From contig JAUCBJ010009136.1 in assembly GCA_032718475.1 (NCBI GenBank), positions 186,001 through 250,000 on the forward strand: a stretch of DNA of 64,000 nt, in the 5' to 3' direction. The first letter of the stretch is position 1. The number at the start of each line of letters is the position of its first letter. A program made the translations under genes and the position numbers. Positions 1 through 64,000 of this stretch are shown here, in pieces. The notes under the pieces are model-generated. The model was not told the DNA's origin. It searched no databases and saw only the letters and a list, made by a program, of their open reading frames with translations. The DNA is from Nemertoderma westbladi (taxonomy: Eukaryota > Animalia > Xenacoelomorpha).

Positions 1-240
1 GTGGGTTGACTGGGCTCGGTGGGTTAATCAGCTGGGTTGATTAGGCTGGGTGGGTTAATCAGCTGGGTTGATTAGGCTCGGTGGGTTAATAAGCTGGGAT
101 GATTAGGCTCGGTGGGTTAATCAGCTGGGTTGATTAGGCTCGGTGGGTTAATCAGCTGGGTTGATTAGGCTCGGTGGGTTAATCAGCTGGGTTGATTAGG
201 CTGGGTGGGTTAATCAGCTGGGTTGATTAGGCTAGGTGGG
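1..240. repeat. Tandem satellite, 31-bp unit GCTGGGTTGATTAGGCTCGGTGGGTTAATCA (runs off window start)
   Basis: About 7-8 near-identical copies; abuts the truncated 5' end of the gypsy pol. Confidence 0.95.
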
Positions 241-3200
241 AAAAACTTCCCTCCTGGAAGAATACAAGGATGTGTTCGACTGTAAGGGGACATTAAAGCC
301 CATGGTTGGGCCCCCAATGAAAATCGAGCTGGTAGATGGCGCAGTCCCGTTCTGTCTAAACGCGCCGCGTTCCATCCCCATCCCCTACCGCGAAAAGGCG
401 AAGGCGGAAATCGAACAGATGATAAGGAAGGGGGTTATCGAGCGTATTGGGGACAGGCCCGTGGAATGGAGCCATCCCATTGTGGTTACTAATAAACCGG
501 GGAGACCTGGGGAAATTAGAATGACTGTTGACCTCACAAAACTCAATAGCCAGGTCAAGTGAACAATCCACACTGCGCCGCCCCCCAACAGCCTTGTTTT
601 CGACCGCACCCCGGGAGCCAATGTGTTCACCGTTCTCGACGCCAAATCGGGATATTGGCAAATCGAACTCGCGGAAGAATCGCGTGATCTGACGACGTTT
701 ATCACTCCGTGGGGCCGATATCGGTACTGCCGGGCGCCTATGGGCTTCATCAGCTCAGGGGATAGTTTTAACTACCGCGGCGATCTTGCGCTGAACGGGC
801 TGCCCCAGGTAAAGAAAATTGTAGACGATATTCTGGTGGAGGATACAAACATTGACGATCATCACGCGCGTGTTAAACAGGTCCTCGACCATTGCCGTGA
901 CAACGGTATCACGCTAAATCCGGAAAAACTCCAATATGCGCAGCCAAGCGTTCGCTTCGCCGGGTACATATTGAACGGCGAAGGGGTAGCGGTGGACCCA
1001 AACAAAGTCAGAGCTATCAGCCAGTATCCGACCCCGCTAAATATCACAGACTTGCGAAGTTTTATGGGGCTGGTCAACCAGCTGGGGTACTTCTCAAGCG
1101 AGATTTCAACTACGGCATCACCCCTGCGAGACCTACTACGCGTACGTAACGCATTTGTATGGACAAGAAATCACGAAGATGCTTTTAACGCCACTAAGGC
1201 GGCTCTCGTGAGTCCTCCTGTGCTGGCGTCATTCGACGCCAGTTTACCGACTCGCCTCGAGACAGACGCGAGTCGCCTCCACGGTCTCGGGTACGATCTA
1301 CTCCAACGCCATAATGACGACTGGCGACTTGTCGCATGCGGGAGTAGATTCCTAACGGACCCGGAGACGCGTTACGCCACCATCGAGTTGGAGTGCATAG
1401 CGATACAATACGCGATAAAAAAATGCCGTATCTACTTGGCCGGATTACCGACGTTCACCGTCGTGACAGATCACCGACCACTCCTTGCAATTTTTAACTC
1501 GTATAACCTCGACCAAGTCGAGAACAGGAAAATTCAGAAAATGAAAGCGGAATTACAATCCTGTTATACTTTCACCGTCGCCTGGCAGAAGGGGAAGATT
1601 CACCGGATTGCCGATGCGTTGAGCCGGGCTCCCGTAGACCCCGCTCCAGACGACCCCGAGGACGAAACGCCACCCATTGTGGCAGCGATTGCGGCAAAAC
1701 TCCAACATGAGGAAACTTTGCATTCCTCGGAAGTGGTTAATAAACCCGCTCAAAGTGCACCACTCGCGCCGGACTCACACGATGAACTCGTGGAGGAACT
1801 GCGGGCAGCAGCGCGCGAGGATCCGGAGTACCGTGAACTCGTGGAGTGCATACGAACCGGCAACCGTAATGTTCGCACAACGCCGGCAGTGCAGCAACAC
1901 GAGGTCGAAGTATATCGACAGTGTCGATATACTTCGACCTCGTGTTATACGGCGATAGGCTGGTGATACCCACCGCCAGTCGAGATGAGATCCTGCGGAA
2001 ACTCCACGCTCCCCATCTCGGAATTACCCGAACTAAACAGCGGGCTCGTACTACAGTCTACTGGCCCGGAATCAATGCGGACATCGAAGCGCCGTGGGCC
2101 AGTGCGACGCGTGCCAAGGGCACCTGCCCAGTCTTCCCAAGGAGACCCTGATGGCAGATGCCACCCCCACGCGTCCCTTTGAGTCAGCTTCCTCAGATCT
2201 ATTCACCCTCGCGGGTAAACATTTTATTGTATACGCCGACAGACTGTCTGGCTACCCCGTCGTACTAGAGTGGCGGAATGACCCCACTGCACAGCAGTGC
2301 GTCGACGCCATACGGCGTTTCTTTGTAGACCTCGGGGTCCCCAACGTTTTGCGTACGGACGGCGGCCCACAATATGCTGCCGACGTATTCCAGCGCTTCC
2401 TCAAAGCGTGGGGTGTGCGCTGGGAGGCGAGCACGCCACACTTCCCTAGCAGCAATGGCCATGCGGAGGCCAGCGTCAAACAGATCAAAACGCTGCTTAG
2501 GAAGGTGCAACACCCTGACATACGCTCTGAAGAGTTCCAACGCGGGCTGTTGGAACTGAGAAACACACCACGCGCGAACGGGCGATCGCCCAATGAAACG
2601 GTGTTTGGACGATGTCTGCGAACTACAATCCCCGCCCACCACAACCATTATAAACAACAGTGGCAAGCGGAAGTGGACACGGCGGATAAACACGCGGAAA
2701 CACAGCGCGGTAGGGCCGTGGAGTTCTATAACCGGTCCTCACATGACCTCCCGCCCATTGCCATAGGCGACACGATCCGCATACAGGACCCCCGGTCCAA
2801 AAGGTGGACGCGCATAGGACTGGTAGTGGAGGCTGGCCGGCGACGCGACTATCGCGTGAAACTCAATTCTGGCCGGACATGGTGGTGAAACCGCCGCTTC
2901 ATCCGACGATATCACTCCACACCACCAGGGGGCGCTTCAGAACCTCCAACCAAACCATCACAATCAGATGAACCGGACATACCAAACAATTTCGAAACTG
3001 AAAGTAAATCGGCCCGCAGGAAGGCCTATCCCATGCGTCCCAGTACACCGGCCCAGCGTAAGACAGTGCATTGGAACATCAACGACCAAAACGCCACGCC
3101 ATAATGCGTTTCGATCGCAGAGGAAAAGGGGGTGTGGTATCCGGCTTTTGACTGAGGCCTCAATAACTGGGGTATATGGCCGCCTACCCGAATGACCTGT

Positions 3201-3424
3201 AATAATATACTGCTGTACTGCTTGTGTGTGGCAGCAGCTTCAGAGTCTGTATAATACTGTACACCGCAGCACCGGTACATTGGTACTAAACGGCCGCTGC
3301 GGCCCTTACATAATGGTGGTGGTCCTGGAATATTAATTGTTATTCTATTATATACATACATCTTTATATTGCTTAATATAATGCAGTAAGGAAGGACGAA
3401 TGCGATATCAAACCTTTCACACCA
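241..3424 (+). mobile_element. Ty3/gypsy LTR retrotransposon, 5'-truncated and decayed (RT-RNase H-integrase, polypurine tract, probable 3' LTR)
   Basis: RT motifs (WSHPIVV, LDAKSGYWQI, TTFITPWGRY, PMG, IVDD), RNase H (ETDAS, YATIELE, TDHRPL, ADALSR), integrase (HAPHLG..CDAC, RTDGGPQY, SNGHAE) in gypsy order. Broken by stops at 560-562 and 2886-2888 and by frameshifts near 600, 1930 and 2090. Purine tract AGGAAAAGGGGG at 3121-3132 is followed by TG. Confidence 0.92.
3133..3424 (+). repeat. Putative 3' LTR of the gypsy element
   Basis: Starts TGTGG right after the purine tract and ends CA where the satellite begins. No second LTR is present to confirm the boundaries. Confidence 0.5.
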
Positions 3425-6400
3425 TTCTGCTCCGTCCCCTATACGTTCTGCTCCGTTCCCCTATACGTTCTGATCCGTCCCCTATACGTTCTGCTCCGCC
3501 CCCTATACGTTCTGCTCCGTTCCCCTATACGTTCTGGTCCGTTCCCCTATACGTTCTGCTCCGTCCCCTATACGTTCTGCTCCGTCCCCTATACGTTCTG
3601 CTCCGTCCCCTATACGTTCTGCTCCGTTCCCCTATACGTTCTACTCCGTTCCCCTATACGTTCTGCTCCGTCCCCTATACGTTCTGCTCCGTTCCCCTAT
3701 ACGTTCTGCTCCGTCCCCTATACGTTCTGCTCCGTCCCCTATACGTTCTGCTCCATTCCCCTATACGTTCTGCTCCGTCCCCTATACGTTCTGCTCCGTT
3801 CCCCTATACGTTCTGCTCCGTTCCCCTATACTTTCTGCTCCGTTCCCCTATACGCTCTGCTCCGTCCCCCTATACGTTCTGCTCCGTTCCCCTATATGCT
3901 CTGCTCCGTTCCCCTATACGTTCTACTCCGTTCCCTATACGTTCTGCTCCGTCCCCTATACGTTCTGCTCCGTTTCCCTATACGTTCTGCTTTGTTCCCC
4001 TATACGTTCTGCTCCGTCCCCTATACGTTATACTCCGTTCCCCTATACGTTCTACTCCGTTCCCCTATACGTTCTGCCCCGTCCCCTATACGTTCTACTC
4101 CGTTCCCCTATACGTTCTACTCCGTTCCCCTATACGTTCTGCCCCGTCCCCTATACGTTCTGCTCCGTCCCCTATACATTCTGCTCCGTTTCCCTATACG
4201 TTCTGCTTTGTTCCCCTATACGTTCTGCTCCGTCCCCTATACGTTCTGCTCCGTCCCCTATACGTTCTGGTCCGTTCCCCTATATGCTCTGCTCCGTTCC
4301 CCTATACGTTCTACTCCGTTCCCCTATACGTTCTACTCCGTTCCCCTATACGTTCTGCCCCGTCCCCTATACGTTATGCTCCGTTCCCCTATACGTTCTA
4401 CTCCGTTCCCCTATACGTTCTGCCCCGTCCCCTATACGTTCTGCCCCGTCCCCTATACGTTCTGCTCCGTCCCCTATACGTTCTACTCCGTTCCCCTATA
4501 CGTTCTACTCCGTTCCCCTATACGTTCTGCCCCGTCCCCTATACGTTCTGCTCCATTCCCCTATACGTTCTGCTCCGTCCCCTATACGTTCTGCCCCGTC
4601 CCCTATACGTTCTGCTCCGTCCCCTATACGTTCTGCTCCGTTCCCCTATATGCTCTGCTCCGTTCCCCTATACGTTCTACTCCGTTCCCCTATACGTTCT
4701 ACTCCGTTCCCCTATACGTTCTGCCCCGTCCCCTATACGTTATGCTCCGTCCCCTATACGTTCTGCTCCGTCCCCTATACGTTCTGCTCCGTTCCCCTAT
4801 ACGTTCTGCTCCGTTCCCCTATACGTTCTGCTCCGTTCCCCTATACGTTCTGCTCCGTCCCCTATACGTTCTACTCCGTTCCCCTATACGTTCTGCTCCA
4901 TTTCCCTATACGTTCTGCTCCGTCCCCTATACGTTCTGCTCCGTCCCCTATACGTTCTGCTTTGTTCCCCTATACGTTCTGCTCCGTCCCCTATACGTTC
5001 TGCTCCGTTCCCCTATACGTTCTGCTCCGTTTCCCTATACGTTCTGCTTTGTTCCCCTATACGTTCTGCTTTGTTCCCCTATACGTTCTGCCCCGTCCCC
5101 TATACGTTCTGCTCCGTCCCCTATACGTTCTGCTCCATTCCCCTATACGTTCTGCTCCGTCCCCTATACGTTCTGCCCCGTCCCCTATACGTTCTGCTCC
5201 GTCCCCTATACGTTCTGCCCCGTCCCCTATACGTTCTGCTCCGTCCCCTATACGTTCTGCTCCGTTCCCCTATACGTTCTGCTCCGTTCCCCTATACGTT
5301 CTGCTCCGTTCCCCTATACGTTCTGCTCCGTCCCCTATACGTTCTACTCCGTTCCCCTATACGTTCTGCTCCATTTCCCTATACGTTCTGCTCCGTCCCC
5401 TATACGTTCTGCTCCGTCCCCTATACGTTCTGCTCCGTTCCCCTATACGTTCTACTCCGTTCCCCTATACGTTCTGCCCCGTCCCCTATACGTTCTGCCC
5501 CGTCCCCTATACGTTCTGCTCCGTCCCCTATACGTTCTACTCCGTTCCCCTATACGTTCTACTCCGTTCTCCTATACGTTCTGCCCCGTCCCCTATACGT
5601 TCTGCTCCGTCCCGTATACGTTCTGCTCCGTTTCCCTATACGTTCTGCTTTGTTCCCCTATACGTTCTGCTCCGTCCCCTATACGTTCTTCTCCGTTCCC
5701 CTATACGTTCTACTCCGTTCCCCTATACGTTCTGCCCCGTCCCCTATACGTTCTACTCCGTTCCCCTATACGTTCTACTCCGTTCCCCTATACGTTCTGC
5801 CCCGTCCCCTATACGTTCTGCTCCGTCCCCTATACGTTCTGCTCCGTTTCCCTATACGTTCTGCTTTGTTCCCCTATACGTTCTGCTCCGTCCCCTATAC
5901 GTTCTGCTCCGTCCCCTATACGTTCTGGTCCGTTCCCCTATATGCTCTGCTCCGTTTCCCTATACGTTCTGCTTTGTTCCCCTATACGTTCTGCTCCGTC
6001 CCCTATACGTTCTGCTCCGTCCCCTATACGTTCTGGTCCGTTCCCCTATATGCTCTGCTCCGTTCCCCTATACGTTCTACTCCGTTCCCCTATACGTTCT
6101 GCCCCGTCCCCTATACGTTCTGCTCCGTCCCCTATACGTTCTACTCCGTTCCCCTATACGTTCTACTCCGTTCCCATATACGTTCTGCCCCGTCCCCTAT
6201 ACGTTCTGCTCCGTCCCCTATACGTTCTGCTCCGTTCCCCTATACGTTCTGCTCCGTCCCCTATACGTTCTGCCCCGTCCCCTATACGTTCTGCTCCGTC
6301 CCCTATACGTTCTGCTCTGTTCCCCTATATGCTCTGCTCCGTTCCCCTATACGTTCTACTCCGTTCCCCTATACGTTCTACTCCGTTCCCCTATACGTTC

Positions 6401-9400
6401 TGCCCCGTCCCCTATACGTTATGCTCCGTCCCCTATATGTTCTGCTCCGTCCCCTATACGTTCTGCTCCGTTCCCCTATACGTTCTGCTCCGTTCCCCTA
6501 TACGTTCTGCTCCGTTCCCCTATACGTTCTGCTCCGTCCCCTATACGTTCTACTCCGTTCCCCTATACGTTCTGCTCCATTTCCCTATACGTTCTGCTCC
6601 GTCCCCTATACGTTCTGCTCCGTCCCCTATACGTTCTGCTTTGTTCCCCTATACGTTCTGCTCCGTCCCCTATACGTTCTGCTCCGTTCCCCTATACGTT
6701 CTGCTCCGTTTCCCTATACGTTCTGCTTTGTTCCCCTATACGTTCTGCTTTGTTCCCCTATACGTTCTGCCCCGTCCCCTATACGTTCTGCTCCGTCCCC
6801 TATACGTTCTGCTCCATTCCCCTATACGTTCTGCTCCGTCCCCTATACGTTCTGCCCCATCCCCTATACGTTCTGCTCCGTCCCCTATACGTTCTGCCCC
6901 GTCCCCTATACGTTCTGCTCCGTCCCCTATACGTTCTGCTCCGTTCCCCTATACGTTCTGCTCCGTTCCCCTATACGTTCTGCTCCGTTCCCCTATACGT
7001 TCTACTCCGTTCCCCTATACGTTCTGCTCCATTTCCCTATACGTTCTGCTCCGTCCCCTATACGTTCTGCTCCGTCCCCTATACGTTCTGCCCCGTCCCC
7101 TATACGTTCTGCTCCGTCCCCTATACGTTCTACTCCGTTCCCCTATACGTTCTACTCCGTTCCCCTATACGTTCTGCCCCGTCCCCTATACGTTCTGCTC
7201 CATTCCCCTATACGTTCTGCTCCGTCCCCTATACGTTCTGCCCCGTCCCCTATACGTTCTGCTCCGTCCCCTATACGTTCTGCTCCGTCCCCTATACGTT
7301 CTACTCCGTTCCCCTATACGTTCTGCTCCGTTCCCCTATACGTTCTGCTCCGTTCCCCTATACGTTCTGCTCCGTCCCCTATACGTTCTACTCCGTTCCC
7401 CTATACGTTCTGCTCCATTTCCCTATACGTTCTGCTCCGTCCCCTATACGTTCTGCTTTGTTCCCCTATACGTTCTGCTCCGTCCCCTATACGTTCTGCT
7501 CCGTTCCCCTATACGTTCTGCTTTGTTCCCCTATACGTTCTGTTTTGTTCCCCTATACGTTTTGCCCCGTCCCCTATACGTTCTGCTCCGTCCCCTATAC
7601 GTTCTGCTCCGTTCCCCTATACGTTCTGCTCCGTTCCCCTATACGTTCTGCTCCGTTCCCCTATACGTTCTGCTCCGTTCCCCTATACGTTCTGCTCCGT
7701 TTCCCTATACGTTCTGCTTTGTTCCCCTATACGTTCTGCTCCGTCCCCTATACGTTCTGCTCCGTCCCCTATACGTTCTGCTCCGTTCCCCTATACGTTC
7801 TGCTCCGTTCCCCTATACGTTCTGCTCCGTCCCCTATACGTTCTGCTCCGTTCCCCTATACGTTCTACTCCGTTCCCCTATACGTTCTGCCCCGTCCCCT
7901 ATACGTTCTGCCCCGTCCCCTATACGTTCTGCTCCGTCCCCTATACGTTCTACTCCGTTCCCATATACGTTCTACTCCGTTCCCCTATACGTTCTGCCCC
8001 GTCCCCTATACGTTCTGCTCCGTCCCGTATACGTTCTGCTCCGTTTCCCTATACGTTCTGCTTTGTTCCCCTATACGTTCTGCTCCGTCCCCTATACGTT
8101 CTTCTCCGTTCCCCTATACGTTCTACTCCGTTCCCCTATACGTTCTGCCCCGTCCCCTATACGTTCTACTCCGTTCCCCTATACGTTCTACTCCGTTCCC
8201 CTATACGTTCTGCCCCGTCCCCTATACGTTCTGCTCCGTCCCCTATACGTTCTGCTCCATTCCCCTATACGTTCTGCTCCGTCCCCTATACGTTCTGCCC
8301 CGTCCCCTATACGTTCTGCTCCGTCCCCTATACGTTCTGCTCCGTTCCCCTATACGTTCTGCTCCGTTCCCCTATACGTTCTGCTCCGTTCCCCTATATG
8401 CTCTGCTCCGTTCCCCTATACGTTCTACTCCGTTCCCCTATACGTTCTGCCCCGTCCCCTATACGTTCTACTCCGTTCCCCTATACGTTCTGCCCCGTCC
8501 CCTATACGTTATGCTCCGTCCCCTATATGTTCTGCTCCGTCCCCTATACGTTCTGCTCCGTTCCCCTATACGTTCTGCCCCGTCCCCTATACGTTCTGCT
8601 CCGTTCCCCTATACGTTCTGCTCCGTCCCCTATACGTTCTGCTCCGTTCCCCTATACGTTCTGCTCCGTCCCCTATACGTTCTACTCCGTTCCCCTATAC
8701 GTTCTGCCCCGTCCCCTATACGTTCTGCTCCGTTCCCCTATACGTTCTGCTCCGTCCCCTATACGTTCTGCTCCGTTCCCCTATACGTTCTGCTCCGTCC
8801 CCTATACGTTCTACTCCGTTCCCCTATACGTTCTGCCCCGTCCCCTATACGTTATGCTCCGTCCCCTATATGTTCTGCTCCGTCCCCTATACGTTCTGCT
8901 CCGTTCCCCTATACGTTCTGCTCCGTTCCCCTATACGTTCTGCTCCGTTCCCCTATACGTTCTGCTCCGTCCCCTATACGTTCTACTCCGTTCCCCTATA
9001 CGTTCTGCTCCATTTCCCTATACGTTCTGCTCCGTCCCCTATACGTTCTGCTCCGTCCCCTATACGTTCTGCTCCGTTCCCCTATACGTTCTGCTCCGTT
9101 TCCCTATACGTTCTGCTTTGTTCCCCTATACGTTCTGCTTTGTTCCCCTATACATTCTGCCCCGTCCCCTATACGTTCTGCTCCGTCCCCTATACGTTCT
9201 GCTCCATTCCCCTATACGTTCTGCTCCGTCCCCTATACGTTCTGCTCCGTCCCCTATACGTTCTGCTCCATTCCCCTATACGTTCTGCTCCGTTTCCCTA
9301 TACGTTCTGCTTTGTTCCCCTATACGTTCTGCTTTGTTCCCCTATACGTTCTGCCCCGTCCCCTATACGTTCTGCTCCGTCCCCTATACGTTCTGCTCCA

Positions 9401-12400
9401 TTCCCCTATACGTTCTGCTCCGTCCCCTATACGTTCTGTCCCGTCCCCTATACGTTCTGCTCCGTCCCCTATACGTTCTGCCCCGTCCCCTATACGTTCT
9501 GCTCCGTCCCCTATACGTTCTGCTCCGTTCCCCTATACGTTCTGCTCCGTTCCCCTATACGTTCTGCTCCGTTCCCCTATACGTTCTGCTCCGTCCCCTA
9601 TACGTTCTACTCCGTTCCCCTATACGTTCTGCTCCATTTCCCTATACGTTCTGCTCCGTCCCCTATACGTTCTGCTCCGTCCCCTATACGTTCTGCTCCG
9701 TTCCCCTATACGTTCTACTCCGTTCCCCTATACGTTCTGCCCCGTCCCCTATACGTTCTGCCCCGTCCCCTATACGTTCTGCTCCGTCCCCTATACGTTC
9801 TACTCCGTTCCCCTATACGTTCTACTCCGTTCCCCTATACGTTCTGCCCCGTCCCCTATACGTTCTGCTCCGTCCCCTATACGTTCTGCTCCGTTCCCCT
9901 ATACGTTCTGCTTTGTTCCCCTATACGTTTTGCCCCGTCCCCTATACGTTCTGCTCCGTCCCCTATACGTTCTGCTCCGTTCCCCTATACGTTCTGCTCC
10001 GTTCCCCTATACGTTCTGCTCCGTTCCCCTATACGTTCTGCTCCGTTCCCCTATACGTTCTGCTCCGTTTCCCTATACGTTCTGCTTTGTTCCCCTATAC
10101 GTTCTGCTCCGTCCCCTATACGTTCTGCTCCGTCCCCTATACGTTCTGCTCCGTTCCCCTATACGTTCTGCTCCGTTCCCCTATACGTTCTGCTCCGTTT
10201 CCCTATACGTTCTGCTTCGTTTCCCTATACGTTCTGCTTTGTTCCCCTATACGTTCTGCTCCGTCCCCTATACGTTCTGCTCCGTCCCCTATACGTTCTG
10301 CTCCGTTCCCCTATACGTTCTGCTCCGTTTCCCTATATGCTCTGCTCCGTCCCATATACGTTCTGCTCCGTCCCCTATACGTTCTGCTCCGTCCCCTATA
10401 CGTTCTGCTCCGCTCCCCTATACGTTCTGCTCCGTCCCCTATACGTTCTGCTCCGTTCCCCTATACGTTCTGCTCCGTCCCCTATACGTTCTGCTCCGTT
10501 CCCCTATACGTTCTGCTCCGTCCCCTATACGTTCTGCTCCGTTCCCCTATACGTTCTGCTTTGTTCCCCTATACGTTCTGCTCCGTCCCCTATACGTTCT
10601 GCTTTGTTCCCCTATACGTTCTGCTCCGTCCCCTATACGTTCTGCTCCGTTCCCCTATACGTTCTGCTCCGTCCCCTATACGTTCTGCTCCATTTCCCTA
10701 TACGTTCTGCTCCGTTTCCCTATACGTTCTGCTCCGTTTCCCTATACGTTCTGCTTTGTTCCCCTATACGTTCTGCTCCGTCCCCTATACGTTCTGCTCC
10801 GTTCCCCTATACGTTCTGCTCCGTTTCCCTATACGTTCTGCTTTGTTCCCCTATACGTTCTGCTCCGTCCCCTATACGTTCTGCTCCGTCCCCTATACGT
10901 TCTGGTCCGTTCCCCTATATGCTCTGCTCCGTTCCCCTATACGTTCTACTCCGTTCCCCTATACGTTCTACTCCGTTCCCCTATACGTTCTGCCCCGTCC
11001 CCTATACGTTCTGCTCCGTCCCCTATACGTTCTACTCCGTTCCCCTATACGTTCTACTCCGTTCCCCTATACGTTCTGCCCCGTCCCCTATACGTTCTGC
11101 TCCGTCCCCTATACGTTCTGCTCCGTCCCCTATACGTTCTACTCCGTTCCCCTATACGTTCTACTCCGTTCCCCTATACGTTCTGCCCCGTCCCCTATAC
11201 GTTCTGCTCCGTCCCCTATACGTTCTGCTCCGTCCCCTATACGTTCTACTCCGTTCCCCTATACGTTCTACTCCGTTCCCCTATACGTTCTGCCCCGTCC
11301 CCTATACGTTCTGCTCCGTTCCCCTATACGTTCTGCTCCGTTCCCCTATACGTTCTGCTCCGTTCCCCTATACGTTCTACTCCGTTCCCCTATACGTTCT
11401 ACTCCGTTCCCCTATACGTTCTGCCCCGTCCCCTATACGTTCTACTCCGTTCCCCTATACGTTCTGCCCCGTCCCCTATATGTTCTGCTCCGTCCCCTAT
11501 ACGTTCTGCTCCGTTCCCCTATATGCTCTGCTCCGTTCCCCTATACGTTCTGCTCCGTTCCCCTATACGTTCTGCTCCGTTTCCCTATACGTTCTGCTTT
11601 GTTCCCCTATACGTTCTGCTCCGTCCCCTATACGTTCTGCTCCGTCCCCTATACGTTCTGGTCAGTTCCCCTATATGCTCTGCTCCGTTCCCCTATACGT
11701 TCTACTCCGTTCCCCTATACGTTCTACTCCGTTCCCCTATACGTTCTGCCCCGTCCCCTATACGTTCTGCTCCGTCCCCTATACGTTCTGCTCCGTTCCC
11801 CTATATGCTCTGCTCCGTTCCCCTATACGTTCTGCTTTGTTCCCCTATACGTTCTGCTCCGTCCCCTATACGTTCTGCTTTGTTCCCCTATACGTTCTGC
11901 TCCGTCCCCTATACGTTCTGCTCCGTCCCCTATACGTTCTGGTCCGTTCCCCTATATGCTCTGCTCCGTTCCCCTATACGTTCTATTCCGTTCCCCTATA
12001 CGTTCTACTCCGTTCCCCTATATGCTCTGCTCCGTTCCCCTATACGTTCTACTCCGTTCCCCTATACGTTCTACTCCGTTCCCCTATACGTTCTGCCCCG
12101 TCCCCTATACGTTCTGCTCCGTCCCCTATACGTTCTACTCCGTTCCCCTATACGTTCTACTCCGTTCCCCTATACGTTCTACTCCGTTCCCCTATACGTT
12201 CTGTACCGTCCCCTATACGTTCTGCTCCGTCCCCTATACGTTCTGCTCCGTTTCCCTATACGTTCTGCTTTGTTCCCCTATACGTTCTGCTCCGTCCCCT
12301 ATACGTTCTGCTCCGTCCCCTATACGTTCTGGTCCGTTCCCCTATATGCTCTGCTCCGTTCCCATATACGTTCTACTCCGTTCCCCTATACGTTCTACTC

Positions 12401-14275
12401 CGTTTCCCTATACGTTCTGCCCCGTCCCCTATACGTTCTGCTCCGTCCCCTATACGTTCTACTCCGTTCCCCTATACGTTCTACTCCGTTCCCCTATACG
12501 TTCTGCCCCGTCCCCTATACGTTCTGCCCCGTCCCCTATACGTTCTGCTCCGTCCCCTATACGTTCTACTCCGTTCCCCTATACGTTCTACTCCGTTCCC
12601 CTATACGTTCTGCCCCGTCCCCTATACGTTCTGCTCCATTCCCCTATACGTTCTGCTCCGTCCCCTATACGTTCTGCCCCGTCCCCTATACGTTCTGCTC
12701 CGTCCCCTATACGTTCTGCTCCGTTCCCCTATATGCTCTGCTCCGTTCCCCTATACGTTCTACTCCGTTCCCCTATACGTTCTACTCCGTTCCCCTATAC
12801 GTTCTGCCCCGTCCCCTATACGTTATGCTCCGTCCCCTATACGTTCTGCTCCGTCCCCTATACGTTCTGCTCCGTTCCCCTATACGTTCTGCTCCGTTCC
12901 CCTATACGTTCTGCTCCGTTCCCCTATACGTTCTGCTCCGTCCCCTGTACGTTCTGCTCCATTTCCCTATACGTTCTGCTCCGTCCCCTATACGTTCTGC
13001 TCCGTCCCCTATACGTTCTGCTTTGTTCCCCTATACGTTCTGCTCCGTCCCCTATACGTTCTGCTCCGTTCCCCTATACGTTCTGCTCCGTTTCCCTATA
13101 CGTTCTGCTTTGTTCCCCTATACGTTCTGCTTTGTTCCCCTATACGTTCTGCCCCGTCCCCTATACGTTCTGCTCCGTCCCCTATACGTTCTGCTCCGTT
13201 CCCCTATACGTTCTGCTCCGTTCCCCTATACGTTCTGCTCCGTCCCCTATACGTTCTGCTCCGTCCCCTATACGTTCTGCTCCGTTCCCCTATACGTTCT
13301 GCTCCGTTCCCCTATACGTTCTGCTCCGTTCCCCTATACGTTCTGCTCCGTTCCCCTATACGTTCTGCTCCGTTTCCCTATACGTTCTGCTTTGTTCCCC
13401 TATACGTTCTGCTTTGTTCCCCTATACGTTCTGCCCCGTCCCCTATACGTTCTGCTCCGTCCCCTATACGTTCTGCTCCGTTTCCCTATACGTTCTGCCC
13501 CGTCCCCTATACGTTCTGCTCCGTCCCCTATACGTTCTGGTCCGTTCCCCTATATGCTCTGCTCCGTTCCCCTATACGTTCTACTCCGTTCCCCTATACG
13601 TTCTGCTCCGTTCCCCTATACGTTCTGCTCCGTTCCCCTATACGTTCTACTCCGTTCCCCTATACGTTCTACTCCGTTCCCCTATACGTTCTGCCCCGTC
13701 CCCTATACGTTCTGCTCCGTTCCCCTATACGTTCTGCTCCGTTCCCCTATATGTTCTGCTCCGTTCCCCTATACGTTCTGCTCCGTCCCCTATACGTTCT
13801 GCTCCATTTCCCTATACGTTCTGCTCCGTCCCCTATACGTTCTGCTCCGTTCCCCTATACGTTCTGCTCCGTCCCCTATACGTTCTGCTCCGTTCCCCTA
13901 TACGTTCTGCTCCCTTTCCCTATACGTTCTGCTTTGTTCCCCTATACGTTCTGCTCCGTTCCCCTATACGTTCTGCTCCGTCCCCTATACGTTCTGCTCC
14001 ATTTCCCTATACGTTCTGCTCCGTCCCCTATACGTTCTGCTCCGTTCCCCTATACGTTCTGCTCCGTTCCCCTATACGTTCTGCTCCGTTCCCCTATACG
14101 TTCTGCTCCGTCCCCTATACGTTCTGCTCCGTTCCCCTATACGTTCTGCTCCGTCCCCTATACGTTCTGCTCCGTTCCCCTATACGTTCTGCTTTGTTCC
14201 CCTATACGTTCTGCTCCGTCCCCTATACGTTCTGCTCCGTTCCCCTATACGTTCTGTTCCTTTCCCTTATACGTT
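3425..14275. repeat. Tandem satellite, 21/22-bp unit TTCTGCTCCGT(T)CCCCTATACG, ~10.8 kb
   Basis: Roughly 500 copies with recurrent variants (TTCTACTCC, TTCTGCCCC, CTTTGTT, TATGCTCT). The + strand is pyrimidine-rich and stop-free, which explains the giant ORFs. Confidence 0.98.
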
Positions 14276-14294
14276 ATTCGTCCCTTTCTACTAG

Positions 14295-14561
14295 GTTCCG
14301 CGTAAATCGAAGCTACAACTATACCGTTCCTATCGGGACCACGAAGGGTTTGTAATCCGCCATTACGCCGGCGCTGTCTGCTACAACACCCGCCAGTTTA
14401 TAGATAAAAACAACGACGCTCTTCATTCCAGTCTGAAAGCTTTAGTTGTGGAGAGTAAAGATCCATTCATTAAAGATTTGTTTGACGATGGTAATGGTGT
14501 AACTCAGAACAACTCCAATGGAGGGAAAATCAATTTCATTAGCGTTGGCAGTAAGTTTAGG
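14295..14561 (+). CDS. MYO6: Myosin VI-like heavy chain, internal motor-domain exon (phase 0/0)
   Basis: Acceptor ctactag|GTT, donor AGG|gtaagt. Translates VPRKSKLQLYRSYRDHEGFVIRHYAGAVCYNTRQFIDKNNDALHSSLKALVVESKDPFIKDLF...GKINFISVGSKFR, matching class VI myosin (PRKSKL..RDDEGF.IRHFAGAVCY..KNNDALH..GKLSFISVG.KF). Confidence 0.93.
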
Positions 14562-14732
14562 GTAAGTGCTAATGTAATAATTTGTTATTACTTTGGTATA
14601 GGCCTACAGTACAGTACGCATATTTCCAATTTGGGTGTCGTTTCAGCCTATGGAAGTATTTCTGGGCTTTGTAGGATTTGTATTTAATTGATTTGGAAAC
14701 ATTTTAAATCAGTAAATCAATTTAATATATAT

Positions 14733-15960
14733 TTACAGCGCATATGCAGCAGCAATGGGCTTATGGTCTGTGAATACAGTTATGTCGCGGCCTTCAATAG
14801 TGTGTTTAAAATGCTCCAATGACTTATAAACGGCGAATAATTCGCGGTCCAATGTCGAGAGCATTTGTTCTCCTTCACTTAACGATTTGTTATAAAATCC
14901 CAGGGATTCTGTTTGTTCATCAATAATTTGGTGCAATACACCTGTTATTGCTGTACCTGAGGCATCTGTCGTAAGGGTAAATTTCACATCAGGGTTACTA
15001 GATGGGTGTGCAAGTGTGACAGCCTCTGCCAATGCTTTCTTTACCTCAGTAGAGGCTTCAGTAAGTATTTCAGACCAGTTGTAATCACCCTGTTTCCCCT
15101 TGTACGGTTGTGACTCCCGAGCGAGAGCTTGAAGTGGCTCCAATGACACCTAGAAACCGGCGTAGTGCTTTGTAATCCGGTAATCTTTGAGTATTTCAGT
15201 TTTATTTGTTGGCGGCCGCACACCCTCTGCACTGACGTGATGGCCAAGAAATGTGAGTTCTTTAGCGAAAAACTGACATTTATTAAAGTTTATGCTGAAT
15301 CCATGTACAGACAATCTTCTAAAAACTTATCTTAGTAGTTTAGCATGTATCAATATATCATCATTCCAATATAAACAATATACAATATATCATCTAAGTA
15401 CACAAAAGTACCTTCCATATTACCAAAAATCTCATCTTGAAATCTTTGAAATGTTGGGGCGGCGTTATTAAGTCCGTTTGGCATCATAACATACTCATAA
15501 AGTCCGAACGGTGTTATTATTGCTGTTTTTTCTAAGTCTTCAGTATTAACAGGTATCTGGTTATATGCTCTTACCAGGGCAATCTTACTAAAAACATGTT
15601 AACCTCTTATTTCTGTGTTAAAATGTTGTATATTGGGTACCGGGTAAGAATCACGAACCATTTGTCTATTTAATTGTCAATAGTCCCTCCCCACAAGGGC
15701 GCCATTTATCTGGAGGTTTCTTTGCCATATGGAGAGGTGAAGCCCACTGACTTTTTGATGGACGTATAATTCCGTCTTTCAGAAGTGTATCAAATTCAGT
15801 TTTGGCAATTTACAGTTTCTCTGTGTTTAAAGGACGTGCTTTGCTATGAACGGGATTTCCAGTAGTATTTATAATGTGTTTAGTTTTATGCTGAACAGTT
15901 TCAGGCAAACGTGTTGTTGCACTTGTTATTTCGGAAAACTCTGCTAAAAGGTCGTCAGTA
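14733..15960 (-). pseudogene. Degraded Ty3/gypsy pol fragment (RT + RNase H)
   Basis: Minus strand gives [42 protein letters not shown], then LTTDASG, DRELFAV, FTDHKP, with many frameshifts and stops. Confidence 0.88.
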
Positions 15961-15987
15961 GTAGGTAATACAACTTAATTGAAACAG

Positions 15988-16232
15988 CGTCTGCCATAGT
16001 CTACTATGTTAAAGACTTTGCCGAAGAGCTCTTGCCCCACCCACTTACTATGGTTACCATTGTGTATATGTAACATATGTGGTATAATGTAAGTCCACAG
16101 AAGTAATTGAATTAATTCACATCTACTAGTTGGCGCTTGACCTTGAACCGCAATAGGTAAAAGCCGTCATAGTAAGTGGGTGGGCTGCAGACCTTCGGTA
16201 AAGTCTTTAACATGATAGACTACGACAGACGC
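15988..16232. mobile_element. MITE-like element with ~70-bp imperfect terminal inverted repeats
   Basis: GCGTCTG..TAGTCTA..ATGTTAAAGACTTT.CCGAAG..CCCACCCACTTACTATG is mirrored by CATAGTAAGTGGGTGGG..CTTCGG.AAAGTCTTTAACAT..TAGACTA..CAGACGC. Confidence 0.7.
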
Positions 16233-16633
16233 AACAACTAAAAAAGGTCAATAAACATTGACTAGCACCAGACGACAATACTACAATTCTACACTTATTG
16301 GTAAGCAACAATATGGGGCGAGCCACGAAGTGAGCGAAGCCTTAGCATCTGGGTGCCATTAACGATTTGTAGGGCGAGCCACGAAGTGAGCGTAAGGTTA
16401 TAGTATTTATTAGTATTTATAACATTATTTTTAATTTAATTATTGTACTTAAACCCATCACCATTACTATTTTAAAAATTTATGCCGCCACCTCACCCGT
16501 TTATCCCGCTATCGCCATCTGTTCAATCTTCTTCACCCCCACATTATCACCATCGCCACCACCACCCAATATCCCCAACATTTCCATCAACATTTCGATT
16601 ATTTCTTCCATTGCTTTCTCCCGCGCCCACACA

Positions 16634-17062
16634 ATCTCCGCCTCCCGCGCACACATCTCCGCCTCCCGCGCACACATCTCCGCCTCCCGCGCACACATCT
16701 CCGCCTCCCGCGCACACATCTCCGCCTCCCGCGCACACATCTCCGCCTCCCGCCCACACATCTCCGCCTCCCGCGCACACATCTCCGCCTCCCGCGCACA
16801 CATCTCCGCCTCCCGCGCACACATCTCTGCCTCCCGCGCACACATCTCCGCCTCCCGCGCACACATCTCCGCCTCCCGCGCACACATCTCCGCCTCCCGC
16901 CCACACATCTCCGCCTCCCGCGCACACATCTCCGCCTCCCGCGCACACATCTCCGCCTCCCGCGCACACATCTCCGCCTCCCGCCCCCACCCGCCCCCGC
17001 GCACATCTCCGCCTCCCGCGCACACATCTCCGCCTCCCGCGCACACATCTCCGCCTCCCGCG
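16634..17062. repeat. GC-rich 21-bp minisatellite TCTCCGCCTCCCGCGCACACA (~20 copies)
   Basis: Direct tandem repeat; one minus-strand frame reads (REAEMCA)n. Confidence 0.95.
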
Positions 17063-19022
17063 CTCTCCTATCCCTCTCAGCCGCTCTCTCCAACTCACAA
17101 TCTTCCCCCCATACACTCTCCTTCTTTGCCGCTTCTTGCTTCTCCACCTACGTCACCCATAATATAATAGTATAATAAATTTATGTGTAATAAATGTATA
17201 ATACTATAAATAAATAAATCTATATAACATTTTAATAATATTTATTTCAATCGATAATTAATTATACCAACAAACAATTTAACAAATTAAAATTTTCCAC
17301 CACAAAATAATAATTATTATTTAACCATGTCCGGCTCGTTACAGCGACACTGCCTACGAACGCGGTCTATTTATATAATAAAGTTTCTACCACTCGAAGA
17401 TTCACACTGAATGTTTATTCTTCTTTATTTGAGGTTGCCCATCAGTCTCAATCTCATTGAAAATGTCTTCATCATCCGTATCATTGACGATGTCCTCTTC
17501 AAAGTCGCTGATACCTTCATACACATAGATAGGTGTTTTATTCACGATGAGATCAATTTTTCGCTTAAGCGCTTGTTCTTTCATGGCTTGAGGTGTTTTC
17601 ATCTGAGCGCTCACACCCCCAATCAGGGTATCAATATCATTTAATCATTATTTTTTAAGCGTCGTCTCCCCGTTCAATTTCCACAATCATTGGCAACCAG
17701 GTTTTTTTCTCAGCCATTTTCTAAGAGGTGACTTTTACTGCCTCGGGCGTCTTCGGCTGACTATCGTTGTTCGGCATTTCCACTTTCATTGGTTCCTCAT
17801 CCACTAATTCATCAATCGCAGCCTCAACAACTAACTTTATAATCGGTAGAAAGTCACACCCAGTCGGAATATTGTAGCCAACGTACTTCTGTAATTCCTT
17901 AATTATCTTGACATTTGCGTTGTTTCGGGGGATGAAAATAACCTTGGTATCGAAGTTGTGGGACAAATATATCCCGTTTTCCTTAACGATCGATGTGTAC
18001 CTTATACTAACCTCATCGATATTCTCCTTAACATTCTTATCTATGTTAAAGTCGAGCAAACAGAATTCATCCGATCGTATACCGATTCTTGCACGACATT
18101 GCGGCCTCTGTTGGCATCACCCCAACGGTTGAATCAAACGTATTTATCGTTAAATGCTTTTATTTCTATTCCTTCCTCCAAACACTCGAGACTCCATAAA
18201 CTCTTACCTGTAGTCACTGATACGTATGGGTCGGGTACACTGCTAGTAGAGCTACTGCTTAATGGCATCATTTTTGGTTGTGATGGTTTCACAGATTCAA
18301 TCAGCAAATTTTTTGTAAAATATTAAGTGTAAAATAATCAACAATATTACGCTAAACAATGAAATAATGAATTAACCCGAATGATAAAATAAAGTATTTT
18401 ACGGTGTATTTATAATAGAATGATGGGCTACTTTTAACCACTCAACCAGTTTAATTGCTACTGTCCAGGGAGAACGTTGGTGTGCTACAGCTAGTAGTGG
18501 GATTTTAGCGTTTGTGTTTTGCGATTAAAGTTCATTGCGAGTTGTCTTTGTTATGGGTGGCACAACGCGGTCGTTATTATCAACCGTATGATGTGAAGGT
18601 GTTTAATTATGAATTGTTATAAAGAGAAAGAAAATTATATGTCTTTCAATTAAAAACAATTACATCAACTTTAAAGCTCAAGATTAATAATGAAACTGAA
18701 ACTAAAACTTTACTGAAACTTTAAAATATTTAGTGATCCGTGATGAATTTTAGGTGCTAACGTTTTCAACTTTCATACTCATATCAATTCTTACTATAAA
18801 ATTTTTGAAAATCCACCAAATAAACGTTTTTTTAACTTTGATACAGTTTTTCCATCAACAGTTGTTATTCCGTAATGTGAAATTTTTGGAATAAAACTGC
18901 GTAAAAGATTTGTTGCAAAGGACTTTACATTGCTGATCCTCGTGACATTATTTACATCCATAACACTAATTGCGTCAGTTCGTACTGAAAACTCCTACTT
19001 TTCACACAAGTACTTGTAATAA

Positions 19023-22000
19023 GTCAGGTTGGTAGGTAACCAGCCTGCTGCTGGCAGCCACTAATATAGTCAGGTTGGTAGGTAACCATCCTGCTGCTGG
19101 CAGCCACTAATATGGTAAGTCAGGTTGGTAGGTAACCATCCTGCTGCTGGCAGCCACTAATATAGTCAGGTTGGCAGGTAACCAGCCTGCTGCTGGCAGC
19201 CACTAATATAGTCAGGTTGGTAGGTAACCATCCTGCTGCTGGCAGCCACTAATATGGTAAGTCAGGTTGGTAGGTAACCAGCCTGCTGCTGGCAGCCACT
19301 AATATAGTCAGGTTGGTAGGTAACCAGCCTGCTGCTGGCAGCCACTAATATGGTAAGTCAGGTTGGTAGGTAACCAGCCTGCTGCTGGCAGCCACTAATA
19401 TGGTAAGTCAGGTTGGTAGGTAACCAGCCTGCTGCTGGCAGCCACTAATATAGTCAGGTTGGTAGGTAACCAGCCTGCTGCTGGCAGCCACTAATATGGT
19501 AAGTCAGGTTGGTAGGTAACCAGCCTGCTGCTGGCAGCCACTAATATGGTAAGTCAGGTTGGTAGGTAACCAGCCTGCTGCTGGCAGCCACTAATATAGT
19601 CAGGTTGGTAGGTAACCAGCCTGCTGCTGGCAGCCACTAATATAGTCAGGTTGACCAGCCTGCTGCTGGCAGCCACTAATATAGTCAGGTTGGTAGGTAA
19701 CCAGCCTGCTGCTGGCAGCCACTAATATGGTAAGTCAGGTTGGTAGGTAACCAGCCTGCTGCTGGCAGCCACTAATATAGTCAGGTTGGTAGGTAACCAG
19801 CCTGCTGCTGGCAGCCACTAATATAGTCAGGTTGACCAGCCTGCTGCTGGCAGCCACTAATATAGTCAGGTTGGTAGGTAACCAGCCTGCTGCTGGCAGC
19901 CACTAATATGGTAAGTCAGGTTGGTAGGTAACCAGCCTGCTGCTGGCAGCCACTAATATAGTCAGGTTGACCAGCCTGCTGCTGGCAGCCACTAATATAG
20001 TCAGGTTGGTAGGTAACCAGCCTGCTGCTGGCAGCCACTAATATGGTAAGTCAGGTTGGTAGGTAACCAGCCTGCTGCTGGCAGCCACTAATATAGTCAG
20101 GTTGGTAGGTAACCAGCCTGCTGCTGGCAGCCACTAATATAGTCAGGTTGGCAGGTAACCAGCCTGCTGCTGGCAGCCACTAATATAGTCAGGTTGACCA
20201 GCCTGCTGCTGGCAGCCACTAATATAGTCAGGTTGGTAGGCAACCAGCCTGCTGCTGGCAGCCACTAATATGGTAAAGTCAGGTTGGTAGGTAACCAGCC
20301 TGCTGCTGGCAGCCACTAATATAGTCAGGTTGGTAGGTAACCATCCTGCTGCTGGCAGCCACTAATATAGTCAGGTTGGCAGGTAACCAGCCTGCTGCTG
20401 GCAGCCACTAATATAGTCAGGTTGGTAGGTAACCATCCTGCTGCTGGCAGCCACTAATATAGTCAGGTTGGTAGGTAACCAGCCTGCTGCTGGCAACCAC
20501 TAATATAGTCAGGTTGGTAGGTAACCAGCCTGCTGCTGGCAGCCACTAATATGGTAAGTCAGGTTGGTAGGTAACCAGCCTGCTGCTGGCAGCCACTAAT
20601 ATAGTCAGGTTGGTAGGTAACCAGCCTGCTGCTGGCAGCCACTAATATGGTAAGTCAGGTTGGTAGGTAACCAGCCTGCTGCTGGCAGCCACTAATATAG
20701 TCAGGTTGGTAGGTAACCAGCCTGCTGCTGGCAGCCACTAATATGGTAAGTCAGGTTGGTAGGTAACCAGCCTGCTGCTGGCAGCCACTAATATGGTAAG
20801 TCAGGTTGGTAGGTAACCAGCCTGCTGCTGGCAGCCACTAATATAGTCAGGTTGGTAGGTAACCAGCCTGCTACTGGCAGCCACTAATATAGTCAGGTTG
20901 GTAGGTAACCAGCCTGCTGCTGGCAGCCACTAATATAGTCAGGTTGGTAGGTAACCAGCCTGCTGCTGGCAGCCACTAATATAGTCAGGTTGGTAGGTAA
21001 CCAGCCTGCTGCTGGCAGCCACTAATATGGTGAGTCAGGTTGGTAGGTAACCAGCCTGCTGCTGGCAGCCACAGGTTGGTAGGTAACCAGCCTGCTGCTG
21101 GCAGCCACTAATATGGTAAGTCGGGTTGGTAGGTAACCAGCCTGCTGCTGGCAGCCACTAATATAGTCAGGTTGGTAGGTAACCAGCCTGCTGCTGGCAG
21201 CCACTAATATGGTAAGTCAGGTTGGTAGGTAACCAGCCTGCTGCTGGCAGCCACTAATATAGTCAGGTTGGTAGGTAACCAGCCTGCTGCTGGCAGCCAC
21301 TAATATGGTAAGTCAGGTTGGTAGGTAACCAGCCTGCTGCTGGCAGCCACTAATAATATGGTAAGTCAGGTTGGTAGGTAACCAGCCTGCTGCTGGCAGC
21401 CACTAATATGGTAAGTCAGGTTGGTAGGTAACCAGCCTGCTGCTGGCAGCCACTAATATAGTCAGGTTGGTAGGTAACCAGCCTGCTGCTGGCAGCAACA
21501 GGTTGGTAGGTAACCAGCCTGCTGCTGGCAGCCACTAATATGGTGAGTCAGGCTGGTAGGTAACCAGCCTGCTGCTGGCAGCCACAGGTTGGTAGGTAAC
21601 CAGCCTGCTGCTGGCAGCCACTAATATGGTAAGTCGGGTTGGTAGGTAACCAGCCTGCTGCTGGCAGCCACTAATATAGTCAGGTTGGTAGGTAACCAGC
21701 CTGCTGCTGGCAGCCACTAATATGGTAAGTCAGGTTGGTAGGTAACCAGCCTGCTGCTGGCAGCCACTAATATGGTAAGTCAGGTTGGTAGGTAACCAGC
21801 CTGCTGCTGGCAGCCACTAATATAGTCAGGTTGGTAGGTAACCAGCCTGCTGCTGGCAGCCACTAATATGGTAAGTCAGGTTGGTAGGTAACCAGCCTGC
21901 TGCTGGCAGCCACTAATATAGTCAGGTTGGTAGGTAACCAGCCTGCTGCTGGCAGCCACTAATATGGTAAGTCAGGTTGGTAGGTAACCAGCCTGCTGCT

Positions 22001-24327
22001 GGCAGCCACTAATATGGTAAGTCAGGTTGGTAGGTAACCAGCCTGATGCTGGCAGCCACTAATATAGTCAGGTTGGTAGGTAACCAGCCTGCTACTGGCA
22101 GCCACTAATATAGTCAGGTTGGTAGGTAACCAGCCTGCTGCTGGCAGCCACTAATATGGTAAGTCAGGTTGGTAGGTAACCAGCCTGCTGCTGGCAGCCA
22201 CTAATATAGTCAGGTTGTTAGGTAACCAGCCTGCTACTGGCAGCCACTAATATAGTCAGGTTGGTAGGTAACCAGCCTGCTACTGGCAGCCACTAATATA
22301 GTCAGGTTGGTAGGTAACCAGCCTGCTGCTGGCAGCCACTAATATGGTAAGTCAGGTTGGTAGGTAACCAGCCTGCTGCTGGCAGCCACTAATATAGTCA
22401 GGTTGGTAGGTAACCAGCCTGCTGCTGGCAGCCACTAATATGGTAAGTCAGGTTGGTAGGTAACCAGCCTGCTGCTGGCAGCCACTAATATAGTCAGGTT
22501 GGTAGGTAACCAGCCTGCTGCTGGCAGCCACTAATATAGTCAGGTTGGTAGGTAACCATCCTGCTGCTGGCAGCCACTAATATAGTCAGGTTGACCAGCC
22601 TGCTGCTGGCAGCCACTAATATAGTCAGGTTGGTAGGTAACCAGCCTGCTGCTGGCAGCCACTAATATGGTAAGTCAGGTTGGTAGGTAACCAGCCTGCT
22701 GCTGGCAGCCACTAATATAGTCAGGTTGATAGGTAACCAGCCTGCTGCTGGCAGCCACTAATATAGTCAGGTTGGTAGGTAACCATCCTGCTGCTGGCAG
22801 CCACTAATATAGTCAGGTTGACCAGCCTGCTGCTGGCAGCCACTAATATAGTCAGGTTGGTAGGTAACCAGCCTGCTGCTGGCAGCCACTAATATGGTAA
22901 GTCAGGTTGGTAGGTAACCAGCCTGCTGCTGGCAGCCACTAATATAGTCAGGTTGGTAGGTAACCAGCCTGCTGCTGGCAGCCACTAATATGGTAAGTCA
23001 GGTTGGTAGGTAACCATCCTGCTGCTGGCAGCCACTAATATAGTCAGGTTGACCAGCCTGCTGCTGGCAGCCACTAATATAGTCAGGTTGGTAGGTAACC
23101 AGCCTGCTGCTGGCAGCCACTAATATGGTAAGTCAGGTTGGTAGGTAACCAGCCTGCTGCTGGCAGCCACTAATATAGTCAGGTTGGTAGGTAACCAGCC
23201 TGCTGCTGGCAGCCACTAATATGGTAAGTCAGGTTGGTAGGTAACCAGCCTGCTGCTGGCAGCCACTAATATAGTCAGGTTGGTAGGTAACCAGCCTGCT
23301 GCTGGCAGCCACTAATATAGTCAGGTTGGTAGGTAACCATCCTGCTGCTGGCAGCCACTAATATAGTCAGGTTGACCAGCCTGCTGCTGGCAGCCACTAA
23401 TATAGTCAGGTTGGTAGGTAACCAGCCTGCTGCTGGCAGCCACTAATATGGTAAGTCAGGTTGGTAGGTAACCAGCCTGCTGCTGGCAGCCACTAATATA
23501 GTCAGGTTGGTAGGTAACCATCCTGCTGCTGGCAGCCACTAATATAGTCAGGTTGACCAGCCTGCTGCTGGCAGCCACTAATATAGTCAGGTTGGTAGGT
23601 AACCAGCCTGCTGCTGGCAGCCACTAATATGGTAAGTCAGGTTGGTAGGTAACCAGCCTGCTGCTGGCAGCCACTAATATAGTCAGGTTGGTAGGTAACC
23701 AGCCTGCTGCTGGCAGCCACTAATATGGTAAGTCAGGTTGGTAGGTAACCAGCCTGCTGCTGGCAGCCACTAATATAGTCAGGTTGGTAGGTAACCAGCC
23801 TGCTGCTGGCAGCCACTAATATGGTAAGTCAGGTTGGTAGGTAACCAGCCTGCTGCTGGCAGCCACTAATATAGTCAGGTTGGTAGGTAACCAGCCTGCT
23901 GCTGGCAGCCACTAATATAGTCAGGTTGGTAGGTAACCATCCTGCTGCTGGCAGCCACTAATATAGTCAGGTTGACCAGCCTGCTGCTGGCAGCCACTAA
24001 TATAGTCAGGTTGGTAGGTAACCAGCCTGCTGCTGGCAGCCACTAATATGGTAAGTCAGGTTGGTAGGTAACCAGCCTGCTGCTGGCAGCCACTAATATA
24101 GTCAGGTTGGTAGGTAACCATCCTGCTGCTGGCAGCCACTAATATAGTCAGGTTGACCAGCCTGCTGCTGGCAGCCACTAATATAGTCAGGTTGGTAGGT
24201 AACCAGCCTGCTGCTGGCAGCCACTAATATGGTAAGTCAGGTTGGTAGGTAACCAGCCTGCTGCTGGCAGCCACTAATATAGTCAAGTTGATAGGTAACC
24301 AGCCTGCTGCTGGCAGCCACTAATATA
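19023..24327. repeat. Tandem satellite with 46-bp unit GTCAGGTTGGTAGGTAACCAGCCTGCTGCTGGCAGCCACTAATATA, plus 50-bp (..AATATGGTAA) and 39-bp variants
   Basis: More than 100 copies; the 46/39/50 variants recur in a higher-order pattern at about 22500-24250. Confidence 0.98.
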
Positions 24328-24353
24328 CATGACTTTCTTCCTGTTCCCTTTAG

Positions 24354-24486
24354 AATCAACTGAAAGAACTTACAGATAAACTCCAGAGTGCGGGTAACCA
24401 CTTTGTGCGCTGCATTAAACCCAACTCTAGGATGAGTGTGCACAAGTACGAGGGGACCGGTGTTATTAGTCAATTACAATGCGCAG
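24354..24486 (+). CDS. MYO6: Myosin VI-like heavy chain, internal exon (phase 0/1)
   Basis: Acceptor ttccctttag|AAT, donor GCAG|gtaggc. Translates NQLKELTDKLQSAGNHFVRCIKPNSRMSVHKYEGTGVISQLQCA(G), containing the FVRCIKPN and QLQC.G myosin motifs; in frame with the previous exon. Confidence 0.93.
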
Positions 24487-24644
24487 GTAGGCGATAAATA
24501 AAATACTAAACCCAGGAACCATTGAATCCATAGCCATATTAGTTATAGTCGAGTCAATCTAGCAAAAAAACCCATAAGAAATTCGCAATCAACCAAAACC
24601 AAATTTTTTAGGTTCTATATTATCTTGTTATTGCCCAAAAAAAG

Positions 24645-25368
24645 TCTATAAAAATATATTGCGGAACACATTAACGTTGCTTGGTAACTGCTCAATAGAA
24701 CAATTTCCTATTGCTAGTGATGTAATCACTAATTTTTAGACAAATCAACTACTGTACAACCACTTTATTATTATGTAGTATTTTTCTTTAAACACTCTTT
24801 ATGGGTTTGTATTAGCAAGGTGACTTTTTTAAACATTCAGTGCTGTTTATAAAATAATTTGAAGGTACTTTAAAATATATCCTAATCTTTTGTGATTGCT
24901 TTACAATTTTTTCAAGGCTAGAGAGAGTTCCGCATGCAGTCGCATTTGGTATTTTGATATTAATTAATGAAATTATGTACTTTTTGCACAGTAATATCAC
25001 CACTGAATCCATAGCTAATCGACTATCTAGTAATTTTTTAAAAGATGATTTATTAAATATTAACATTTTTTTTTATTTTATTATACATTCAATCAACATT
25101 GAATGTTCTAGAACATAATTATAAATAATTATTATAAATTTATTATAAATTAATATTATTGTAATTATAAACAAATTATATCACCCCCCCCCCCCCTCAA
25201 TTGTTTAAATAATATAATATTTATTTATTAAATTAAAAAAATAGTTATTGACTATTATTTATTAGTACGAAATATATATATAACTACATCACTAACAATA
25301 GGAAATAGTTCTATTGAGCAGTTACCAAGCAACGTTAATGTGTTCCGTAACATATATTTTTATAGACC
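24645..25368. mobile_element. Nested MITE-like inverted repeat (~85-bp arms)
   Basis: GTCTATAAAAATATAT..CGGAACACATTAACGTTGCTTGGTAACTGCTCAATAGAAC.ATTTCCTATTG.TAGTGATGTA at about 24645-24725 is mirrored at about 25285-25368. Confidence 0.75.
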
Positions 25369-25387
25369 TTTTTTTGGTAACAGTAAC

Positions 25388-25787
25388 AGAACTGCATTTT
25401 TCTAACATTAATCATTGTTACCATGGTAACAGTGAAGAGTTCTAGAACAAAAAATATATAATATACACTATTCTAGAACAAAAATAAAATAAAAAAAATA
25501 TTGTTCCAGAACATAATATAGCTAGTAAGTTTTTAAATTTAAAATATTTGGTAATAAAAAAAATTTATTTATTTATTTATTAGAAAATTTATCTACCAAA
25601 TTGAATATTTTTTTGAATTTACTAGCTATTTTAAAATAAAAAAAAAAATAGTTACTGTATATGTTCTAGAACATTATATTTTATTTTATTTATGATCTAG
25701 AATATAGTGTATATTACTTTTCTATTGTTCTAGAACTCTACAATGTTGCCATAGTAACAAAGACATAAGTTATAAAAATGCAGTTCT
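25388..25787. repeat. AT-rich imperfect palindrome whose right arm runs into the 41-bp satellite
   Basis: AGAACTGCATTTTT..TGTTACCATGGTAACA..GAGTTCTAGAACAA..TAATATACACTAT is mirrored by ATAGTGTATATTA..TTGTTCTAGAACTC..TGTTGCCATAGTAACA..AAAAATGCAGTTCT. Confidence 0.7.
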
Positions 25788-28700
25788 ATACGGAACTCTA
25801 TCCCTTTTTTGACTAGATTGGCAGTTCTATACGGAACTCTACCCCTTTTTTGACTAGATTGGCAGTTCTATACGGAACTCTATCCCTTTTTTGGCTAGAT
25901 TGGCAGTTCTATACGGAACTCTATCCCTTTTTTGACTAGATTGGCAGTTCTATACGGAACTCTATCCCTTTTTTGACTAGATTGGCAGTTCTATACGGAA
26001 CTCTATCCCTTTTTTGACTAGATTGGCAGTTCTATACGGAACTCTATCCCTTTTTTGGCTAGATTGGCAGTTCTATACGGAACTCTATCCCTTTTTTGAC
26101 TAGATTGGCAGTTCTATACGGAACTCTATCCCTTTTTTGACTAGATTGGCAGTTCTATACGGAACTCTATCCCTTTTTTGGTTAGATTGGCAGTTCTATA
26201 CGGAACTCTATCCCTTTTTTGACTAGATTGGCAGTTCTATACGGAACTCTACCCCTTTTTTGACTAGATTGGCAGTTCTATACGGAACTCTATCCATTTT
26301 TTGACTAGATTGGCAGTTCTATACGGAACTCTATCCCTTTTTTGACTAGATTGGCAGTTCTATACGGAACTCTACCCTTTTTTTTTGACTAGATTGGCAG
26401 TTCTATACGGAACTCTACCCCTTTTTTGACTAGATTGGCAGTTCTATACGGAACTCTACCCCTTTTTTGACTAGATTGGCAGTTCTATACGGAACTCTAT
26501 CCCTTTTTTGACTAGATTGGCAGTTCTATACGGAACTCTATCCATTTTTTGGCTAGATTGGCAGTTCTATACGGAACTCTATCCCTTTTTTGGTTAGATT
26601 GGCAGTTCTATACGGAACTCTACCCCTTTTTTGACTAGATTGGCAGTTCTATACGGAACTCTATCCATTTTTTGACTAGATTGGCAGTTCTATACGGAAC
26701 TCTATCCCTTTTTTGACTAGATTGGCAGTTCTATACGGAACTCTATCCATTTTTTGACTAGATTGGCAGTTCTATACGGAACTCTATCCCTTTTTTGACT
26801 AGATTGGCAGTTCTATACGGAACTCTATCCCTTTTTTGACTAGATTGGCAGTTCTATACGGAACTCTATCCCTTTTTTGGTTAGATTGGCAGTTCTATAC
26901 GGAACTCTATCCCTTTTTTGACTAGATTGGCAGTTCTATACGGAACTCTATCCCTTTTTTGGCTAGATTGGCAGTTCTATACGGAACTCTATCCATTTTT
27001 TGACTAGATTGGCAGTTCTATACGGAACTCTATCCCTTTTTTGACTAGATTGGCAGTTCTATACGGAACTCTACCCCTTTTTTGACTAGATTGGCAGTTC
27101 TATACGGAACTCTATCCCTTTTTTGACTAGATTGGCAGTTCTATACGGAACTCTATCCCTTTTTTGGCTAGATTGGCAGTTCTATACGGAACTCTATCCC
27201 TTTTTTGGTTAGATTGGCAGTTCTATACGGAACTCTACCCCTTTTTTGACTAGATTGGCAGTTCTATACGGAACTCTACCCCTTTTTTGACTAGATTGGC
27301 AGTTCTATACGGAACTCTATCCATTTTTTGGCTAGATTGGCAGTTCTATACGGACCTCTACCCCTTTTTTGACTAGATTGGCAGTTCTATACGGACCTCT
27401 ACCCCTTTTTTGACTAGATTGGCAGTTCTATACAGAACTCTACCCCTTTTTTGACTAGATTGGCAGTTCTATACGGAACTCTATCCCTTTTTTGGCTAGA
27501 TTGGCAGTTCTATACGGACCTCTATCCCTTTTTTGACTAGATTGGCAGTTCTATACGGAACTCTATCCATTTTTTGGCTAGATTGGCAGTTCTATACGGA
27601 ACTCTATCCCTTTTTTGGTTAGATTGGCAGTTCTATACGGAACTCTACCCCTTTTTTGACTAGATTGGCAGTTCTATACGGAACTCTATCCATTTTTTGA
27701 CTAGATTGGCAGTTCTATACGGAACTCTATCCCTTTTTTGACTATATTGGCAGTTCTATACGGAACTCTATCCATTTTTTGACTAGATTGGCAGTTCTAT
27801 ACGGAACTCTATCCCTTTTTTGACTAGATTGGCAGTTCTATACGGAACTCTATCCCTTTTTTGACTAGATTGGCAGTTCTATACGGAACTCTATCCCTTT
27901 TTTGGTTAGATTGGCAGTTCTATACGGAACTCTATCCCTTTTTTGACTAGATTGGCAGTTCTATACGGAACTCTATCCCTTTTTTGACTAGATTGGCAGT
28001 TCTATACGGAACTCTATCCATTTTTTGACTAGATTGGCAGTTCTATACGGAACTCTATCCCTTTTTTGACTAGATTGGCAGTTCTATACGGAACTCTACC
28101 CCTTTTTTGACTAGATTGGCAGTTCTATACGGAACTCTATCCCTTTTTTGACTAGATTGGCAGTTCTATACGGAACTCTATCCATTTTGTGGCTAGATTG
28201 GCAGTTCTATACGGAACTCTATCCCTTTTTTGGTTAGATTGGCAGTTCTATACGGAACTCTACCCCTTTTTTGACTAGATTGGCAGTTCTATACGGAACT
28301 CTACCCCTTTTTTGACTAGATTGGCAGTTCTATACGGAACTCTATCCATTTTTTGGCTAGATTGGCAGTTCTATACGGACCTCTACCCCTTTTTTGACTA
28401 GATTGGCAGTTCTATACGGACCTCTACCCCTTTTTTGACTAGATTGGCAGTTCTATACAGAACTCTACCCCTTTTTTGACTAGATTGGCAGTTCTATACG
28501 GAACTCTACCCCTTTTTTTTTACTAGATTGGCAGTTCTATACGGACCTCTACCCCTTTTTTGGCTAGATTGGCAGTTCTATACGGACCTCTACCCCTTTT
28601 TTGACTAGATTGGCAGTTCTATACGCAACTCTACCCCTTTTTTGACTAGATTGGCAGTTCTATACGGAACTCTACCCCTTTTTTGTCTAGATTGGCAGTT

Positions 28701-31700
28701 CTATACGGAACTCTATCCCTTTTTTGACTAGATTGGCAGTTCTATACGGAACTCTATCCATTTTTTGACTAGATTGGCAGTTCTATACGGAACTCTATCC
28801 CTTTTTTGGCTAGATTGGCAGTTCTATACGGAACTCTATCCCTTTTTTGACTAGATTGGCGGTTCTATACGGAACTCTATCCCTTTTTTGGCTAGATTGG
28901 CAGTTCTATACGGACCTCTACCCCTTTTTTGACTAGATTGGCAGTTCTATATGGAACTCTATCCCTTTTTTGACTAGATTGACAGTTCTATACGGAACTC
29001 TACCCCTTTTTTGATTAGATTGGCAGTTCTATACGGAACTCTATCCATTTTTTGGCTAGATTGGCAGTTCTATACGGAACTCTATCCCTTTTTTGACTAG
29101 ATTGGCAGTTCTATACAGAACTCTACCCCTTTTTTGACTAGATTGGCAGTTCTATACGGAACTCTACCCCTTTTTTGACTAGATTGGCAGTTCTATACGG
29201 AACTCTATCCATTTTTTGGCTAGATTGGCAGTTCTATACGGACCTCTACCCCTTTTTTGACTAGATTGGCAGTTCTACGGACCTCTACCCCTTTTTTGAC
29301 TAGATTGGCAGTTCTATACAGAACTCTACCCCTTTTTTGACTAGATTGGCAGTTCTATACGGAACTCTATCCCTTTTTTGGCTAGATTGGCAGTTCTATA
29401 CGGACCTCTACCCCTTTTTTGACTAGATTGGCAGTTCTATACGGAACTCTACCCCTTTTTTGACTAGATTGGCAGTTCTATACGGAACTCTACCCATTTT
29501 TTGAATAGATTGGCAGTTCTATACGGAACTCTATCCATTTTTTGGCTAGATTGGCAGTTCTATACGGAACTCTATCCCTTTTTTGGTTAGATTGGCAGTT
29601 CTATACGGAACTCTATCCCTTTTTTGACTAGATTGGCAGTTCTATACGGAACTCTAGCCCTTTTTTTTTGCTAGATTGGCAGTTCTATACGGAACTCTAC
29701 CCCTTTTTTGACTAGATTGGCAGTTCTATACGGAACTCTACCCCTTTTTTGACTAGATTGGCAGTTCTATACGGACCTCTACCCCTTTTTTTGACTAGAT
29801 TGGCAGTTCTATACGGAACACTATCCCTTTTTTGGCTAGATTGGCAGTTCTATACGGAACTCTATCCCTTTTTTGGCTAGATTGGCAGTTCTATACGGAA
29901 CTCTATCCCTTTTTTGGCTAGATTGGCAGTTCTATACGGAACTCTACCCCTTTTTTGTCTAGATTGGCAGTTCTATACGGAACTCTATCCATTTTTTGAC
30001 TAGATTGGCAGTTCTATACGGAACTCTACCCCTTTTTTGACTAGATTGGCAGTTCTATACGGACCTCTACCCCTTTTTTTGACTAGATTGGCAGTTCTAT
30101 ACGGAACACTATCCCTTTTTTGGCTAGATTGGCAGTTCTATACGGAACTCTATCCCTTTTTTGGCTAGATTGGCAGTTCTATACGGAACTCTATCCCTTT
30201 TTTGGCTAGATTGGCAGTTCTATACGGAACTCTACCCCTTTTTTGTCTAGATTGGCAGTTCTATACGGAACTCTATCCCTTTTTTGACTAGATTGGCAGT
30301 TCTATACGGAACTCTACCCCTTTTTTGGCTAGATTGGCAGTTCTATACGGAACTCTATCCCTTTTTTGGTTAGATTGGCAGTTCTATACGGACCTCTACC
30401 CCTTTTTTGACTAGATTGGCAGTTCTATACGGAACTCTATCCATTTTTTGACTTGATTGGCAGTTCTATACGGAACTCTATCCCTTTTTTGACTAGATTG
30501 GCAGTTCTATACGGAACTCTATCCATTTTTTGACTAGATTGGCAGTTCTATACGGAACTCTATCCCTTTTTTGACTAGATTGGCAGTTCTATACGGAACT
30601 CTACCCCTTTTTTGGCTAGATTGGCAGTTCTATACGGAACTCTATCCCTTTTTTGACTAGATTGGCAGTTCTATACGGAACTCTACCCCTTTTTTGGCTA
30701 GATTGGCAGTTCTATACGGAACTCTACCCCTTTTTTGGCTAGATTGGCAGTTCTATACGGAACTCTACCCCTTTTTTGACTAGATTGGCAGTTCTATACG
30801 GAACTCTACCCCTTTTTTGACTAGATTGGCAGTTCTATACGGAACTCTATCCCTTTTTTGGCTAGATTGGCAGTTCTATACGGAACTCGACCCCTTTTTT
30901 TGACTAGATTTGCAGTTCTATACGGAACTCTATCCCTTTTTTGACTAGATTGGCAGTTCTATACGGAACTCTATCCATTTTTTGACTAGATTGGCAGTTC
31001 TATACGGAACTCTATCCCTTTTTTGGCTAGATTGGCAGTTCTATACGGAACTCTATCCCTTTTTTGACTAGATTCGCAGTTCTATACGGAACTCTATCCA
31101 TTTTTTGACTAGATTGGCAGTTCTATACGGAACTCTATCCATTTTTTGACTAGATTGGCAGTTCTATACGGAACTCTATCCATTTTTTGACTAGATTGGC
31201 AGTTCTATACGGAACTCTATCCATTTTTTGACTAGATTGGCAGTTCTATACGGAACTCTATCCATTTTTTGACTAGATTGGCAGTTCTATACGGAACTCT
31301 ATCCATTTTTTGACTAGATTGGCAGTTCTATACGGAACTCTATCCATTTTTTGACTAGATTGGCAGTTCTATACGGAACTCTATCCCTTTTTTGGCTAGA
31401 TTGGCAGTTCTATACGGAACTCTATCCCTTTTTTGACTAGATTGGCAGTTCTATACGGAACTCTATCCATTTTTTGACTAGATTGGCAGTTCTATACGGA
31501 ACTCTACCCCTTTTTTGACTAGATTGGCAGTTCAATACGGAACTCTACCCCTTTTTTGACTAGATTGGCAGTTCTATACGGAACTCTATCCCTTTTTTGA
31601 CTAGATTGGCAGTTCTATACGGAACTCTATCCCTTTTTTGGCTAGATTGGCAGTTCTATACGGAACTCTATCCCTTTTTTGACTAGATTGGCAGTTCTAT

Positions 31701-33512
31701 ACGGAACTCTACCCCTTTTTTGACTAGATTGGCAGTTCAATACGGAACTCTACCCCTTTTTTGACTAGATTGGCAGTTCTATACGGAACTCTATCCCTTT
31801 TTTGACTAGATTGGCAGTTCTATACGGAACTCTATCCCTTTTTTGGCTAGATTGGCAGTTCTATACGGAACTCTACCCCTTTTTTGACTAGATTGGCAGT
31901 TCTATACGAAACTCTATCCATTTTTTGACTAGATTGGCAGTTCTATACGGAACTCTATCCCTTTTTTGACTAGATTGGCAGTTCTATACGGAACTCTATC
32001 CCTTTTTTGGTTAGATTGGCAGTTCTATACGGAACTCTACCCCTTTTTTGACTAGATTGGCAGTTCTATACGGAACTCTACCCCTTTTTTGACTAGATTG
32101 GCAGTTCTATACGGAACTCTATCCCTTTTTTGACTAGATTGGCAGTTCTATACGGAACTCTATCCCTTTTTTGACTATATTGGCAGTTCTATACGGAACT
32201 CTATCCATTTTTTGACTAGATTGGCAGTTCTATACGGAACTCTACCCCTTTTTTGGCTAGATTGGCAGTTCTATACGGAACTCTACCCCTTTTTTGGCTA
32301 GATTGGCAGTTCTATACGGAACTCTACCCCTTTTTTGACTAGATTGGCAGTTCTATACGGAACTCTACCCCTTTTTTGGCTAGATTGGCAGTTCTATACG
32401 GAACTCTATCCCTTTTTTGGCTAGATTGGCAGTTCTATACGGAACTCTATCCCTTTTTTTACTAGATTGGCAGTTCTATACGGAACTCTATCCATTTTTT
32501 GACTAGATTGGCAGTTCTATACGGAACTCTATCCCTTTTTTGGCTAGATTGGCAGTTCTATACGGAACTCTATCCCTTTTTTGACTAGATTGGCAGTTCT
32601 ATACGGAACTCTATCCATTTTTTGACTAGATTGGCAGTTCTATACGGAACTCTATATCCCTTTTTTGACTAGATTGGCAGTTCTATACGGAACTCTACCC
32701 CTTTTTTGACTAGATTGGCAGTTCAATACGGAACTCTATCCCTTTTTTGGCTAGATTGGCAGTTCTATACGGAACTCTACCCCTTTTTTGGCTAGATTGG
32801 CAGTTCTATACGGAACTCTATCCCTTTTTTGACTAGATTGGCAGTTCTATACGGAACTCTACCCCTTTTTTGGCTAGATTGGCAGTTCTATACGGAACTC
32901 TATCCCGCAGTTCTATACGGAACTCTACCCCTTTTTTGGCTAGATTGGCAGTTCTATACGGAACTCTATCCCTTTTTTGACTAGATTGGCAGTTCAATAC
33001 GGAACTCTATCCCTTTTTTGGCTAGATTGGCAGTTCTATACGGAACTCTACCCCTTTTTTGGCTAGATTGGCAGTTCTATACGGAACTCTATCCCTTTTT
33101 TGACTAGATTGGCAGTTCTATACGGAACTCTACCCCTTTTTTGGCTAGATTGGCAGCTCTATACGGAACTCTATCCTTTTTTTGACTAGATTGGCAGTTC
33201 TATACGGAACTCTATCCCTTTTTTGACTAGATTGGCAGTTCTATACGGAACTCTATCCCTTTTTTGACTAGATTGGCAGTTCTATACGGAACTCGATCCC
33301 TTTTTTGACTAGATTGGCAGTTCTATACGGAACTCTACCCTTTTTTTGGCTAGATTGGCAGTTCTATACGGAACTCTATCCCTTTTTTGGCTAGATTGGC
33401 AGTTCTATACGGAACTCTATCCCTTTTTTGACTAGATTGGCAGTTCTATACGGAACTCTACCCTTTTTTTGGCTAGATTGGCAGTTCTATACGGAACTCT
33501 ATCCCTTTTTTG
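25780..33512. repeat. Tandem satellite, 41-bp unit GCAGTTCTATACGGAACTCTATCCCTTTTTTGACTAGATTG, ~7.7 kb
   Basis: About 185-190 copies; each unit has a small hairpin AGTTC-TATACG-GAACT and a T6 tract. Confidence 0.98.
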
Positions 33513-33778
33513 GGCCTTTTTTTAACGAGATAATATAGAACCTAAAAACCTTTTGGTTGATTGCGAATTTCTACCCCTTTTAATTCATTTTTTCATGTAT
33601 TTTTTTTTGCTTTTGGGGATTGGCGTAGATTTTATTACATTATGTAAACGGTAATACGGGGAATATAATTGCCACTATTATTAGTGTTCGTTACTCACAA
33701 ATGTATCAAATCAGTATTACATTATTATAAAGGTATAGCACTTCAAAGTCAGTGCGACTAGATTATACTGCGATGGTT

Positions 33779-35554
33779 TCATAAAAACCATAAGAGACCT
33801 CCTTTCTTTACTCCCATCTGTTTCGCAATCATTTTTGCGTCGCTAGCGTCCCGCACTAACGTTTCCATGGCAATGAGTTCCTCGGCTACCCGAGTGGCGA
33901 TGGGCGACGCGGGTTTAACGTTCCAGAACGCGGCGCCGACCAGTCGCTTACCGTCGTCCACATAGAGTAGAACGCCGGAACGGATTTCCTCCTCGGGAAC
34001 CCGATCCGAAGTCGCGGAGGATTCGTATACCCGAATCTGGCGATCGGAACCCCGGAAGACGCCGTAGGAGGCGAACCGGGAGGAGCTCCGGCCGACCCCG
34101 TGGAAGGAGGCCACCCACCCCGGGAGGCCGCCGGCCCAGCGGTCCGGGGACGCGAAGGGGGCGCGGTTCGTGTGGCCCAGCATCGCGCGACCCGCGTAGG
34201 ACCCCATCGCCGCGGATACCGTCTCGGATTCCCGCCGTCGTCGACCGTGCGTCGCGTCGACGAACTCCGCGACCGAGCCGGCGACGAACTCGTCGACGCG
34301 ACCCGCGGCCCGGAGGAACTCGTCGGCGACGACGCCGCCGTTGGCGCGGCTGGTCGTGAGTCCGGCGCGCGCGGCGAGCTCGGCGTTGGGCCGGTTGGCG
34401 TCAACCAGGACGACCGCGTCCACGGTCAGCGAGGACCCGTCGTCCATCGCCAGGCAAACTCGTCCGTCGTCATCCTTCGCCACGCCGGACACGTCGACCC
34501 CCGGGACCACCCGGACCCCGAGTCGCCGATCCAACCCCCCCGCTACCGCGTCTCCGAGGTACTTCGGGAAGGTTTCCGCGAGGCAACCCGCCCCCCGGAG
34601 GATCTGGTAAACCCGCAGCTCCCCCGTCGCTCGTCGCCTCCCTTTGTTCCGGATCGCCGCTGCCAACTCGGTTGCCACGATCCCGGATCCGACGATCGCC
34701 AAGGAATCCACGCGATCCGCCAACTCAACGACTCTATGAAACTCCTCGATTGTCCGGAAGGTTTGAACCGATTCTGAGTCCAACTGACTCGGAATCTCCG
34801 GACGAACCCCCGTTGCAATCAGCAGCTTCTTGTATCCCAGAGTTTGGCCGGTCTGCAGCCGAATCGATTTAGCTTCGAGATCTATGGCGTCGACTCGGCA
34901 ATCGGTGAGTAAACCGATCCGTCGCCCCCCGGAGCGGCCCAACTCGGAGGCGTCGACGAACTCGTTCTCCGTCGCGAGGAAGGTCGTCCGGTTAACGAGG
35001 AACCGCGAGAGGGCGTCCTTGTAGGTGAGTTCGGAGTCGCCGCGATGCCCCAACCACAGCTCGTAGGAGAGCGGCGCTCTTTGGTACGGACGGACCGATT
35101 CCTCGGTTACTATGAGGACCGGGGCGTCGGCGCGATGGCGACGTATTTCCCGCGCCGCGCTGTAGCCCGCCACTCCGCCGCCGATTATCACGTAGTCGAC
35201 AAGTTCCGGGAGGTCCGGAACTAGTCCCGAGGAAACCTCTGTCTCCTCCTCGACGGGTTTAGTCGCCGCGGCCGCCGTTGTAAATCCGCAGCGGTATTTG
35301 GTCCACGCAATGCCGGTCGCCACTAAAGCGGCCAAGGCACCGGGGGCGAGCCATCCGGGTTGGTGGTTACGTCCGCCATGTATTAATCGAAGGGGTAACC
35401 ATCGCTTAGTAGTAGACATGAAACGCAAACAGCCACGGTGACTACCGGTACTGATGTTTGCGCGATATTGTATTTGTCGCACAGAACACACCCATTGTTT
35501 ACTGGCCCTTCCCACCATCCATCTCGCCCTTGTCGATTGACTGAGAGATATCAT
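33779..35554 (-). CDS. AIFM1: Apoptosis-inducing factor (AIFM1)-like mitochondrial FAD/NAD(H) oxidoreductase, intronless and divergent, nested antisense in a myosin intron
   Basis: 591-aa ORF. Arg/Ser-rich presequence, hydrophobic anchor (GALAALVATGIAW), FAD motif IIGGGVAG, PYQRAPLSYELW, LLIATG, TFRTIEEF, NAD motif IVGSGIVATEL, PNAELA, NGGVV, GRRRRE, C-terminal GVLLY...LVGAAFWNV typical of AIF. GC-rich island. Confidence 0.88.
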   Translation of the reverse strand: MISLSQSTRARWMVGRASKQWVCSVRQIQYRANISTGSHRGCLRFMSTTKRWLPLRLIHGGRNHQPGWLAPGALAALVATGIAWTKYRCGFTTAAAATKPVEEETEVSSGLVPDLPELVDYVIIGGGVAGYSAAREIRRHRADAPVLIVTEESVRPYQRAPLSYELWLGHRGDSELTYKDALSRFLVNRTTFLATENEFVDASELGRSGGRRIGLLTDCRVDAIDLEAKSIRLQTGQTLGYKKLLIATGVRPEIPSQLDSESVQTFRTIEEFHRVVELADRVDSLAIVGSGIVATELAAAIRNKGRRRATGELRVYQILRGAGCLAETFPKYLGDAVAGGLDRRLGVRVVPGVDVSGVAKDDDGRVCLAMDDGSSLTVDAVVLVDANRPNAELAARAGLTTSRANGGVVADEFLRAAGRVDEFVAGSVAEFVDATHGRRRRESETVSAAMGSYAGRAMLGHTNRAPFASPDRWAGGLPGWVASFHGVGRSSSRFASYGVFRGSDRQIRVYESSATSDRVPEEEIRSGVLLYVDDGKRLVGAAFWNVKPASPIATRVAEELIAMETLVRDASDAKMIAKQMGVKKGGLLWFL

Positions 35555-36147
35555 TGCCGGTTACCCGATCAGCTACCGGTCTGCGGTCTCTAACACTGCC
35601 CGTAGTTCAGTACTGAGGTAGTTCCGTCACCGCGTCGTGTCTGGCTGTCTGGAATAATTGAATATACTACTGTCAGACTGTAGCGTAGCTTAGGAACATT
35701 ATAGATAGCTGGATAGGCCAAAACTGAAATAAAATGACAACTTGGGCCAAAACTGAAATAAACTGTCAACTTGCCGGTCCGGTATGGTGGCCCATTAGAG
35801 TCACCAAATAATCTGGAGAAAAATCAGTGTAATTTTTTGATTTTACAAATGTATAATAAAATTAACCGGTACCTTGCAGCCTTGCAACATACACTACCGG
35901 TATCCATTTTCATGAAAGCAGGAAATAACGATTTAAATTTCCCGCGGTTCTATCTTTGATTAAGCTCTTAATTTCTCAATCAATGAGGCGTTTTCTGTTC
36001 TTCTAAAATGAATTGAGCAGCGCCGCTGTTTAATCACAGAATTTCAGCCTGGCCTGCTCATCCGTTTCATTCAAAATAAATTAAAGGGAACACAAGTAAG
36101 TTTCTTCACTACCCGGGTGGGGTTTATAATTATTATGTTGTTCTTAG

Positions 36148-36275
36148 GAATGGTATCGGTACTGAAATTAATGGAAGTTGGTTACCCAACCCGAACCTCT
36201 TACTCCGATCTGTATGATATGTATTACCGATATAGCAGGGAACTCTCACGTCTAGCTCCAATGTCTTTCTGCAGG
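36148..36275 (+). CDS. MYO6: Myosin VI-like heavy chain, internal exon (phase 1/0; SH1 helix/converter start)
   Basis: Acceptor ttcttag|GA, donor AGG|gtatag. Translates (G)MVSVLKLMEVGYPTRTSYSDLYDMYYRYSRELSRLAPMSFCR, matching myosin VI GMVSVL.LM..GYP.R...ELY.MY...L.RL.P..FC; phase matches the previous exon. Confidence 0.93.
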
Positions 36276-36445
36276 GTATAGAATTTCAATACATACCTCA
36301 CATAAATGTCTGATCCATCCAATGCAATATCCCTTTTTGCCCTTTTAATGTCAACAATAAATTAATTTTCTATGTGTCTATCCTATCAAACTTTCCGGTA
36401 AATAATTTAATGCATCTCTTTAAATTAAATATTTCTGTGGTGACC

Positions 36446-36518
36446 CGGGGGCGTACCCAGGTAATTACCCCCACTACCACCCCCCCCCCCCCCCCCCCCC
36501 CCCTTGGGTACGCCCCTG
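36446..36518. mobile_element. 73-bp hAT-type MITE with poly-C core
   Basis: Terminal inverted repeats CGGGGGCGTACCCA / TGGGTACGCCCCTG; perfect 8-bp duplication TGGTGACC at 36438-36445 and 36519-36526. Confidence 0.85.
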
Positions 36519-36994
36519 TGGTGACCTAACTGAGTGTGTGTAACGGAATATAGAATTGAACTTTTAACAGTTACTCACAGCTTTAGCGCCATCTATCGGC
36601 TATCTTTTGCAAGATAGAAACTGATATTTACATACTCTGGAAAAATATTGTTATATTATTATTTTATCCGGTAAAGACATAGATTCCCAAGCCACTACTG
36701 GGCGGGTTTCAATACCCGTACAATTAAAATACAAAGGAAAGTTTGATACCCTACGGTGGTGGTGAGAAACGGTCAGTTGAATTAGTAATAATTTAGTAAA
36801 ATAATTTAGTTGTTCCTGTTTCCCTAACAAGTAACAATCATTAATTACAAAATTCTACGTTATATACTAAAACTGCACTATATCCCTATTACGGCACCGT
36901 AGATATATGTAAAAAGGTAAAACAAGCGCGAAATCGCGGAGGCCCGCGTCTACTAAGTTATGAACCTACCTAATACAGTACCAAAAATAAGTAA

Positions 36995-37065
36995 CCGGAA
37001 AGTGGGATTGAACTCGGTACCTAGAGATTCCAAGTCCTACGCTTTAGCAACTTCGCCACTGCGCC
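36995..37065 (-). other. tRNA-derived sequence (SINE head or tRNA pseudogene)
   Basis: Minus strand reads GGCGCAGTGGCGAAGTTGCTAAAGCGTAGGACTTGGAATCTCTAGGTACCGAGTTCAATCCC: A-box-like and B-box motifs at tRNA spacing, with T5 downstream. Stems are imperfect. Confidence 0.55.
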
Positions 37066-37259
37066 GTATGAAGCCTTTTAAAACTAAAACCCAACTGGAA
37101 ATTAACAACAACAACAACGCAGTGAATACTAGAGTCTCGCTACGCGGACCTACTAACGGAGTGAATACTAGAGGTCTCGCTACGCGGACCTAAAAAAATG
37201 TTAAAATGAAAGTAAAAAGGGAAATTATTTGCAAAAAAGTAATAAGAACGGAGATTGTC

Positions 37260-37329
37260 TTTCTCATCTCACCACCGTTTCTCATCTCACCACCGTTTCT
37301 CATCCCACCACCGTTTCTCATCCCACCAC
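37260..37329. repeat. Short 18-bp tandem repeat TTTCTCATC(T/C)CACCACCG x4
   Basis: Direct inspection. Confidence 0.85.
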
Positions 37330-37634
37330 TGTAATATCCTGATAATGGCCGCGTCCTGCAGTGTACCATGCATGTCATAATTATTATTCATTAACCTGTG
37401 TCGATGTATGTCAATTTTTATCCAACTTAATACTAATTATCCTTTATTATTTGTTAAACTCACTTTTTTGTCGACAAAAAAAGTTATGTTCGAATTATAA
37501 AGTAATTTTAATGACATTAATAATATATTGTATTAAAGTAATAATATTATATTCTAGAATATTATAAGGTCCCACATTACTTATTTTACTATTTCGCTTT
37601 ATTTAACTCACGATTGAAGAAGCTACGATGGGCG

Positions 37635-38408
37635 GCTCCTCACCTCAGCTCATTAGAACATGCTGCTTCTAGTGTTGGTTTTCTTTTTAACTCCAGAAAA
37701 ACCAAAATTTTGACAGTTAACTTTGAAAGTCCTCAGTAAGTATCTGATCGGATGAGCATAAGCTCAAAAGATGGTATGCTTGAGCATGTGGATGACTTCT
37801 GTTACCTGGGATCATGGATCCGGAAGTCAGGTGAGGACCTTCGAATACGTAAGGGAAAGGCATGGGCAGCCTTGAATAGGCTTTCCAGGATTTGGAAGTC
37901 ACCGAGAATTACTCGGAAACTTAAGGTCCGATTATTTAGAGCAGCAGTAGTTCCAGTACTCCTCTATGGGAGTCCATGCTGGGCTCTAACTGCTGAGGAC
38001 ACCAAATCTCTGGATGGCACATTCACAAGAATGCTACGCCGGGTTCATTGTGTCAAGTACAATGCACACATCTCCAACCAGACACTATATAACATTGGAG
38101 GTGTCTCATTGGTTCCCCCAAGCTTGACACTAGAATAAAATCACCTCCGCATTGCAGGACATTGCTTTCGCCGTGAGGACCAGCCAGTGCATAATCTTGT
38201 ACTTTGGCAGACTCTTGGAGTGAATAAACATGGTGGACAGCCCATGACTTTCTTGAGACGCATCTTAAAGGACACTGCCTTGAAGATGCGGATGATCTAG
38301 CAAATGTCATAGGTGATAGGGAGTTGTGGCGGTGCAATTTTTTCGTTAAGCCGGCACAGCATTCTTAAAAATGCAGCTGCAATGCAGCATGCCGATCCTA
38401 GTAGTAGT
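37635..38408 (+). mobile_element. 5'-truncated non-LTR retrotransposon (RTE-like), 3' end of RT ORF
   Basis: N.RKTK, VDDFCYLGSWI, RKGKAWAALNRLSRIWKS, KVRLFRAAVVPVLLYGS.CW, FTRMLRR. (TAG)n tail; 9-bp duplication CGATGGGCG at 37626-37634 and 38409-38417. Confidence 0.9.
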
Positions 38409-38439
38409 CGATGGGCGATATCTATATTTTTTTTGTCTT

Positions 38440-41400
38440 GCTACACTCTCGAAATAATAATCGCTACACTCTCGAAATAATAATCGCCACACTCGAAATA
38501 ATAATCGCTACACTCTCGAAATAATAATCACTACACTCTCGAAATAATAATCGCTACACTCTCGACATAATAATCGCTATGCTCTTGAAATAATAATCGC
38601 TACGCTCTCGAAATAATAATTGCTATGCTCTCGAAATAATAATCGCTACGCTGTTGAAATAATAATCGCTACGCTCTCGAAATAATAATCGCTACGCTGT
38701 TGAAATAATAATCGCTACACTCTCGAAATAATAATCGCTACGCTTTCGAAATAATAATCGCTACGCTCTCGAAATAATAATCGCTACGCTTTCGAAATAA
38801 TAATCGCTACACTCTCGAAATAATAGTCGCTACGCTCTCGAAATAATAATCGCTATGCTCTCGAAATAATAATCACTACACTCTCGAAATAATAATCGCT
38901 ACGCTCTCGAAATAATAATCAATACGCTCTCGAAATAATAATCGCTACACTCTCGACATAATAATCGCTATGCTCTTGAAATAATAATCGCTACGCTCTC
39001 GAAATAATAATTGCTATGCTCTCGAAATAATAATCGCTACGCTGTTGAAATAATAATCGCTACGCTCTCGAAATAATAATCACTACGCTCTCGAAATAAT
39101 AATCGCTACGCTCTCGAAATAATAATCGCTACGCTCTCGAAATAATAATCACTACGCTCTCGAAATAATAATCGCTACGCTCTCGAAATAATAATGCTAC
39201 GCTCTTGAATTAATAATGCTACGCTCTCGAAATAATAATGCTACACTCTCGAAATAATAATCACTATGCTCTCGAAATAATAATCGCTACGCTCTCGAAA
39301 TAATAATCGCTATGCTCTTGAATTAATAATGCTACGCTCTCGAAATAATAATGCTACACTCTTGAAATAATAATCGCTATGCTCTCGAAATAATAATGCT
39401 ACACTCTCGAAATAATAATCGCTACGCTCTCAAAATAATAATCGCTGCGCTCTCAAAATAATAATCGCTACGCTCTCAAAATAATAATCGCTACGCTCTC
39501 GAAATAATAATGCTATGCTCTCGAAATAATAATTGCTACGCTCTCGAAATAATAATCGCTACACTCTCGAAATAATAATCACTACGCTCTCGAAATAATA
39601 ATCGCTACACTCTCGAAATAATAATCGCTATGCTCTCGAAATAATAATCGCTACGCTCTCGAAATAATAATCGCTACGCTCTCGAAATAATAATGCTACA
39701 CTCTCGAAATAATAATGCTACACTCTCGAAATAATAATTGCTACGCTCTCGAAATAATAATGCTACACTCTCAAAATAATAATCGCTACGCTCTCGAAAT
39801 AATAATCGCTACGCTCTCAAAATAATAATCGCTACGCTCTCGAAATAATAATCGCTACGCTCTCAAAATAATAATCGCTACGCTCTCGAAATAATAATTG
39901 CTACGCTCTCGAAATAATAATGCTACACTCTCGAAATAATAATCGCTACGCTCTCGAAATAATAATGCTACACTCTCAAAATAATAATCGCTACGCTCTC
40001 GAAATAATAATTGCTACACTCTCGAAATAATAATCACTACGCTCTCGAAATAATAATCACTACGCTCTCGAAATAATAATGCTATGCTCTCGAAATAATA
40101 ATCGCTATGCTCTCGAAATAATAATCGCTACGCTCTCGAAATAATAATTGCTACGCTCTCGAAATAATAATTGCTATGCTCTCGAAATAATAATCACTAC
40201 ACTCTCGAAATAATAATCACTACACTCTCAAAATAATAATCGCTATGCTCTCGAAATAATAATCGCTACGCTCTCGAAATAATAATGCTACACTCTCGAA
40301 ATAATAATCGCTACGCTCTCGAAATAATAATGCTACACTCTCAAAATAATAATCGCTACGCTCTCGAAATAATAATCGCTACACTCTCGAAATAATAATC
40401 ACTACGCTCTCGACATAATAATCACTACGCTCTCGAAATAATAATTGCTACGCTCTCGAAATAATAATCGCTACACTCTCGAAATAATAATCACTACGCT
40501 CTCGAAATAATAATCACTATGCTCTCGAAATAATAATCACTACGCTCTCGAAATAATAATGCTACACTCTCGAAATAATAATCGCTACGCTTTCGAAATA
40601 ATAATCGCTACACTCTAGAAATAATAATCACTACACTCTCGACATAATAATCGCTATGCTCTTGAAATAATAATCGCTACGCTCTCGAAATAATAATTGC
40701 TATGCTCTCAAAATAATAATCACTACGCTCTCGAAATAATAATCACTACGCTGTTGAAATAATAATCGCTCGGCTCTCGAAATAATAATCGCTACGCTCT
40801 CGAAATAATAATCGCTACGCTTTCGAAATAATAATCGCTACACTCTCGAAATAATAATCGCTACACTCTCGACATAATAATCGCTACGCTGTTGAAATAA
40901 TAATCGCTCGGCTCTCGAAATAATAATCGCTACGCTCTCGAAATAATAATCGCTACGCTCTCGAAATAATAATCACTACGCTCTCGAAATAATAATCACT
41001 ACGCTGTTGAAATAATAATCGCTCAGCTCTCGAAATAATAATCGCTACGCTCTCGAAATAATCGCTACGCTTTCGAAATAATAATGCTATGCTCTCGAAA
41101 TAATAATCGCTACGCTCTCGAAATAATAATCGCTATGCTCTCGAAATAATAATCACTACACTCTCGAAATAATAATCACTACGCTGTTGAAATAATAATC
41201 GCTCGGCTCTCGAAATAATAATCGCTACACTCTCGACATAATAATCGCTATGCTCTTGAAATAATAATCGCTATGCTCTCGAAATAATAATCGCTACGCT
41301 CTCGAAATAATAATCGCTATGCTCTCGAAATAATAATCACTACACTCTCGAAATAATAATCGCTACGCTCTCGAAATAATAATTGCTATGCTCTCGAAAT

Positions 41401-43522
41401 AATAATCGCTACACTCTCGAAATAATAATCGCTACGCTCTTGAAATAATAATCACTACACTCTCGAAATAATAATCGCTATGCTCTCGAAATAATAATTG
41501 CTATGCTCTCGAAATAATAATCGCTACACTCTCGAAATAATAATCGCTACGCTCTCGAAATAATAATTGCTATGCTCTCGAAATAATAATCGCTACACTC
41601 TCGAAATAATAATCGCTACGCTCTCGAAATAATAATCGCTACGCTGTTGAAATAATAATCGCTACACTCTCGAAATAATAATCGCTACGCTCTCGAAATA
41701 ATAATCGCTACGCTGTTGAAATAATAATCACTACACTCTCGAAATAATAATCGCTACGCTCTCGAAATAATAATTGCTATGCTCTCGAAATAATAATCGC
41801 TATGCTCTCGGAATGCTACGCTCTCGAAATAATAATCGCTACGCTCTCGAAATAATAATCGCTACACTGTTGAAATAATAATCGCTACACTCTCGAAATA
41901 ATAATCACTACGCTGTTGAAATAATAATCGCTACACTCTCGAAATAATAATCACTATGCTGTTGAAATAATAATCGCTACACTCTCGAAATAATAATCGC
42001 TATGCTCTCGAAATAATAATCGCTACGCTGTTGAAATAATAATCGCTACACTCTCGAAATAATAATCACTACACTCTCGAAATAATAATCGCTACGCTCT
42101 CGAAATAATAATTGCTATGCTCTCGAAATAATAATCGCTACGCTCTCGAAATAATAATCGCTACGCTCTCGAAATAATAATCGCTATGCTCTCGAAATAA
42201 TAATCACTACACTCTCGAAATAATAATCGCTACGCTCTCGAAATAATAATTGCTATGCTCTCGAAATAATAATCGCTACACTCTCAAAATAATAATCGCT
42301 ACGCTCTCGAAATAATAATTGCTATGCTCTCGAAATAATAATCGCTACACTCTCGAAATAATAATCGCTACGCTCTCAAAATAATAATCGCTACGCTGTT
42401 GAAATAATAATCGCTACACTCTCGAAATAATAATCGCTACGCTCTCGAAATAATAATCGCTACGCTCTCGAAATAATAATCACTACGCTGTTGAAATAAT
42501 AATCGCTCGGCTCTCGAAATAATAATCGCTACGCTCTCGAAATAATAATCGCTACGCTTTCGAAATAATAATCGCTACACTCTCGAAATAATAATCGCTA
42601 CACTCTCGAAATAATAATCGCTATGCTCTCGAAATAATAATCACTACACTCTCGAAATAATAATCGCTACGCTCTCGAAATAATAATCAATACGCTCTCG
42701 AAATAATAATCGCTACGCTCTCGAAATAATAATCGCTACGCTCTCGAAATAATAATCGCTACACTCTCGAAATAATAATCGCTACACTCTCGAAATAATA
42801 ATTGCTACACTCTCGAAATAATAATCGCTACGCTCTCGAAATAATAATCGCTACACTCTCGAAATAATAATCGCTACACTCTCGACATAATTATCGCTAT
42901 GCTCTTGAAATAATAATCGCTACGCTCTCGAAATAATAATTGCTATGCTCTCGAAATAATAATCGCTACGCTGTTGAAATAATAATCGCTACGCTCTCGA
43001 AATAATAATCACTACGCTCTCGAAATAATAATCGCTACGCTCTCGAAATAATAATCGCTACACTCTCGAAATAATAATCGCTACACTCTCGAAATAATAA
43101 TCGCTACGCTCTCGAAATAATAATCGCTACACTCTCGAAATAATAATCGCTACACTCTCGACATAATTATCGCTATGCTCTTGAAATAATAATCGCTACG
43201 CTCTCGAAATAATAATCGCTACGCTCTCGAAATAATAATCGCTACGCTCTCGAAATAATAATTGCTACACTCTCGAAATAATAATCGCTACACTCTCGAA
43301 ATAATAATCGCTACACTCTCGAAATAATAATCGCTACGCTCTCGAAATAATAATCGCTACACTCTCGAAATAATAATCGCTACACTCTCGACATAATTAT
43401 CGCTATGCTCTTGAAATAATAATCGCTACGCTCTCGAAATAATAATTGCTATGCTCTCGAAATAATAATCGCTACGCTGTTGAAATAATAATCGCTACGC
43501 TCTCGAAATAATAATCACTACG
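38440..43522. repeat. Tandem satellite, 23-bp unit GCTACGCTCTCGAAATAATAATC (left part, interrupted by the BEL element)
   Basis: About 220 copies; resumes in phase after 61598. Confidence 0.98.
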
Positions 43523-43649
43523 TATAGAATTATATTCCCTAAATGCCGTGGATTTTCAAAATTTTTATTTTATTCGGATTAACTTTGTAAAGATTGCTTT
43601 GAGTTCTCATTCGTATTGGTTCTATCATTTGTACATCTATCGGTCAAGT

Positions 43650-43736
43650 GGTTCAGTAGCTCAGTCGGTAGAGCGTTGGAAACTATATGTGTAGTAGGTA
43701 TCGAGTTCGAATCCTAGTAAGTGCGAATTATTTTTT
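43650..43736 (+). promoter_or_regulatory. tRNA-like Pol III unit in the LTR (A box, B box, T6 terminator); second copy at 59839-59925
   Basis: TAGCTCAGTCGGTAGAGC (A box/D-arm), GAGTTCGAATCC (B box), then TTTTTT. Acceptor and T stems do not pair well. Confidence 0.7.
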
Positions 43737-43793
43737 GTACAGAATTTCAACTCGTTTAAATTAACCGCTACAAATTAATTGCATTTGTCTGTA

Positions 43794-43939
43794 CCAATGA
43801 GATTGTAGTTATTTTATTGTAACCAATGTCGTGCAAGTTATATATTAGCTGGACCAATAGCTATCTTTAAAACCTTGTTAGAACCCATAGAACAATCGAG
43901 AATTTTCTCGATTGATTGCGGCACAAATTTGCTATAAAA
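43794..43939 (+). promoter_or_regulatory. LTR Pol II promoter: three CCAAT boxes and a TATA box
   Basis: CCAAT at 43794, 43823 and 43854 (~30-bp spacing); palindrome CAATCGAGAA/TTCTCGATTG; TATAAAA at 43933; TTAGTT/TCAGTT initiator-like motifs downstream; AATAAA at 44053. Confidence 0.65.
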
Positions 43940-45132
43940 AGGTGCGATTTGTTCATTAGTTATATATATTCTCTCAGTTATTCAGTTATCTGATATTTGT
44001 TTATTCTGTCATTAGTTTTCAGATTACATTGTATTATAATTATATCTTCTGTAATAAAGTCAGAATATTCTCTCAGCTTTTCTATCTGTTTTACTATGGA
44101 TTCACTACGGTGAACAAACTTAGGGACAGGATGGCCGGCTAGAGATCGGGCCGCAGCAATGAACGGGAACATCACGGGAATGTAGACGAGAGACAACCCG
44201 CAATACCATTTAGAGTTATTCGCCCATCGCCTGAAAGGTTAGACAGCGTTCGACAGTGTCCATTGCATTAGAACTTGTAGGCTAGGGGGGTTGCTGTGTT
44301 TTCACCTGAATTGGGATTGTACCGTTCAGGCGGTAGGGCAGTTTACGTACTAGGCGCAAATAAATTGAGGCTATCAGGGATATACTAACATCTACCGTGT
44401 CCCCGCCAACGCCCTAATAGGAAGTTACCCGGACTACCTGGGTGACTAAAATTCTAGATAGGAGCCAGGATAGCTATTAGTACCCGTACGCCTACAGTAG
44501 TAAACTAACACATCTCTTCTTAGTATCAGGGACCTGGTACCTAAAATTGCCGAATTCTGGGCGTAGTATTAACCTTATGCCTGAATTTGAGTCCTGGAAA
44601 TACGCAAGAGGGGAAGGAACCTTATCATTTGTGAGTATTGGACCTACAAGTTACAAAATTAGAATATTCGTAAAATGCACACCGTACCCAGTAATTATAT
44701 ATGTGAAGGAGCAAAACTGTTTTGACCGTTCAGAATTAACACACGCGCGTTAGAAATTATTTACACCTCGAAATATATAAAATTAACTTTGTCCGTACTG
44801 TGCTTTGCCCGCTAGTTAGACATCTCCAAATCTCTGCCTGTACCTAGCTAGCGTCTCTTCGCCCAACCATATAAATCACACCGCGGCAAAGTATACGAGC
44901 CCCTTAGTCCGTCAGTGAGTCAGCCTGACTTTAGGATTCGCTGCGCGGGATTTGTTTTATCGAAGTTTGTCTGCTCGTAGACTGTTTTCTGCCTCACCGG
45001 TTATAAGAGATCGATACTGCAATATATTCGCTTACTTAGAGTTTACTGTTTTGGTGAGAAGGTCGGATTTATGATTTGATTTACAAACTTTACAGTAGGA
45101 TATTGCAGGTATTGTTACCGTCTCTTCCAATA

Positions 45133-45143
45133 GTAGGAATGTG
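45133..45143 (+). other. Primer-binding-site position, non-canonical (GTAGGAATGTG)
   Basis: Immediately follows the 5' LTR, lacks TGG, and is the exact reverse complement of 60564-60574 in the intact LTR. Confidence 0.55.
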
Positions 45144-46169
45144 TTTTACTGAACTACGGTTCGGTAGGACTAAAGTTTTTTGAAAATTTTGTATTTTGAG
45201 GTAAAAATTTGTATTTGATTAGCTAAGTGCTAATTTTTTGAAATAAAATTTGATTTGAACCGCGTGTAAAATATTTTTGGAATTGAATACCGGTGTTTAA
45301 AAAAGGGTTTAAATACCATATTGTACCGGTACAAAATTTTCGTAAAGTAAAACCTAACTCTTTTGTTTTTCAGGATTCAGAACTCATTTCTAGACTGTAA
45401 CGGGAGCAAGACCGTGTTTAGCAAGTTTGGGAGATAGATAACTCAACAACTTTGGTTGGGAAAATCGCGTTTCGTCCGCAACGTTAAAAACGGAAAGGTT
45501 CACGTTCGGTTTGTATCTGGGAATCTGTTTTTCTGGAGAATCATTGGAGTGGGTGAGTTTGAAAAGTTGCATAAATAAGTTAGGCATTACCGTATTAGTT
45601 AAAATTATTGTGGGTTCCACTGTCTCAAGTATTTATGCATTCCGTATGATTTCTTTGTTCATTGCTGAATTAGTCCGTATTATTGTATTTAATTTATCTT
45701 TTGATAACGCATATCGTTATCCGATTTATTTGTTATAAAATTGGCCGCTAGGCTAATTTTATTATATACTTATTCCGTGACATTTATTTGCTGTAAAATT
45801 GGCCGTTTAGGCTAATTTTATCCATCTGCTATAAAATCGGCCGGTAGGCTAATTTTATAAGACTGTAATTAGTACCGTTTTGTACAAATACGGTAAACTC
45901 GATACTTTGACACTCACTTTACTTGACTTACAACTACCGAAATGAGTGACAAACAAGACTATACGAAAAATACACAAACCGACTATGACTCATGTGACGG
46001 AGATAAGTCAGCAGCGGAAGAACAACAGGGGAAGACTCGCGAGCCTACCGAACCTACACCGTGTGCGTCACCAGTACATCCAACGGGAGTACCGGATGCC
46101 GTAGTACGAGGTGACGGCAGGACCGAGGACTTTCTAAGTGTTCCGCAACCTTGATATAGGGAAACGGAC

Positions 46170-49100
46170 ATGGTAAGTTCAGCAGGAAGCCAGGAAAGTG
46201 TGGTTAGAAGCGTCGGAGGTTACATGGCGCATATAACCAGGAGTATTGGAGAAGGTCATCGCATATTAGACGGGTTGACCGCTCCGATGTCTCGATTCGA
46301 GTTCTACACCCTCCAGGTTAGGGTACAGAGTAAAGTATATAAGTCCGTAGATAATCTAGTTGGCCTACAAGATCTAGCTAGACAGAGACAGGACATGGAT
46401 ACTCAACTTAGAATCCTCGAGAAACTAATGATCGCTAGAGAGAAACTGATCCAGTTTAAGTCGACGATTAGACAGATACAACAGGAACAAGCGGACCAGT
46501 TGTTAGGTGAGTCAGTTTCGGACGAATTATTACAGCCCGAGGAAGAACAGGAATTGTACCGATTGGATGGACAATTGAAACATTTGACGGACCACTTACG
46601 TATGTGCGGCGAAGACGTCAGCGATTCGGAAACCGTGCCGGAATATACGAGGGAAACTTCACCCGTACGAATCGAATCGGCACCGGGAATACTGGACCAA
46701 TCGTTAGTGAGTATTCGCAGCGAAATTGGCGAGATAAGTATAGTGACGTCAGAAATTTCCAGACAGCAACAACAGCACGACAGACAACGACGAGAAGCGG
46801 AGGAACAAGCACAACTGTTGACGGCACAAGCAGCGATGCAAGAAGAGAAACTACGCGTTGCGAATGTTGCAAGAATCTCTCATCTGCAAGAACAAGCCGA
46901 GTTGGAAGCAGCCGAGATGGAAAGGTTGGAGCTAGAAATAGCACAGCGAACAGCGACAGCTGAGTTAGCGCAACAAGCGGCAGCAGCTGAGTTAGAACGA
47001 CAAGCAGCAGCAGCGGAGTCGGAGCGACGAGCAGCAGCAGCGGAGTCGGAGCGACGAGCAGCAACAGCGGAACTAGAGCGACGAGCAGCGGAGTTGGAAG
47101 AACACAAGCGAGTTTCGGAAGCAAGAGCTGAAATGAAAAAACGGCAAATAAAGGCTCAATCAGCGATAAGACAAGCGGAGCTCGAGGCGCAACAACAACA
47201 GACGGAACAACGCGAGAAGGAAGTTAAACTTCATTTCGAACTCGGAAAGAAGGCGAGAGAATTAGCCAATGCGAAGGAAGATCTGGATCTACAAGCCCGC
47301 GATCGATCGATGAGATCTCGAGATGGACACGATCTAGACCAGTTAGAGGTAAGGCACCGCCAAATCCAGGAACGAATGAAGGAAGGTTCGGTAGGGGCAC
47401 CTGGACGAGAAAGACAATTAGTTAAGGACTTATGTCAAAGATTCCCTCAGGTAACTCCTATGTTTGCACCTGTTACGACTAAAGAACCTGTTTCGATTGC
47501 TGGTAGCAGTGATATCTCTCCTATCCATGGTGTGACGGAACACAGGTTTGTTATTCCGGACAAGTTTATACCTTCAAGAGCAACGTCGTCGCCTATTCCG
47601 AAAGTCAAGGTAAGTAACCCGCCGATTACAGATCGTAGTAGTTTGTTGACTGGACCTGCACTACTGACGACTAAACAGGTGAGTCCACCGTCGACCCCTA
47701 AACCTGTTACACACTACGCTTACCCAATGACGTTTCGACCAACAAGGCCTTTGGATTCAAAAGCGGTCATTCGCCCACCGATTCAGTTTACATCGCAATC
47801 TACGACTTCGAGGAAGACTTGTGAGCCTACCGAACAACGGAGAACAGTGGAGACGCGACCGTTCAACCAGTGTACATCGCAATCTACGACTTCGAGGAAG
47901 ACTTGTGAGCCTACCGAACAACGGAGACTAGTGGATACGCGACCGTTCAACCAGTGTACATCGCAATCTACGACTTCGAGGAAGACTTGTGAGCCTACCG
48001 AACAACGGAGAATAGTGGACGATGTTCCGAAACGGAACGTTAGAATTCGTACGACGCAACGAACGCGAGCACGTCGACCACCATATCCAGATGATAGTAG
48101 TACTTCGAGCGAATCGGATTACCCGAAACGCGAGGTATTTAGAACAGGGGCGGCCGATGAATATAAACGCGAGCGTTCAGACAACTCCTTTGCAGACAAT
48201 CCTCCACAGAATACACCAACACAGAAGGCGTTACAACCAACGGACGCAATTAGTACACAACAGTTCGCCGACATCATGCGACCAGTTGTTAACAAGTTGG
48301 CTCAGATCGAGGAACGTCTGGAGGAAGGTTACACCGACAGTTCGAGAAATTCCGAATTCGAACACAATAGACACCCGAAGGAACCACAAAGACCGGTACC
48401 TTCAAAACACACATCGTATCAGGGAAAGGCGCCAAGAAGGGAGAATATCAACCAGGTTACCAACCAAGGACGCGAAACTCTGAACGTTGCCGAGGAGATA
48501 GCGAAATTCGCAGCCAGACAAGGATTGCCGGTACAACAACCACCGAAGTTTTCCGGTAGCTCAAAACACTGGCATACTTTCGTAGACTATATCGAATCCC
48601 AGATCGCCGTGTGCGCCTTTACATCACGGGAGAAGTTTAATTACCTGCTTCAAACGTTGTCAGGAGAACCTAAACGTTTGGCGGAGACTTTCGTCGGTGT
48701 ACCGGACGCTTTCGAACTAGCGTACGATCGTTTAACTTCGATATACGGAGGTACAGTTAGTATGGCCAGGTCAGTAATAGAGGAACTCTGTAAGGGAGGG
48801 GCTATCACTAAACCCGTCGACTTACTAAAACTAGCTGACGAGATCAAGAACGCTATCACTACCTTAAGATCAATTGGACAACTTGATTACGGGAATACCC
48901 CTACAGTCCTATTAAAGATCATAGGACGACTCCACCATCGACTTCGTCGGGAGTGGAGGAAGGTCGAATACCAGCGAGAAGAGCGGGGAGGATTCTTAAA
49001 ATTAGAAGATGTGTACCTTTTAATATCCAGGGAGGCGGTAGTAGAAACTCGATCTAACTACACCGACCAGCACATCGTGGCAGAAGGGATCACATTGCCA

Positions 49101-52100
49101 TCCTCCAACCGACAAAAACCCCAGACAACATCCACTAAGACGGCCACTTACACCACACCGACGGAATCACGACAATTCTCGGACGGAGGTAGGGTATCTG
49201 CGCCCATTGGGACAAAACAAACGAGACAGCAACTTGGTACCGACTTCAGTGGCTGCCAATACTGCGAGCATCTAGGTAAGCGGTATATCGGTCACAAGTT
49301 ACGAGGTTGTCGACAATTTCGCGAGTTGAACTCGGAAGAGCGACGGCTGCAAATACGGCCACTGGACTCTTGTTGGCGGTGTACGCGACACGGACACGTC
49401 CGTAAAGATTGCCCAAATACCGACACTTGTCCATCCTGTGGACGCAACCACGACGGTCTGCTCCACACAGACAGCCACACGCCGACGAAACGCTTCGCCA
49501 GGGAACACCCGGAAGCAGCAGCGAGATGTGATGCGGCTTACCGAAAACGAGAATCGAAAACGACTCCAACCTTCGTGACCCATATTGAGGATTGCTTCTC
49601 AGAACAATCCGGATCGTCGGACGAAGAATCAGAAGACGACGAATATTCCAATGGAGACGAACAACCGTCGATCGCGCTTCTGACCACTGACCAACTGAAG
49701 GGATTCAGTGTAATCCCGATTAAGATCACTGGCACAAAGGGGAGTAAGAGGATCTACGCGATTCTAGATTCAGCCTCATCTCATAGCTACGTGGATGAAA
49801 AGATAGCTGACGTAGTGACGGATCTTAAACAAGGTAAGCATGTCAGTTATACAGTAAGTAGTATGCACGGACAGCGTGCAATACCAGTAACACGAGTTAA
49901 GTTGGACTTAGACTCTCTTCTTCCAAAATCGCAGCACAGCGAGAGGGAGAGGTCTTTGTTGCCCTTTAGAGATCTAACCTTTGCGGCCACGAAGGACTTT
50001 AGTAACCTACTAGGTCCAGTGCCGGAACAATCTCTAGAGGACCGTAAGTATTTCAGACACCTTGGTGTACCCGAATGTCCTGTCAATTATAGATCGGTAG
50101 CCATGCTGATCGGGACGGACCAATTCAACCTACATCAGGTGTGGGAAACTAGACCATCGGCAGTTGTAGCGGGAAACGCATACGCCTGCAGAACGCCGAT
50201 AGGGTGGTATACTCGAGCGCCTATGCGCACACTAGACGTAAGTGACGAGGAAGACGATGTACAGAGTACATGTAGTTTATTAACTACAAATTCAATTCAT
50301 TCCTTTTCACACGACGTGAACCATACTACACTACAGTCGACAAAACATAACAGACGTGTAACTAGTATGATAAGTCACAAGGAGCAGCTAATTCACCAGG
50401 TGAGTTTAGAACTTGGGGAGAAGACGAGTCAGCTAGAGATTCCATCGACGACAGATGATAGGCTTGCGAGTCTACCTACCCCAATAACCTCAACAGTGCC
50501 CGTCGAGATCGATGATGATGCGTTGAGAAATCATCAGTTGGAACAAGCTGTACTAGACAAGGAATTAACGGAGAAGACTATCAGGTGGTTGGAACAAGAT
50601 ACAGCTGAACCTGGTAGCTACGAACCTTGTATGTCAGAACAGGAGAAACAATCTCTGAAGATCATGGAAGATACTATCCGCCAGACGAAAGACGGACATT
50701 ATGAGGTAGGGATGTTATGGCGTAGCCAAAGTCCTAAACTTATAAACAACTATCCACTAGCCTTGAGACGTCTACACTCAATACGGCAACGTCTATTAAA
50801 GGACGAGAAAGCCCATCTGCAGTATAACACTCAGATGGAGACGTATTTGACTAAGGGATACGCTATCCGAATGACTAACCCAGAGATAGTGACTAACCAG
50901 ACATACTACCTGCCACATCACTATGTGAGACATCCCGACAAACCAGATAAAGTACGCGTAGTCAATGATTGTGCGGCTCTATTTGAGGGAATGTCCCTCA
51001 ATAGTGAGTTGATGGATGGACCAAACATGAATAATTATCTTATGGGGGTGATTATGCGCTTCCGTCAGCGACAAGTAGCTTTTACTTGTGACGTTGAAGC
51101 GATGTTTCACCAAGTGAGAGCGTTAGAGCGAGACAGAGACAGTTTGCGGTTCCTCTGGTACCCGGAAGGAGACTTAAGTCTACCACCGGCGACTTACCAA
51201 ATGCAAGTTCGCGTTTTCGGTGCCAGAGACAGCCCAAATTGCACGATGTACGCCCTAAAGCAGGCCGCTAGAGATCAGAAACACCTGTATGACCCAGAGA
51301 TAATTAGAATTGTGGAACGTGACTTTTATGTAGATGACGGTTTACAGAGTTGCGACACAGTAGAACGTGCTACAACAGTAGCACATCAATTACGGGACTG
51401 CTTAGCGGGCGGAGGTTTTAACCTCACCAAATTCGCCTCAAACAGTGCCGAATTAGTAGACTCATTCGGGACGACTGAGCGTGGAGGTGGTGACATAGAC
51501 CTAGAGTTCGAACCACTACCGACGACTAAGGTGTTGGGGCTCTTTTGGGACCCAAACACAGACAACTTCCGAGTGAAAGTGAGACTGGACAGTCAAGAGA
51601 ACACACTGACAAAGAGATCATGCTTGTCAAAGTTGAGCCGATTGTTCGATCCGTTAGGATTCATCAGTCCAGTGATACTGCAAGCCCGCATTTATATGCG
51701 CAGTATATGGAAGGATGGACTAACATGGGACGAGCCGATCTCATCAGACCAAGTGGACTTATGGAAGACCTGGGAGGCGGAATTATCTTCGCTAGAGGAT
51801 TATTCCATACCCAGGGTTTACTTTCCATTACAAAGTACATTTCCTGACAACTTGGAACTACACTGTTTTTCTGACGCCAGTGACAACGGTTTTGGTGTGG
51901 CAGCGTACTTGCGCAGACAAGTAGAATCAGACGAGTTCGATGTTTCGCTCATTACTTCTAAGGCTAAGACCATGCCTACTAAGTATATGACGACACCACG
52001 AGCCGAGCTACAAGCCGCAACCCTGTCAACCACCATCGTGAACCTCATACAGACAGAACTACAGTCGAGTTTACAGATATTTTATTGGACTGACGCAACG

Positions 52101-54671
52101 TTGGTTTTATTTTACATAAACAACGACACACTCGAATTCAAGACATTCGTAGCTAACCGTCGCGCAGAAATTCTAGATCGTTCAATAAAAGAGGATTGGC
52201 GACATTGTCCCGGACCACAAAACCCAGCTGATATTGCGTCGCGAGGAATGATGCCTGAGGAATTCTGTAAACCGGAGAACAAAGAATTTTGGCAACACGG
52301 ACCCCAATTCTTGCAGAAATCGACACAAGATTGGCCTCCGTTATACGACAACAAATCTAACACTATCCCAAAGGACGCCGAAATCAAGAAACCAAAAAAG
52401 GGGAAGACAAAGAAAAAGACAACGGCGGCAAAACTCAAGAAGAAACCGAAGGCAAAATGGAAAGATATAACTTCAAAGGTCAAGAGAGGAAGACTTGCGA
52501 GCCTTTCTACACCAGACATATCGCCAGACGGTCAACCAGACACGTTACTAGACGGTCAACCAGACATTCTACCAGACATTAGTAACGCATTGACAAACAG
52601 TAAAGCCGCAGTTTCCCTATTGGAGCGGCCTTCTATTGACAAACAACCAGATACGTTACCAGACGTATCGCCAGACACATTACTAGACAGTCGACTAGAC
52701 ACTAGTAACGTACTGACAAATAGTGAAGCCGCAGTTTCTCTATTGGAGCGGCCTTGTATTGACAAACTACCAATTTTGACACACTTGAGCAACCATAAGC
52801 AAGGTGAAACCTCATGTATTACAGATGTGGGTAGTACCTACGCTAATGTAAATACAGGTGTTACTTTGCGCTCAAGAGACATACCGAACTTGCAACCTAT
52901 GGTGAGACCTGGGATTAATGTCGGCAGGAAAATAAGTTTACCGAAACCTGCTGACCCCATAGAGTTCAAACCACCATTAACGATCGACTTACAAAGTACT
53001 GACGATCAAGGTAAGAAGACGAAGAAGGACAAATTACTTGTAGACCCCGACGGATCAACAGTCAACAAGGGAATACTTACCGGCGGACCCGTGGGCCCTT
53101 CTAGTAATTCAAAACCTTCCAAAATCTCCATTGACTTACCTGATGACGTCACAAATACTCATGTCGACCGTATTGTAAACCTAACAGATTCTTGGACAAA
53201 CGCTTGCCGAAAATTAGCGTGGATTGTACGTTTTGTACAATACGTTAAAGGCAAACGTGACTTTACACGTCGACTTACATTGGCTGAGATTGACAGGTGT
53301 GAGATTAAATTAATTCGCCATTACCAACTGCGATATTTCGCGCGCGAATTCACATCCATAAATCAAGGTCAACCAATCAAGTTGTCACCAATACTGAGTT
53401 GGAGTCCGATTATTTATAATGGCTTAATTTATCATAAATCTCGGCTTCAAAACATTGACTTTAACACAAACTTTAGGTACCCAATAATAATACCGCAACA
53501 CCACGAACTACAACGTGCAATGATACTGGACGCACATCTACATCTGAAACACGCTGGAAGACACCACTGTCTTTCCTACTTACGTACTAGATTTGTATTA
53601 ATTAGACCCAGTAAAGCATTAAGTTCAGTGACACGTACGTGTATTATTTGTAAAAAGGTACATTCTAGAATAGGTACCCAAGAAATGAGTGAACTACCAC
53701 AAGCACGACTTCAAGCATTCAAACCACCTTTTACAGAGACTGGAATTGATTGCTTTGGTCCCATACATACGAAACGTGGACGTATACTAGTAAAACGCTG
53801 GGGACTGATTTTCACATGTATGTCCAGTAGGGCAGTTCATATTGAACGTGTGATGGATCTTTCCACCTACGCGTTTATACTAGCACTGCGGCGATTTATC
53901 GCTAGACGCGGACTAGTAAAATGCTTGTACTCAGACCAAGGGACAAACTTTGTTGGTGCTCGGAATGAGATTGCTAGAGCCTTTAAGAAATTAGATCATG
54001 ATCAAATCTCGAACGAACTACAACCTCACAAGATTGTTTGGAAGTTCAACCCTCCAGATAGTCCTTGGAGAGGCGGAGTCTGGGAGAGATTGATTAGATC
54101 TATAAAGACAGCCATGGCAAAGGTCATTCCAGTAAACCACATATTAACAGACGACCAACTGACAACATTGTTTGTTGAAATCGAGGCAATACTAAATACT
54201 AGACCAATAGTATTAGTACCCGATGACAAACAATCTCAATTTGCTTTAACACCAGCACACCTGCTAATGCAGGCACCGACTACTTTGACGCCGATTTCTA
54301 TTCCAATAGAAAGCGACAGCTACGGTAGAAAAGCGTGGAAAATCACGCAACTACTAGCTAACAAATTCTGGGAAATATGGCAAAACCATTATTTGCCCTC
54401 TATTTCTGCCAGAACAACTTGGTACAATAACACCCGCGCATTAAAGCCGGGAGATCACGTGCTGTTGGCAGAAGTGAATCTAAAAAGACGCTTCTGGATA
54501 ACAGGTGTAATTTTAGCCACACATCCATCTATGGATGGAGTGACAAGAACTGTGACGGTACGGACAATTGACGGTCGTACAGTAGACAGACCGACTCAAC
54601 GTCTCGTACTTCTTGAAGAGACTCGTAACGAGTCTGGAGACTACAAATCTCCACCTAATACTAGTAAATAA
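46170..54671 (+). CDS. BEL/Pao Gag-Pol polyprotein (2833 aa; probably starts at 45942 with an in-frame TGA at 46152)
   Basis: Coiled-coil N-terminus; Gag core PKFSG..W..F; triple Cys/His knuckle (CQYC..H..C, CWRC..GH...C, CPSC..H..LLH); protease AILDSAS; RT YLPHH, RVVNDCAA, DVEAMFHQV, FYVDDG; RNase H FSDAS, PRAEL, WTDAT, NPADIASRG; integrase H-H-CIIC, GIDCFGP, YSDQGTNF, GGVWERLI. Confidence 0.97.
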   Translation: MVSSAGSQESVVRSVGGYMAHITRSIGEGHRILDGLTAPMSRFEFYTLQVRVQSKVYKSVDNLVGLQDLARQRQDMDTQLRILEKLMIAREKLIQFKSTIRQIQQEQADQLLGESVSDELLQPEEEQELYRLDGQLKHLTDHLRMCGEDVSDSETVPEYTRETSPVRIESAPGILDQSLVSIRSEIGEISIVTSEISRQQQQHDRQRREAEEQAQLLTAQAAMQEEKLRVANVARISHLQEQAELEAAEMERLELEIAQRTATAELAQQAAAAELERQAAAAESERRAAAAESERRAATAELERRAAELEEHKRVSEARAEMKKRQIKAQSAIRQAELEAQQQQTEQREKEVKLHFELGKKARELANAKEDLDLQARDRSMRSRDGHDLDQLEVRHRQIQERMKEGSVGAPGRERQLVKDLCQRFPQVTPMFAPVTTKEPVSIAGSSDISPIHGVTEHRFVIPDKFIPSRATSSPIPKVKVSNPPITDRSSLLTGPALLTTKQVSPPSTPKPVTHYAYPMTFRPTRPLDSKAVIRPPIQFTSQSTTSRKTCEPTEQRRTVETRPFNQCTSQSTTSRKTCEPTEQRRLVDTRPFNQCTSQSTTSRKTCEPTEQRRIVDDVPKRNVRIRTTQRTRARRPPYPDDSSTSSESDYPKREVFRTGAADEYKRERSDNSFADNPPQNTPTQKALQPTDAISTQQFADIMRPVVNKLAQIEERLEEGYTDSSRNSEFEHNRHPKEPQRPVPSKHTSYQGKAPRRENINQVTNQGRETLNVAEEIAKFAARQGLPVQQPPKFSGSSKHWHTFVDYIESQIAVCAFTSREKFNYLLQTLSGEPKRLAETFVGVPDAFELAYDRLTSIYGGTVSMARSVIEELCKGGAITKPVDLLKLADEIKNAITTLRSIGQLDYGNTPTVLLKIIGRLHHRLRREWRKVEYQREERGGFLKLEDVYLLISREAVVETRSNYTDQHIVAEGITLPSSNRQKPQTTSTKTATYTTPTESRQFSDGGRVSAPIGTKQTRQQLGTDFSGCQYCEHLGKRYIGHKLRGCRQFRELNSEERRLQIRPLDSCWRCTRHGHVRKDCPNTDTCPSCGRNHDGLLHTDSHTPTKRFAREHPEAAARCDAAYRKRESKTTPTFVTHIEDCFSEQSGSSDEESEDDEYSNGDEQPSIALLTTDQLKGFSVIPIKITGTKGSKRIYAILDSASSHSYVDEKIADVVTDLKQGKHVSYTVSSMHGQRAIPVTRVKLDLDSLLPKSQHSERERSLLPFRDLTFAATKDFSNLLGPVPEQSLEDRKYFRHLGVPECPVNYRSVAMLIGTDQFNLHQVWETRPSAVVAGNAYACRTPIGWYTRAPMRTLDVSDEEDDVQSTCSLLTTNSIHSFSHDVNHTTLQSTKHNRRVTSMISHKEQLIHQVSLELGEKTSQLEIPSTTDDRLASLPTPITSTVPVEIDDDALRNHQLEQAVLDKELTEKTIRWLEQDTAEPGSYEPCMSEQEKQSLKIMEDTIRQTKDGHYEVGMLWRSQSPKLINNYPLALRRLHSIRQRLLKDEKAHLQYNTQMETYLTKGYAIRMTNPEIVTNQTYYLPHHYVRHPDKPDKVRVVNDCAALFEGMSLNSELMDGPNMNNYLMGVIMRFRQRQVAFTCDVEAMFHQVRALERDRDSLRFLWYPEGDLSLPPATYQMQVRVFGARDSPNCTMYALKQAARDQKHLYDPEIIRIVERDFYVDDGLQSCDTVERATTVAHQLRDCLAGGGFNLTKFASNSAELVDSFGTTERGGGDIDLEFEPLPTTKVLGLFWDPNTDNFRVKVRLDSQENTLTKRSCLSKLSRLFDPLGFISPVILQARIYMRSIWKDGLTWDEPISSDQVDLWKTWEAELSSLEDYSIPRVYFPLQSTFPDNLELHCFSDASDNGFGVAAYLRRQVESDEFDVSLITSKAKTMPTKYMTTPRAELQAATLSTTIVNLIQTELQSSLQIFYWTDATLVLFYINNDTLEFKTFVANRRAEILDRSIKEDWRHCPGPQNPADIASRGMMPEEFCKPENKEFWQHGPQFLQKSTQDWPPLYDNKSNTIPKDAEIKKPKKGKTKKKTTAAKLKKKPKAKWKDITSKVKRGRLASLSTPDISPDGQPDTLLDGQPDILPDISNALTNSKAAVSLLERPSIDKQPDTLPDVSPDTLLDSRLDTSNVLTNSEAAVSLLERPCIDKLPILTHLSNHKQGETSCITDVGSTYANVNTGVTLRSRDIPNLQPMVRPGINVGRKISLPKPADPIEFKPPLTIDLQSTDDQGKKTKKDKLLVDPDGSTVNKGILTGGPVGPSSNSKPSKISIDLPDDVTNTHVDRIVNLTDSWTNACRKLAWIVRFVQYVKGKRDFTRRLTLAEIDRCEIKLIRHYQLRYFAREFTSINQGQPIKLSPILSWSPIIYNGLIYHKSRLQNIDFNTNFRYPIIIPQHHELQRAMILDAHLHLKHAGRHHCLSYLRTRFVLIRPSKALSSVTRTCIICKKVHSRIGTQEMSELPQARLQAFKPPFTETGIDCFGPIHTKRGRILVKRWGLIFTCMSSRAVHIERVMDLSTYAFILALRRFIARRGLVKCLYSDQGTNFVGARNEIARAFKKLDHDQISNELQPHKIVWKFNPPDSPWRGGVWERLIRSIKTAMAKVIPVNHILTDDQLTTLFVEIEAILNTRPIVLVPDDKQSQFALTPAHLLMQAPTTLTPISIPIESDSYGRKAWKITQLLANKFWEIWQNHYLPSISARTTWYNNTRALKPGDHVLLAEVNLKRRFWITGVILATHPSMDGVTRTVTVRTIDGRTVDRPTQRLVLLEETRNESGDYKSPPNTSK

Positions 54672-55331
54672 TTAGGAGTTTACAAATAGATTTCCACGTA
54701 CCTGTACACTGTAGTAAGGACAGCGGTAGAATTCCATTGTCTTTATATGTGAACATTGAGGGTAGTACCCTTATGTGTCACATAGGAGCGGGATTTGTAG
54801 GTATAAGAAATGGAATTCTACTTGGAACTCACAATATTGAGACATTTTCGAAATTTTAGACAATCCATTTGGATTTGAAAATTTTTAAAATTTTCTCCAG
54901 TGAATAGATTTCAGGGTACAGTCGGGTGGAACTTAAAATTAGAGAAACAAGAGAGGAAGACTTGCGAGCCTTTCTTAAAAATTTTAATTAAATTTTACAC
55001 GGTCTTGTTTCAATAAGTTACGTCAATAAATAGACTCCCCTATATTTATTACTAATTCTTGACTGCTTATTTTCTGATAATAGTTTGGGATCAAAAAGTG
55101 AGTATTTTAGACTCACAGCCAGTTTAGCCCAAATTCGTTTTTACTTCGGCAAAAATTTTAGATAAGAAGCAGCGTGTCATTAAAGAAACCCTAGATCTTA
55201 GGCTATGGGTAGGAGGTTAGAGCGTTGTCGAAGCCCAAAGGGCAGACGAAACTCTCACGTCTCCTCACAACTAACTACAAACTCTGTTGTATTCCCTCTA
55301 GTAGTAATGATTATGTAACTACACCCTAATT

Positions 55332-56507
55332 ATGGAGAAAGGGATACAAGGAGAGCCGAGATGGGGATATGATATCCAAGAGGAGGCAGCAGCGCCATTC
55401 GAAAGATTTGGAGCCAAGGATTATACTATATTTGGTATAAAAGAATTATCGGAAAGTACAGCGAAACTCGCGAGAACTAAATATGACTCGAACGTATTAA
55501 AGAGAAGGCAAAACGCATTAAACGAAAGAATCGAAAGTTTGCGCCAAACCTTCAACGAACTTTACCCGTACGATGCTTTGTGTGATACGGGAGACATTAG
55601 CGAAGACCCCGATACTGAAATTAGTCGTTTGTATCATACCATGCAATACCTAAAGGCGCACGAACCTATGCCCGCAGTACGCGATGAATTCGATGGAATG
55701 CATCTTTACAGACGAACTCGAGGGGACGATAGAGAAACCAAGGAAGCATTTTCAGTTTATAAACTTTATTATCAATGCGGTTCTTGTATGCGCGAACAAC
55801 GAAATGCGATTCCGATGCGTTTGAATAAGGAAAATCCCGAACCGATATTGGCGAGGTGTTCGAATCATCAACAACTACGCTACCAGGAAGGAGGGTATCC
55901 TTTATCGAATCCATATCATTCATTTGCTATGACCGGACCAAAGGCGGGAGAAACTGTCATTTACCCACCTAAGGTTGTTGAACCCGATGTATTTGAACTT
56001 ACGCTGGACGAGGCGAATCAGTCAACCCGCGAAAAGAAAGAAGCTCTTAGCCTATACAGAGCCTACAAGGCTTTCGAGAAAGGTGAGATGGAAGAATGGG
56101 GTGGAAGACTCGCGAGCCTACCTTGCCATTGGACGTCACACGATCAAACTTCAGCTAAGGAGATGACACCGGAAGTTTTCGAGAGCATAAACTTTGCTCA
56201 AAACGTTATTCAGAGATTACAGATTGCATCCCCGGAGAGGCCAAGAGAAATGCAACCGTATAGTACTTCAACTACGAAACCATTGAGTACGACACTCAAT
56301 TTCCCTATTAGTATACCAGTCCGACAGGATACGACGTACGAAATACCCATCGTGGATCATCCAGAAATCATTTCAAACTTGGAGTTTCTTCCTGCAGTTG
56401 TTTTCAGCGATATGAGTAAGATATATGATTTATGTAGACATATTACTCAAAAGGTCGTGCGTTGTGCACGAGGTTCAAGATTTCAAGATTTTCAAGGAAC
56501 TGGATAG
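55332..56507 (+). CDS. Accessory ORF A of the BEL element (391 aa), unknown function, possible CxxC...CxxH zinc site
   Basis: Open, non-repetitive ORF in the env slot; YQCGSC...ARCSNH; no evident signal peptide or transmembrane segment; overlaps ORF B (+1 frame). Confidence 0.7.
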   Translation: MEKGIQGEPRWGYDIQEEAAAPFERFGAKDYTIFGIKELSESTAKLARTKYDSNVLKRRQNALNERIESLRQTFNELYPYDALCDTGDISEDPDTEISRLYHTMQYLKAHEPMPAVRDEFDGMHLYRRTRGDDRETKEAFSVYKLYYQCGSCMREQRNAIPMRLNKENPEPILARCSNHQQLRYQEGGYPLSNPYHSFAMTGPKAGETVIYPPKVVEPDVFELTLDEANQSTREKKEALSLYRAYKAFEKGEMEEWGGRLASLPCHWTSHDQTSAKEMTPEVFESINFAQNVIQRLQIASPERPREMQPYSTSTTKPLSTTLNFPISIPVRQDTTYEIPIVDHPEIISNLEFLPAVVFSDMSKIYDLCRHITQKVVRCARGSRFQDFQGTG

Positions 56508-59061
56508 AGCTGGTGCCGACATAGCTCCGAGTAATCTGAAAGGATATCTAACCAAGACGATTCGTTTATGGATTGGAACCGGAACCTTCGAGTCGGATAC
56601 AGATATTGCCGCAGATTGGCGAGGTAAGGTTATTCGTTTCGATGAGGATAAGGATATAGAGAAGATTTGGCAACCTTCGGAAGAATTGTTGGATGAATGG
56701 ACTAGGACGTTTAGATCGTTTCAGGAAAACGGTTATATGTTTTACGATAACGAGGGCGGCAGTCATCAGCAGAGTTTGACTTCTAAGACTATACAGATTA
56801 GAGCGGCGGACGGAGTCCTGCACGTTTTCAGTAGACAGAGGAGCGACAAACGAATGCCGATACCTCCAGCGAATACAAAGCGACACCATCTTATCACCGA
56901 TATAGTAAAGAAGATGGACCAAGCTTGTAATATTGACGCTAGAATGCTACCGAAGATGGTAAGAAACATGATTTTAGATAAAACTGTTGTAAAGGTTGGA
57001 TCAGGAGTAAGGGAGGATTTAATTAGCGACTTTGCCGGCATGACGGACAGCGATGACCGACTACCGACACCATACGTCGACACTCGACCTCTTATTCTGT
57101 GGTCTATAGAACAGGGATATTTTCGTGAGTATAATACTCAGAAGACTGGAACTGGATACATTTCCTACCTGTTATTCAATTGGGATTATAAGGAAGGTAA
57201 AAGAAACAAGTATATTGAAACTTATGGAGAAGGTGATACTCCAGATATGAGTGAGTTTGAATCACAGCTTAAATGGAGAGGATGCGTGTATTGGGCTATT
57301 ACGTCACCTCCAAGAGCGGTCTTACAATATTATTTAGCGATAGAGTCGTCAGTGAATGTTTGCCTAATCGCCGACATTGTGTCTCGGACTCTCAAAAGAC
57401 ATCCACTTTGTCTCGGAGAAGATCATACGTTCTACATGGAAGGGAGAATTCGTACCGACGTGTTTAGACGATTCCTTGAACCCTTCTACAACTCCGACGC
57501 TCAGTGTAATGCCTTTACTCGAGCAGGATTTAGTATATTTCGAGACGTGTATCTTTGCTGTGCGGGATCTCTTATCGAAAGACCATCTATGTTTACATTG
57601 TTACCCTATGAAGGAGAACGTATCGTGGAAATTACGGATGAATCACGGCAGACGCGCGCGCCTATCGGTCACCTTGGTGATGAATTCGAAGTAACTACTA
57701 CGATCGCCGACGATCCTTTAGAGGAACTTCTTGAGATAGAAAGGAACCTCCCGAAGAAATCTCAGACGGAGATTCGACAACTTGAAGCAACAGATGCTAT
57801 AGTTTGTATACAACCTTCAGAAACCTACCAACCCATAGACCCAGATGATTATGATTATAGTGTGGGAGGAAGCGCTCGACCGATTGGAGATCTTATATAC
57901 GAACGAGTGTGGTACCCTGCCAATACGATGTGTAGTAAATGTGGCGTCGCTGGACATCATATGGCAAAGTGCAGTGGAAAGCACATTACTACGACTCAGC
58001 TAATCTGTGGATGGTGTGGGGATCAAGGGTCTCATACCTTTTATACTTGCTGGAGATTTATGGCTCAATGTACTTATTGCAATATAAAGGGACATCGAGC
58101 ATCTGAATGCCAACTAAGAGACATACCTTATGAACACGAATCTGTAAAACTCGTGAGGAAGTTATTTGATGAGTGGGAAGATTTAGCCGACGAACATGTA
58201 TCGGCACAAAGAAGACGGTTTCCGATGAGAGCGCATCTCGGATTTTGGGCGGTAAATCCTCAGACGATGATGTCGGAAGGATATATCTCCGCTATGCCCC
58301 AATATGACGAACTTATCGAGGTTGTCGATATTTTGCCCCACGACAGCGGATTCCGAGTGGTGCGCGAGTATCTGTTACAAATTCACCCGGATAACAAAAA
58401 CACGTGGAATTTTCAGAAAGTCATTAATCGGATTACGTATGGTGAATTCGATCGTTTCCGAACTGAAAAGCGGAACAAGGGAGCTTGGTTAACCGTCGCA
58501 TGGGCATACCGAGCCGCGTTTTACCACAAACGTATACGAGCGAGCGTATTCGAGGAAGAAGAGGTCCTAGAGGCGACAAATATACCAGCCACTCCGGTTG
58601 CGCCGTCTGCACGTCACCCTCGGGAGGACGGGCAGGGTAGGATCATACGGGTCCAAAAGGTGGGCCAACAATTAAAGAAAATTATTAATGTAGAAGAACG
58701 CAAGGGAGTTGAGCCGACTATTCGAGTTACTCGGGATACGGTATCACTTCCAAGAGAACCAGTAGGAGGATCGGGACATACACCAGCTGATCAACAGGGG
58801 GCGCAAGCTACTCTTGGGTCTGCGTCGTCCACTTCTCGCGCGTTCCCAGACGTTCTACCAACTGTAGTGACGACTGATCGGTCACGAGGAATCGGTCGAG
58901 GTTTTGGGATGCTAAATAAACGAATTTGCGAGGAAATAGTCGCACCGTCTCTCAACGTCCCAAGTAAACCAGTGACTCGCCCCACAAGTCCCATATCGCG
59001 AGCAAAGTCACCTGTGCGCAGTTTTCGAGGACGCGGCAGGGCTCGATCCACTAAGCGATAA
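56425..59061 (+). CDS. Accessory ORF B (878 aa): WRN/EXD/Mut-7-like DEDDy 3'-5' exonuclease domain, three CCHC zinc knuckles and a basic RG/RS tail
   Basis: ExoI-like MFYDNEG..TIQI; LPKMVRNMILDKTVVKVGSGVRED (compare WRN-family LP..L..LL.D..I.KVG.G...D); YVDT; ExoIII-like W....P....QYYLAIE; knuckles CSKCGVAGHHMAKC, CGWCGDQGSHTFYTC, CTYCNIKGHRASEC. Confidence 0.75.
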   Translation: MIYVDILLKRSCVVHEVQDFKIFKELDRAGADIAPSNLKGYLTKTIRLWIGTGTFESDTDIAADWRGKVIRFDEDKDIEKIWQPSEELLDEWTRTFRSFQENGYMFYDNEGGSHQQSLTSKTIQIRAADGVLHVFSRQRSDKRMPIPPANTKRHHLITDIVKKMDQACNIDARMLPKMVRNMILDKTVVKVGSGVREDLISDFAGMTDSDDRLPTPYVDTRPLILWSIEQGYFREYNTQKTGTGYISYLLFNWDYKEGKRNKYIETYGEGDTPDMSEFESQLKWRGCVYWAITSPPRAVLQYYLAIESSVNVCLIADIVSRTLKRHPLCLGEDHTFYMEGRIRTDVFRRFLEPFYNSDAQCNAFTRAGFSIFRDVYLCCAGSLIERPSMFTLLPYEGERIVEITDESRQTRAPIGHLGDEFEVTTTIADDPLEELLEIERNLPKKSQTEIRQLEATDAIVCIQPSETYQPIDPDDYDYSVGGSARPIGDLIYERVWYPANTMCSKCGVAGHHMAKCSGKHITTTQLICGWCGDQGSHTFYTCWRFMAQCTYCNIKGHRASECQLRDIPYEHESVKLVRKLFDEWEDLADEHVSAQRRRFPMRAHLGFWAVNPQTMMSEGYISAMPQYDELIEVVDILPHDSGFRVVREYLLQIHPDNKNTWNFQKVINRITYGEFDRFRTEKRNKGAWLTVAWAYRAAFYHKRIRASVFEEEEVLEATNIPATPVAPSARHPREDGQGRIIRVQKVGQQLKKIINVEERKGVEPTIRVTRDTVSLPREPVGGSGHTPADQQGAQATLGSASSTSRAFPDVLPTVVTTDRSRGIGRGFGMLNKRICEEIVAPSLNVPSKPVTRPTSPISRAKSPVRSFRGRGRARSTKR

Positions 59062-59711
59062 AAGGGAGGGCAAGGGTGGATGGAAGACTCGTGGGCCTTT
59101 CTTATGATTTGTGATTTATTTGAATTTATATTTATATTTGTGTTTATTCCGAACTTAAGCAATTTGTATTGTTCCGAATTTGTATTTAGAAAGTTTATAT
59201 TTAAAAGGAACTTATATTTGAAAGATTTATGTTTCATATTTGAGATGCAAAGGAGTTTATATTATTCTAAACTTATGCAGTTTATATTTAGTAAAGATTT
59301 ATATTTAGTAAGAATTTATATTTTATATTTGTAATTATTCCGAACTTATGCAATTTATATTATTCCGAACTTATGCAATTTATATTGTTCCGAATATTAT
59401 GTAATTTACATTTTATAGGCAGTATTTACAGTGAAATAGAAATAATTGTTTGAATTTATGTAATATTGAGATGCAATAGATTTATATTGGTGAATTTAAT
59501 TTAGATTTATATTGTACTTACTTAGTAAAGCCTTAAATACGTAAAGTTTGAATTTGTAATTATTTTGTATCGAATCATTACGTAGAAAGGAAGTATTGTT
59601 TGAAATTTAATTGTAAATATGTAAGTACGCCCTAAGTATTCTATAGTTTGATTGATTATTGGTGAAAACCGTATATTTTATGCACGATAATATCCTGTTT
59701 TCATGGAGCGG

Positions 59712-61598
59712 TATAGAATTATATTCCCTAAATGCCGTGGATTTTCAAAATTTTTATTTTATTCGGATTAACTTTGTAAAGATTGCTTTGAGTTCTCATT
59801 CGTATTGGTTCTAACATTTGTACATCTATCGGTCAAGTGGTTCAGTAGCTCAGTCGGTAGAGCGTTGGAAATTATATGTGTAGTAGGTATCGAGTTCGAA
59901 TCCTAGTAAGTGCGAATTATTTTTTGTACAGAATTTCAACTCGTTTAAATTAACCGCTACAAATTAATTGCATTTGTCTGTACCAATGAGATTGTAGTTA
60001 TTTGATTGTAACCAATGTCGTGCAAGTTATATATTAGCTGGACCAATAGCTATCTTTAAAACCTTGTTAGAACCCATAGAACAATCGAGAATTTTCTCGA
60101 TTGATTGCGGCACAAATTTGCTATAAAAAGGTGCGATTTGTTCATTAGTTATATATATTCTCTCAGTTATTCAGTTATCTGATATTTGTTTATTCTGTCA
60201 TTAGTTTTCAGATTACATTGTATTATAATTATATCTTCTGTAATAAAGTCAGAATATTCTCTCAGCTTTTCTATCTGTTTTACTATGGATTCACTACGGT
60301 GAACAAACTTAGGGACAGGATGGCCGGCTAGAGATCGGGCCGCAGCAATGAACGGGAACATCACGGGAATGTAGACGAGAGACAACCCGCAATACCATTT
60401 AGAGTTATTCGCCCATCGCCTGAAAGGTTAGACAGCGTTCGATCCTTGCTACCTAAGTATAAGACCAAAAGATCAAAAGGTAGAAGTAGTGACACGCTGT
60501 AAGCCCAAAATTACATCATAGGGACTGTACTGTCTTGATTCAGGAAAACCCACAGTAGACCTTCACATTCCTACGGGGGAGGGAGAGCGCAGGCAGATAC
60601 TAGTACGCAGATAGGACGTAGGCACACCGGTACAAGGCATACACATTGGTTAGGGTGCAGCAAACTGTACGCTTAACTCTTGCTAAGTACAGGTGCGTGT
60701 GCGACTATTTGCAGTACGACAGTGTCCATTGCATTAGAACTTGTAGGCTAGGGGGGTTGCTGTGTTTTCACCTGAATTGGGATTGTACCGTTCAGGCGGT
60801 AGGGCAGTTTACGTACTAGGCGCAAATAAATTGAGGCTATCAGGGATATACTAACATCTACCGTGTCCCCGCCAACGCCCTAATAGGAAGTTACCCGGAC
60901 TACCTGGGTGACTAAAATTCTAGATAGGAGCCAGGATAGCTATTAGTACCCGTACGCCTACAGTAGTAAACTAACACATCTCTTCTTAGTATCAGGGACC
61001 TGGTACCTAAAATTGCCGAATTCTGGGCGTAGTATTAACCTTATGCCTGAATTTGAGTCCTGGAAATACGCAAGAGGGGAAGGAACCTTATCATTCGTGA
61101 GTATTGGACCTACAAGTTACAAAATTAGAATATTCGTAAAATGCACACCGTACCCAGTAATTATATATGTGAAGGAGCAAAACTGTTTTGACCGTTCAGA
61201 ATTAACACACGCGCGTTAGAAATTATTTACACCTCGAAATATATAAAATTAACTTTGTCCGTACTGTGCTTTGCCCGCTAGTTAGACATCTCCAAATCTC
61301 TGCCTGTACCTAGCTAGCGTCTCTTCGCCCAACCATATAAATCACACCGCGGCAAAGTATACGAGCCCCTTAGTCCGTCAGTGAGTCAGCCTGACTTTAG
61401 GATTCGCTGCGCGGGATTTGTTTTATCGAAGTTTGTCTGCTCGTAGACTGTTTTCTGCCTCACCGGTTATAAGAGATCGATACTGCAATATATTCGCTTA
61501 CTTAGAGTTTACTGTTTTGGTGAGAAGGTCGGATTTATGATTTGATTTACAAACTTTACAGTAGGATATTGCAGGTATTGTTACCGTCTCTTCCAATA
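59712..61598 (+). repeat. 3' LTR (1887 bp, intact form)
   Basis: Direct repeat of the 5' LTR plus 60443-60719; preceded by a short purine-rich GGAGCGG; followed by CTACG. Confidence 0.96.
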
Positions 61599-62605
61599 CT
61601 ACGCTCTCGAAATAATAATCGCTACGCTCTCGAAATAATAATCGCTACGCTCTCGAAATAATAATCACTACGCTCTTGAAATAATAATCGCTATGCTCTC
61701 GAAATAATAATCACTACACTCTCGAAATAATAATCGCTACGCTCTCGAAATAATAATCGCTACGCTCTCGAAATAATAATCACTACGCTCTCGAAATAAT
61801 AATCGCTATGCTCTCGAAATAATAATCGCTACGCTCTCGAAATAATAATCACTACGCTCTCGAAATAATAATCGCTATGCTCTCGAAATAATAATCGCTA
61901 CGCTCTCGAAATAATAATCGCTACGCTGTTGAAATAATAATCGCTACACTCTCGAAATAATAATCGCTACGCTCTCGAAATAATAATCGCTACGCTCTCG
62001 AAATAATAATCACTATGCTCTCGAAATAGTAATCGCTACACTCTCGAAATAATAATCGCTACGCTGTTGAAATAATAATCGCTACACTCTCGAAATAATA
62101 ATCGCTACACTCTCGAAATAATAATCGCTATGCTCTCAAAATAATAATCGCTATGCTCTCGAAATAATCGCTACGCTTTCGAAATAATAATGCTATGCTC
62201 TCGAAATAATAATCGCTACGCTCTCGAAATAATAATCGCTATGCTCTCGAAATAATAATCACTATGCTCTCGAAATAATAATCGCTATGCTCTCAAAATA
62301 ATAATCGCTATGCTCTCGAAATAATCGCTACGCTTTCGAAATAATAATGCTATGCTCTCGAAATAATAATCGCTACGCTCTCGAAATAATAATCACTACA
62401 CTCTCGAAATAATAATCGCTACGCTCTCGAAATAATAATCAATACGCTCTCGAAATAATAATCGCTACACTCTCGACATAATTATCGCTATGCTCTTGAA
62501 ATAATAATCGCTACGCTCTCGAAATAATAATTGCTATGCTCTCGAAATAATAATCGCTATGCTCTCAAAATAATAATCGCTACGCTCTCGAAATAATAAT
62601 CGCTC
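61599..62605. repeat. 23-bp satellite, right part
   Basis: Same unit as 38440-43522. Confidence 0.97.
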
Positions 62606-62659
62606 TACAAATATAGTCTACTTTTTCATTTAAATAGTAAATAATATGTCAGAAACGTA

Positions 62660-64000
62660 TTGACCATTACAGTGCTATGTTGAGTGTAGACGCCCGCTTA
62701 GTGTAACGAAGCCGAAATAAAGTTATTAACCATTACAGTGCTATGTTGAGTGTAGATGCCTGTTTAGTGTAACGAAAGTGAAAGGAAGTTATTGACCATT
62801 ACAGTGCTATGTTGGGTGTAGACGCCCGCTTAGTGTAACAAAGGCGCAAGAAAGTTATTGACCATTACAGTGCTATGTTTAGTGTAGACGCCCGCTTAGT
62901 GTAACGAAGGCGAAAGAAAGTTATTGACCATTACAGTGCTATGTTGGGTGTAGACGCCTGCTTAGTGTAACGAAGGCAAAAGAAAGTTATTGACCATTAC
63001 TGTGCTATGTTGGGTGTAGTGTAGACGCCGCTTAGTGTAACGAAAGCGAAAGAAAGTTATTGACCATTACAGTGCTATGTTGGGTATAGACGCCCGCTTA
63101 GTGTAACGAAAGTGAAAGGAAGTTATTGACCATTACAGTGCTATGTTGGGTGTAGACGCCCGCTTAGTGTAACAAAGGCGCAAGAAAGTTATTGACCATT
63201 ACAGTGCTATGTTGAGTGTAGACGCCCGCTTAGTGTAACGAAAGCGAAAGAAAGTTATTGACCATTACAGTGCTATGTTGGGTGTAGACGCCTGCATAGT
63301 GTAACGAAGGCGAAAGAAAGTTATTGACCATTACTGTGCTATGTTGGGTGTAGTGTAGACGCCGCTTAGTGTAACGAAAGCGAAAGAAAGTTATTGACCA
63401 TTACAGTGCTATGTTGGGTGTAGACGCCCGCTTAGTGTAACAAAGGCGCAAGAAAGTTATTGACCATTACAGTGCTATGTTGAGTGTAGACGCCCGCTTA
63501 GTGTAACGAAAACGAAAGAAAGTTATTGACCATTACAGTGCTATGTTGAGTGTAGACGCCCGCTTAGTGTAACGAAAGTGAAAGAAAGTTATTGACCAGT
63601 ACAGTGCTATGTTGGGTGTAGACGCCCGCTTAGTGTAACGAAACGAAAGAAAGTTTTGACCATTACAGTGCTATGTTGAGTGTAGACGCCCGCTTAGTGT
63701 AACAAAGGCGCAAGAAAGTTATTGACCATTACAGTGCTATGTTGAGTGTAGACGCCCGCTTAATGTAACGAAAACGAAAGAGAGTTATTGACCATTACAG
63801 TGCTATGTTGAGTGTAGACGCCCGCTTAGTGTAACAAAGGCGCAAGAAAGTTATTGACCATTACAGTGCTATGTTGAGTGTAGACGCCCGCTTAATGTAA
63901 CGAAAACGAAAGAAAGTTATTGACCATTACAGTGCTATGTTGAGTGTAGACGCCCGCTTAATGTAACGAAAACGAAAGAAAGTTATTGACCATTACAGTG
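62660..64000. repeat. Tandem satellite, 66-bp unit TTGACCATTACAGTGCTATGTTGAGTGTAGACGCCCGCTTAGTGTAACGAAAGCGAAAGAAAGTTA (runs off window end)
   Basis: About 20 copies at 66-bp period. Confidence 0.97.

Follow-up and report, generated by a model that had tools for sequence, protein, structure and literature searches.

The window (the whole stretch of DNA analysed, 64 kb long) contains at positions 43523-61598 a young BEL/Pao retrotransposon of 18,076 bp (18.1 kb), which is inserted inside a 23-bp satellite and is flanked by CTACG on both sides. Its features are the following.

43518..43522, plus strand: left target-site duplication CTACG, within the 23-bp satellite (38440-43522)
43523..45132, plus strand: 5' LTR, 1610 bp, TA..TA, without 277 bp that include the 11-mer listed below; junction near 44250 with 3-bp microhomology
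43645..43736 (copy at 59834-59925), plus strand: tRNA-like stretch in U3 with A-box and B-box-like motifs and a T6 run
45133..45143, plus strand: primer-binding position GTAGGAATGTG, directly 3' of the LTR, not of the TGG type
45143..45170, plus strand: predicted hairpin of 12 bp with a UACG loop, adjoining the primer site on its 3' side (z -3.99; 1 of 200 shuffles as stable)
45942..46154, plus strand: 70 codons in the gag-pol frame, terminated by a TGA that may be read through or be a lesion
46033, 47815, 47899, 47983, 50460, 52491, 54958, 56106 and 59085 (span 46033..59098), no strand assigned: nine copies of a 14-bp quasi-palindromic motif, in different coding frames and between genes
46155..54671, plus strand: gag-pol, 2838 aa from stop to stop, with DUF1759, three zinc knuckles, protease, RT (YVDD), RNase H (PF05380), integrase and DUF5641
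55311..56507, plus strand: first frame of ORF B, 398 aa, no family match; acceptor-like site just upstream, at 55301
56416..59061, plus strand: second frame of ORF B, 881 aa, predicted WRN-like 3'-5' exonuclease and three zinc knuckles
59712..61598, plus strand: 3' LTR, 1887 bp, with TATAAAA at 60122 and AATAAA at 60242 and 60825
60564..60574, plus strand: 11-mer CACATTCCTAC, candidate 3' end of a self-primer, complementary to the primer-binding position
60575..60582, plus strand: purine run with predicted 8-bp pairing to the LTR end, adjoining the 11-bp duplex
61599..61603, plus strand: right target-site duplication CTACG; the satellite continues to 62604

The termini of the element read TATAG..CAATA, each LTR starting and ending in TA. 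Taken alone, this single copy would fit a 6-bp duplication with an AT end equally well as a 5-bp duplication with a TA end. Contig loose ends that start directly after 61598 in three of the four runs support the TA end and the 5-bp duplication, and the 5-bp target-site duplications of two related elements agree with this reading. The TA...TA termini reported by an earlier, sequence-only reading of this DNA are thus borne out; the same reading had pointed to the AATAAA at 60825, which is present, and had left the second one at 60242 unmentioned. Neither the TA 3' end nor the absence of a TGG site is peculiar to this element, as both are seen in relatives too. The two LTRs differ by 4 substitutions over 1610 sites and by 277 bp (60440-60716) that are present in the 3' LTR only. 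This stretch is covered by contigs in three of four runs, none of the ten joints listed skips it, and its loss from the 5' LTR seems to be confined to this copy. Splicing of an intron was rejected as the cause of the gap, the ends not being GT..AG on either strand and the junction showing the 3-bp microhomology; one run (X5), only guessed to be RNA, has a gap over 60404-60685 that was left out of all inference. The 277-bp loss, the split ORF B and the upstream in-frame stop are oddities of this copy. The tRNA-like stretch in U3 received no ARAGORN call and no Rfam match.

The gag-pol product matches PF05380 (E 2e-42), DUF5641 (E 4e-20) and DUF1759 (E 7e-11) in Pfam. As judged from motif order and Pfam, its pol region follows the order protease-RT-RNase H-integrase with Pao-type domains that characterizes the Belpaoviridae, and the element also has the LTRs with target-site duplication and the three Gag zinc knuckles of that family, the latter being a BEL/Pao trait. 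All 120 matches listed for the RT-RNase H region carry PF05380, and the best five of them, BEL/Pao proteins of marine invertebrates, are 43-44% identical to it. In a quick tree of 31 rows (the window element, 13 related loci with a readable LTR end and 17 others), the RT of the window forms a long branch (1.88) whose placement is unsure.

Behind gag-pol, ORF B is made up of two overlapping frames, which may reflect recoding, splicing or a lesion. The first frame reaches an ESM Atlas score of only 0.77. The second carries a D-x-E motif (56740-57), an Exo II-like box (56992-57018), a Y-x3-E motif (57325-45) and three zinc knuckles (57931-58110; Pfam zf-CCHC E 0.012, below the cut-off). The DEDDy exonucleases are defined by D-x-E in Exo I, D in Exo II and Y-x3-D in Exo III, and the last acidic motif of ORF B therefore has E where the family usually has D. 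Among 30 ESM Atlas matches to residues 60-345, 24 belong to the PF01612 (WRN-like) set, with a score of 0.93 and 173 of 256 features, on a scale on which shuffled proteins reach 0.9 in 4-10 of 100 cases; PF01612 is found on 38% of the members of the best such cluster, and the top three rows are unnamed clusters. Searches by sequence gave no relative of ORF B at E 0.001 among 5735 word-search candidates, none of its first 435 residues among 1.84 billion representatives, and no relative in Pfam, PHROGs or PDB. An RNase D profile aligned to the Exo II region alone in hhalign (E 0.08, probability 0.7%), the ORF B segment scored below shuffles in hmmsearch, and the pairwise comparison with RNase D gave E 0.42, a forced alignment failing to register Exo I or III. 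Single-sequence folds of ORF B (pLDDT 31.5 and 30.9) were unusable. The motifs and one language-model match make a DEDDy exonuclease a supported lead: the second frame likely holds an exonuclease fold with a predicted catalytic role, and the gene is likely accessory cargo. Of the DEDDy exonuclease and zinc-knuckle ORF previously described in the env slot, the knuckles, the D-x-E motif, the Exo II-like box and the env position were recovered, but not the single reading frame, a database identification or the canonical last motif.

The 14-bp motif, three copies of which belong to one 84-bp tandem repeat, occurs neither in the rest of the window nor in the 600,728 bases of the 80 related loci described below. 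As RNA, the six canonical copies that were folded are weakly stable (-0.4 to -2.0 kcal/mol). What had been called a dispersed hairpin motif is thus real as a set of nine core copies specific to the element in the data searched, but only a weak hairpin as RNA; it could be a packaging or protein-binding signal.

No TGG is found after the 5' LTR before 45278, 145 nt past the LTR, which confirms the reported lack of a tRNA-type primer-binding site. The 11-mer CACATTCCTAC is the exact reverse complement of 45133-45143 and the sole such copy in the window. The sequence-only reading had noticed this LTR-internal complement; its exactness and position hold, but it is present in the 3' LTR only, as the 277 bp missing from the 5' LTR of this copy include it. 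An order-2 model of the LTR predicts 0.00034 such matches in it, or 0.0016 with offsets 0-3, and an 11-nt complement in the LTR is reached by 6 of 14,568 internal positions, the primer site counted among them. When 30-nt windows at every third LTR position were paired with the LTR junction, the 11-mer site was its best partner (-30.0 kcal/mol, the next best reaching -18.8). The predicted duplex consists of 11 bp, a 4-nt bulge and 8 more pairs with the LTR end. This second stem has a rank of 0.005 here versus 0.056 in the best relative, and the weak ranks of the relatives led us to reject it as a general feature. A splice-extended primer was rejected for this element (best split match of 8 nt, against 11 contiguous), and so was the tRNA-like stretch of the LTR, which pairs with the site at -8.6 to -12.1 kcal/mol versus -22.0 for the 11-mer. 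Contigs from two runs read past the LTR into the same first eight bases. No variant of at least 2% lies inside the 11-mer (four runs, three samples), an invariance that says little because just 3 of 116 positions vary at 2%. In loose-end cells, another letter occurs at pair 9 on both sides of the duplex, a change that would preserve the pair; the two letters come from different runs and are unphased, and the cell of one run fits worse further on. These letters are a hint only in support of the pairing.

Related elements were collected by scanning metagenome contigs, from which 80 loci were kept, 37-47% identical over RT-RNase H; among viral contigs, 25 pattern matches included no relative. An LTR pair is lacking in 43 of these loci and is cut by the contig end in 24 others, leaving 13 with a readable LTR end. 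A search restricted to contiguous matches found a long complement in one of these 13, and a first pass with split matches and offsets 0-2 found it in five. With offsets 0-4 and a GTRAG..YAG filter, both chosen after 11 of the relatives' LTRs had been inspected, 10 of the 13 proved to carry, in their own LTR, 10-15 nt complementary to the sequence that begins 0-4 nt past the LTR; this complement is contiguous in two and joined across a predicted GTRAG..YAG intron of 67-164 nt in eight. When mock primer sites were put through the same procedure, 300 trials per locus never equalled the observed length for nine loci and did so once for the remaining one. The letters of the primer sites differ among families, each matching its own LTR, and apart from two close kin (L012 and L043) the self-complementary relatives are scattered over the tree. 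The misses are L045, which has a TGG site at +6, and L025 and L076, whose ends are unclear; L025 is nearly identical in RT to L039. The internal regions of the ten relatives measure 5.7-7.0 kb versus 14.6 kb in the window element, and their complements lie 86-216 nt from the LTR end versus 1024 nt. Two of the ten also have a TA end, and in six the complement is followed 12-94 nt later by a poly(A) hexamer. L048 shows the Tf1 geometry, with a TATA box 31 nt before the start of the complement; in L027 and L043 the complement is situated further inward. From these sequences, Tf1-like self-priming is likely to be widespread in BEL/Pao and independent of the exonuclease. The self-encoded primer that had been proposed for the window element is well supported by a match far beyond chance, by the best duplex in the LTR and by the same design with other letters in relatives.

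The proposed coupling of this primer to the exonuclease fared differently. None of the 80 related loci carries ORF B, two of them giving only noise at the level of the zinc knuckles (E 0.05 and 0.5). The expectation that the exonuclease would co-occur with the loss of the tRNA site fails in the direction tested, since ten of the 13 readable relatives are self-complementary and none has ORF B; a lost tRNA site and a self-complement thus do not need an exonuclease, and the claimed coupling fails its main test. It had also been suggested that trimming back to the edge of the duplex would expose the LTR boundary, but the 8 further pairs just 3' of the 11-mer predict that a trimming enzyme would stall short of it. 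Moreover, since the intron is kept in both LTRs of the relatives with a split complement, the 3' copy should stay unspliced, and the joined primer would have to come from the 5' copy or from another molecule, an argument for a cut and against a trimmed 3' end of the genomic RNA itself. Trimming in trans could still act on a short LTR transcript, given the poly(A) hexamers past the complement in six of ten relatives. A functional link between self-priming and ORF B is not supported.

The explanation that we consider probable, with moderate confidence, is that the family self-primes with an 11-base piece of its own LTR RNA without needing ORF B, and that the primer is probably freed by a cut as in Tf1. 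The TATA boxes nearest upstream of the 11-mer are at LTR positions 411 and 439, none lying about 30 nt upstream of it. With a TATA at 411 and the 11-mer at 853, transcription presumably starts about 410 nt before the 11-mer, which in copies whose 5' LTR is whole would place it in the genomic RNA leader. The leader could then fold back onto the primer site, flanked by the 8-bp stem and the 12-bp hairpin. Flanking RNA structure was reportedly described for Tf1 by Lin and Levin in 1997 and 1998. An endonucleolytic cut 3' of the 11-mer, made most simply by the RNase H of the element as in Tf1, would leave a 3'-OH at the LTR boundary. ORF B would be expressed from a spliced RNA in the manner of env and would have a task other than primer maturation, either in the handling of RNA or in countering host silencing. 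The present copy, having lost the 11-mer from its 5' LTR, would not self-prime from its own leader. Some observations go against self-priming by a cut: unlike in Tf1, about 410 nt separate the likely start from the 11-mer, which is also 1024 nt away from the LTR end; between the TATA box and the 11-mer there is an AATAAA, at 60242; the relatives are distant, given the long branch of the RT; and L045 carries a TGG site at +6.

Several other scenarios may account for the complementarity. In the sequence-only reading, the primer site pairs with an RNA that ends near the AATAAA at 60825, either a short LTR transcript or the genomic RNA with its 3' end, and ORF B removes the excess 3'-5' until the primer end is exposed; the element's own exonuclease would have replaced a cut or a host enzyme in this lineage. 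Such a role would suit a WRN-type-like exonuclease joined to zinc knuckles, 3'-end processing has been raised as a possible role of comparable ORFs in the portion of PMC5408684 drawn upon, and the poly(A) hexamers 12-94 nt past the complement in six of ten relatives make RNAs ending there plausible. Furthermore, the window element has an offset of 0, TA..TA ends and an RT on its own long branch; its relatives are therefore distant and its lineage may have changed mechanism. Nevertheless, ten relatives have the primer design without ORF B, the 8-bp stem continues 3' of the 11-mer with about 250 nt and a tail to be removed, and the catalysis of ORF B is only predicted, its last motif having E where D is usual and its sequence being split into two frames in this copy. 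All this makes trimming by ORF B improbable. An extended version, in which self-priming is wide in BEL/Pao, often with a spliced primer, and the giant lineage has captured a WRN-like exonuclease with knuckles that is guided by the dispersed RNA motifs and trims an LTR transcript to the boundary, unprocessed cDNA ends being integrated as TA..TA, is just as doubtful; if true, primer maturation by an in-house exonuclease would give LTR reverse transcription a third mode of priming.

The end of the self-primer could also be made by a host nuclease, either through exosome-type trimming of a short LTR transcript or by a host endonuclease. Host RNA processing would already take part in eight of the ten self-complementary relatives, whose complements need host splicing, and a high-copy family could supply many LTR transcripts. 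Yet the system described as demonstrated relies on RNase H (PMC7175516 and PMC4600332, in the parts considered), and we hold a host nuclease to be unlikely. Alternatively, the pairing could hide the primer site as an RNA switch or a packaging structure, and a host RNA, for instance an internal fragment of a tRNA, would do the priming. Switching would be possible, since the 11-mer is able to fold with the G-run next to it and a hairpin abuts the site; the LTR also carries a tRNA-like stretch. That stretch, however, pairs poorly with the site at the energies given above, and the relatives' sites share no sequence and yet match their own LTRs, whereas a host primer would fix the letters; the probability of a switch seems low to us. 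Finally, the 11-base match could be fortuitous and the primer site of this copy decayed, as its 277-bp loss, split ORF B and upstream in-frame stop might suggest. Against chance stand the expected count of 0.00034-0.0016, LTRs with just 4 differing sites among 1610, contigs of two runs that continue past the LTR with identical first eight bases, and the design of 10 of 13 relatives, so that it is very improbable and largely refuted. Self-priming with a piece of the LTR RNA freed by a cut thus remains the explanation that we favour.

The ICTV profile of the Belpaoviridae lists genome sizes of 4.2-10 kb, LTR lengths of 0.2-1.2 kb and an 18-nt primer site for tRNA-Arg or tRNA-Gly, and describes BEL/Pao replication as tRNA-primed and poorly understood (PMC8742986). 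The window element resembles this family in its Gag-PR-RT-RH-IN order in one frame, its Pao-type Pfam domains, its LTRs and its extra ORF at the env position. It differs in lying outside the size range, with its 18,076 bp and an LTR of 1887 bp (PMC8742986), in having TA..TA ends and no TGG-type site for a tRNA 3' end, and in an extra ORF that lacks any hydrophobic segment (the highest mean over 19 residues being 1.4). By the phylogeny of its sequence it belongs to BEL/Pao, but it misfits the priming entry of the profile. As 10 of 13 relatives show a self-complement at the primer position, the 18-nt tRNA site would not be general in BEL/Pao. No paper describing BEL/Pao self-priming or an exonuclease ORF in BEL/Pao was found in the literature covered, subscription papers and Repbase being outside its scope. 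A nematode BEL element is said to encode its own tRNA-like primer, a report for which no paper was found and on which nothing here rests. The main text of PMC3118150 makes no mention of a primer, PBS, tRNA or exonuclease.

According to the sections of PMC7175516 and PMC4600332 used here, Tf1 self-primes with its own first 11 bases, RNase H cutting after base 11. The likeness to Tf1, Tf2 and Tj1 (Tf1/sushi, Ty3/gypsy), as far as these sections describe them, lies in an 11-base LTR segment that complements the site right after the LTR and in the lack of a tRNA site. In Tf1 the complement is the 5' end of the transcript. No TATA lies about 30 nt upstream of the 11-mer here, and the RNase H cut is proposed for the window element by analogy. 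Since the RT is of the Ty3/gypsy type there and of the BEL/Pao type here, the element may work like Tf1 without being a member of its group. With regard to ORF B, the closest parallel is offered by the bdelloid rotifers, in which a DEDDy-exonuclease ORF3 occupies the env slot of the gypsy-type LTR elements Juno and Vesta and is also found in Athena/Terminons, roles in 3'-end processing and silencing having been raised for it (PMC5408684, in the part consulted). Both genes occupy the env slot, resemble 3'-5' exonucleases and have an acidic motif that is altered, as far as that part of the source goes. They belong to different LTR lineages, and ORF B is far longer than the ORF3 described there, has three zinc knuckles, is WRN-like by embedding and has no detectable sequence relative. 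The main text of PMC5408684, in the part consulted, makes no mention of the PBS and does not link ORF3 to priming.

Each part of the window element thus has a precedent in another lineage, but the occurrence of all of them together in a single giant BEL/Pao element does not seem to have been described. With ORF B, the few retrotransposons that carry an exonuclease-like gene gain a BEL/Pao representative, and if ORF B did mature the primer, this would be the first function for these orphan genes. Annotation tools built on the presence of a TG..CA end and a tRNA site would overlook such elements or set their limits wrongly, and the question of their priming becomes testable by RNA end mapping. 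Self-priming has so far been placed in the Tf1/sushi and chromovirus branches of Ty3/gypsy, hairpin priming being tied to the chromoviruses (PMC7175516, PMC4600332 and PMC3601003, in the parts considered); the window element and 10 of its 13 readable relatives point to self-priming in a second superfamily, often with a splice-joined primer.

Predicted introns of 67-164 nt lie within the LTRs of eight of the related BEL/Pao loci from metagenome contigs (L012, L018, L027, L039, L043, L048, L052 and L069), and their removal would generate a complement of 10-15 nt to the primer site. Both priming types are present among the relatives, since another of these loci, L045, has at 56-75 a TGG-type site, 5 nt behind its LTR, and is devoid of a self-complement, that is, a piece of its own LTR pairing with the bases just behind it. 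In the Nemertoderma element, the LTRs, the surroundings of the primer site and the coding region comprise the following features:

43645-43736 and LTR twin 59834-59925, tRNA-like part of U3 that contains a T6 run as well as A-box and B-box-like motifs
45143-45170, predicted 12-bp hairpin with a UACG tetraloop, adjoining the primer site on its 3' side (z -3.99)
61097, 61381, 61520 and their 5' LTR twins, together with 45373, 45553, 46173 and 55301, splice-donor-like and acceptor-like sites
45942-46154, ATG-started frame of 70 codons closed by TGA, upstream of gag-pol and in the same frame
52360-53130, lysine-rich repetitive insert, roughly 250 codons long, that separates RNase H from integrase

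A candidate intron from U5 to 45373 would leave out the primer site, and the acceptor-like site at 55301 would provide ORF B, the predicted WRN-like exonuclease, with its own mRNA. The TGA separating the 70-codon frame from gag-pol may be either read through or a lesion. The tRNA-like stretch is possibly a polymerase III unit or the head of a SINE within the LTR. Ten of its bases (from ~43692) and the junction between the LTR end and the primer site are alike, in the same sense, at nine positions.

The rest of the window contains:

563-2888, second LTR element, a fragment only, with RT, RNase H and integrase matches
3425-43522 and 61599-64000, satellite DNA in several arrays, whose units measure 22, 21, 46, 41, 23 and 66 bp
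33779-35560, minus strand, uninterrupted GC-rich frame of 593 codons flanked by satellites, with a Pyr_redox_2 match and a weak AIF_C match

The Pyr_redox_2 and AIF_C matches suggest that the 593-codon frame is an apoptosis-inducing-factor-like gene or a retrocopy. The BEL/Pao element itself is inserted within the 23-bp satellite array. Its TA..TA termini (59700-59716, 45125-45135) resemble the customary TG..CA ends extended by 2-4 spacer bases, which the relatives keep outside the LTR; by this comparison, it is as if untrimmed cDNA ends had been integrated.

Follow-up and report, generated by a model that had tools for sequence, protein, structure and literature searches.

The window analysed here, a 64-kb stretch of 64,000 nucleotides, contains a Bel/Pao LTR retrotransposon with a length of 18,076 nt (43523-61598) and LTR ends TAT...ATA, all the features of which described below lie on the forward strand. 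It is inserted into a satellite with a 23-bp unit and flanked by a 5-bp target-site duplication, CTACG (left copy 43518-43522, right copy 61599-61603). Most of the window consists of five satellite arrays (3425-14275, 19017-24327, 25780-33512, 38440-43522 and 61599-64000) with units of 22, 46, 41, 23 and 66 bp, respectively. There is also a partial pol of another LTR retrotransposon (563-2888, with RVT_1 and RT_RNaseH) and, on the minus strand and isolated among the satellite arrays, an intronless gene (33779-35560) coding for a 593-aa pyridine nucleotide-disulphide oxidoreductase, which we take to be AIF-like.

The 5′ LTR (43523-45132) contains 1610 nt and the 3′ LTR (59712-61598) 1887 nt, the latter carrying TATAAA at 60122 and AATAAA at 60242 and 60825. 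The 5′ LTR's end was set at 45132 by the divergence of the two LTRs at 45133/61599 and by the CTACG flanks. Over the 1610 aligned bases the LTRs are separated by only four substitutions, which points to a young insertion. The 5′ LTR lacks a 277-nt block with 3-base microhomology at its ends, which in this copy is found in the 3′ LTR only (about 60440-60719; junction in the 5′ LTR near 44250-44253). All the read data used here are contigs from four runs, X1-X4, representing three samples. The block is covered by contigs of X1, X3 and X4, with the summed X1/X3 depth being about that of the rest of the LTR, and the deletion joint of the 5′ LTR is not among the seven joints listed from the run contigs; the family is therefore regarded as normally having the block, with this 5′ LTR being the exception. 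As the contigs drop rare variants, the missing joint speaks neither for nor against an assembly error. The block was rejected as an intron since it has no GT-AG ends. A short polypurine tract ending in GGAGCGG (59703-59711) abuts the 3′ LTR, and similar tracts like GGGGCCGG were found in the related elements described below. The U3 region contains a tRNA-like stretch (59821-59915 and 43632-43726) in which A-box- and B-box-like motifs precede a T run, possibly a captured SINE head or a Pol III unit; it was detected by ARAGORN at a relaxed threshold only, the standard setting giving no tRNA genes in the 64-kb window.

The gag-pol frame (45942-54671) includes DUF1759, zinc knuckles, a protease (LDSAS), a reverse transcriptase (RT; YVDD), an RNase H (FSDAS), an integrase and DUF5641. 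The Pfam matches are Peptidase_A17 (E 2e-42), DUF1759, DUF5641 and Integrase_H2C2, with the order protease-RT-RNase H-integrase. In this copy the frame is interrupted by an in-frame TGA at 46152-46154, which would leave gag-pol either broken or read through. The search of the protein collection returned 2045 proteins at E ≤ 1e-40, the same Pfam set being present in the best 120 of the 2045. The best matches among those listed (40-45%) come from cnidarians, echinoderms, molluscs, a hemichordate and fish, and no close relative was found in this collection, the best match listed being 45%.

Downstream of gag-pol there are two extra ORFs, neither of them env-like by any search run. ORF2 (55311-56507, 398 aa) matches no family and no homologue; it is preceded by a pyrimidine tract and a TAG at about 55285-55301, which may be its splice acceptor. 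ORF3 (56416-59061, 881 aa) contains a candidate DEDD-type 3′–5′ exonuclease domain followed by three zinc knuckles. It has no Pfam match. In the Atlas, the clusters closest to it combine DNA_pol_A_exo1 and zinc knuckles (0.85, 154/256 features), with a recognition value of 2293, under 2300. The D-x-E motif and the second D are invariant in two distant homologues, and the last motif has E instead of D in two of the three sequences. Profile matches in PDB (EXD2, WRN exonuclease and 7c42) are weak (E 0.03-0.6), the fold models (pLDDT 31-34) are too poor for a fold search, and the comparison with E. coli RNase D scored no better than shuffles. Exonuclease function of ORF3 is a weak lead.

The element shares with Belpaoviridae the domain set and order, the single gag-pol frame, the LTRs and the 5-bp target duplication. 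The ICTV description of the family gives lengths of 4.2-10 kb, LTRs of 0.2-1.2 kb and an 18-nt primer-binding site (PBS) for the 3′ end of tRNA-Arg or tRNA-Gly, and calls the replication poorly understood (PMC8742986). The element differs from this in its 18,076 nt, its LTR of 1887 nt, its two extra ORFs, its TAT...ATA ends and the absence of a tRNA PBS. The tRNA PBS was treated as a descriptive trait of a few named species because placement in the family rests on RT phylogeny. The element probably belongs to the Sailor lineage (Sinbad, Sparrow, Surcouf) or to Suzu, the clade name being deduced from the host range.

An intron was identified at 44238-45373, with a GT donor at 44238 (60427 in the 3′ LTR), a branch point, a pyrimidine tract and a CAG acceptor at 45373. 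In a contig of run X4, a stretch of 26 letters assigned by eye to 44210-44235 is joined to the sequence from 45372 on, and the X4 depth is 38-117 at 45167-45348 vs 359-685 from 45377, the other three runs being flat. Because of the junction contig and the depth drop between donor and acceptor, we infer that X4, recorded as "DNA?", is RNA. The family of the element is abundant and transcribed in the host. In the LTR region 60593-61455, 90 of the 143 places that differ in X4 are A>G, and a single 701-nt contig has 95 differences; this pattern resembles ADAR hyper-editing of double-stranded RNA from the LTR.

The PBS (45133-45151) directly follows the 5′ LTR and consists of an 11-nt core (45133-45143) and a weak distal extension (45145-45151). 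No TGG is present at 45129-45165. The core, GTAGGAATGTG, is the exact reverse complement of CACATTCCTAC at 60564-60574 in the 3′ LTR, and each of these 11-mers is unique in the window. The perfect 11-nt complement reported in an earlier note on this DNA was thus reproduced with the LTR boundary fixed by the LTR alignment and the target duplication. That note described the complement as lying in the element's own LTR, which is true of the 3′ LTR and not of the 5′ LTR, where the block holding the segment is missing and the best complement of the core is 5 nt. A further pairing of 5 bp between 45147-45151 and 60553-60557 was found as claimed, and it extends to 7 bp if one G-U is allowed; on its own it is not significant, with 6% of 1796 decoys being as stable. 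As for the U3 tRNA-like stretch, it was rejected as a primer, its pairing with the PBS, judged by eye, covering no more than 5 bases, and a search of 59000-61650 against Rfam (E ≤ 10) gave no matches, leaving a known ribozyme or tRNA-like unit for the primer end unsupported.

For the 11-nt match, the rough chance of which was first put at 5e-4, the Markov expectation is 4.1e-4; when the 1887-nt LTR was shuffled 5000 times with its dinucleotides preserved, two of the shuffles held the 11-mer at offset 0. When offsets of 0-5 are allowed, 10 of 5000 shuffles hold it. None of 361 decoy positions in the element reaches 11 Watson-Crick pairs and four equal the score with G-U permitted, so under these lenient rules the chance of the match is about 1% (4/361). 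Judged on a single copy, the match is unlikely to be accidental, not overwhelmingly so. No variant at 1% or more is seen at 45095-45155 in the four runs, only 10 places at 45041-45460 vary at this level, and the read depth runs on from the LTR into the PBS. Other copies in the host therefore share this PBS, with the family being too uniform for this to indicate selection. The 7-20 letters preceding the last 12 LTR bases vary between copies. At 45121-45140, minority contigs in all four runs carry the LTR end, the first eight PBS letters and seven others in tandem before the normal PBS, possibly as a result of fold-back errors at the cDNA end.

A second predicted helix, overlooked in the earlier note and stronger than the distal extension, lies beside the primer duplex and is formed by the LTR end (45113-45128) and 60581-60595, with an energy of −16.2 kcal/mol which none of 1778 decoy windows attains. 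When both natural stretches are paired, the predicted structure (−38 kcal/mol in total) has a helix of 7 bp, then the 11-bp core and, past a 6/4 loop, 13 more pairs with the LTR end; unlike the downstream flank helix, the upstream 7-bp helix is unremarkable compared to decoys. The change C>A at 60588, a common family variant (about one third of the depth in X1/X3 and all of X4), would add one pair to the unbroken flank helix. Also overlooked was a local hairpin of 210 nt (60553-60762; z −4.83, 0/200 shuffles) which masks the primer segment and in the 3′ arm of which GTAGG (60743-60747) mimics the PBS. The predicted folding favours this hairpin, as the net gain from PBS binding is just −4 to −5 kcal/mol. 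In the context of 60427-60860 this gain is gone, the best predicted structure leaving the PBS unpaired with the segment. We read the modelled change from hairpin to PBS pairing as a switch that would need a chaperone, and this is equally a real objection to self-priming.

An alignment-based scan yielded 80 metagenome loci with 37-44% RT identity to the window element, while a search of viral contigs found no relative. Long direct repeats are present in 31 of the 80, and 13 distinct loci have the LTR end fixed by the LTR pair; dropped from the 31 were L049, fifteen loci with an open LTR end, L036 as a duplicate of L041, and L059 as a coding duplication. The LTR ends of L018, L047, L062, L064 and L072 were shifted by hand by 1-10 nt to finish at ACA/ATA. 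Non-canonical LTR ends occur here as well, TGT...ATA being found in three of the 13 (L021, L062 and L064). No TGG lies within 8 nt of the LTR in any of the 13 and, together with the invariant PBS in the four runs, this leaves the TGG-type PBS once named as refuting evidence without an example. In contrast, 12 of the 13 possess a complement of their own LTR with 10-15 pairs starting 2-4 nt past the LTR, the letters differing from element to element. This covariation in relatives, the lack of TGG at 45129-45165 and the invariant PBS in the four runs support the claim of an element-encoded primer instead of a tRNA. The exception, L072, has a score of 7.5 and a poorly defined LTR end.

In 9 of the 12 self-complementary relatives the complement forms only across a predicted GT-AG junction in the LTR; the remaining three resemble the window element in having a contiguous complement. 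In the nine split cases the unspliced best is 6-9 and the spliced one 11-15, with exon 2 supplying 6-7 nt every time. A splice-assembled primer is therefore a pattern of the relatives, predicted from consensus splice sites, and not of the window element, for which a splice-made primer was tested and rejected (best spliced score 8 vs 11 contiguous). The LTR of L041 and L036 has a second GTAAGT donor upstream of the primer-forming one, and alternative splicing there could give primer-less RNAs.

For each of the 12 relatives, none of 30 decoy positions reaches the score. When the 14 elements were crossed with one another (14 × 14), 12 of the 14 rows had the element's own pair in first place, alone or tied. 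A score of 10 is attained by 11 of 182 foreign pairs, six of which fall within a trio of elements sharing a near-identical PBS; the window element is tied by one of 15 decoys and by one foreign PBS. The sister elements L043 and L064 show a compensated A-U/U-A change. No flank helix was seen in any of the 12. In 10 of the 12 relatives the primer end is followed by a poly(A) hexamer at a distance of 6-135 nt, and in none does one lie upstream; in the window element the hexamer is at +250. This is the geometry needed for the strand jump. The distance from the primer to the LTR end is about 1020 nt in the window element vs 62-245 nt in the relatives. In a quick tree the RT of the window element nests within the relatives (starred values 98 and 95) on a long branch of 1.62. 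The two primer types show no clustering on this tree, values as low being obtained in 161 and 166 of 500 shuffles, so no order of events is claimed.

A blind search of loci with no defined LTR end gave matches in 3 of 40 vs 0 of 40 on the reverse strand and 1 of 40 with another motif. Looser searches (27 and 8 loci) added L073 and L011 (spliced) and L029 and L061 (contiguous). They also matched outside the LTR context in L015, L016, L030, L054, L060, L067 and L080, and for this reason were left uncounted. The conclusion below rests on the phylogenetic covariation and not on the single 11-mer.

It is quite reasonable to suggest that Tf1-like self-priming in Belpaoviridae is the best reading of these sequences and likely correct. 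There is a high probability, in our judgement, that minus-strand DNA is started from the element's own LTR RNA (60564-60574) and not from a host tRNA. The window element would then represent the contiguous form of a lineage-wide trait, with the primer of most relatives being predicted to be assembled via splicing of the LTR intron. That the 11-base match of the window element is due to chance is highly improbable, since the lenient search (about 1%), the number of elements inspected, the long LTR and the lack of the segment in the 5′ LTR are outweighed by the exact match at offset 0 (4e-4), the independent flank helix and the 12 of 13 relatives alike.

Tf1/Tf2 and Tj1 of fission yeasts, which belong to the Tf1/sushi group of Ty3/gypsy chromoviruses, likewise have a PBS complementary to 11 bases of the own LTR, form extra helices beside the primer duplex and need a cut (PMC7175516, PMC4600332), RNase H cutting after base 11 in Tf1 (PMC7175516). 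The window element is not a member of that group, which has a chromovirus RT, but carries Bel/Pao domains and would work alike; the intron-split complement of its relatives is not reported for Tf1 in the passages cited. For Tcn1 and the TAR plant lineages (Houba, Osr-1), self-priming is predicted on the basis of at least 10 complementary bases 0-5 nt after the LTR (PMC6317226), and the window element has such a complement; those elements differ in belonging to the gypsy and copia superfamilies and in being assessed on the 5′ LTR, where this copy lacks the segment. Self-priming has been reported or predicted for Tf1/sushi, Tj1, Tcn1 and TAR copia (PMC6317226, PMC4600332, PMC3601003, PMC5445492). 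A term search of the Bel/Pao surveys PMC3118150, PMC554778, PMC6238403 and PMC8556966 gave no occurrence of PBS or tRNA, and passages of PMC8220671 and PMC9094657 have nothing on priming. In the literature searched, which covered main texts other than subscription journals and Repbase reports, no self-priming or splice-made primer was found for Bel/Pao. Cer elements carry an extra exonuclease domain, and Cer7 from Caenorhabditis elegans (Tas/Cer clade) is said to encode its own tRNA-like primer. A tRNA-like primer of this kind would be unlike an LTR segment, whether plain or spliced, and, if Cer7 does encode one, the novelty of an element-made primer in Bel/Pao is lowered.

In the proposed self-priming, which is based on the predicted structures, the LTR segment in the unspliced RNA of an intact copy would leave the local masking hairpin, probably with the assistance of the nucleocapsid zinc knuckles. 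The freed segment would pair with the PBS, the duplex being braced by the second helix between the bases after the segment and the LTR end. An endonuclease would then free a 3′-OH at 60574 by a cut predicted between 60574 and 60575; by analogy with Tf1, the RNase H of the element's own RT is the likeliest cutter. Strong-stop DNA would run back to the cut and then jump to the 3′ repeat. As the cut is internal, the RNA must end downstream of 60575, which is permitted by AATAAA at 60825, and a cut inside the 5′ repeat copy would be equally workable if the RNA ends at this second hexamer. Since the 5′ LTR of this copy has no block, the primer here would have to come from the 3′ repeat copy or be supplied in trans. 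Origin of the primer from the RNA's own 3′ end, or from a short LTR transcript acting in trans, is possible and would work equally well on paper. The intron takes the PBS, and in intact LTRs also the primer segment, out of the gag-pol mRNA, so the spliced RNA (44237 to 45374) cannot serve as a template and would have the role of mRNA only.

The earlier remark still stands that, with some 400 nt between the TATA box (TATAAA 60122) and the segment, cutting or trimming is required, and exon 1 in the X4 contig extends upstream of the segment, indicating at least one transcript that starts earlier; a second start at the segment itself may exist beside it. AATAAA at 60242 precedes the segment and the X4/X1 depth ratio falls after about 60270, a weak signal; many transcripts may therefore stop short of the primer segment. 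A variant of self-priming sharing the claim of an element-made primer, to which we give a minor but real chance, is that either the genomic RNA, through its 3′ end, or a short, separate transcript of the LTR supplies the primer once a 3′–5′ exonuclease, possibly ORF3, has trimmed it back to 60574. The internal position of the segment would suit it, a primer in trans or from the 3′ end would account for the relatives keeping the LTR intron, and ORF3 offers the DNA_pol_A_exo1 clusters, the invariant D-x-E and second D and the weak matches to EXD2, WRN and 7c42. However, the exonuclease call is below every threshold (Pfam, fold, RNase D and Atlas), no counterparts of ORF2 or ORF3 were found in the 80 related loci beyond two weak zinc-knuckle matches, so the relatives manage without ORF3, and a trimming enzyme would be halted short of 60574 by the flank helix and the hairpin.

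Priming by a host tRNA fragment or small RNA, with the LTR pairing only regulating or occluding the PBS as a packaging, splicing or translation switch, appears improbable. The family is described as primed by tRNA-Arg or tRNA-Gly (PMC8742986), half-tRNA priming is known in copia lineages (PMC6317226), and the LTR-PBS pairing is energetically marginal. Nevertheless, the PBS letters vary among the 13 relatives and track their own LTRs rather than a fixed host RNA, and in every case the pairing ends flush within 0-4 nt of the end of the LTR, the arrangement of a primer.

A broader scenario building on element-made priming seems doubtful to us as a whole. It supposes that a wide lineage of Belpaoviridae from marine animals would have abandoned tRNA priming, with the host spliceosome assembling the primer across the LTR intron and the window element being a derived contiguous form. 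The hairpin with the PBS mimic would be an off-switch, splicing would part mRNA from template, and an acquired RNase D-like ORF3 with zinc knuckles would mature the primer end.

Element-made priming comes with exact testable coordinates for the primer end, the cut site and the RNA end and, as the family is abundant and transcribed in the host, native intermediates should be recoverable. Bel/Pao elements are assumed to be tRNA-primed (PMC8742986); if self-priming is true, one of the three animal LTR superfamilies has a large self-priming branch, and a further origin of self-priming stands beside the gypsy and copia cases. LTR finders requiring a tRNA site or TG...CA ends would overlook such elements. 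The primer in most members examined would depend on splicing, coupling host RNA processing to the start of reverse transcription.

Follow-up and report, generated by a model that had tools for sequence, protein, structure and literature searches.

What role does a 20-nt near-palindrome play when it recurs along a single retrotransposon, both in its genes and between them? The question is raised by a stretch of Nemertoderma westbladi DNA (GCA_032718475.1, JAUCBJ010009136.1 186,001-250,000; 64,000 nt of the forward strand, hereafter the window). About ten copies of the sequence are found there, roughly every 2 kb, in the genes and spacers of an 18-kb element.

The element and its repeated motif

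The motif lies in a Bel/Pao LTR retrotransposon of 18.1 kb, which has two additional open reading frames, ORF A and ORF B (Table 1). The LTR pair differs by 4 mismatches and one 277-bp indel, and a 5-bp target duplication, CTACG, is present at 43518-43522 and 61599-61603. We infer self-priming, because the primer-binding position exactly complements a segment of the LTR. Gag-Pol is marked by three Gag knuckles (49254-49478), a protease (49764, LDSAS) and the RT motif YVDD (51327), and it matches the Pfam families Peptidase_A17, DUF1759, DUF5641 and Integrase_H2C2. Its Pol is about 40-43% identical to Pao-type Pol proteins. This copy has an in-frame stop at 46152-46154 that is not shared by contigs of other copies in four of four runs. 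The element encodes six CCHC-type knuckles. It shows no CpG loss; CpG o/e is 1.1-1.5 over most of its length. Values of 1.2-1.4 were also found for a Gypsy fragment and a host ORF, and special methylation protection is thus not indicated. No likeness to the motif is seen in the tract preceding the 3' LTR.

Table 1. Features of the element, in positions of the window
Feature	Position	Strand	Remarks
5' LTR	43523..45132	+	1610 bp, TAT...ATA termini; without 277-bp segment of 3' LTR
Primer-binding position	45133..45143	+	exact 11-nt complement of LTR 60564-60574
Segment complementing 3' arm and flank of 46030 and 47812-type copies	45158..45168	+	
Gag-Pol, Bel/Pao type	45942..54671	+	Gag, protease, RT, RNase H region and integrase in single frame
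Motif copy 1	46030..46049	+	Gag N-terminus, frame KTREPT
Second segment complementing 3' arm and flank of 46030 and 47812-type copies	47384..47395	+	
Tandem repeat with motifs 47812, 47896, 47980	47784..48019	+	84-bp in-frame units, frame KTCEPT
Arm-swapped/inverted copy	50457..50476	+	protease-RT linker, frame RLASL
Motif copy	52488..52507	+	RNase H-integrase linker, frame RLASL
Probable degenerate copy	53082..53101	+	RNase H-integrase linker; double changes at pairs 4:17, 8:13
Motif copy	54955..54974	+	non-coding, pol-ORF A spacer; position 9 T/C polymorphic across family
ORF A	55332..56507	+	391 aa; CxxC-23-CxxH segment 55776-55868
Motif copy	56103..56122	+	inside ORF A, frame RLASL
ORF B	56425..59061	+	878 aa; putative exonuclease motifs 56743, 57007, 57328; three CCHC knuckles 57931-58110
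Degenerate copy	57647..57666	+	ORF B exonuclease-knuckle linker; pair 8:13 altered on both sides
Motif copy	59082..59101	+	3' untranslated region, non-coding
3' LTR	59712..61598	+	1887 bp; putative self-primer 60564-60574

Nine copies of the motif had been listed in the initial annotation, and all of their coordinates and sequences are correct. The exact pattern matches eight times in the 64-kb window, every time on the + strand. Allowing up to 3 mismatches raises the number of matches to 12; 100 dinucleotide shuffles averaged 0.03, and a count of 12 was seen in none of them. No copy was found in either LTR or, in agreement with the initial annotation, elsewhere in the window outside the element. 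All nine copies are real, but a single 84-bp tandem repeat of 2.8 copies accounts for those at 47812, 47896 and 47980, which leaves seven independent sites. The copy at 50457 had been described as a stem variant; its coordinate and sequence are right, but it reads equally well as an inverted copy because it has 4 pattern mismatches on the + strand and only 2 on the - strand. Profile scoring added two degenerate copies to the nine, one at 57647 (20.7 bits; 0.013 expected per element) and, probably, one at 53082 (13.3 bits; 0.08 expected). A weak candidate at 50206 (11.4 bits) was dropped, as three of its pairs are broken.

The motif is read in two frames, KT[R/C]EPT at 46030 and at the three tandem units and RLASL at 50457, 52488 and 56103, while the copies at 54955 and 59082 lie in non-coding DNA; seven of the nine copies first listed are in ORFs. 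Both frames and both non-coding copies had been noted before, and together with third-codon bases that are common across frames they support the proposal that the motif is a nucleic-acid signal and not a protein repeat. The copies at 50457 and 52488 both read RLASL[P/S]TP and differ mainly at synonymous sites. As the three RLASL copies differ mostly synonymously, a constraint on the peptide is also possible there.

All motif sites fall outside the matched enzyme domains, and their spacing is even (CV 0.28, P=0.005, 7 sites). Of the 140 positions upstream, 99 are purines, where a local null gives 74 (P=5e-5), and this excess is strand-specific. The purine-rich 5' flank is clear at four of the seven sites and is missing at 47812 and 50457. 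In most site pairs the cores are near-identical and the flanks fully diverged. Some flank runs are nevertheless shared between copies, as is a 28-nt identity (52481-52508 = 54948-54975) that had been reported earlier and was found again here, which points to duplication.

At least four dispersed 18-mers were found in none of 52 control Bel/Pao loci. In one of these loci, L051, two weak profile matches (11.6 and 16.2 bits) were rejected, since one lies within RT, the centres are unpaired and there is no larger repeat family. The structural descriptor alone is unspecific, giving 27 matches in 1.11 million strand-bases of control loci. The exact pattern has no match in viral contigs. It has 30 single matches in prokaryote genomes against about 35 by chance arithmetic, and a REP-like family was rejected because the count is so close to this expectation. 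Peptides of the widened motif, which occur in 4 of 123 proteins, once each and as antisense or rare variants, were also taken as chance.

Predicted pairing within and between copies

Eight dyad pairs were compared on the sense strand of the seven distinct sequences, leaving out pairs 3:18 and 6:15. Watson-Crick pairs make up 44 of the 56 combinations, G·U pairs 11 and A·C one. Pair 6:15 hardly varies: six of the seven distinct sequences have an A·C mismatch there, which becomes G·U on the antisense strand. Four versions of pair 8:13 occur (U-A, U·G, G-C and C-G) and two of pair 4:17 (A-U and G-C); the double changes all come from 57647 and 53082, copies that were added after being seen. The covariation score of 0.292 was reached by 18 of 500 shuffles, and four other covariation measures did not exceed shuffles (61, 272, 98 and 238 of 500). 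The central YGYG comprises precisely those variants of CGCG that remain self-complementary once G·U pairs are allowed. Neither G10 nor G12 varies among the seven distinct sequences, while positions 9 and 11 show C>T. The G·U-type changes are few: each of 945 trees requires at least five at positions 9, 11 and 19, and position 13 adds one. Set against one A·C-type change they give a two-sided P of about 0.13. Since the variants are mostly G·U on the sense strand, including in what had been called the loop, they fit an RNA that is self-complementary and whose copies pair with each other.

The motif had been described as a hairpin. Its dyad is kept through double changes, but the stem is predicted to fold poorly on the sense strand, with energies of -0.4 to -2 kcal/mol, or down to about -4.2 kcal/mol where hairpins are compared with duplexes, and a pairing probability in context that does not exceed 0.06 at eight of the ten sites. 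The term is overstated because the sense-strand fold is so weak. By prediction, the antisense hairpin is stabler than the sense one at 9 of 10 sites, the antisense duplex is stabler than the sense duplex for 4 of 7 distinct sequences, and DNA hairpins reach -1.7 kcal/mol at best. An alternative register (G1-C16 and G2-C15 with upstream purines) was rejected as a general fold; it is strong only at 52488 and partly so at 54955. No match to Rfam covariance models was obtained over 43500-61700 at E up to 1, and a tRNA search gave no match. The NC-UGCG tetraloop of Rous sarcoma virus offers a parallel.

Pairing between two copies gives a different picture. For six of the seven distinct sequences the 20-bp sense duplex is predicted at -15 to -24 kcal/mol and, as in dimerisation palindromes, is stabler than the hairpin; mismatches would split it into helices of ~8 bp. 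The triplicated UGUG copy is predicted to be a poor self-dimer (-8.2), equalled by 41% of the 20-mers of the element, and single-copy 20-mers of the element with stronger predicted self-pairing, to -28, also exist. The 50457 copy is the predicted best partner for most other copies. Two further segments complement the 3' arm and flank of some copies (Table 1). The flank part of both complemented stretches is unconserved, and the same 10-mer finds two partners in 0.9% of random windows.

Accessory reading frames and family copies

ORF A sits 3' of an AG acceptor that is joined to a GT donor in the 5' leader in one contig. Searches assigned it to no protein family, DNA-binding families included, and a FLYWCH lead is weak (score 0.78 against the tool's 0.9 level). 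ORF B looks like a DEDDy (3'-5') exonuclease with three zinc knuckles, judging from its sequence. YDNEG, VREDL and YYLAIES occur in order and align with two relatives; we take these to be the ExoI DxE, ExoII D and ExoIII Y-x3-D/E motifs. Its Atlas cluster is 'Werner syndrome-like exonuclease' at 0.92, with PF01612 on 38% of the members. Searches with ORF B gave no Pfam match and weak PDB matches (7c42 is presumably T. brucei RNase D), and two AlphaFold models, one of them of ORF B, were too poor for use (pLDDT 31.1 and 38.9). A word search found no relatives of ORF B and a full HMMER scan found three, of which P0121 aligns over the knuckles only. DNA encoding such relatives was not found in metagenome or viral contigs. 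No likeness to VANC was found in ORF A or ORF B.

The family is young, with 4 LTR mismatches, and across it C>T and G>A changes are in balance (167 and 208, respectively, in run X1). The sole polymorphism seen within the motif is the T/C at position 9 of 54955. Three substitution sites at 1% or above were seen in 231 nt of reads, an underpowered test of conservation. The family appears to gain motif copies. Other members apparently have a second copy 3' of 59082, and a joint from 59442 to 59072 was found in three of four runs. The same analysis showed a sister subfamily of roughly 80% identity.

Explanations for the dispersed motif and related systems

The explanation that we favour, with about even confidence, is that the copies are putative dispersed dimer-linkage and Gag-binding sites on genomic RNA. 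On the sense genomic RNA, copies would form pairs with one another, and the zinc knuckles of Gag or ORF B would bind them during dimerisation and packaging. By analogy with the Ty1 PAL1-PAL2 hairpin, Gag may chaperone a switch from hairpin to duplex; by analogy with the MMTV dimer-initiation palindrome, Gag may land on the purine tract. A unit repeated every ~2 kb could tie or condense the ~16.5-kb genome. The initial annotation had left a choice between an RNA and a DNA signal, and RNA is favoured here, as a self-complementary element and not as a stable hairpin.

A role in RNA is supported by the two frames and non-coding copies, the spacing, the covarying pairs, the G·U bias, the strand-specific purines, the complementary segments and the knuckles. 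It is also supported by the YGYG core with its invariant G10 and G12 in a family in which C>T and G>A are balanced, by the T/C at 54955 and by the gain of copies. Seven independent and two degenerate sites, evenly spaced and with a common motif, are what dispersed packaging signals would present. On the other side stand the A·C at 6:15, the stabler antisense folds, the small number of G·U events, the post hoc double changes, the weak UGUG self-dimer and the two sites that lack a purine flank. The 50457 copy is more simply explained by inversion or synonymous drift, the even spacing may just mirror the positions of linkers, and a spliced form would still keep three copies. To our knowledge, the dimerisation and packaging signals described so far are few and lie close to the 5' end, which counts against an RNA role; here the copies run from 46030 to 59082 and only the first is close to the 5' leader.

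It is possible, though we think it rather unlikely, that the motif is instead a double-stranded DNA dyad for a dimeric protein, ORF A or a host factor, that keeps the long internal region transcribable by VANC-like anti-silencing or as an insulator or enhancer. The motif is a quasi-palindrome with a CGCG core, the inverted 50457 copy fits the pattern with two mismatches, hairpins are marginal in RNA and DNA alike, and ORF A has its CxxC-23-CxxH segment and the FLYWCH lead. A symmetric dimer, however, should accept G>A at positions 10 and 12 as readily as C>T at 9 and 11, and this is seen on the sense strand in none of the seven distinct sequences, whereas a site for a monomer would not hold pair 8:13 complementary through double changes. 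The LTRs, where the promoter would be located, have no copy, the CpG o/e gives no hint of special methylation protection, and searches placed ORF A in no DNA-binding family. The VANC motifs (PMC5735166) are likewise element-specific, numerous, in one orientation and partly tandem-amplified, as in the 84-bp triple, and the element has accessory ORFs. The comparison made with VANC in the initial annotation is weak, however. The VANC motifs are of 8-9 nt (9 nt for VANC21 targets), belong to a plant DNA transposon and lie mainly in non-coding tandem arrays, and 'palindrom' is absent from the main text of that paper. The present motif is a 20-nt dyad with one tandem triple, mostly in ORFs and with no CpG loss, and no cognate VANC protein was found in the element. 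If the DNA explanation were true, it would provide an animal counterpart of VANC-type sequence-specific control.

We consider it very unlikely that the motif is a largely neutral by-product, in which the palindrome induces template switches and new copies of it end up in linkers that tolerate them, while the RLASL copies are held by peptide constraint (e.g. a protease or kinase site). The common flanks, the youth of the family, the RLASL[P/S]TP linkers and the reads, in which purifying selection was not detected with an underpowered sample, are consistent with this, but near-identical cores within diverged flanks, even spacing and a dyad kept after double changes are not expected of neutral copies, and the control loci hold no such set of dispersed repeats. 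Equally improbable is a role in reverse transcription, in which the purine tract and GGAAG would escape RNase H and prime the plus strand internally at intervals of ~2 kb, or hairpins would pause or terminate minus-strand cDNA: the purine flank, the even spacing and the better antisense fold with G·U at 6:15 would suit it, but the tract before the 3' LTR is unlike the motif, the DNA hairpins are feeble, two of seven sites lack the flank and priming alone leaves the conserved 3' arm unexplained.

Dimer linkage by palindromes has precedents in Ty1 PAL1-PAL2 (the SL1 hairpin) and Ty3 DS/PAL6, dimerisation palindromes of LTR-retrotransposon RNA (PMC6844567, PMC11381356). They are self-complementary RNAs that form a monomer hairpin or an extended duplex between genomes, and Ty3 PAL6 lies within gag. 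The difference is that a single palindrome or a few unrelated ones, of 6-7 nt and close to the 5' end, are present there, whereas here one 20-nt sequence, with a putative function, occurs about ten times over 13 kb. In MMTV SL4, a GC-rich dimer-initiation palindrome adjoins single-stranded purines that bind Gag (PMC8096270). The purine run beside the palindrome is shared, but the MMTV module is single and 5', whereas the present unit is repeated and has its flank at some sites only. MS2 and the HBV pregenome (PMC6281560) have multiple dispersed packaging signals that overlie coding sequence and have a small common recognition motif; theirs is a loop motif on variable stems, whereas here the whole 20 nt is conserved and the stem is weak. 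A literature search found no report of dispersed packaging sites in any LTR retrotransposon.

It is a more speculative and quite unlikely extension of an RNA role that two ~16.5-kb genomes are zipped in register by about ten evenly spaced palindromes, each paired with its counterpart in the other RNA, with the arm-swapped 50457 copy as a hub and the knuckle-exonuclease ORF B reading the tags as self. If this were true, distributed dimer linkage would lift the size limit on LTR retrotransposons. One conserved 20-mer over coding sequence in two frames is a directly testable handle on the pairing, packing or protection of a long genome. Among other unusual LTR elements, the bdelloid Juno and Vesta have a DEDDy-exonuclease ORF3 (PMC5408684) and the Burro elements are giant (PMC6431247); in the text available for these sources a dispersed motif is not mentioned. 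The extra DEDDy-type ORF 3' of pol is a likeness to Juno and Vesta and the oversized genome a likeness to Burro, but ORF B has three CCHC knuckles and another domain in addition, and it belongs to a Bel/Pao element. The Burro paper (PMC6431247) names transcript length, RT processivity and particle capacity as presumed limits on how large LTR retrotransposons can grow. Most Pol matches of the present element are polyproteins of 1,560-2,240 aa, and its ~16.5-kb genome is about twice their implied length.

The motif array and its distribution

All nine coordinates reported in the initial annotation for the 20-nt near-palindromic motif with a central YGYG are correct. The pattern proposed there has eight exact matches in the window, all on the + strand, and when up to 3 mismatches were allowed on both strands, 12 matches were found; 100 shuffles averaged 0.03 and never gave more than 1. 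The copy at 50457 departs from the pattern by 4 mismatches on the + strand and 2 on the - strand. The copies at 47812, 47896 and 47980 lie within a single in-frame 84-bp tandem repeat, thus there are 7 independent motif sites. The initial annotation had also not seen the motif outside the element, and this holds within the window, where a profile scan gave no score above 7 bits elsewhere; no LTR position is among the best-scoring sites listed by the scan. Degenerate copies were added at 57647 (20.7 bits) and 53082 (13.3 bits), for which a third-order Markov null expects 0.013 and 0.08 hits per element. Of 65 null hits scoring at least 9 bits, only 1 retained the YGYG centre together with every one of the six core pairs. 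This pairing test was devised post hoc, with 57647 and 53082 already seen, and so 53082 is graded as a probable degenerate copy.

Positions and content of the element and its motif sites
Feature	Position	Extent	Content
LTR element	43523-61598	18.1 kb	Inserted in 23-bp satellite, 5-bp duplication
LTR termini	43523-43525, 45130-45132, 59712-59714, 61596-61598		TAT...ATA, not TG...CA
Gag-Pol	45942-54671	single frame	Gag (three knuckles), protease, RT, RNase H, integrase
ORF B	56425-59061	878 aa	DEDDy-like exonuclease, three CCHC knuckles, conserved C-terminal domain
Coding motif sites			Gag N-terminus; Gag low-complexity linker; protease-RT linker; RNase H-integrase linker
Further coding motif sites			ORF A C-terminal part; ORF B linker
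Remaining motif sites			pol-ORF A spacer; 3' UTR

The coding copies all avoid matched Pfam domains and catalytic motifs. Gaps among the 7 sites are 1.1-3.0 kb and evener than random (CV 0.28, P=0.005), and the linker locations could be a partial source of this spacing. The 20 nt located 5' of the motif on the sense strand are rich in purines (99/140 vs 74 locally, P=5e-5); the flank is clear at 46030, 54955, 56103 and 59082 and absent at 47812 and 50457. Contigs from read runs that contain other copies of the element family join backward from 59442 to 59072 in 3 of 4 runs and exit again at 59105 in 2 of 4, which points to a second 3'-UTR motif copy in other family members.

The motif does not occur as an array in any of 80 control Bel/Pao loci, the best of 454 confirmed in a scan that covered part of the metagenome contigs. 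The 52 control loci of at least 6.5 kb were scanned over their first 7.5 kb for dispersed 18-mer families; the largest family reached 2 members in 39 of them and 3 in the other 13, and none reached 4; the same count in four 7-kb slices of the element gave 3, 5, 4 and 4. The motif matches no Rfam family, and the largely open-access literature searched describes no LTR retrotransposon with an array of this kind; element-level details could sit in supplements. The array is real and unusual, and the mechanism set out below is a proposal.

Pairing potential and possible roles of the motif

The motif had been described as a hairpin, but a stable one is not supported. The predicted sense-strand energies are marginal: the eight exact copies range from -0.4 to -2.0 kcal/mol, and 50457 reaches -4.2. 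In a 140-nt context the pairing probability does not exceed 0.06 at 8 of 10 sites, and predicted DNA hairpins are no stronger than -1.7. The antisense strand has the better predicted fold at 9 of 10 sites. Dyad symmetry is nevertheless retained: pair 8:13 of opposing dyad positions is seen as U-A, U·G, G-C and C-G, and 4:17 as A-U and G-C. Of 500 shuffles, 18 equalled or beat the covariation score, with the caveat that related sequences may outscore shuffles, and the other four measures were ordinary. When pairing on the sense strand is extended through the centre, leaving out 3:18 and 6:15, the 56 cells comprise 44 Watson-Crick, 11 G·U and 1 A·C. Pair 6:15 is A·C in six of the 7 distinct sequences.

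We rank first, at roughly even chances, the reading that the motif is an element of the sense RNA, because it explains the missing G>A at positions 10 and 12, the covariation and the purine flank. YGYG comprises the variants of CGCG that stay self-complementary as RNA. G10 and G12 are invariant, whereas family-wide C>T and G>A changes are balanced; the sole polymorphism seen in the motif is T/C at position 9. Counted in events, the G·U-type bias is modest: each of 945 trees requires 5 or more changes at positions 9, 11 and 19, to which one at 13 is added, vs one A·C-type change (P about 0.13). In the monomer RNA the motif would form a weak hairpin, which Gag would turn into an intermolecular duplex while the knuckles would bind purines or loop guanines. 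Six of the 7 distinct sequences are predicted to form a two-copy 20-bp duplex at -15 to -24 kcal/mol, and among all 20-mers of the element five of these six rank in the top 1.6%. For the triplicated UGUG copy the predicted self-duplex is poor (-8.2), and 50457 is predicted to pair with the other copies at -20 to -30. At the first two sites, the 3' arm and flank have complementary segments at 45158 and 47384 (-20 to -24). The element also holds single-copy palindromes with stronger predicted self-pairing than the motif.

By analogy, the motif would work like a dimer-linkage palindrome or a dispersed packaging signal. Precedents are the hairpin-to-duplex switch of Ty1 SL1 (PMC6844567), Ty3 PAL6 (PMC11381356), the purine loop adjoining a palindrome in MMTV (PMC8096270), the GGAG and G//AGG loops of HIV-1 (PMC12789967) and dispersed packaging signals (PMC6281560). 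Dimer-linkage palindromes, however, have a 5' location, a feature that the motif lacks.

A DNA dyad is considerably less probable, and is kept for two reasons: an inversion is a good reading of 50457, and the fixed A·C speaks for the antisense strand. A site for a symmetric dimer predicts G>A at positions 10 and 12, of which the sense strand shows none, and a monomer site predicts zero covariation, but some is observed. The suggested likeness to VANC targets does not hold for two testable features of those targets (PMC5735166). A neutral or peptide-level origin is improbable, and is retained since most differences among the RLASL copies are synonymous and the data gave no measure of selection. 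A role in reverse transcription is just as doubtful.

The element and its accessory ORFs

Gag-Pol carries Pao-type Pfam domains and is ~40-43% identical to its best Pol relatives of ordinary length, and judged from its sequence the element is a Bel/Pao member. The in-frame stop of the present copy at 46152-46154 is not shared by other-copy contigs in 4 of 4 runs. Between RNase H and integrase (52400-53170) lie about 250 extra residues that include short tandem repeats and a run rich in lysine and have no match in Pfam. The LTRs are 4 substitutions apart, and a 277-bp segment is absent from the 5' LTR. The 11 nt after the 5' LTR (45133-45143) are the exact complement of LTR positions 60564-60574 at the primer-binding position, an arrangement described for self-priming Tf1 and Tj1 (PMC4600332). 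A limited literature search found no report of Bel/Pao self-priming, and the 5' LTR of the present copy is without the segment holding the putative primer. By eye, the LTR has a tRNA-like A-box/B-box segment (43656-43715 and its counterpart in the 3' LTR), for which ARAGORN and Rfam gave no hit.

ORF A has 391 aa and a sub-threshold FLYWCH lead only; family searches gave no assignment. A spliced form evidently exists, as RNA or as retrocopy, because one X4 contig joins 45551, a GT donor in the 5' leader, to 55301, an AG acceptor before ORF A, at GT..AG with 29 letters on the short side. The arrangement is env-like. Run X4 may be RNA; its depth is very uneven along the element, and contig depth is not conclusive.

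ORF B had 3 hits in 1.84 billion representatives, and the two with the full architecture (P0122, P0123) align with it across the DEDDy-type motifs, three knuckles and C-terminal domain. Residues 30-400 lie near a WRN-like exonuclease cluster in the Atlas (0.92), and PDB hits are weak yet concordant. DEDDy ORFs after pol are already known from rotifer LTR elements (PMC5408684). ORF B may represent an undescribed accessory family. Contigs from X1 and X3 that are ~80-85% identical (55764-57152 and elsewhere) also carry ORF A and ORF B, and show a diverged sister subfamily.

Other features of the window

A frameshifted Gypsy-type RT-RNase H-integrase fragment at 563-2888 has a 25-bp perfect inverted repeat (1896-1946), and the motif is absent from this fragment. 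Two host exons (~14295-14561 and 24353-24486), which presumably resemble a myosin motor domain, have large 22-, 21- and 46-bp satellite arrays and decayed elements around and between them. Inverted-repeat arms (24544-25787 and 33523-33572; 22 nt perfect at 24577/33551) flank a 41-bp satellite array, which suggests that the array sits inside a foldback or TIR element. An intronless GC-rich ORF on the - strand (33779-35560) encodes a 593-aa pyridine nucleotide-disulphide oxidoreductase, which we take to resemble apoptosis-inducing factor.

Follow-up and report, generated by a model that had tools for sequence, protein, structure and literature searches.

The question raised by this locus is what a gene with an exonuclease-like domain and zinc knuckles does for a retrotransposon. 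The window (the whole 64,000-nucleotide stretch of Nemertoderma westbladi DNA that was analysed) contains a BEL/Pao element of 18,076 bp (~18.1 kb, 43523-61598) with young LTRs. The initial annotation read its third gene as a DEDDy exonuclease with three CCHC knuckles in place of env, and suggested three functions: primer maturation, cDNA end processing or proofreading, and piRNA counter-defence. The placement of this gene, between the integrase and the 3' LTR of a BEL/Pao element, was confirmed (Table 1). The best explanation is that the third-gene protein trims a primer made from the element's own RNA, a reading that we regard as possible but short of probable.

Table 1. Positions of the element's features in the window
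Feature	Position	Strand	Remarks
5' LTR	43523..45132	+	1,610 bp; TA..TA termini; end also marked by contig loose ends at 45132 (run X1)
3' LTR	59712..61598	+	1,887 bp
3' LTR signals	60122; 60163/60171; 60242 and 60825		TATAAAA; TCAGT; AATAAA
Target-site duplication	43518..43522, again at 61599-61603	+	5 bp
Splice donor	45550..45558	+	Exon end 45552, intron start GTGAGT
Primer-binding-site position	45133..45151	+	19 bases directly 3' of 5' LTR
gag-pol	45942..54671	+	Single frame; Pfam domains and motif order
Acceptor region	55270..55301	+	Branch-point-like ACTAAC, pyrimidine tract, AG; exon start 55302
Third gene, 5' part	55332..56507	+	391-codon frame; CxxC, coiled-coil-like stretch; no family match
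Third gene, 3' part	56425..59061	+	878-codon open frame
Break between frames	56460..56493	+	Substitution run and gaps relative to other copies
DEDDy-like exonuclease domain	56701..57390	+	D108, E110, D198, Y303, E307
Three CCHC zinc knuckles	57931..58110	+	Starts 57931, 58006, 58069
Predicted self-primer	60553-60574	+	G-rich hinge 60575-60580; LTR-end partner 60581-60600

The element is inserted in an array of a 23-bp satellite (38440-43522 and 61599-62604). Its LTRs show 4 mismatches in the 1,610 bases compared, and a 277-bp segment of the 3' LTR is missing from the 5' LTR. We rejected an LTR that stops at the BEL-like sequence near 60306, and one with CA as its last bases, as the target-site duplication and the contig loose ends fix the ends at 45132 and 61598. 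A polypurine tract of ~10 nt is expected in BEL/Pao ahead of the 3' LTR; here, there is only a short purine-rich run, and no tract of 10 or longer. ARAGORN and Rfam searches of the LTR gave no match. Other copies were represented by contigs of public sequencing runs (X1, X2 and X3), with contig depth kept out of both the placement of RNA ends and the copy counts. With 22,530 contigs in X2 and 9,461 in X3, the element family is both abundant and diverse.

Gag-pol has the order DUF1759, knuckles, protease (49764), reverse transcriptase (YVDD at 51327), RNase H/A17, integrase and DUF5641. Pfam matches were obtained for A17 (E-value: 2e-42), DUF5641 (4e-20) and DUF1759 (7e-11), and the integrase H2C2 domain was also matched. 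Among the differences listed between copies of gag-pol, 21 of 28 are synonymous. The frame has a premature stop at 46152-46154, where contigs of other copies differ. The single gag-pol frame with its PR-RT-RH-IN order and BEL-type Pfam domains, the flanking LTRs, the 5-bp target-site duplication and a third gene 3' of the integrase are all found in BEL/Pao elements (PMC8742986, PMC3118150). Traits that are typical of the group without defining it differ. Belpaoviridae typically have a genome of 4.2-10 kb, LTRs of 0.2-1.2 kb and an 18-nt tRNA primer site (PMC8742986), whereas this element is 18 kb long with a 1.9 kb LTR, lacks the 18-nt tRNA site and carries a third gene that is not env-like. 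Judged by the sequence of its pol domains, the element is an atypical member of BEL/Pao. A reverse transcriptase query retrieved five distant BEL contigs (32-38%) which, at 1.5-6.9 kb, are too short to include a third gene, and an integrase query found no match among viral contigs.

In the window, the third gene occupies two overlapping frames (391 and 878 codons) in different reading frames. Across 56460-56493, the length difference between each of the two spanning contigs and the window is not divisible by three, and therefore the 878-codon frame is likely to be the 3' part of a longer gene that is broken in this copy. The earlier description of the ORF as intact over 878 codons is thus incorrect for the copy in the window. 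The length of other copies differs at 56416-56507, which led us to reject both a pair of separate genes and a programmed frameshift at this place. A splice joint at 45551/55301 (GT..AG) is present in one contig of run X1; together with the canonical signals, this supports the idea that the third gene is expressed, in the manner of env, from an RNA spliced from 45552 to 55302. Unbroken copies likely encode a spliced third gene of ~1,230 codons. Hydrophobic anchors and furin sites are missing from both frames (maximum 19-residue hydropathy of 1.07 and 1.38), which rules out an env-like reading and agrees with the suggestion that the gene stands instead of env.

A comparison of the dN/dS type across copies, as proposed with the initial annotation, gave a clear synonymous excess: 17 of the 22 differences listed at 56494-57430 are synonymous, where 21-30% would be expected (p <= 6e-6; 61 of 101 differences lie outside those listed). 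Because most of the listed differences are synonymous, the protein appears to be under purifying selection, which supports a working protein. Its three zinc knuckles, already recognized at about 57931-58110, have the patterns CX2CX4HX4C, CX2CX5HX4C and CX2CX4HX4C, in that order. In Pfam, a 240-aa piece matched zf-CCHC just below the curated cut-off (E-value: 0.00061), and no significant exonuclease match was found on the third gene.

All of the exonuclease motifs that had been named were found where they were placed. ExoI (DxE) is YDNE at 56743-56754 (D108, E110), ExoII is KVGSGVRED at 56992-57018 (D198 at 57016), the YVD strand has D219 at 57079 and ExoIII is W289-1..QYYLAIE (Y303, and E307 at 57343). 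The blocks are collinear with those of EXD2-like proteins, the acids fall on catalytic columns and the order and spacing in the alignment match the DEDDy pattern. The domain resembles PF01612 (EXD2/WRN/Nibbler-type) proteins in its ExoI DxE, strand-helix ExoII, following xxD strand and the W before the ExoIII helix. It differs from them in its low identity (~20% to bacterial EXD2-like proteins), two long insertions (~33 and ~24 residues relative to the same proteins), an ExoIII of the form YxxxE and the lack of a significant family score. Of the residues that define DEDDy exonucleases, the ExoI DxE and the ExoII D are present and the YxxxD of ExoIII is not, E being in place of the family D. 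In 24 alignment settings, ExoI was registered in 19, ExoII in 24 and ExoIII in 3. Because ExoIII has YxxxE and is registered in so few settings, the domain is best labelled DEDDy-like and not as a full PF01612 member.

Language-model and block comparisons place the domain in the same superfamily. In the ESM Atlas, 24 of the 30 nearest clusters are PF01612 (at 0.92), with shuffled control proteins reaching 0.9 in 4-10 of 100 cases. All 30 named ESM clusters are PF01612 (up to 0.93; 174 features shared); both ESM results count as one source of evidence. The NCBIfam model for Pol III epsilon matched over the ExoI region (E-value: 0.028), and with an EXD2-like profile the domain, matched on ExoII, ranked top among 158 six-frame pieces. 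In the block test it scored 22.1 against -2.1 +/- 7.7 for the controls (Z 3.1), although the positions of ExoI and ExoIII along the block path disagreed with those in the alignment. One of the 86 controls scored higher; it is the reverse-frame shadow of a TonB-receptor-like gene and was counted as chance.

Profile searches and fold prediction did not lend the same support. Purpose-built HMMs gave no significant match (E-values: 20 and 0.95), and hhalign gave a probability of 3.9%, and 7 gag-pol windows outscored the domain. A profile made from 40 stand-alone bacterial PF01612 loci (in each run, two of them were read from the wrong strand) was of the RNase D/NrnC type and failed to detect the domain. 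The unaided AlphaFold model had a pLDDT of 31.4 and its Foldseek search was uninformative. A guiding alignment raised the pLDDT to 43.5, and this model, which is circular, was closest to EXD2 in Foldseek (E-value: 0.008, TM 0.25). In VIA, the same circular model gave a best Z of 3.1 (rmsd 5.0, 124 aligned), and its 20 listed matches are presumably all exonuclease-domain proteins. Both models being of low confidence, the AlphaFold and Foldseek check that had been recommended did not show the fold independently.

No homologue of the third gene was found by word search (near and shorter lengths), by HMMER with residues 1-470 over 1.84 billion representatives, or in metagenome contigs, viral contigs and phages. 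Plasmids gave three matches (all E-value: 4), 101 bacterial genomes a best E-value of 0.095, exact look-up 0 of 3 and PDB sequences no match. The proposed DEDDy exonuclease is thus favoured by language-model neighbours, collinear blocks and the block test, and disfavoured by HMM and profile searches and by the fold. This sequence is best read as a DEDDy domain from the EXD2/WRN branch, an identity that is only probable because there is no significant profile match or homologue, the folds are of low confidence and ExoIII has E for D.

A possible substrate is suggested by the primer site. No TGG occurs within 30 bases of the LTR and no tRNA primer site was found there. Instead, the primer site has perfect complementarity to 60564-60574 over 11 bases, and a further 7 of its bases pair with 60553-60559. 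The 11 pairs begin with the base that directly follows the LTR, and such pairing is matched by 5 of 14,566 other positions. The pairing energy is -23.5 kcal/mol, against -14.8 at the next best site. The extended structure has three helices and 35 pairs; its junction (-41.7) is not equalled at any of the 5 chance positions (best -39.1) or in antisense (-31.0), and is marginal against an unanchored null, in which 8 of 150 reach the extended duplex. None of the 40 copy differences listed (of 830) falls in the pairing stretches. As the 11 bases are contiguous in the DNA, the idea that the primer has to be assembled by splicing was rejected.

Self-priming has been recognized by at least 10 bases, 0-5 bp from the LTR end, that are complementary to the LTR (PMC6317226). 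Here, 11 bp at offset 0 are complementary to the complete 3' LTR; the partner is absent from the deleted 5' LTR, as 60553-60600 falls inside the missing segment. Priming in this family is therefore probably tRNA-independent, to go by the predicted pairing. Of the three functions first suggested, only primer maturation gains support from the missing tRNA site and the LTR-complementary primer site. Because of the gag stop, the break in the third gene and a 5' LTR without the self-primer, the copy in the window would be non-autonomous.

The primer site resembles those of Tf1, Tj1 and sushi in being complementary to the element's own LTR over 11 bp directly 3' of the LTR, and in the additional pairing with the LTR end (PMC4600332, PMC6317226). 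Those elements are Ty3/gypsy chromoviruses, joined by TAR copia (predicted) (PMC4600332, PMC6317226). In Tf1-type priming the primer is the mRNA 5' end and there is no exonuclease gene, whereas the loop predicted here would be ~1 kb. The primer-releasing cut in Tf1 is reportedly made by RNase H. If the RNA runs from the TATA/TCAGT set to the first AATAAA, Tf1-style priming in cis fails and a primer in trans would be required. As Tf1 self-primes without a third gene, an exonuclease is not needed for self-priming in general. The link between exonuclease and priming rests on their co-occurrence in one family.

The model that we consider for primer maturation would involve the following steps. A DEDDy-type 3'-to-5' exonuclease with three knuckles would bind the element RNA and trim the primer 3' end. 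Its domain would have the DEDDy fold, with metal bound by D108, E110, D198 and E307. The RNA of 60553-60600 is predicted to fold onto the LTR end and the primer site, with 6 bases beside the 11-bp helix staying single-stranded as a hinge. Cleavage of this hinge, as by RNase H in Tf1, would leave a short 3' overhang. The knuckles may anneal or hold the primer structure, and the exonuclease may trim the overhang to the helix edge. As this edge abuts the last LTR base without a spacer, trimming would fix the TA terminus. The wider proposal, a BEL/Pao lineage that has no tRNA primer, primes with its own RNA and uses its own exonuclease-knuckle protein to mature the primer and set the TA..TA ends, is doubtful.

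An active DEDDy nuclease could instead act against host small-RNA defence, degrading or mis-trimming pre-piRNAs, siRNAs or duplex RNA of the element, with the knuckles as an RNA-binding arm. Separate spliced expression fits such an accessory factor, the abundance and diversity of the family are in line with this role, and EXD2, EXD1, Nibbler and RICE1 are among the closest neighbours of the domain, both in structure (guided and circular model) and by language model. A silencing role is entertained in the portions covered of PMC5408684. The sequence gives no pointer to this function, however, and the nucleocapsid-type knuckles hint at RNA of the element itself as the target; we consider it unlikely. 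The change of D to E in ExoIII, the two long insertions and the three knuckles would also suit a catalytically dead DEDDy fold, an adaptor that binds RNA (as do EXD1, Maelstrom and Egalitarian) and serves in localization or packaging of element RNA. Inactive DEDD derivatives that retain RNA binding are noted in the same portions of PMC5408684. This too seems unlikely, as all four positions are still acidic, the ExoIII tyrosine is present and the sole listed difference that affects a catalytic codon (57018) leaves the amino acid unchanged (61 of the 101 differences being outside the listing).

That the motif likeness is due to chance, or too decayed to matter, in a selected knuckle protein of another fold would explain the missing profile and sequence matches, the failed folds and the shuffled proteins in the ESM Atlas. 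It is rather improbable, since three different methods (NCBIfam, ESM Atlas and the block test) lead to the same superfamily and the order and spacing of the motifs agree with DEDDy. Action on DNA, in proofreading the reverse transcription of a very long genome (18,076 bp against the usual 4.2-10 kb; PMC8742986) or in processing cDNA ends for the integrase at non-canonical TA..TA termini, is highly improbable: WRN-type domains act on single-stranded DNA (PMC5408684, portions covered) and Dada transposases carry a DEDDy domain proposed for 3'-end processing (PMC3706591), but the third gene is expressed apart from pol and bdelloid DEDDy-bearing elements have ordinary TG..CA ends (PMC5408684, same portions).

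Trimming of a self-made primer would add to what is known of such genes. DEDDy ORF3s were described in 2017 in the bdelloid LTR retrotransposons Juno1/2 and Vesta2/5, and in Athena/Terminon retroelements (PMC5408684, portions covered), so a DEDDy third gene is less new than the initial annotation had scored it. According to these portions, the bdelloid genes are likewise DEDDy-like, at the env position, without transmembrane parts and with an altered acid set; they were proposed to process retroelement RNA 3' ends, an activity never shown, and no knuckle fusion is described. The bdelloid elements belong to the Juno/Vesta clades, with TG..CA LTRs of 159-551 bp and a DEED motif. Compared by description only, the present element differs in being BEL/Pao, with DEDE, three knuckles, ~1,230 codons and a TA..TA LTR of 1.9 kb. 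Neither a DEDD(y) gene in BEL/Pao or fused to knuckles, nor self-priming in BEL, was found in the literature covered (Repbase reports, most subscription papers and supplements lie outside it). The portions of that literature covered give neither a substrate nor an activity for the DEDDy genes of LTR elements, Terminons and Dada transposons.

If the model is correct, the element encodes its own primer-maturation enzyme, and its primer would be the first concrete substrate for a retrotransposon DEDDy gene. In this family a defined and short candidate, the predicted RNA duplex at the primer site with its 6-base hinge, occurs beside a domain that can be expressed separately, which makes the question of substrate directly testable. 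Exonuclease capture would extend to BEL/Pao, and a probable case of tRNA-independent priming is added to a family that the ICTV profile calls tRNA-primed.

The 878-codon frame (56425-59061, plus strand) that carries the DEDDy-like motifs lies in an LTR retrotransposon of the BEL/Pao group (43523-61598), a setting given by the initial annotation and borne out by paired LTRs and a 5-bp duplication. At 18,076 bp, and with a long 3' LTR, it differs from the ICTV profile of Belpaoviridae (4.2-10 kb, LTRs of 0.2-1.2 kb, 18-nt tRNA primer site; PMC8742986). A 277-base segment of the 3' LTR (60440-60716) is missing from the 5' LTR. The LTR termini (43523 and 61598) are placed at TA..TA in place of TG..CA because each end directly borders 23-bp satellite sequence and the 5-bp target site duplication. 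These surroundings are heterochromatin-like. Further satellite arrays in the window have units of 22, 46, 41 and 66 bp.

Both LTRs carry a tRNA-like unit that contains a T run and motifs resembling the A and B boxes; it has no ARAGORN or Rfam match and is possibly a Pol III promoter or insulator. A 20-base quasi-palindromic motif occurs eight times at up to 3 mismatches (0 expected), always within the element, in differing reading frames and non-coding DNA, and is a candidate signal for protein binding, packaging or dimerisation. Elsewhere in the window, frames of 467 and 283 codons resemble the RT and integrase of a separate, gypsy-like element, and a GC-rich stretch (59%) contains a 593-codon frame.

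Features of the element and of the surrounding window
Feature	Position	Remarks
5' LTR	43523-45132	4 mismatches vs 3' LTR over 1,610 bases
3' LTR	59712-61598	complete copy
tRNA-like unit	43648-43736; 59837-59925	
23-bp satellite around element	38440-43522; 61599-62604	
20-base motif	46030, 47812, 47896, 47980, 50457(-), 52488, 54955, 56103	up to 3 mismatches
20-base motif, weaker sites	57647, 59082	4 mismatches
Deletion joints in other copies	55471/57508, 55491/57620, 54978/59547, 56395/56615	contigs
467- and 283-codon frames	563-2886	
GC-rich stretch	33971-35560	frame on minus strand

On re-reading, the DEDDy-like motifs and three CCHC knuckles lie where they had been placed. The reading "instead of env" also stands, as a hydrophobic anchor and furin site are absent from this frame and the preceding one; env is present in few BEL/Pao members (PMC3118150). 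The ORF had been called intact over 878 codons, but it does not make up a complete gene. Its 5' end is overlapped, in a different reading frame, by a 391-codon ORF (55332-56507). Contigs from four runs (X1-X4; the stretch is found in five public runs, four from one organism) were mapped onto 56330-57430. In the block 56460-56493 a series of substitutions and gaps sets this copy apart from the others. Few X2-X4 contigs cross the block; one X1 and one X4 contig span it, and in each the sequence differs in length from the window by a non-multiple of three. We infer that both frames form one gene (the third gene) of ~1,230 codons, with 376 codons upstream of the block and 855 downstream, broken in this copy. 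The gag frame (start 45942) has a premature stop at 46152-46154, where other copies differ; with the gag stop, the third-gene break and the 5' LTR deletion, this copy is therefore defective three times over. X1-X3 contigs cover the region in 30/30 bins. Internal deletions in some copies (54425-59547) take out the third gene in part or entirely.

Expression of the third gene appears to involve splicing from 45552 to 55302. This joint, with GT..AG ends, is found in one X1 contig (29 bases on the short side; run labelled 'DNA?'). The joint has a GTGAGT donor; on the acceptor side there are a pyrimidine tract and an ACTAAC resembling a branch point. A three-codon upstream frame precedes the ATG at 55332.

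Substitutions were compared across copies, as the initial annotation had proposed. Among the best 40 of 101 third-gene differences listed, the 18 lying in the block or upstream of it (56432-56493) were left out; of the 22 kept, 17 are synonymous (21-30% expected, p <= 6e-6), the rows being selected by support and not independent events. For gag-pol, 21/28 in-frame differences are synonymous (best 40 of 830 listed). Judged by these patterns, the third gene is constrained about as strongly as gag-pol.

The putative exonuclease domain has no Pfam match. An ESM Atlas search returned PF01612 clusters for 24/30 matches (at 0.92) and, among named clusters, for 30/30 (0.93, 174 features), including one with the name Werner syndrome-like exonuclease; the two results are a single source of evidence, and shuffled proteins reach 0.9 in 4-10/100. 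NCBIfam gives a Pol III epsilon match over ExoI (E 0.028). With a profile of 120 bacterial EXD2-like proteins, the frame is the top scorer among 158 six-frame pieces, with the match on ExoII, but E is 0.95. In alignment, D108 and E110 (ExoI), D198 (ExoII), and Y303 and E307 (ExoIII) fall on catalytic columns, with collinear blocks between them and two insertions; ExoIII registers in 3/24 settings. The block-chain score is 22.1 (86 natural controls, -2.1 +/- 7.7, 1/86 higher; 30 RNase D/Pol I pieces, 4-54). By hhalign the domain reaches a probability of 3.9%, and seven gag-pol windows score higher. Word search, HMMER over representative proteins, and metagenome and viral contigs yielded no third-gene homologue. 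The proposed structure prediction was uninformative unaided (pLDDT 31.4, noise). Guided by an alignment picked from the three ExoIII-registering settings, the model (pLDDT 43.5) places strands and helices in the expected order and, as a structure query, retrieves EXD2, RICE1, NrnC, WRN, EXD1 and Nibbler, matches that are weak and, being alignment-guided, circular (best Foldseek E 0.008, TM 0.25; other structural comparison Z 3.1, rmsd 5.0, 124 aligned). The DEDDy reading draws support from the ESM Atlas, the NCBIfam match, the EXD2-like profile rank, motif alignment and block score, and is opposed by the missing Pfam match, the hhalign value, the negative homologue searches, and ExoIII, which seldom registers and has glutamate in place of aspartate. 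A DEDDy fold is probable, and a domain outside DEDD improbable. With YxxxE at ExoIII and no significant profile score, the domain is named DEDDy-like and not counted as a member. Provided the fold holds, exonuclease activity is likely.

A tRNA primer site is absent: no TGG occurs within 30 bases downstream of the 5' LTR. The first 11 bases after it are the exact complement of 60564-60574 in the complete LTR; 5/14,566 other internal positions also attain 11 such pairs. A 4x1 loop separates these from seven more pairs (-23.5 kcal/mol, against -14.8 for the next best site). On the far side of a G-rich hinge of 6 bases, the LTR end is the partner of 60581-60600, for 35 pairs in total. The extended pairing scores -41.7 at the true junction, -18.5 to -39.1 at the five chance positions and -31.0 on the antisense strand. 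Weight is placed on the anchored 11 pairs, since 8/150 windows match the extended duplex under an unanchored null. The site agrees with the self-primer criterion of PMC6317226, and the pairing is predicted to form in vivo. The predicted self-primer segment (60553-60600) is within the 5' LTR deletion of this copy; other copies retain it, as X2 and X3 contigs cover 60443 and 60650. One RNA layout (TATAAAA 60122, TCAGT 60163/60171, AATAAA 60242) would require a primer supplied by a second RNA molecule; RNA starting near 60553 and using AATAAA 60825 would match Tf1. At 60501-60545, just 5' of the predicted self-primer, a GTAAGC resembling a splice donor, with AG acceptors close by, may mark a small LTR intron; the contig joints listed include none for it. 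Self-priming in Tf1/Tj1 reportedly involves RNase H and a U5 stem. The primer site resembles that of Tj1/Tf1 (PMC4600332).

DEDDy ORF3s with a DEED motif occur in bdelloid Juno and Vesta elements and Athena/Terminons; they were acquired at least twice, their activity is not demonstrated, and a role in RNA 3'-end processing or silencing was already proposed (PMC5408684). The third gene would work alike. Terminons and Dada transposases are further carriers (PMC6431247, PMC3706591). For BEL/Pao, no report of a DEDD gene or of self-priming was found in the literature searched, which consisted mostly of the main texts of open-access papers.

The favoured reading, a tentative one, is that the third-gene protein is a primer maturation enzyme that trims the self-made primer. 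The knuckles would bind RNA of the element; cleavage in the G-rich hinge would release a 3' end, which the hypothetical exonuclease would shorten as far as the helix, whose edge adjoins the last LTR base. Small-RNA counter-defence, akin to the silencing role suggested for bdelloids, is unlikely, and so to the same degree is a catalytically dead RNA-binding adaptor, which would keep the knuckles and accommodate the altered ExoIII. DNA-end processing or proofreading is very unlikely.

New features here are the BEL/Pao host, the knuckle fusion, the size, and the presence in one element of such a gene, a probable self-primer and TA..TA ends. It is conceivable, if rather doubtful, that this is a BEL/Pao lineage without a tRNA primer, self-primed, whose exonuclease-knuckle protein would mature the primer and set the TA..TA ends.
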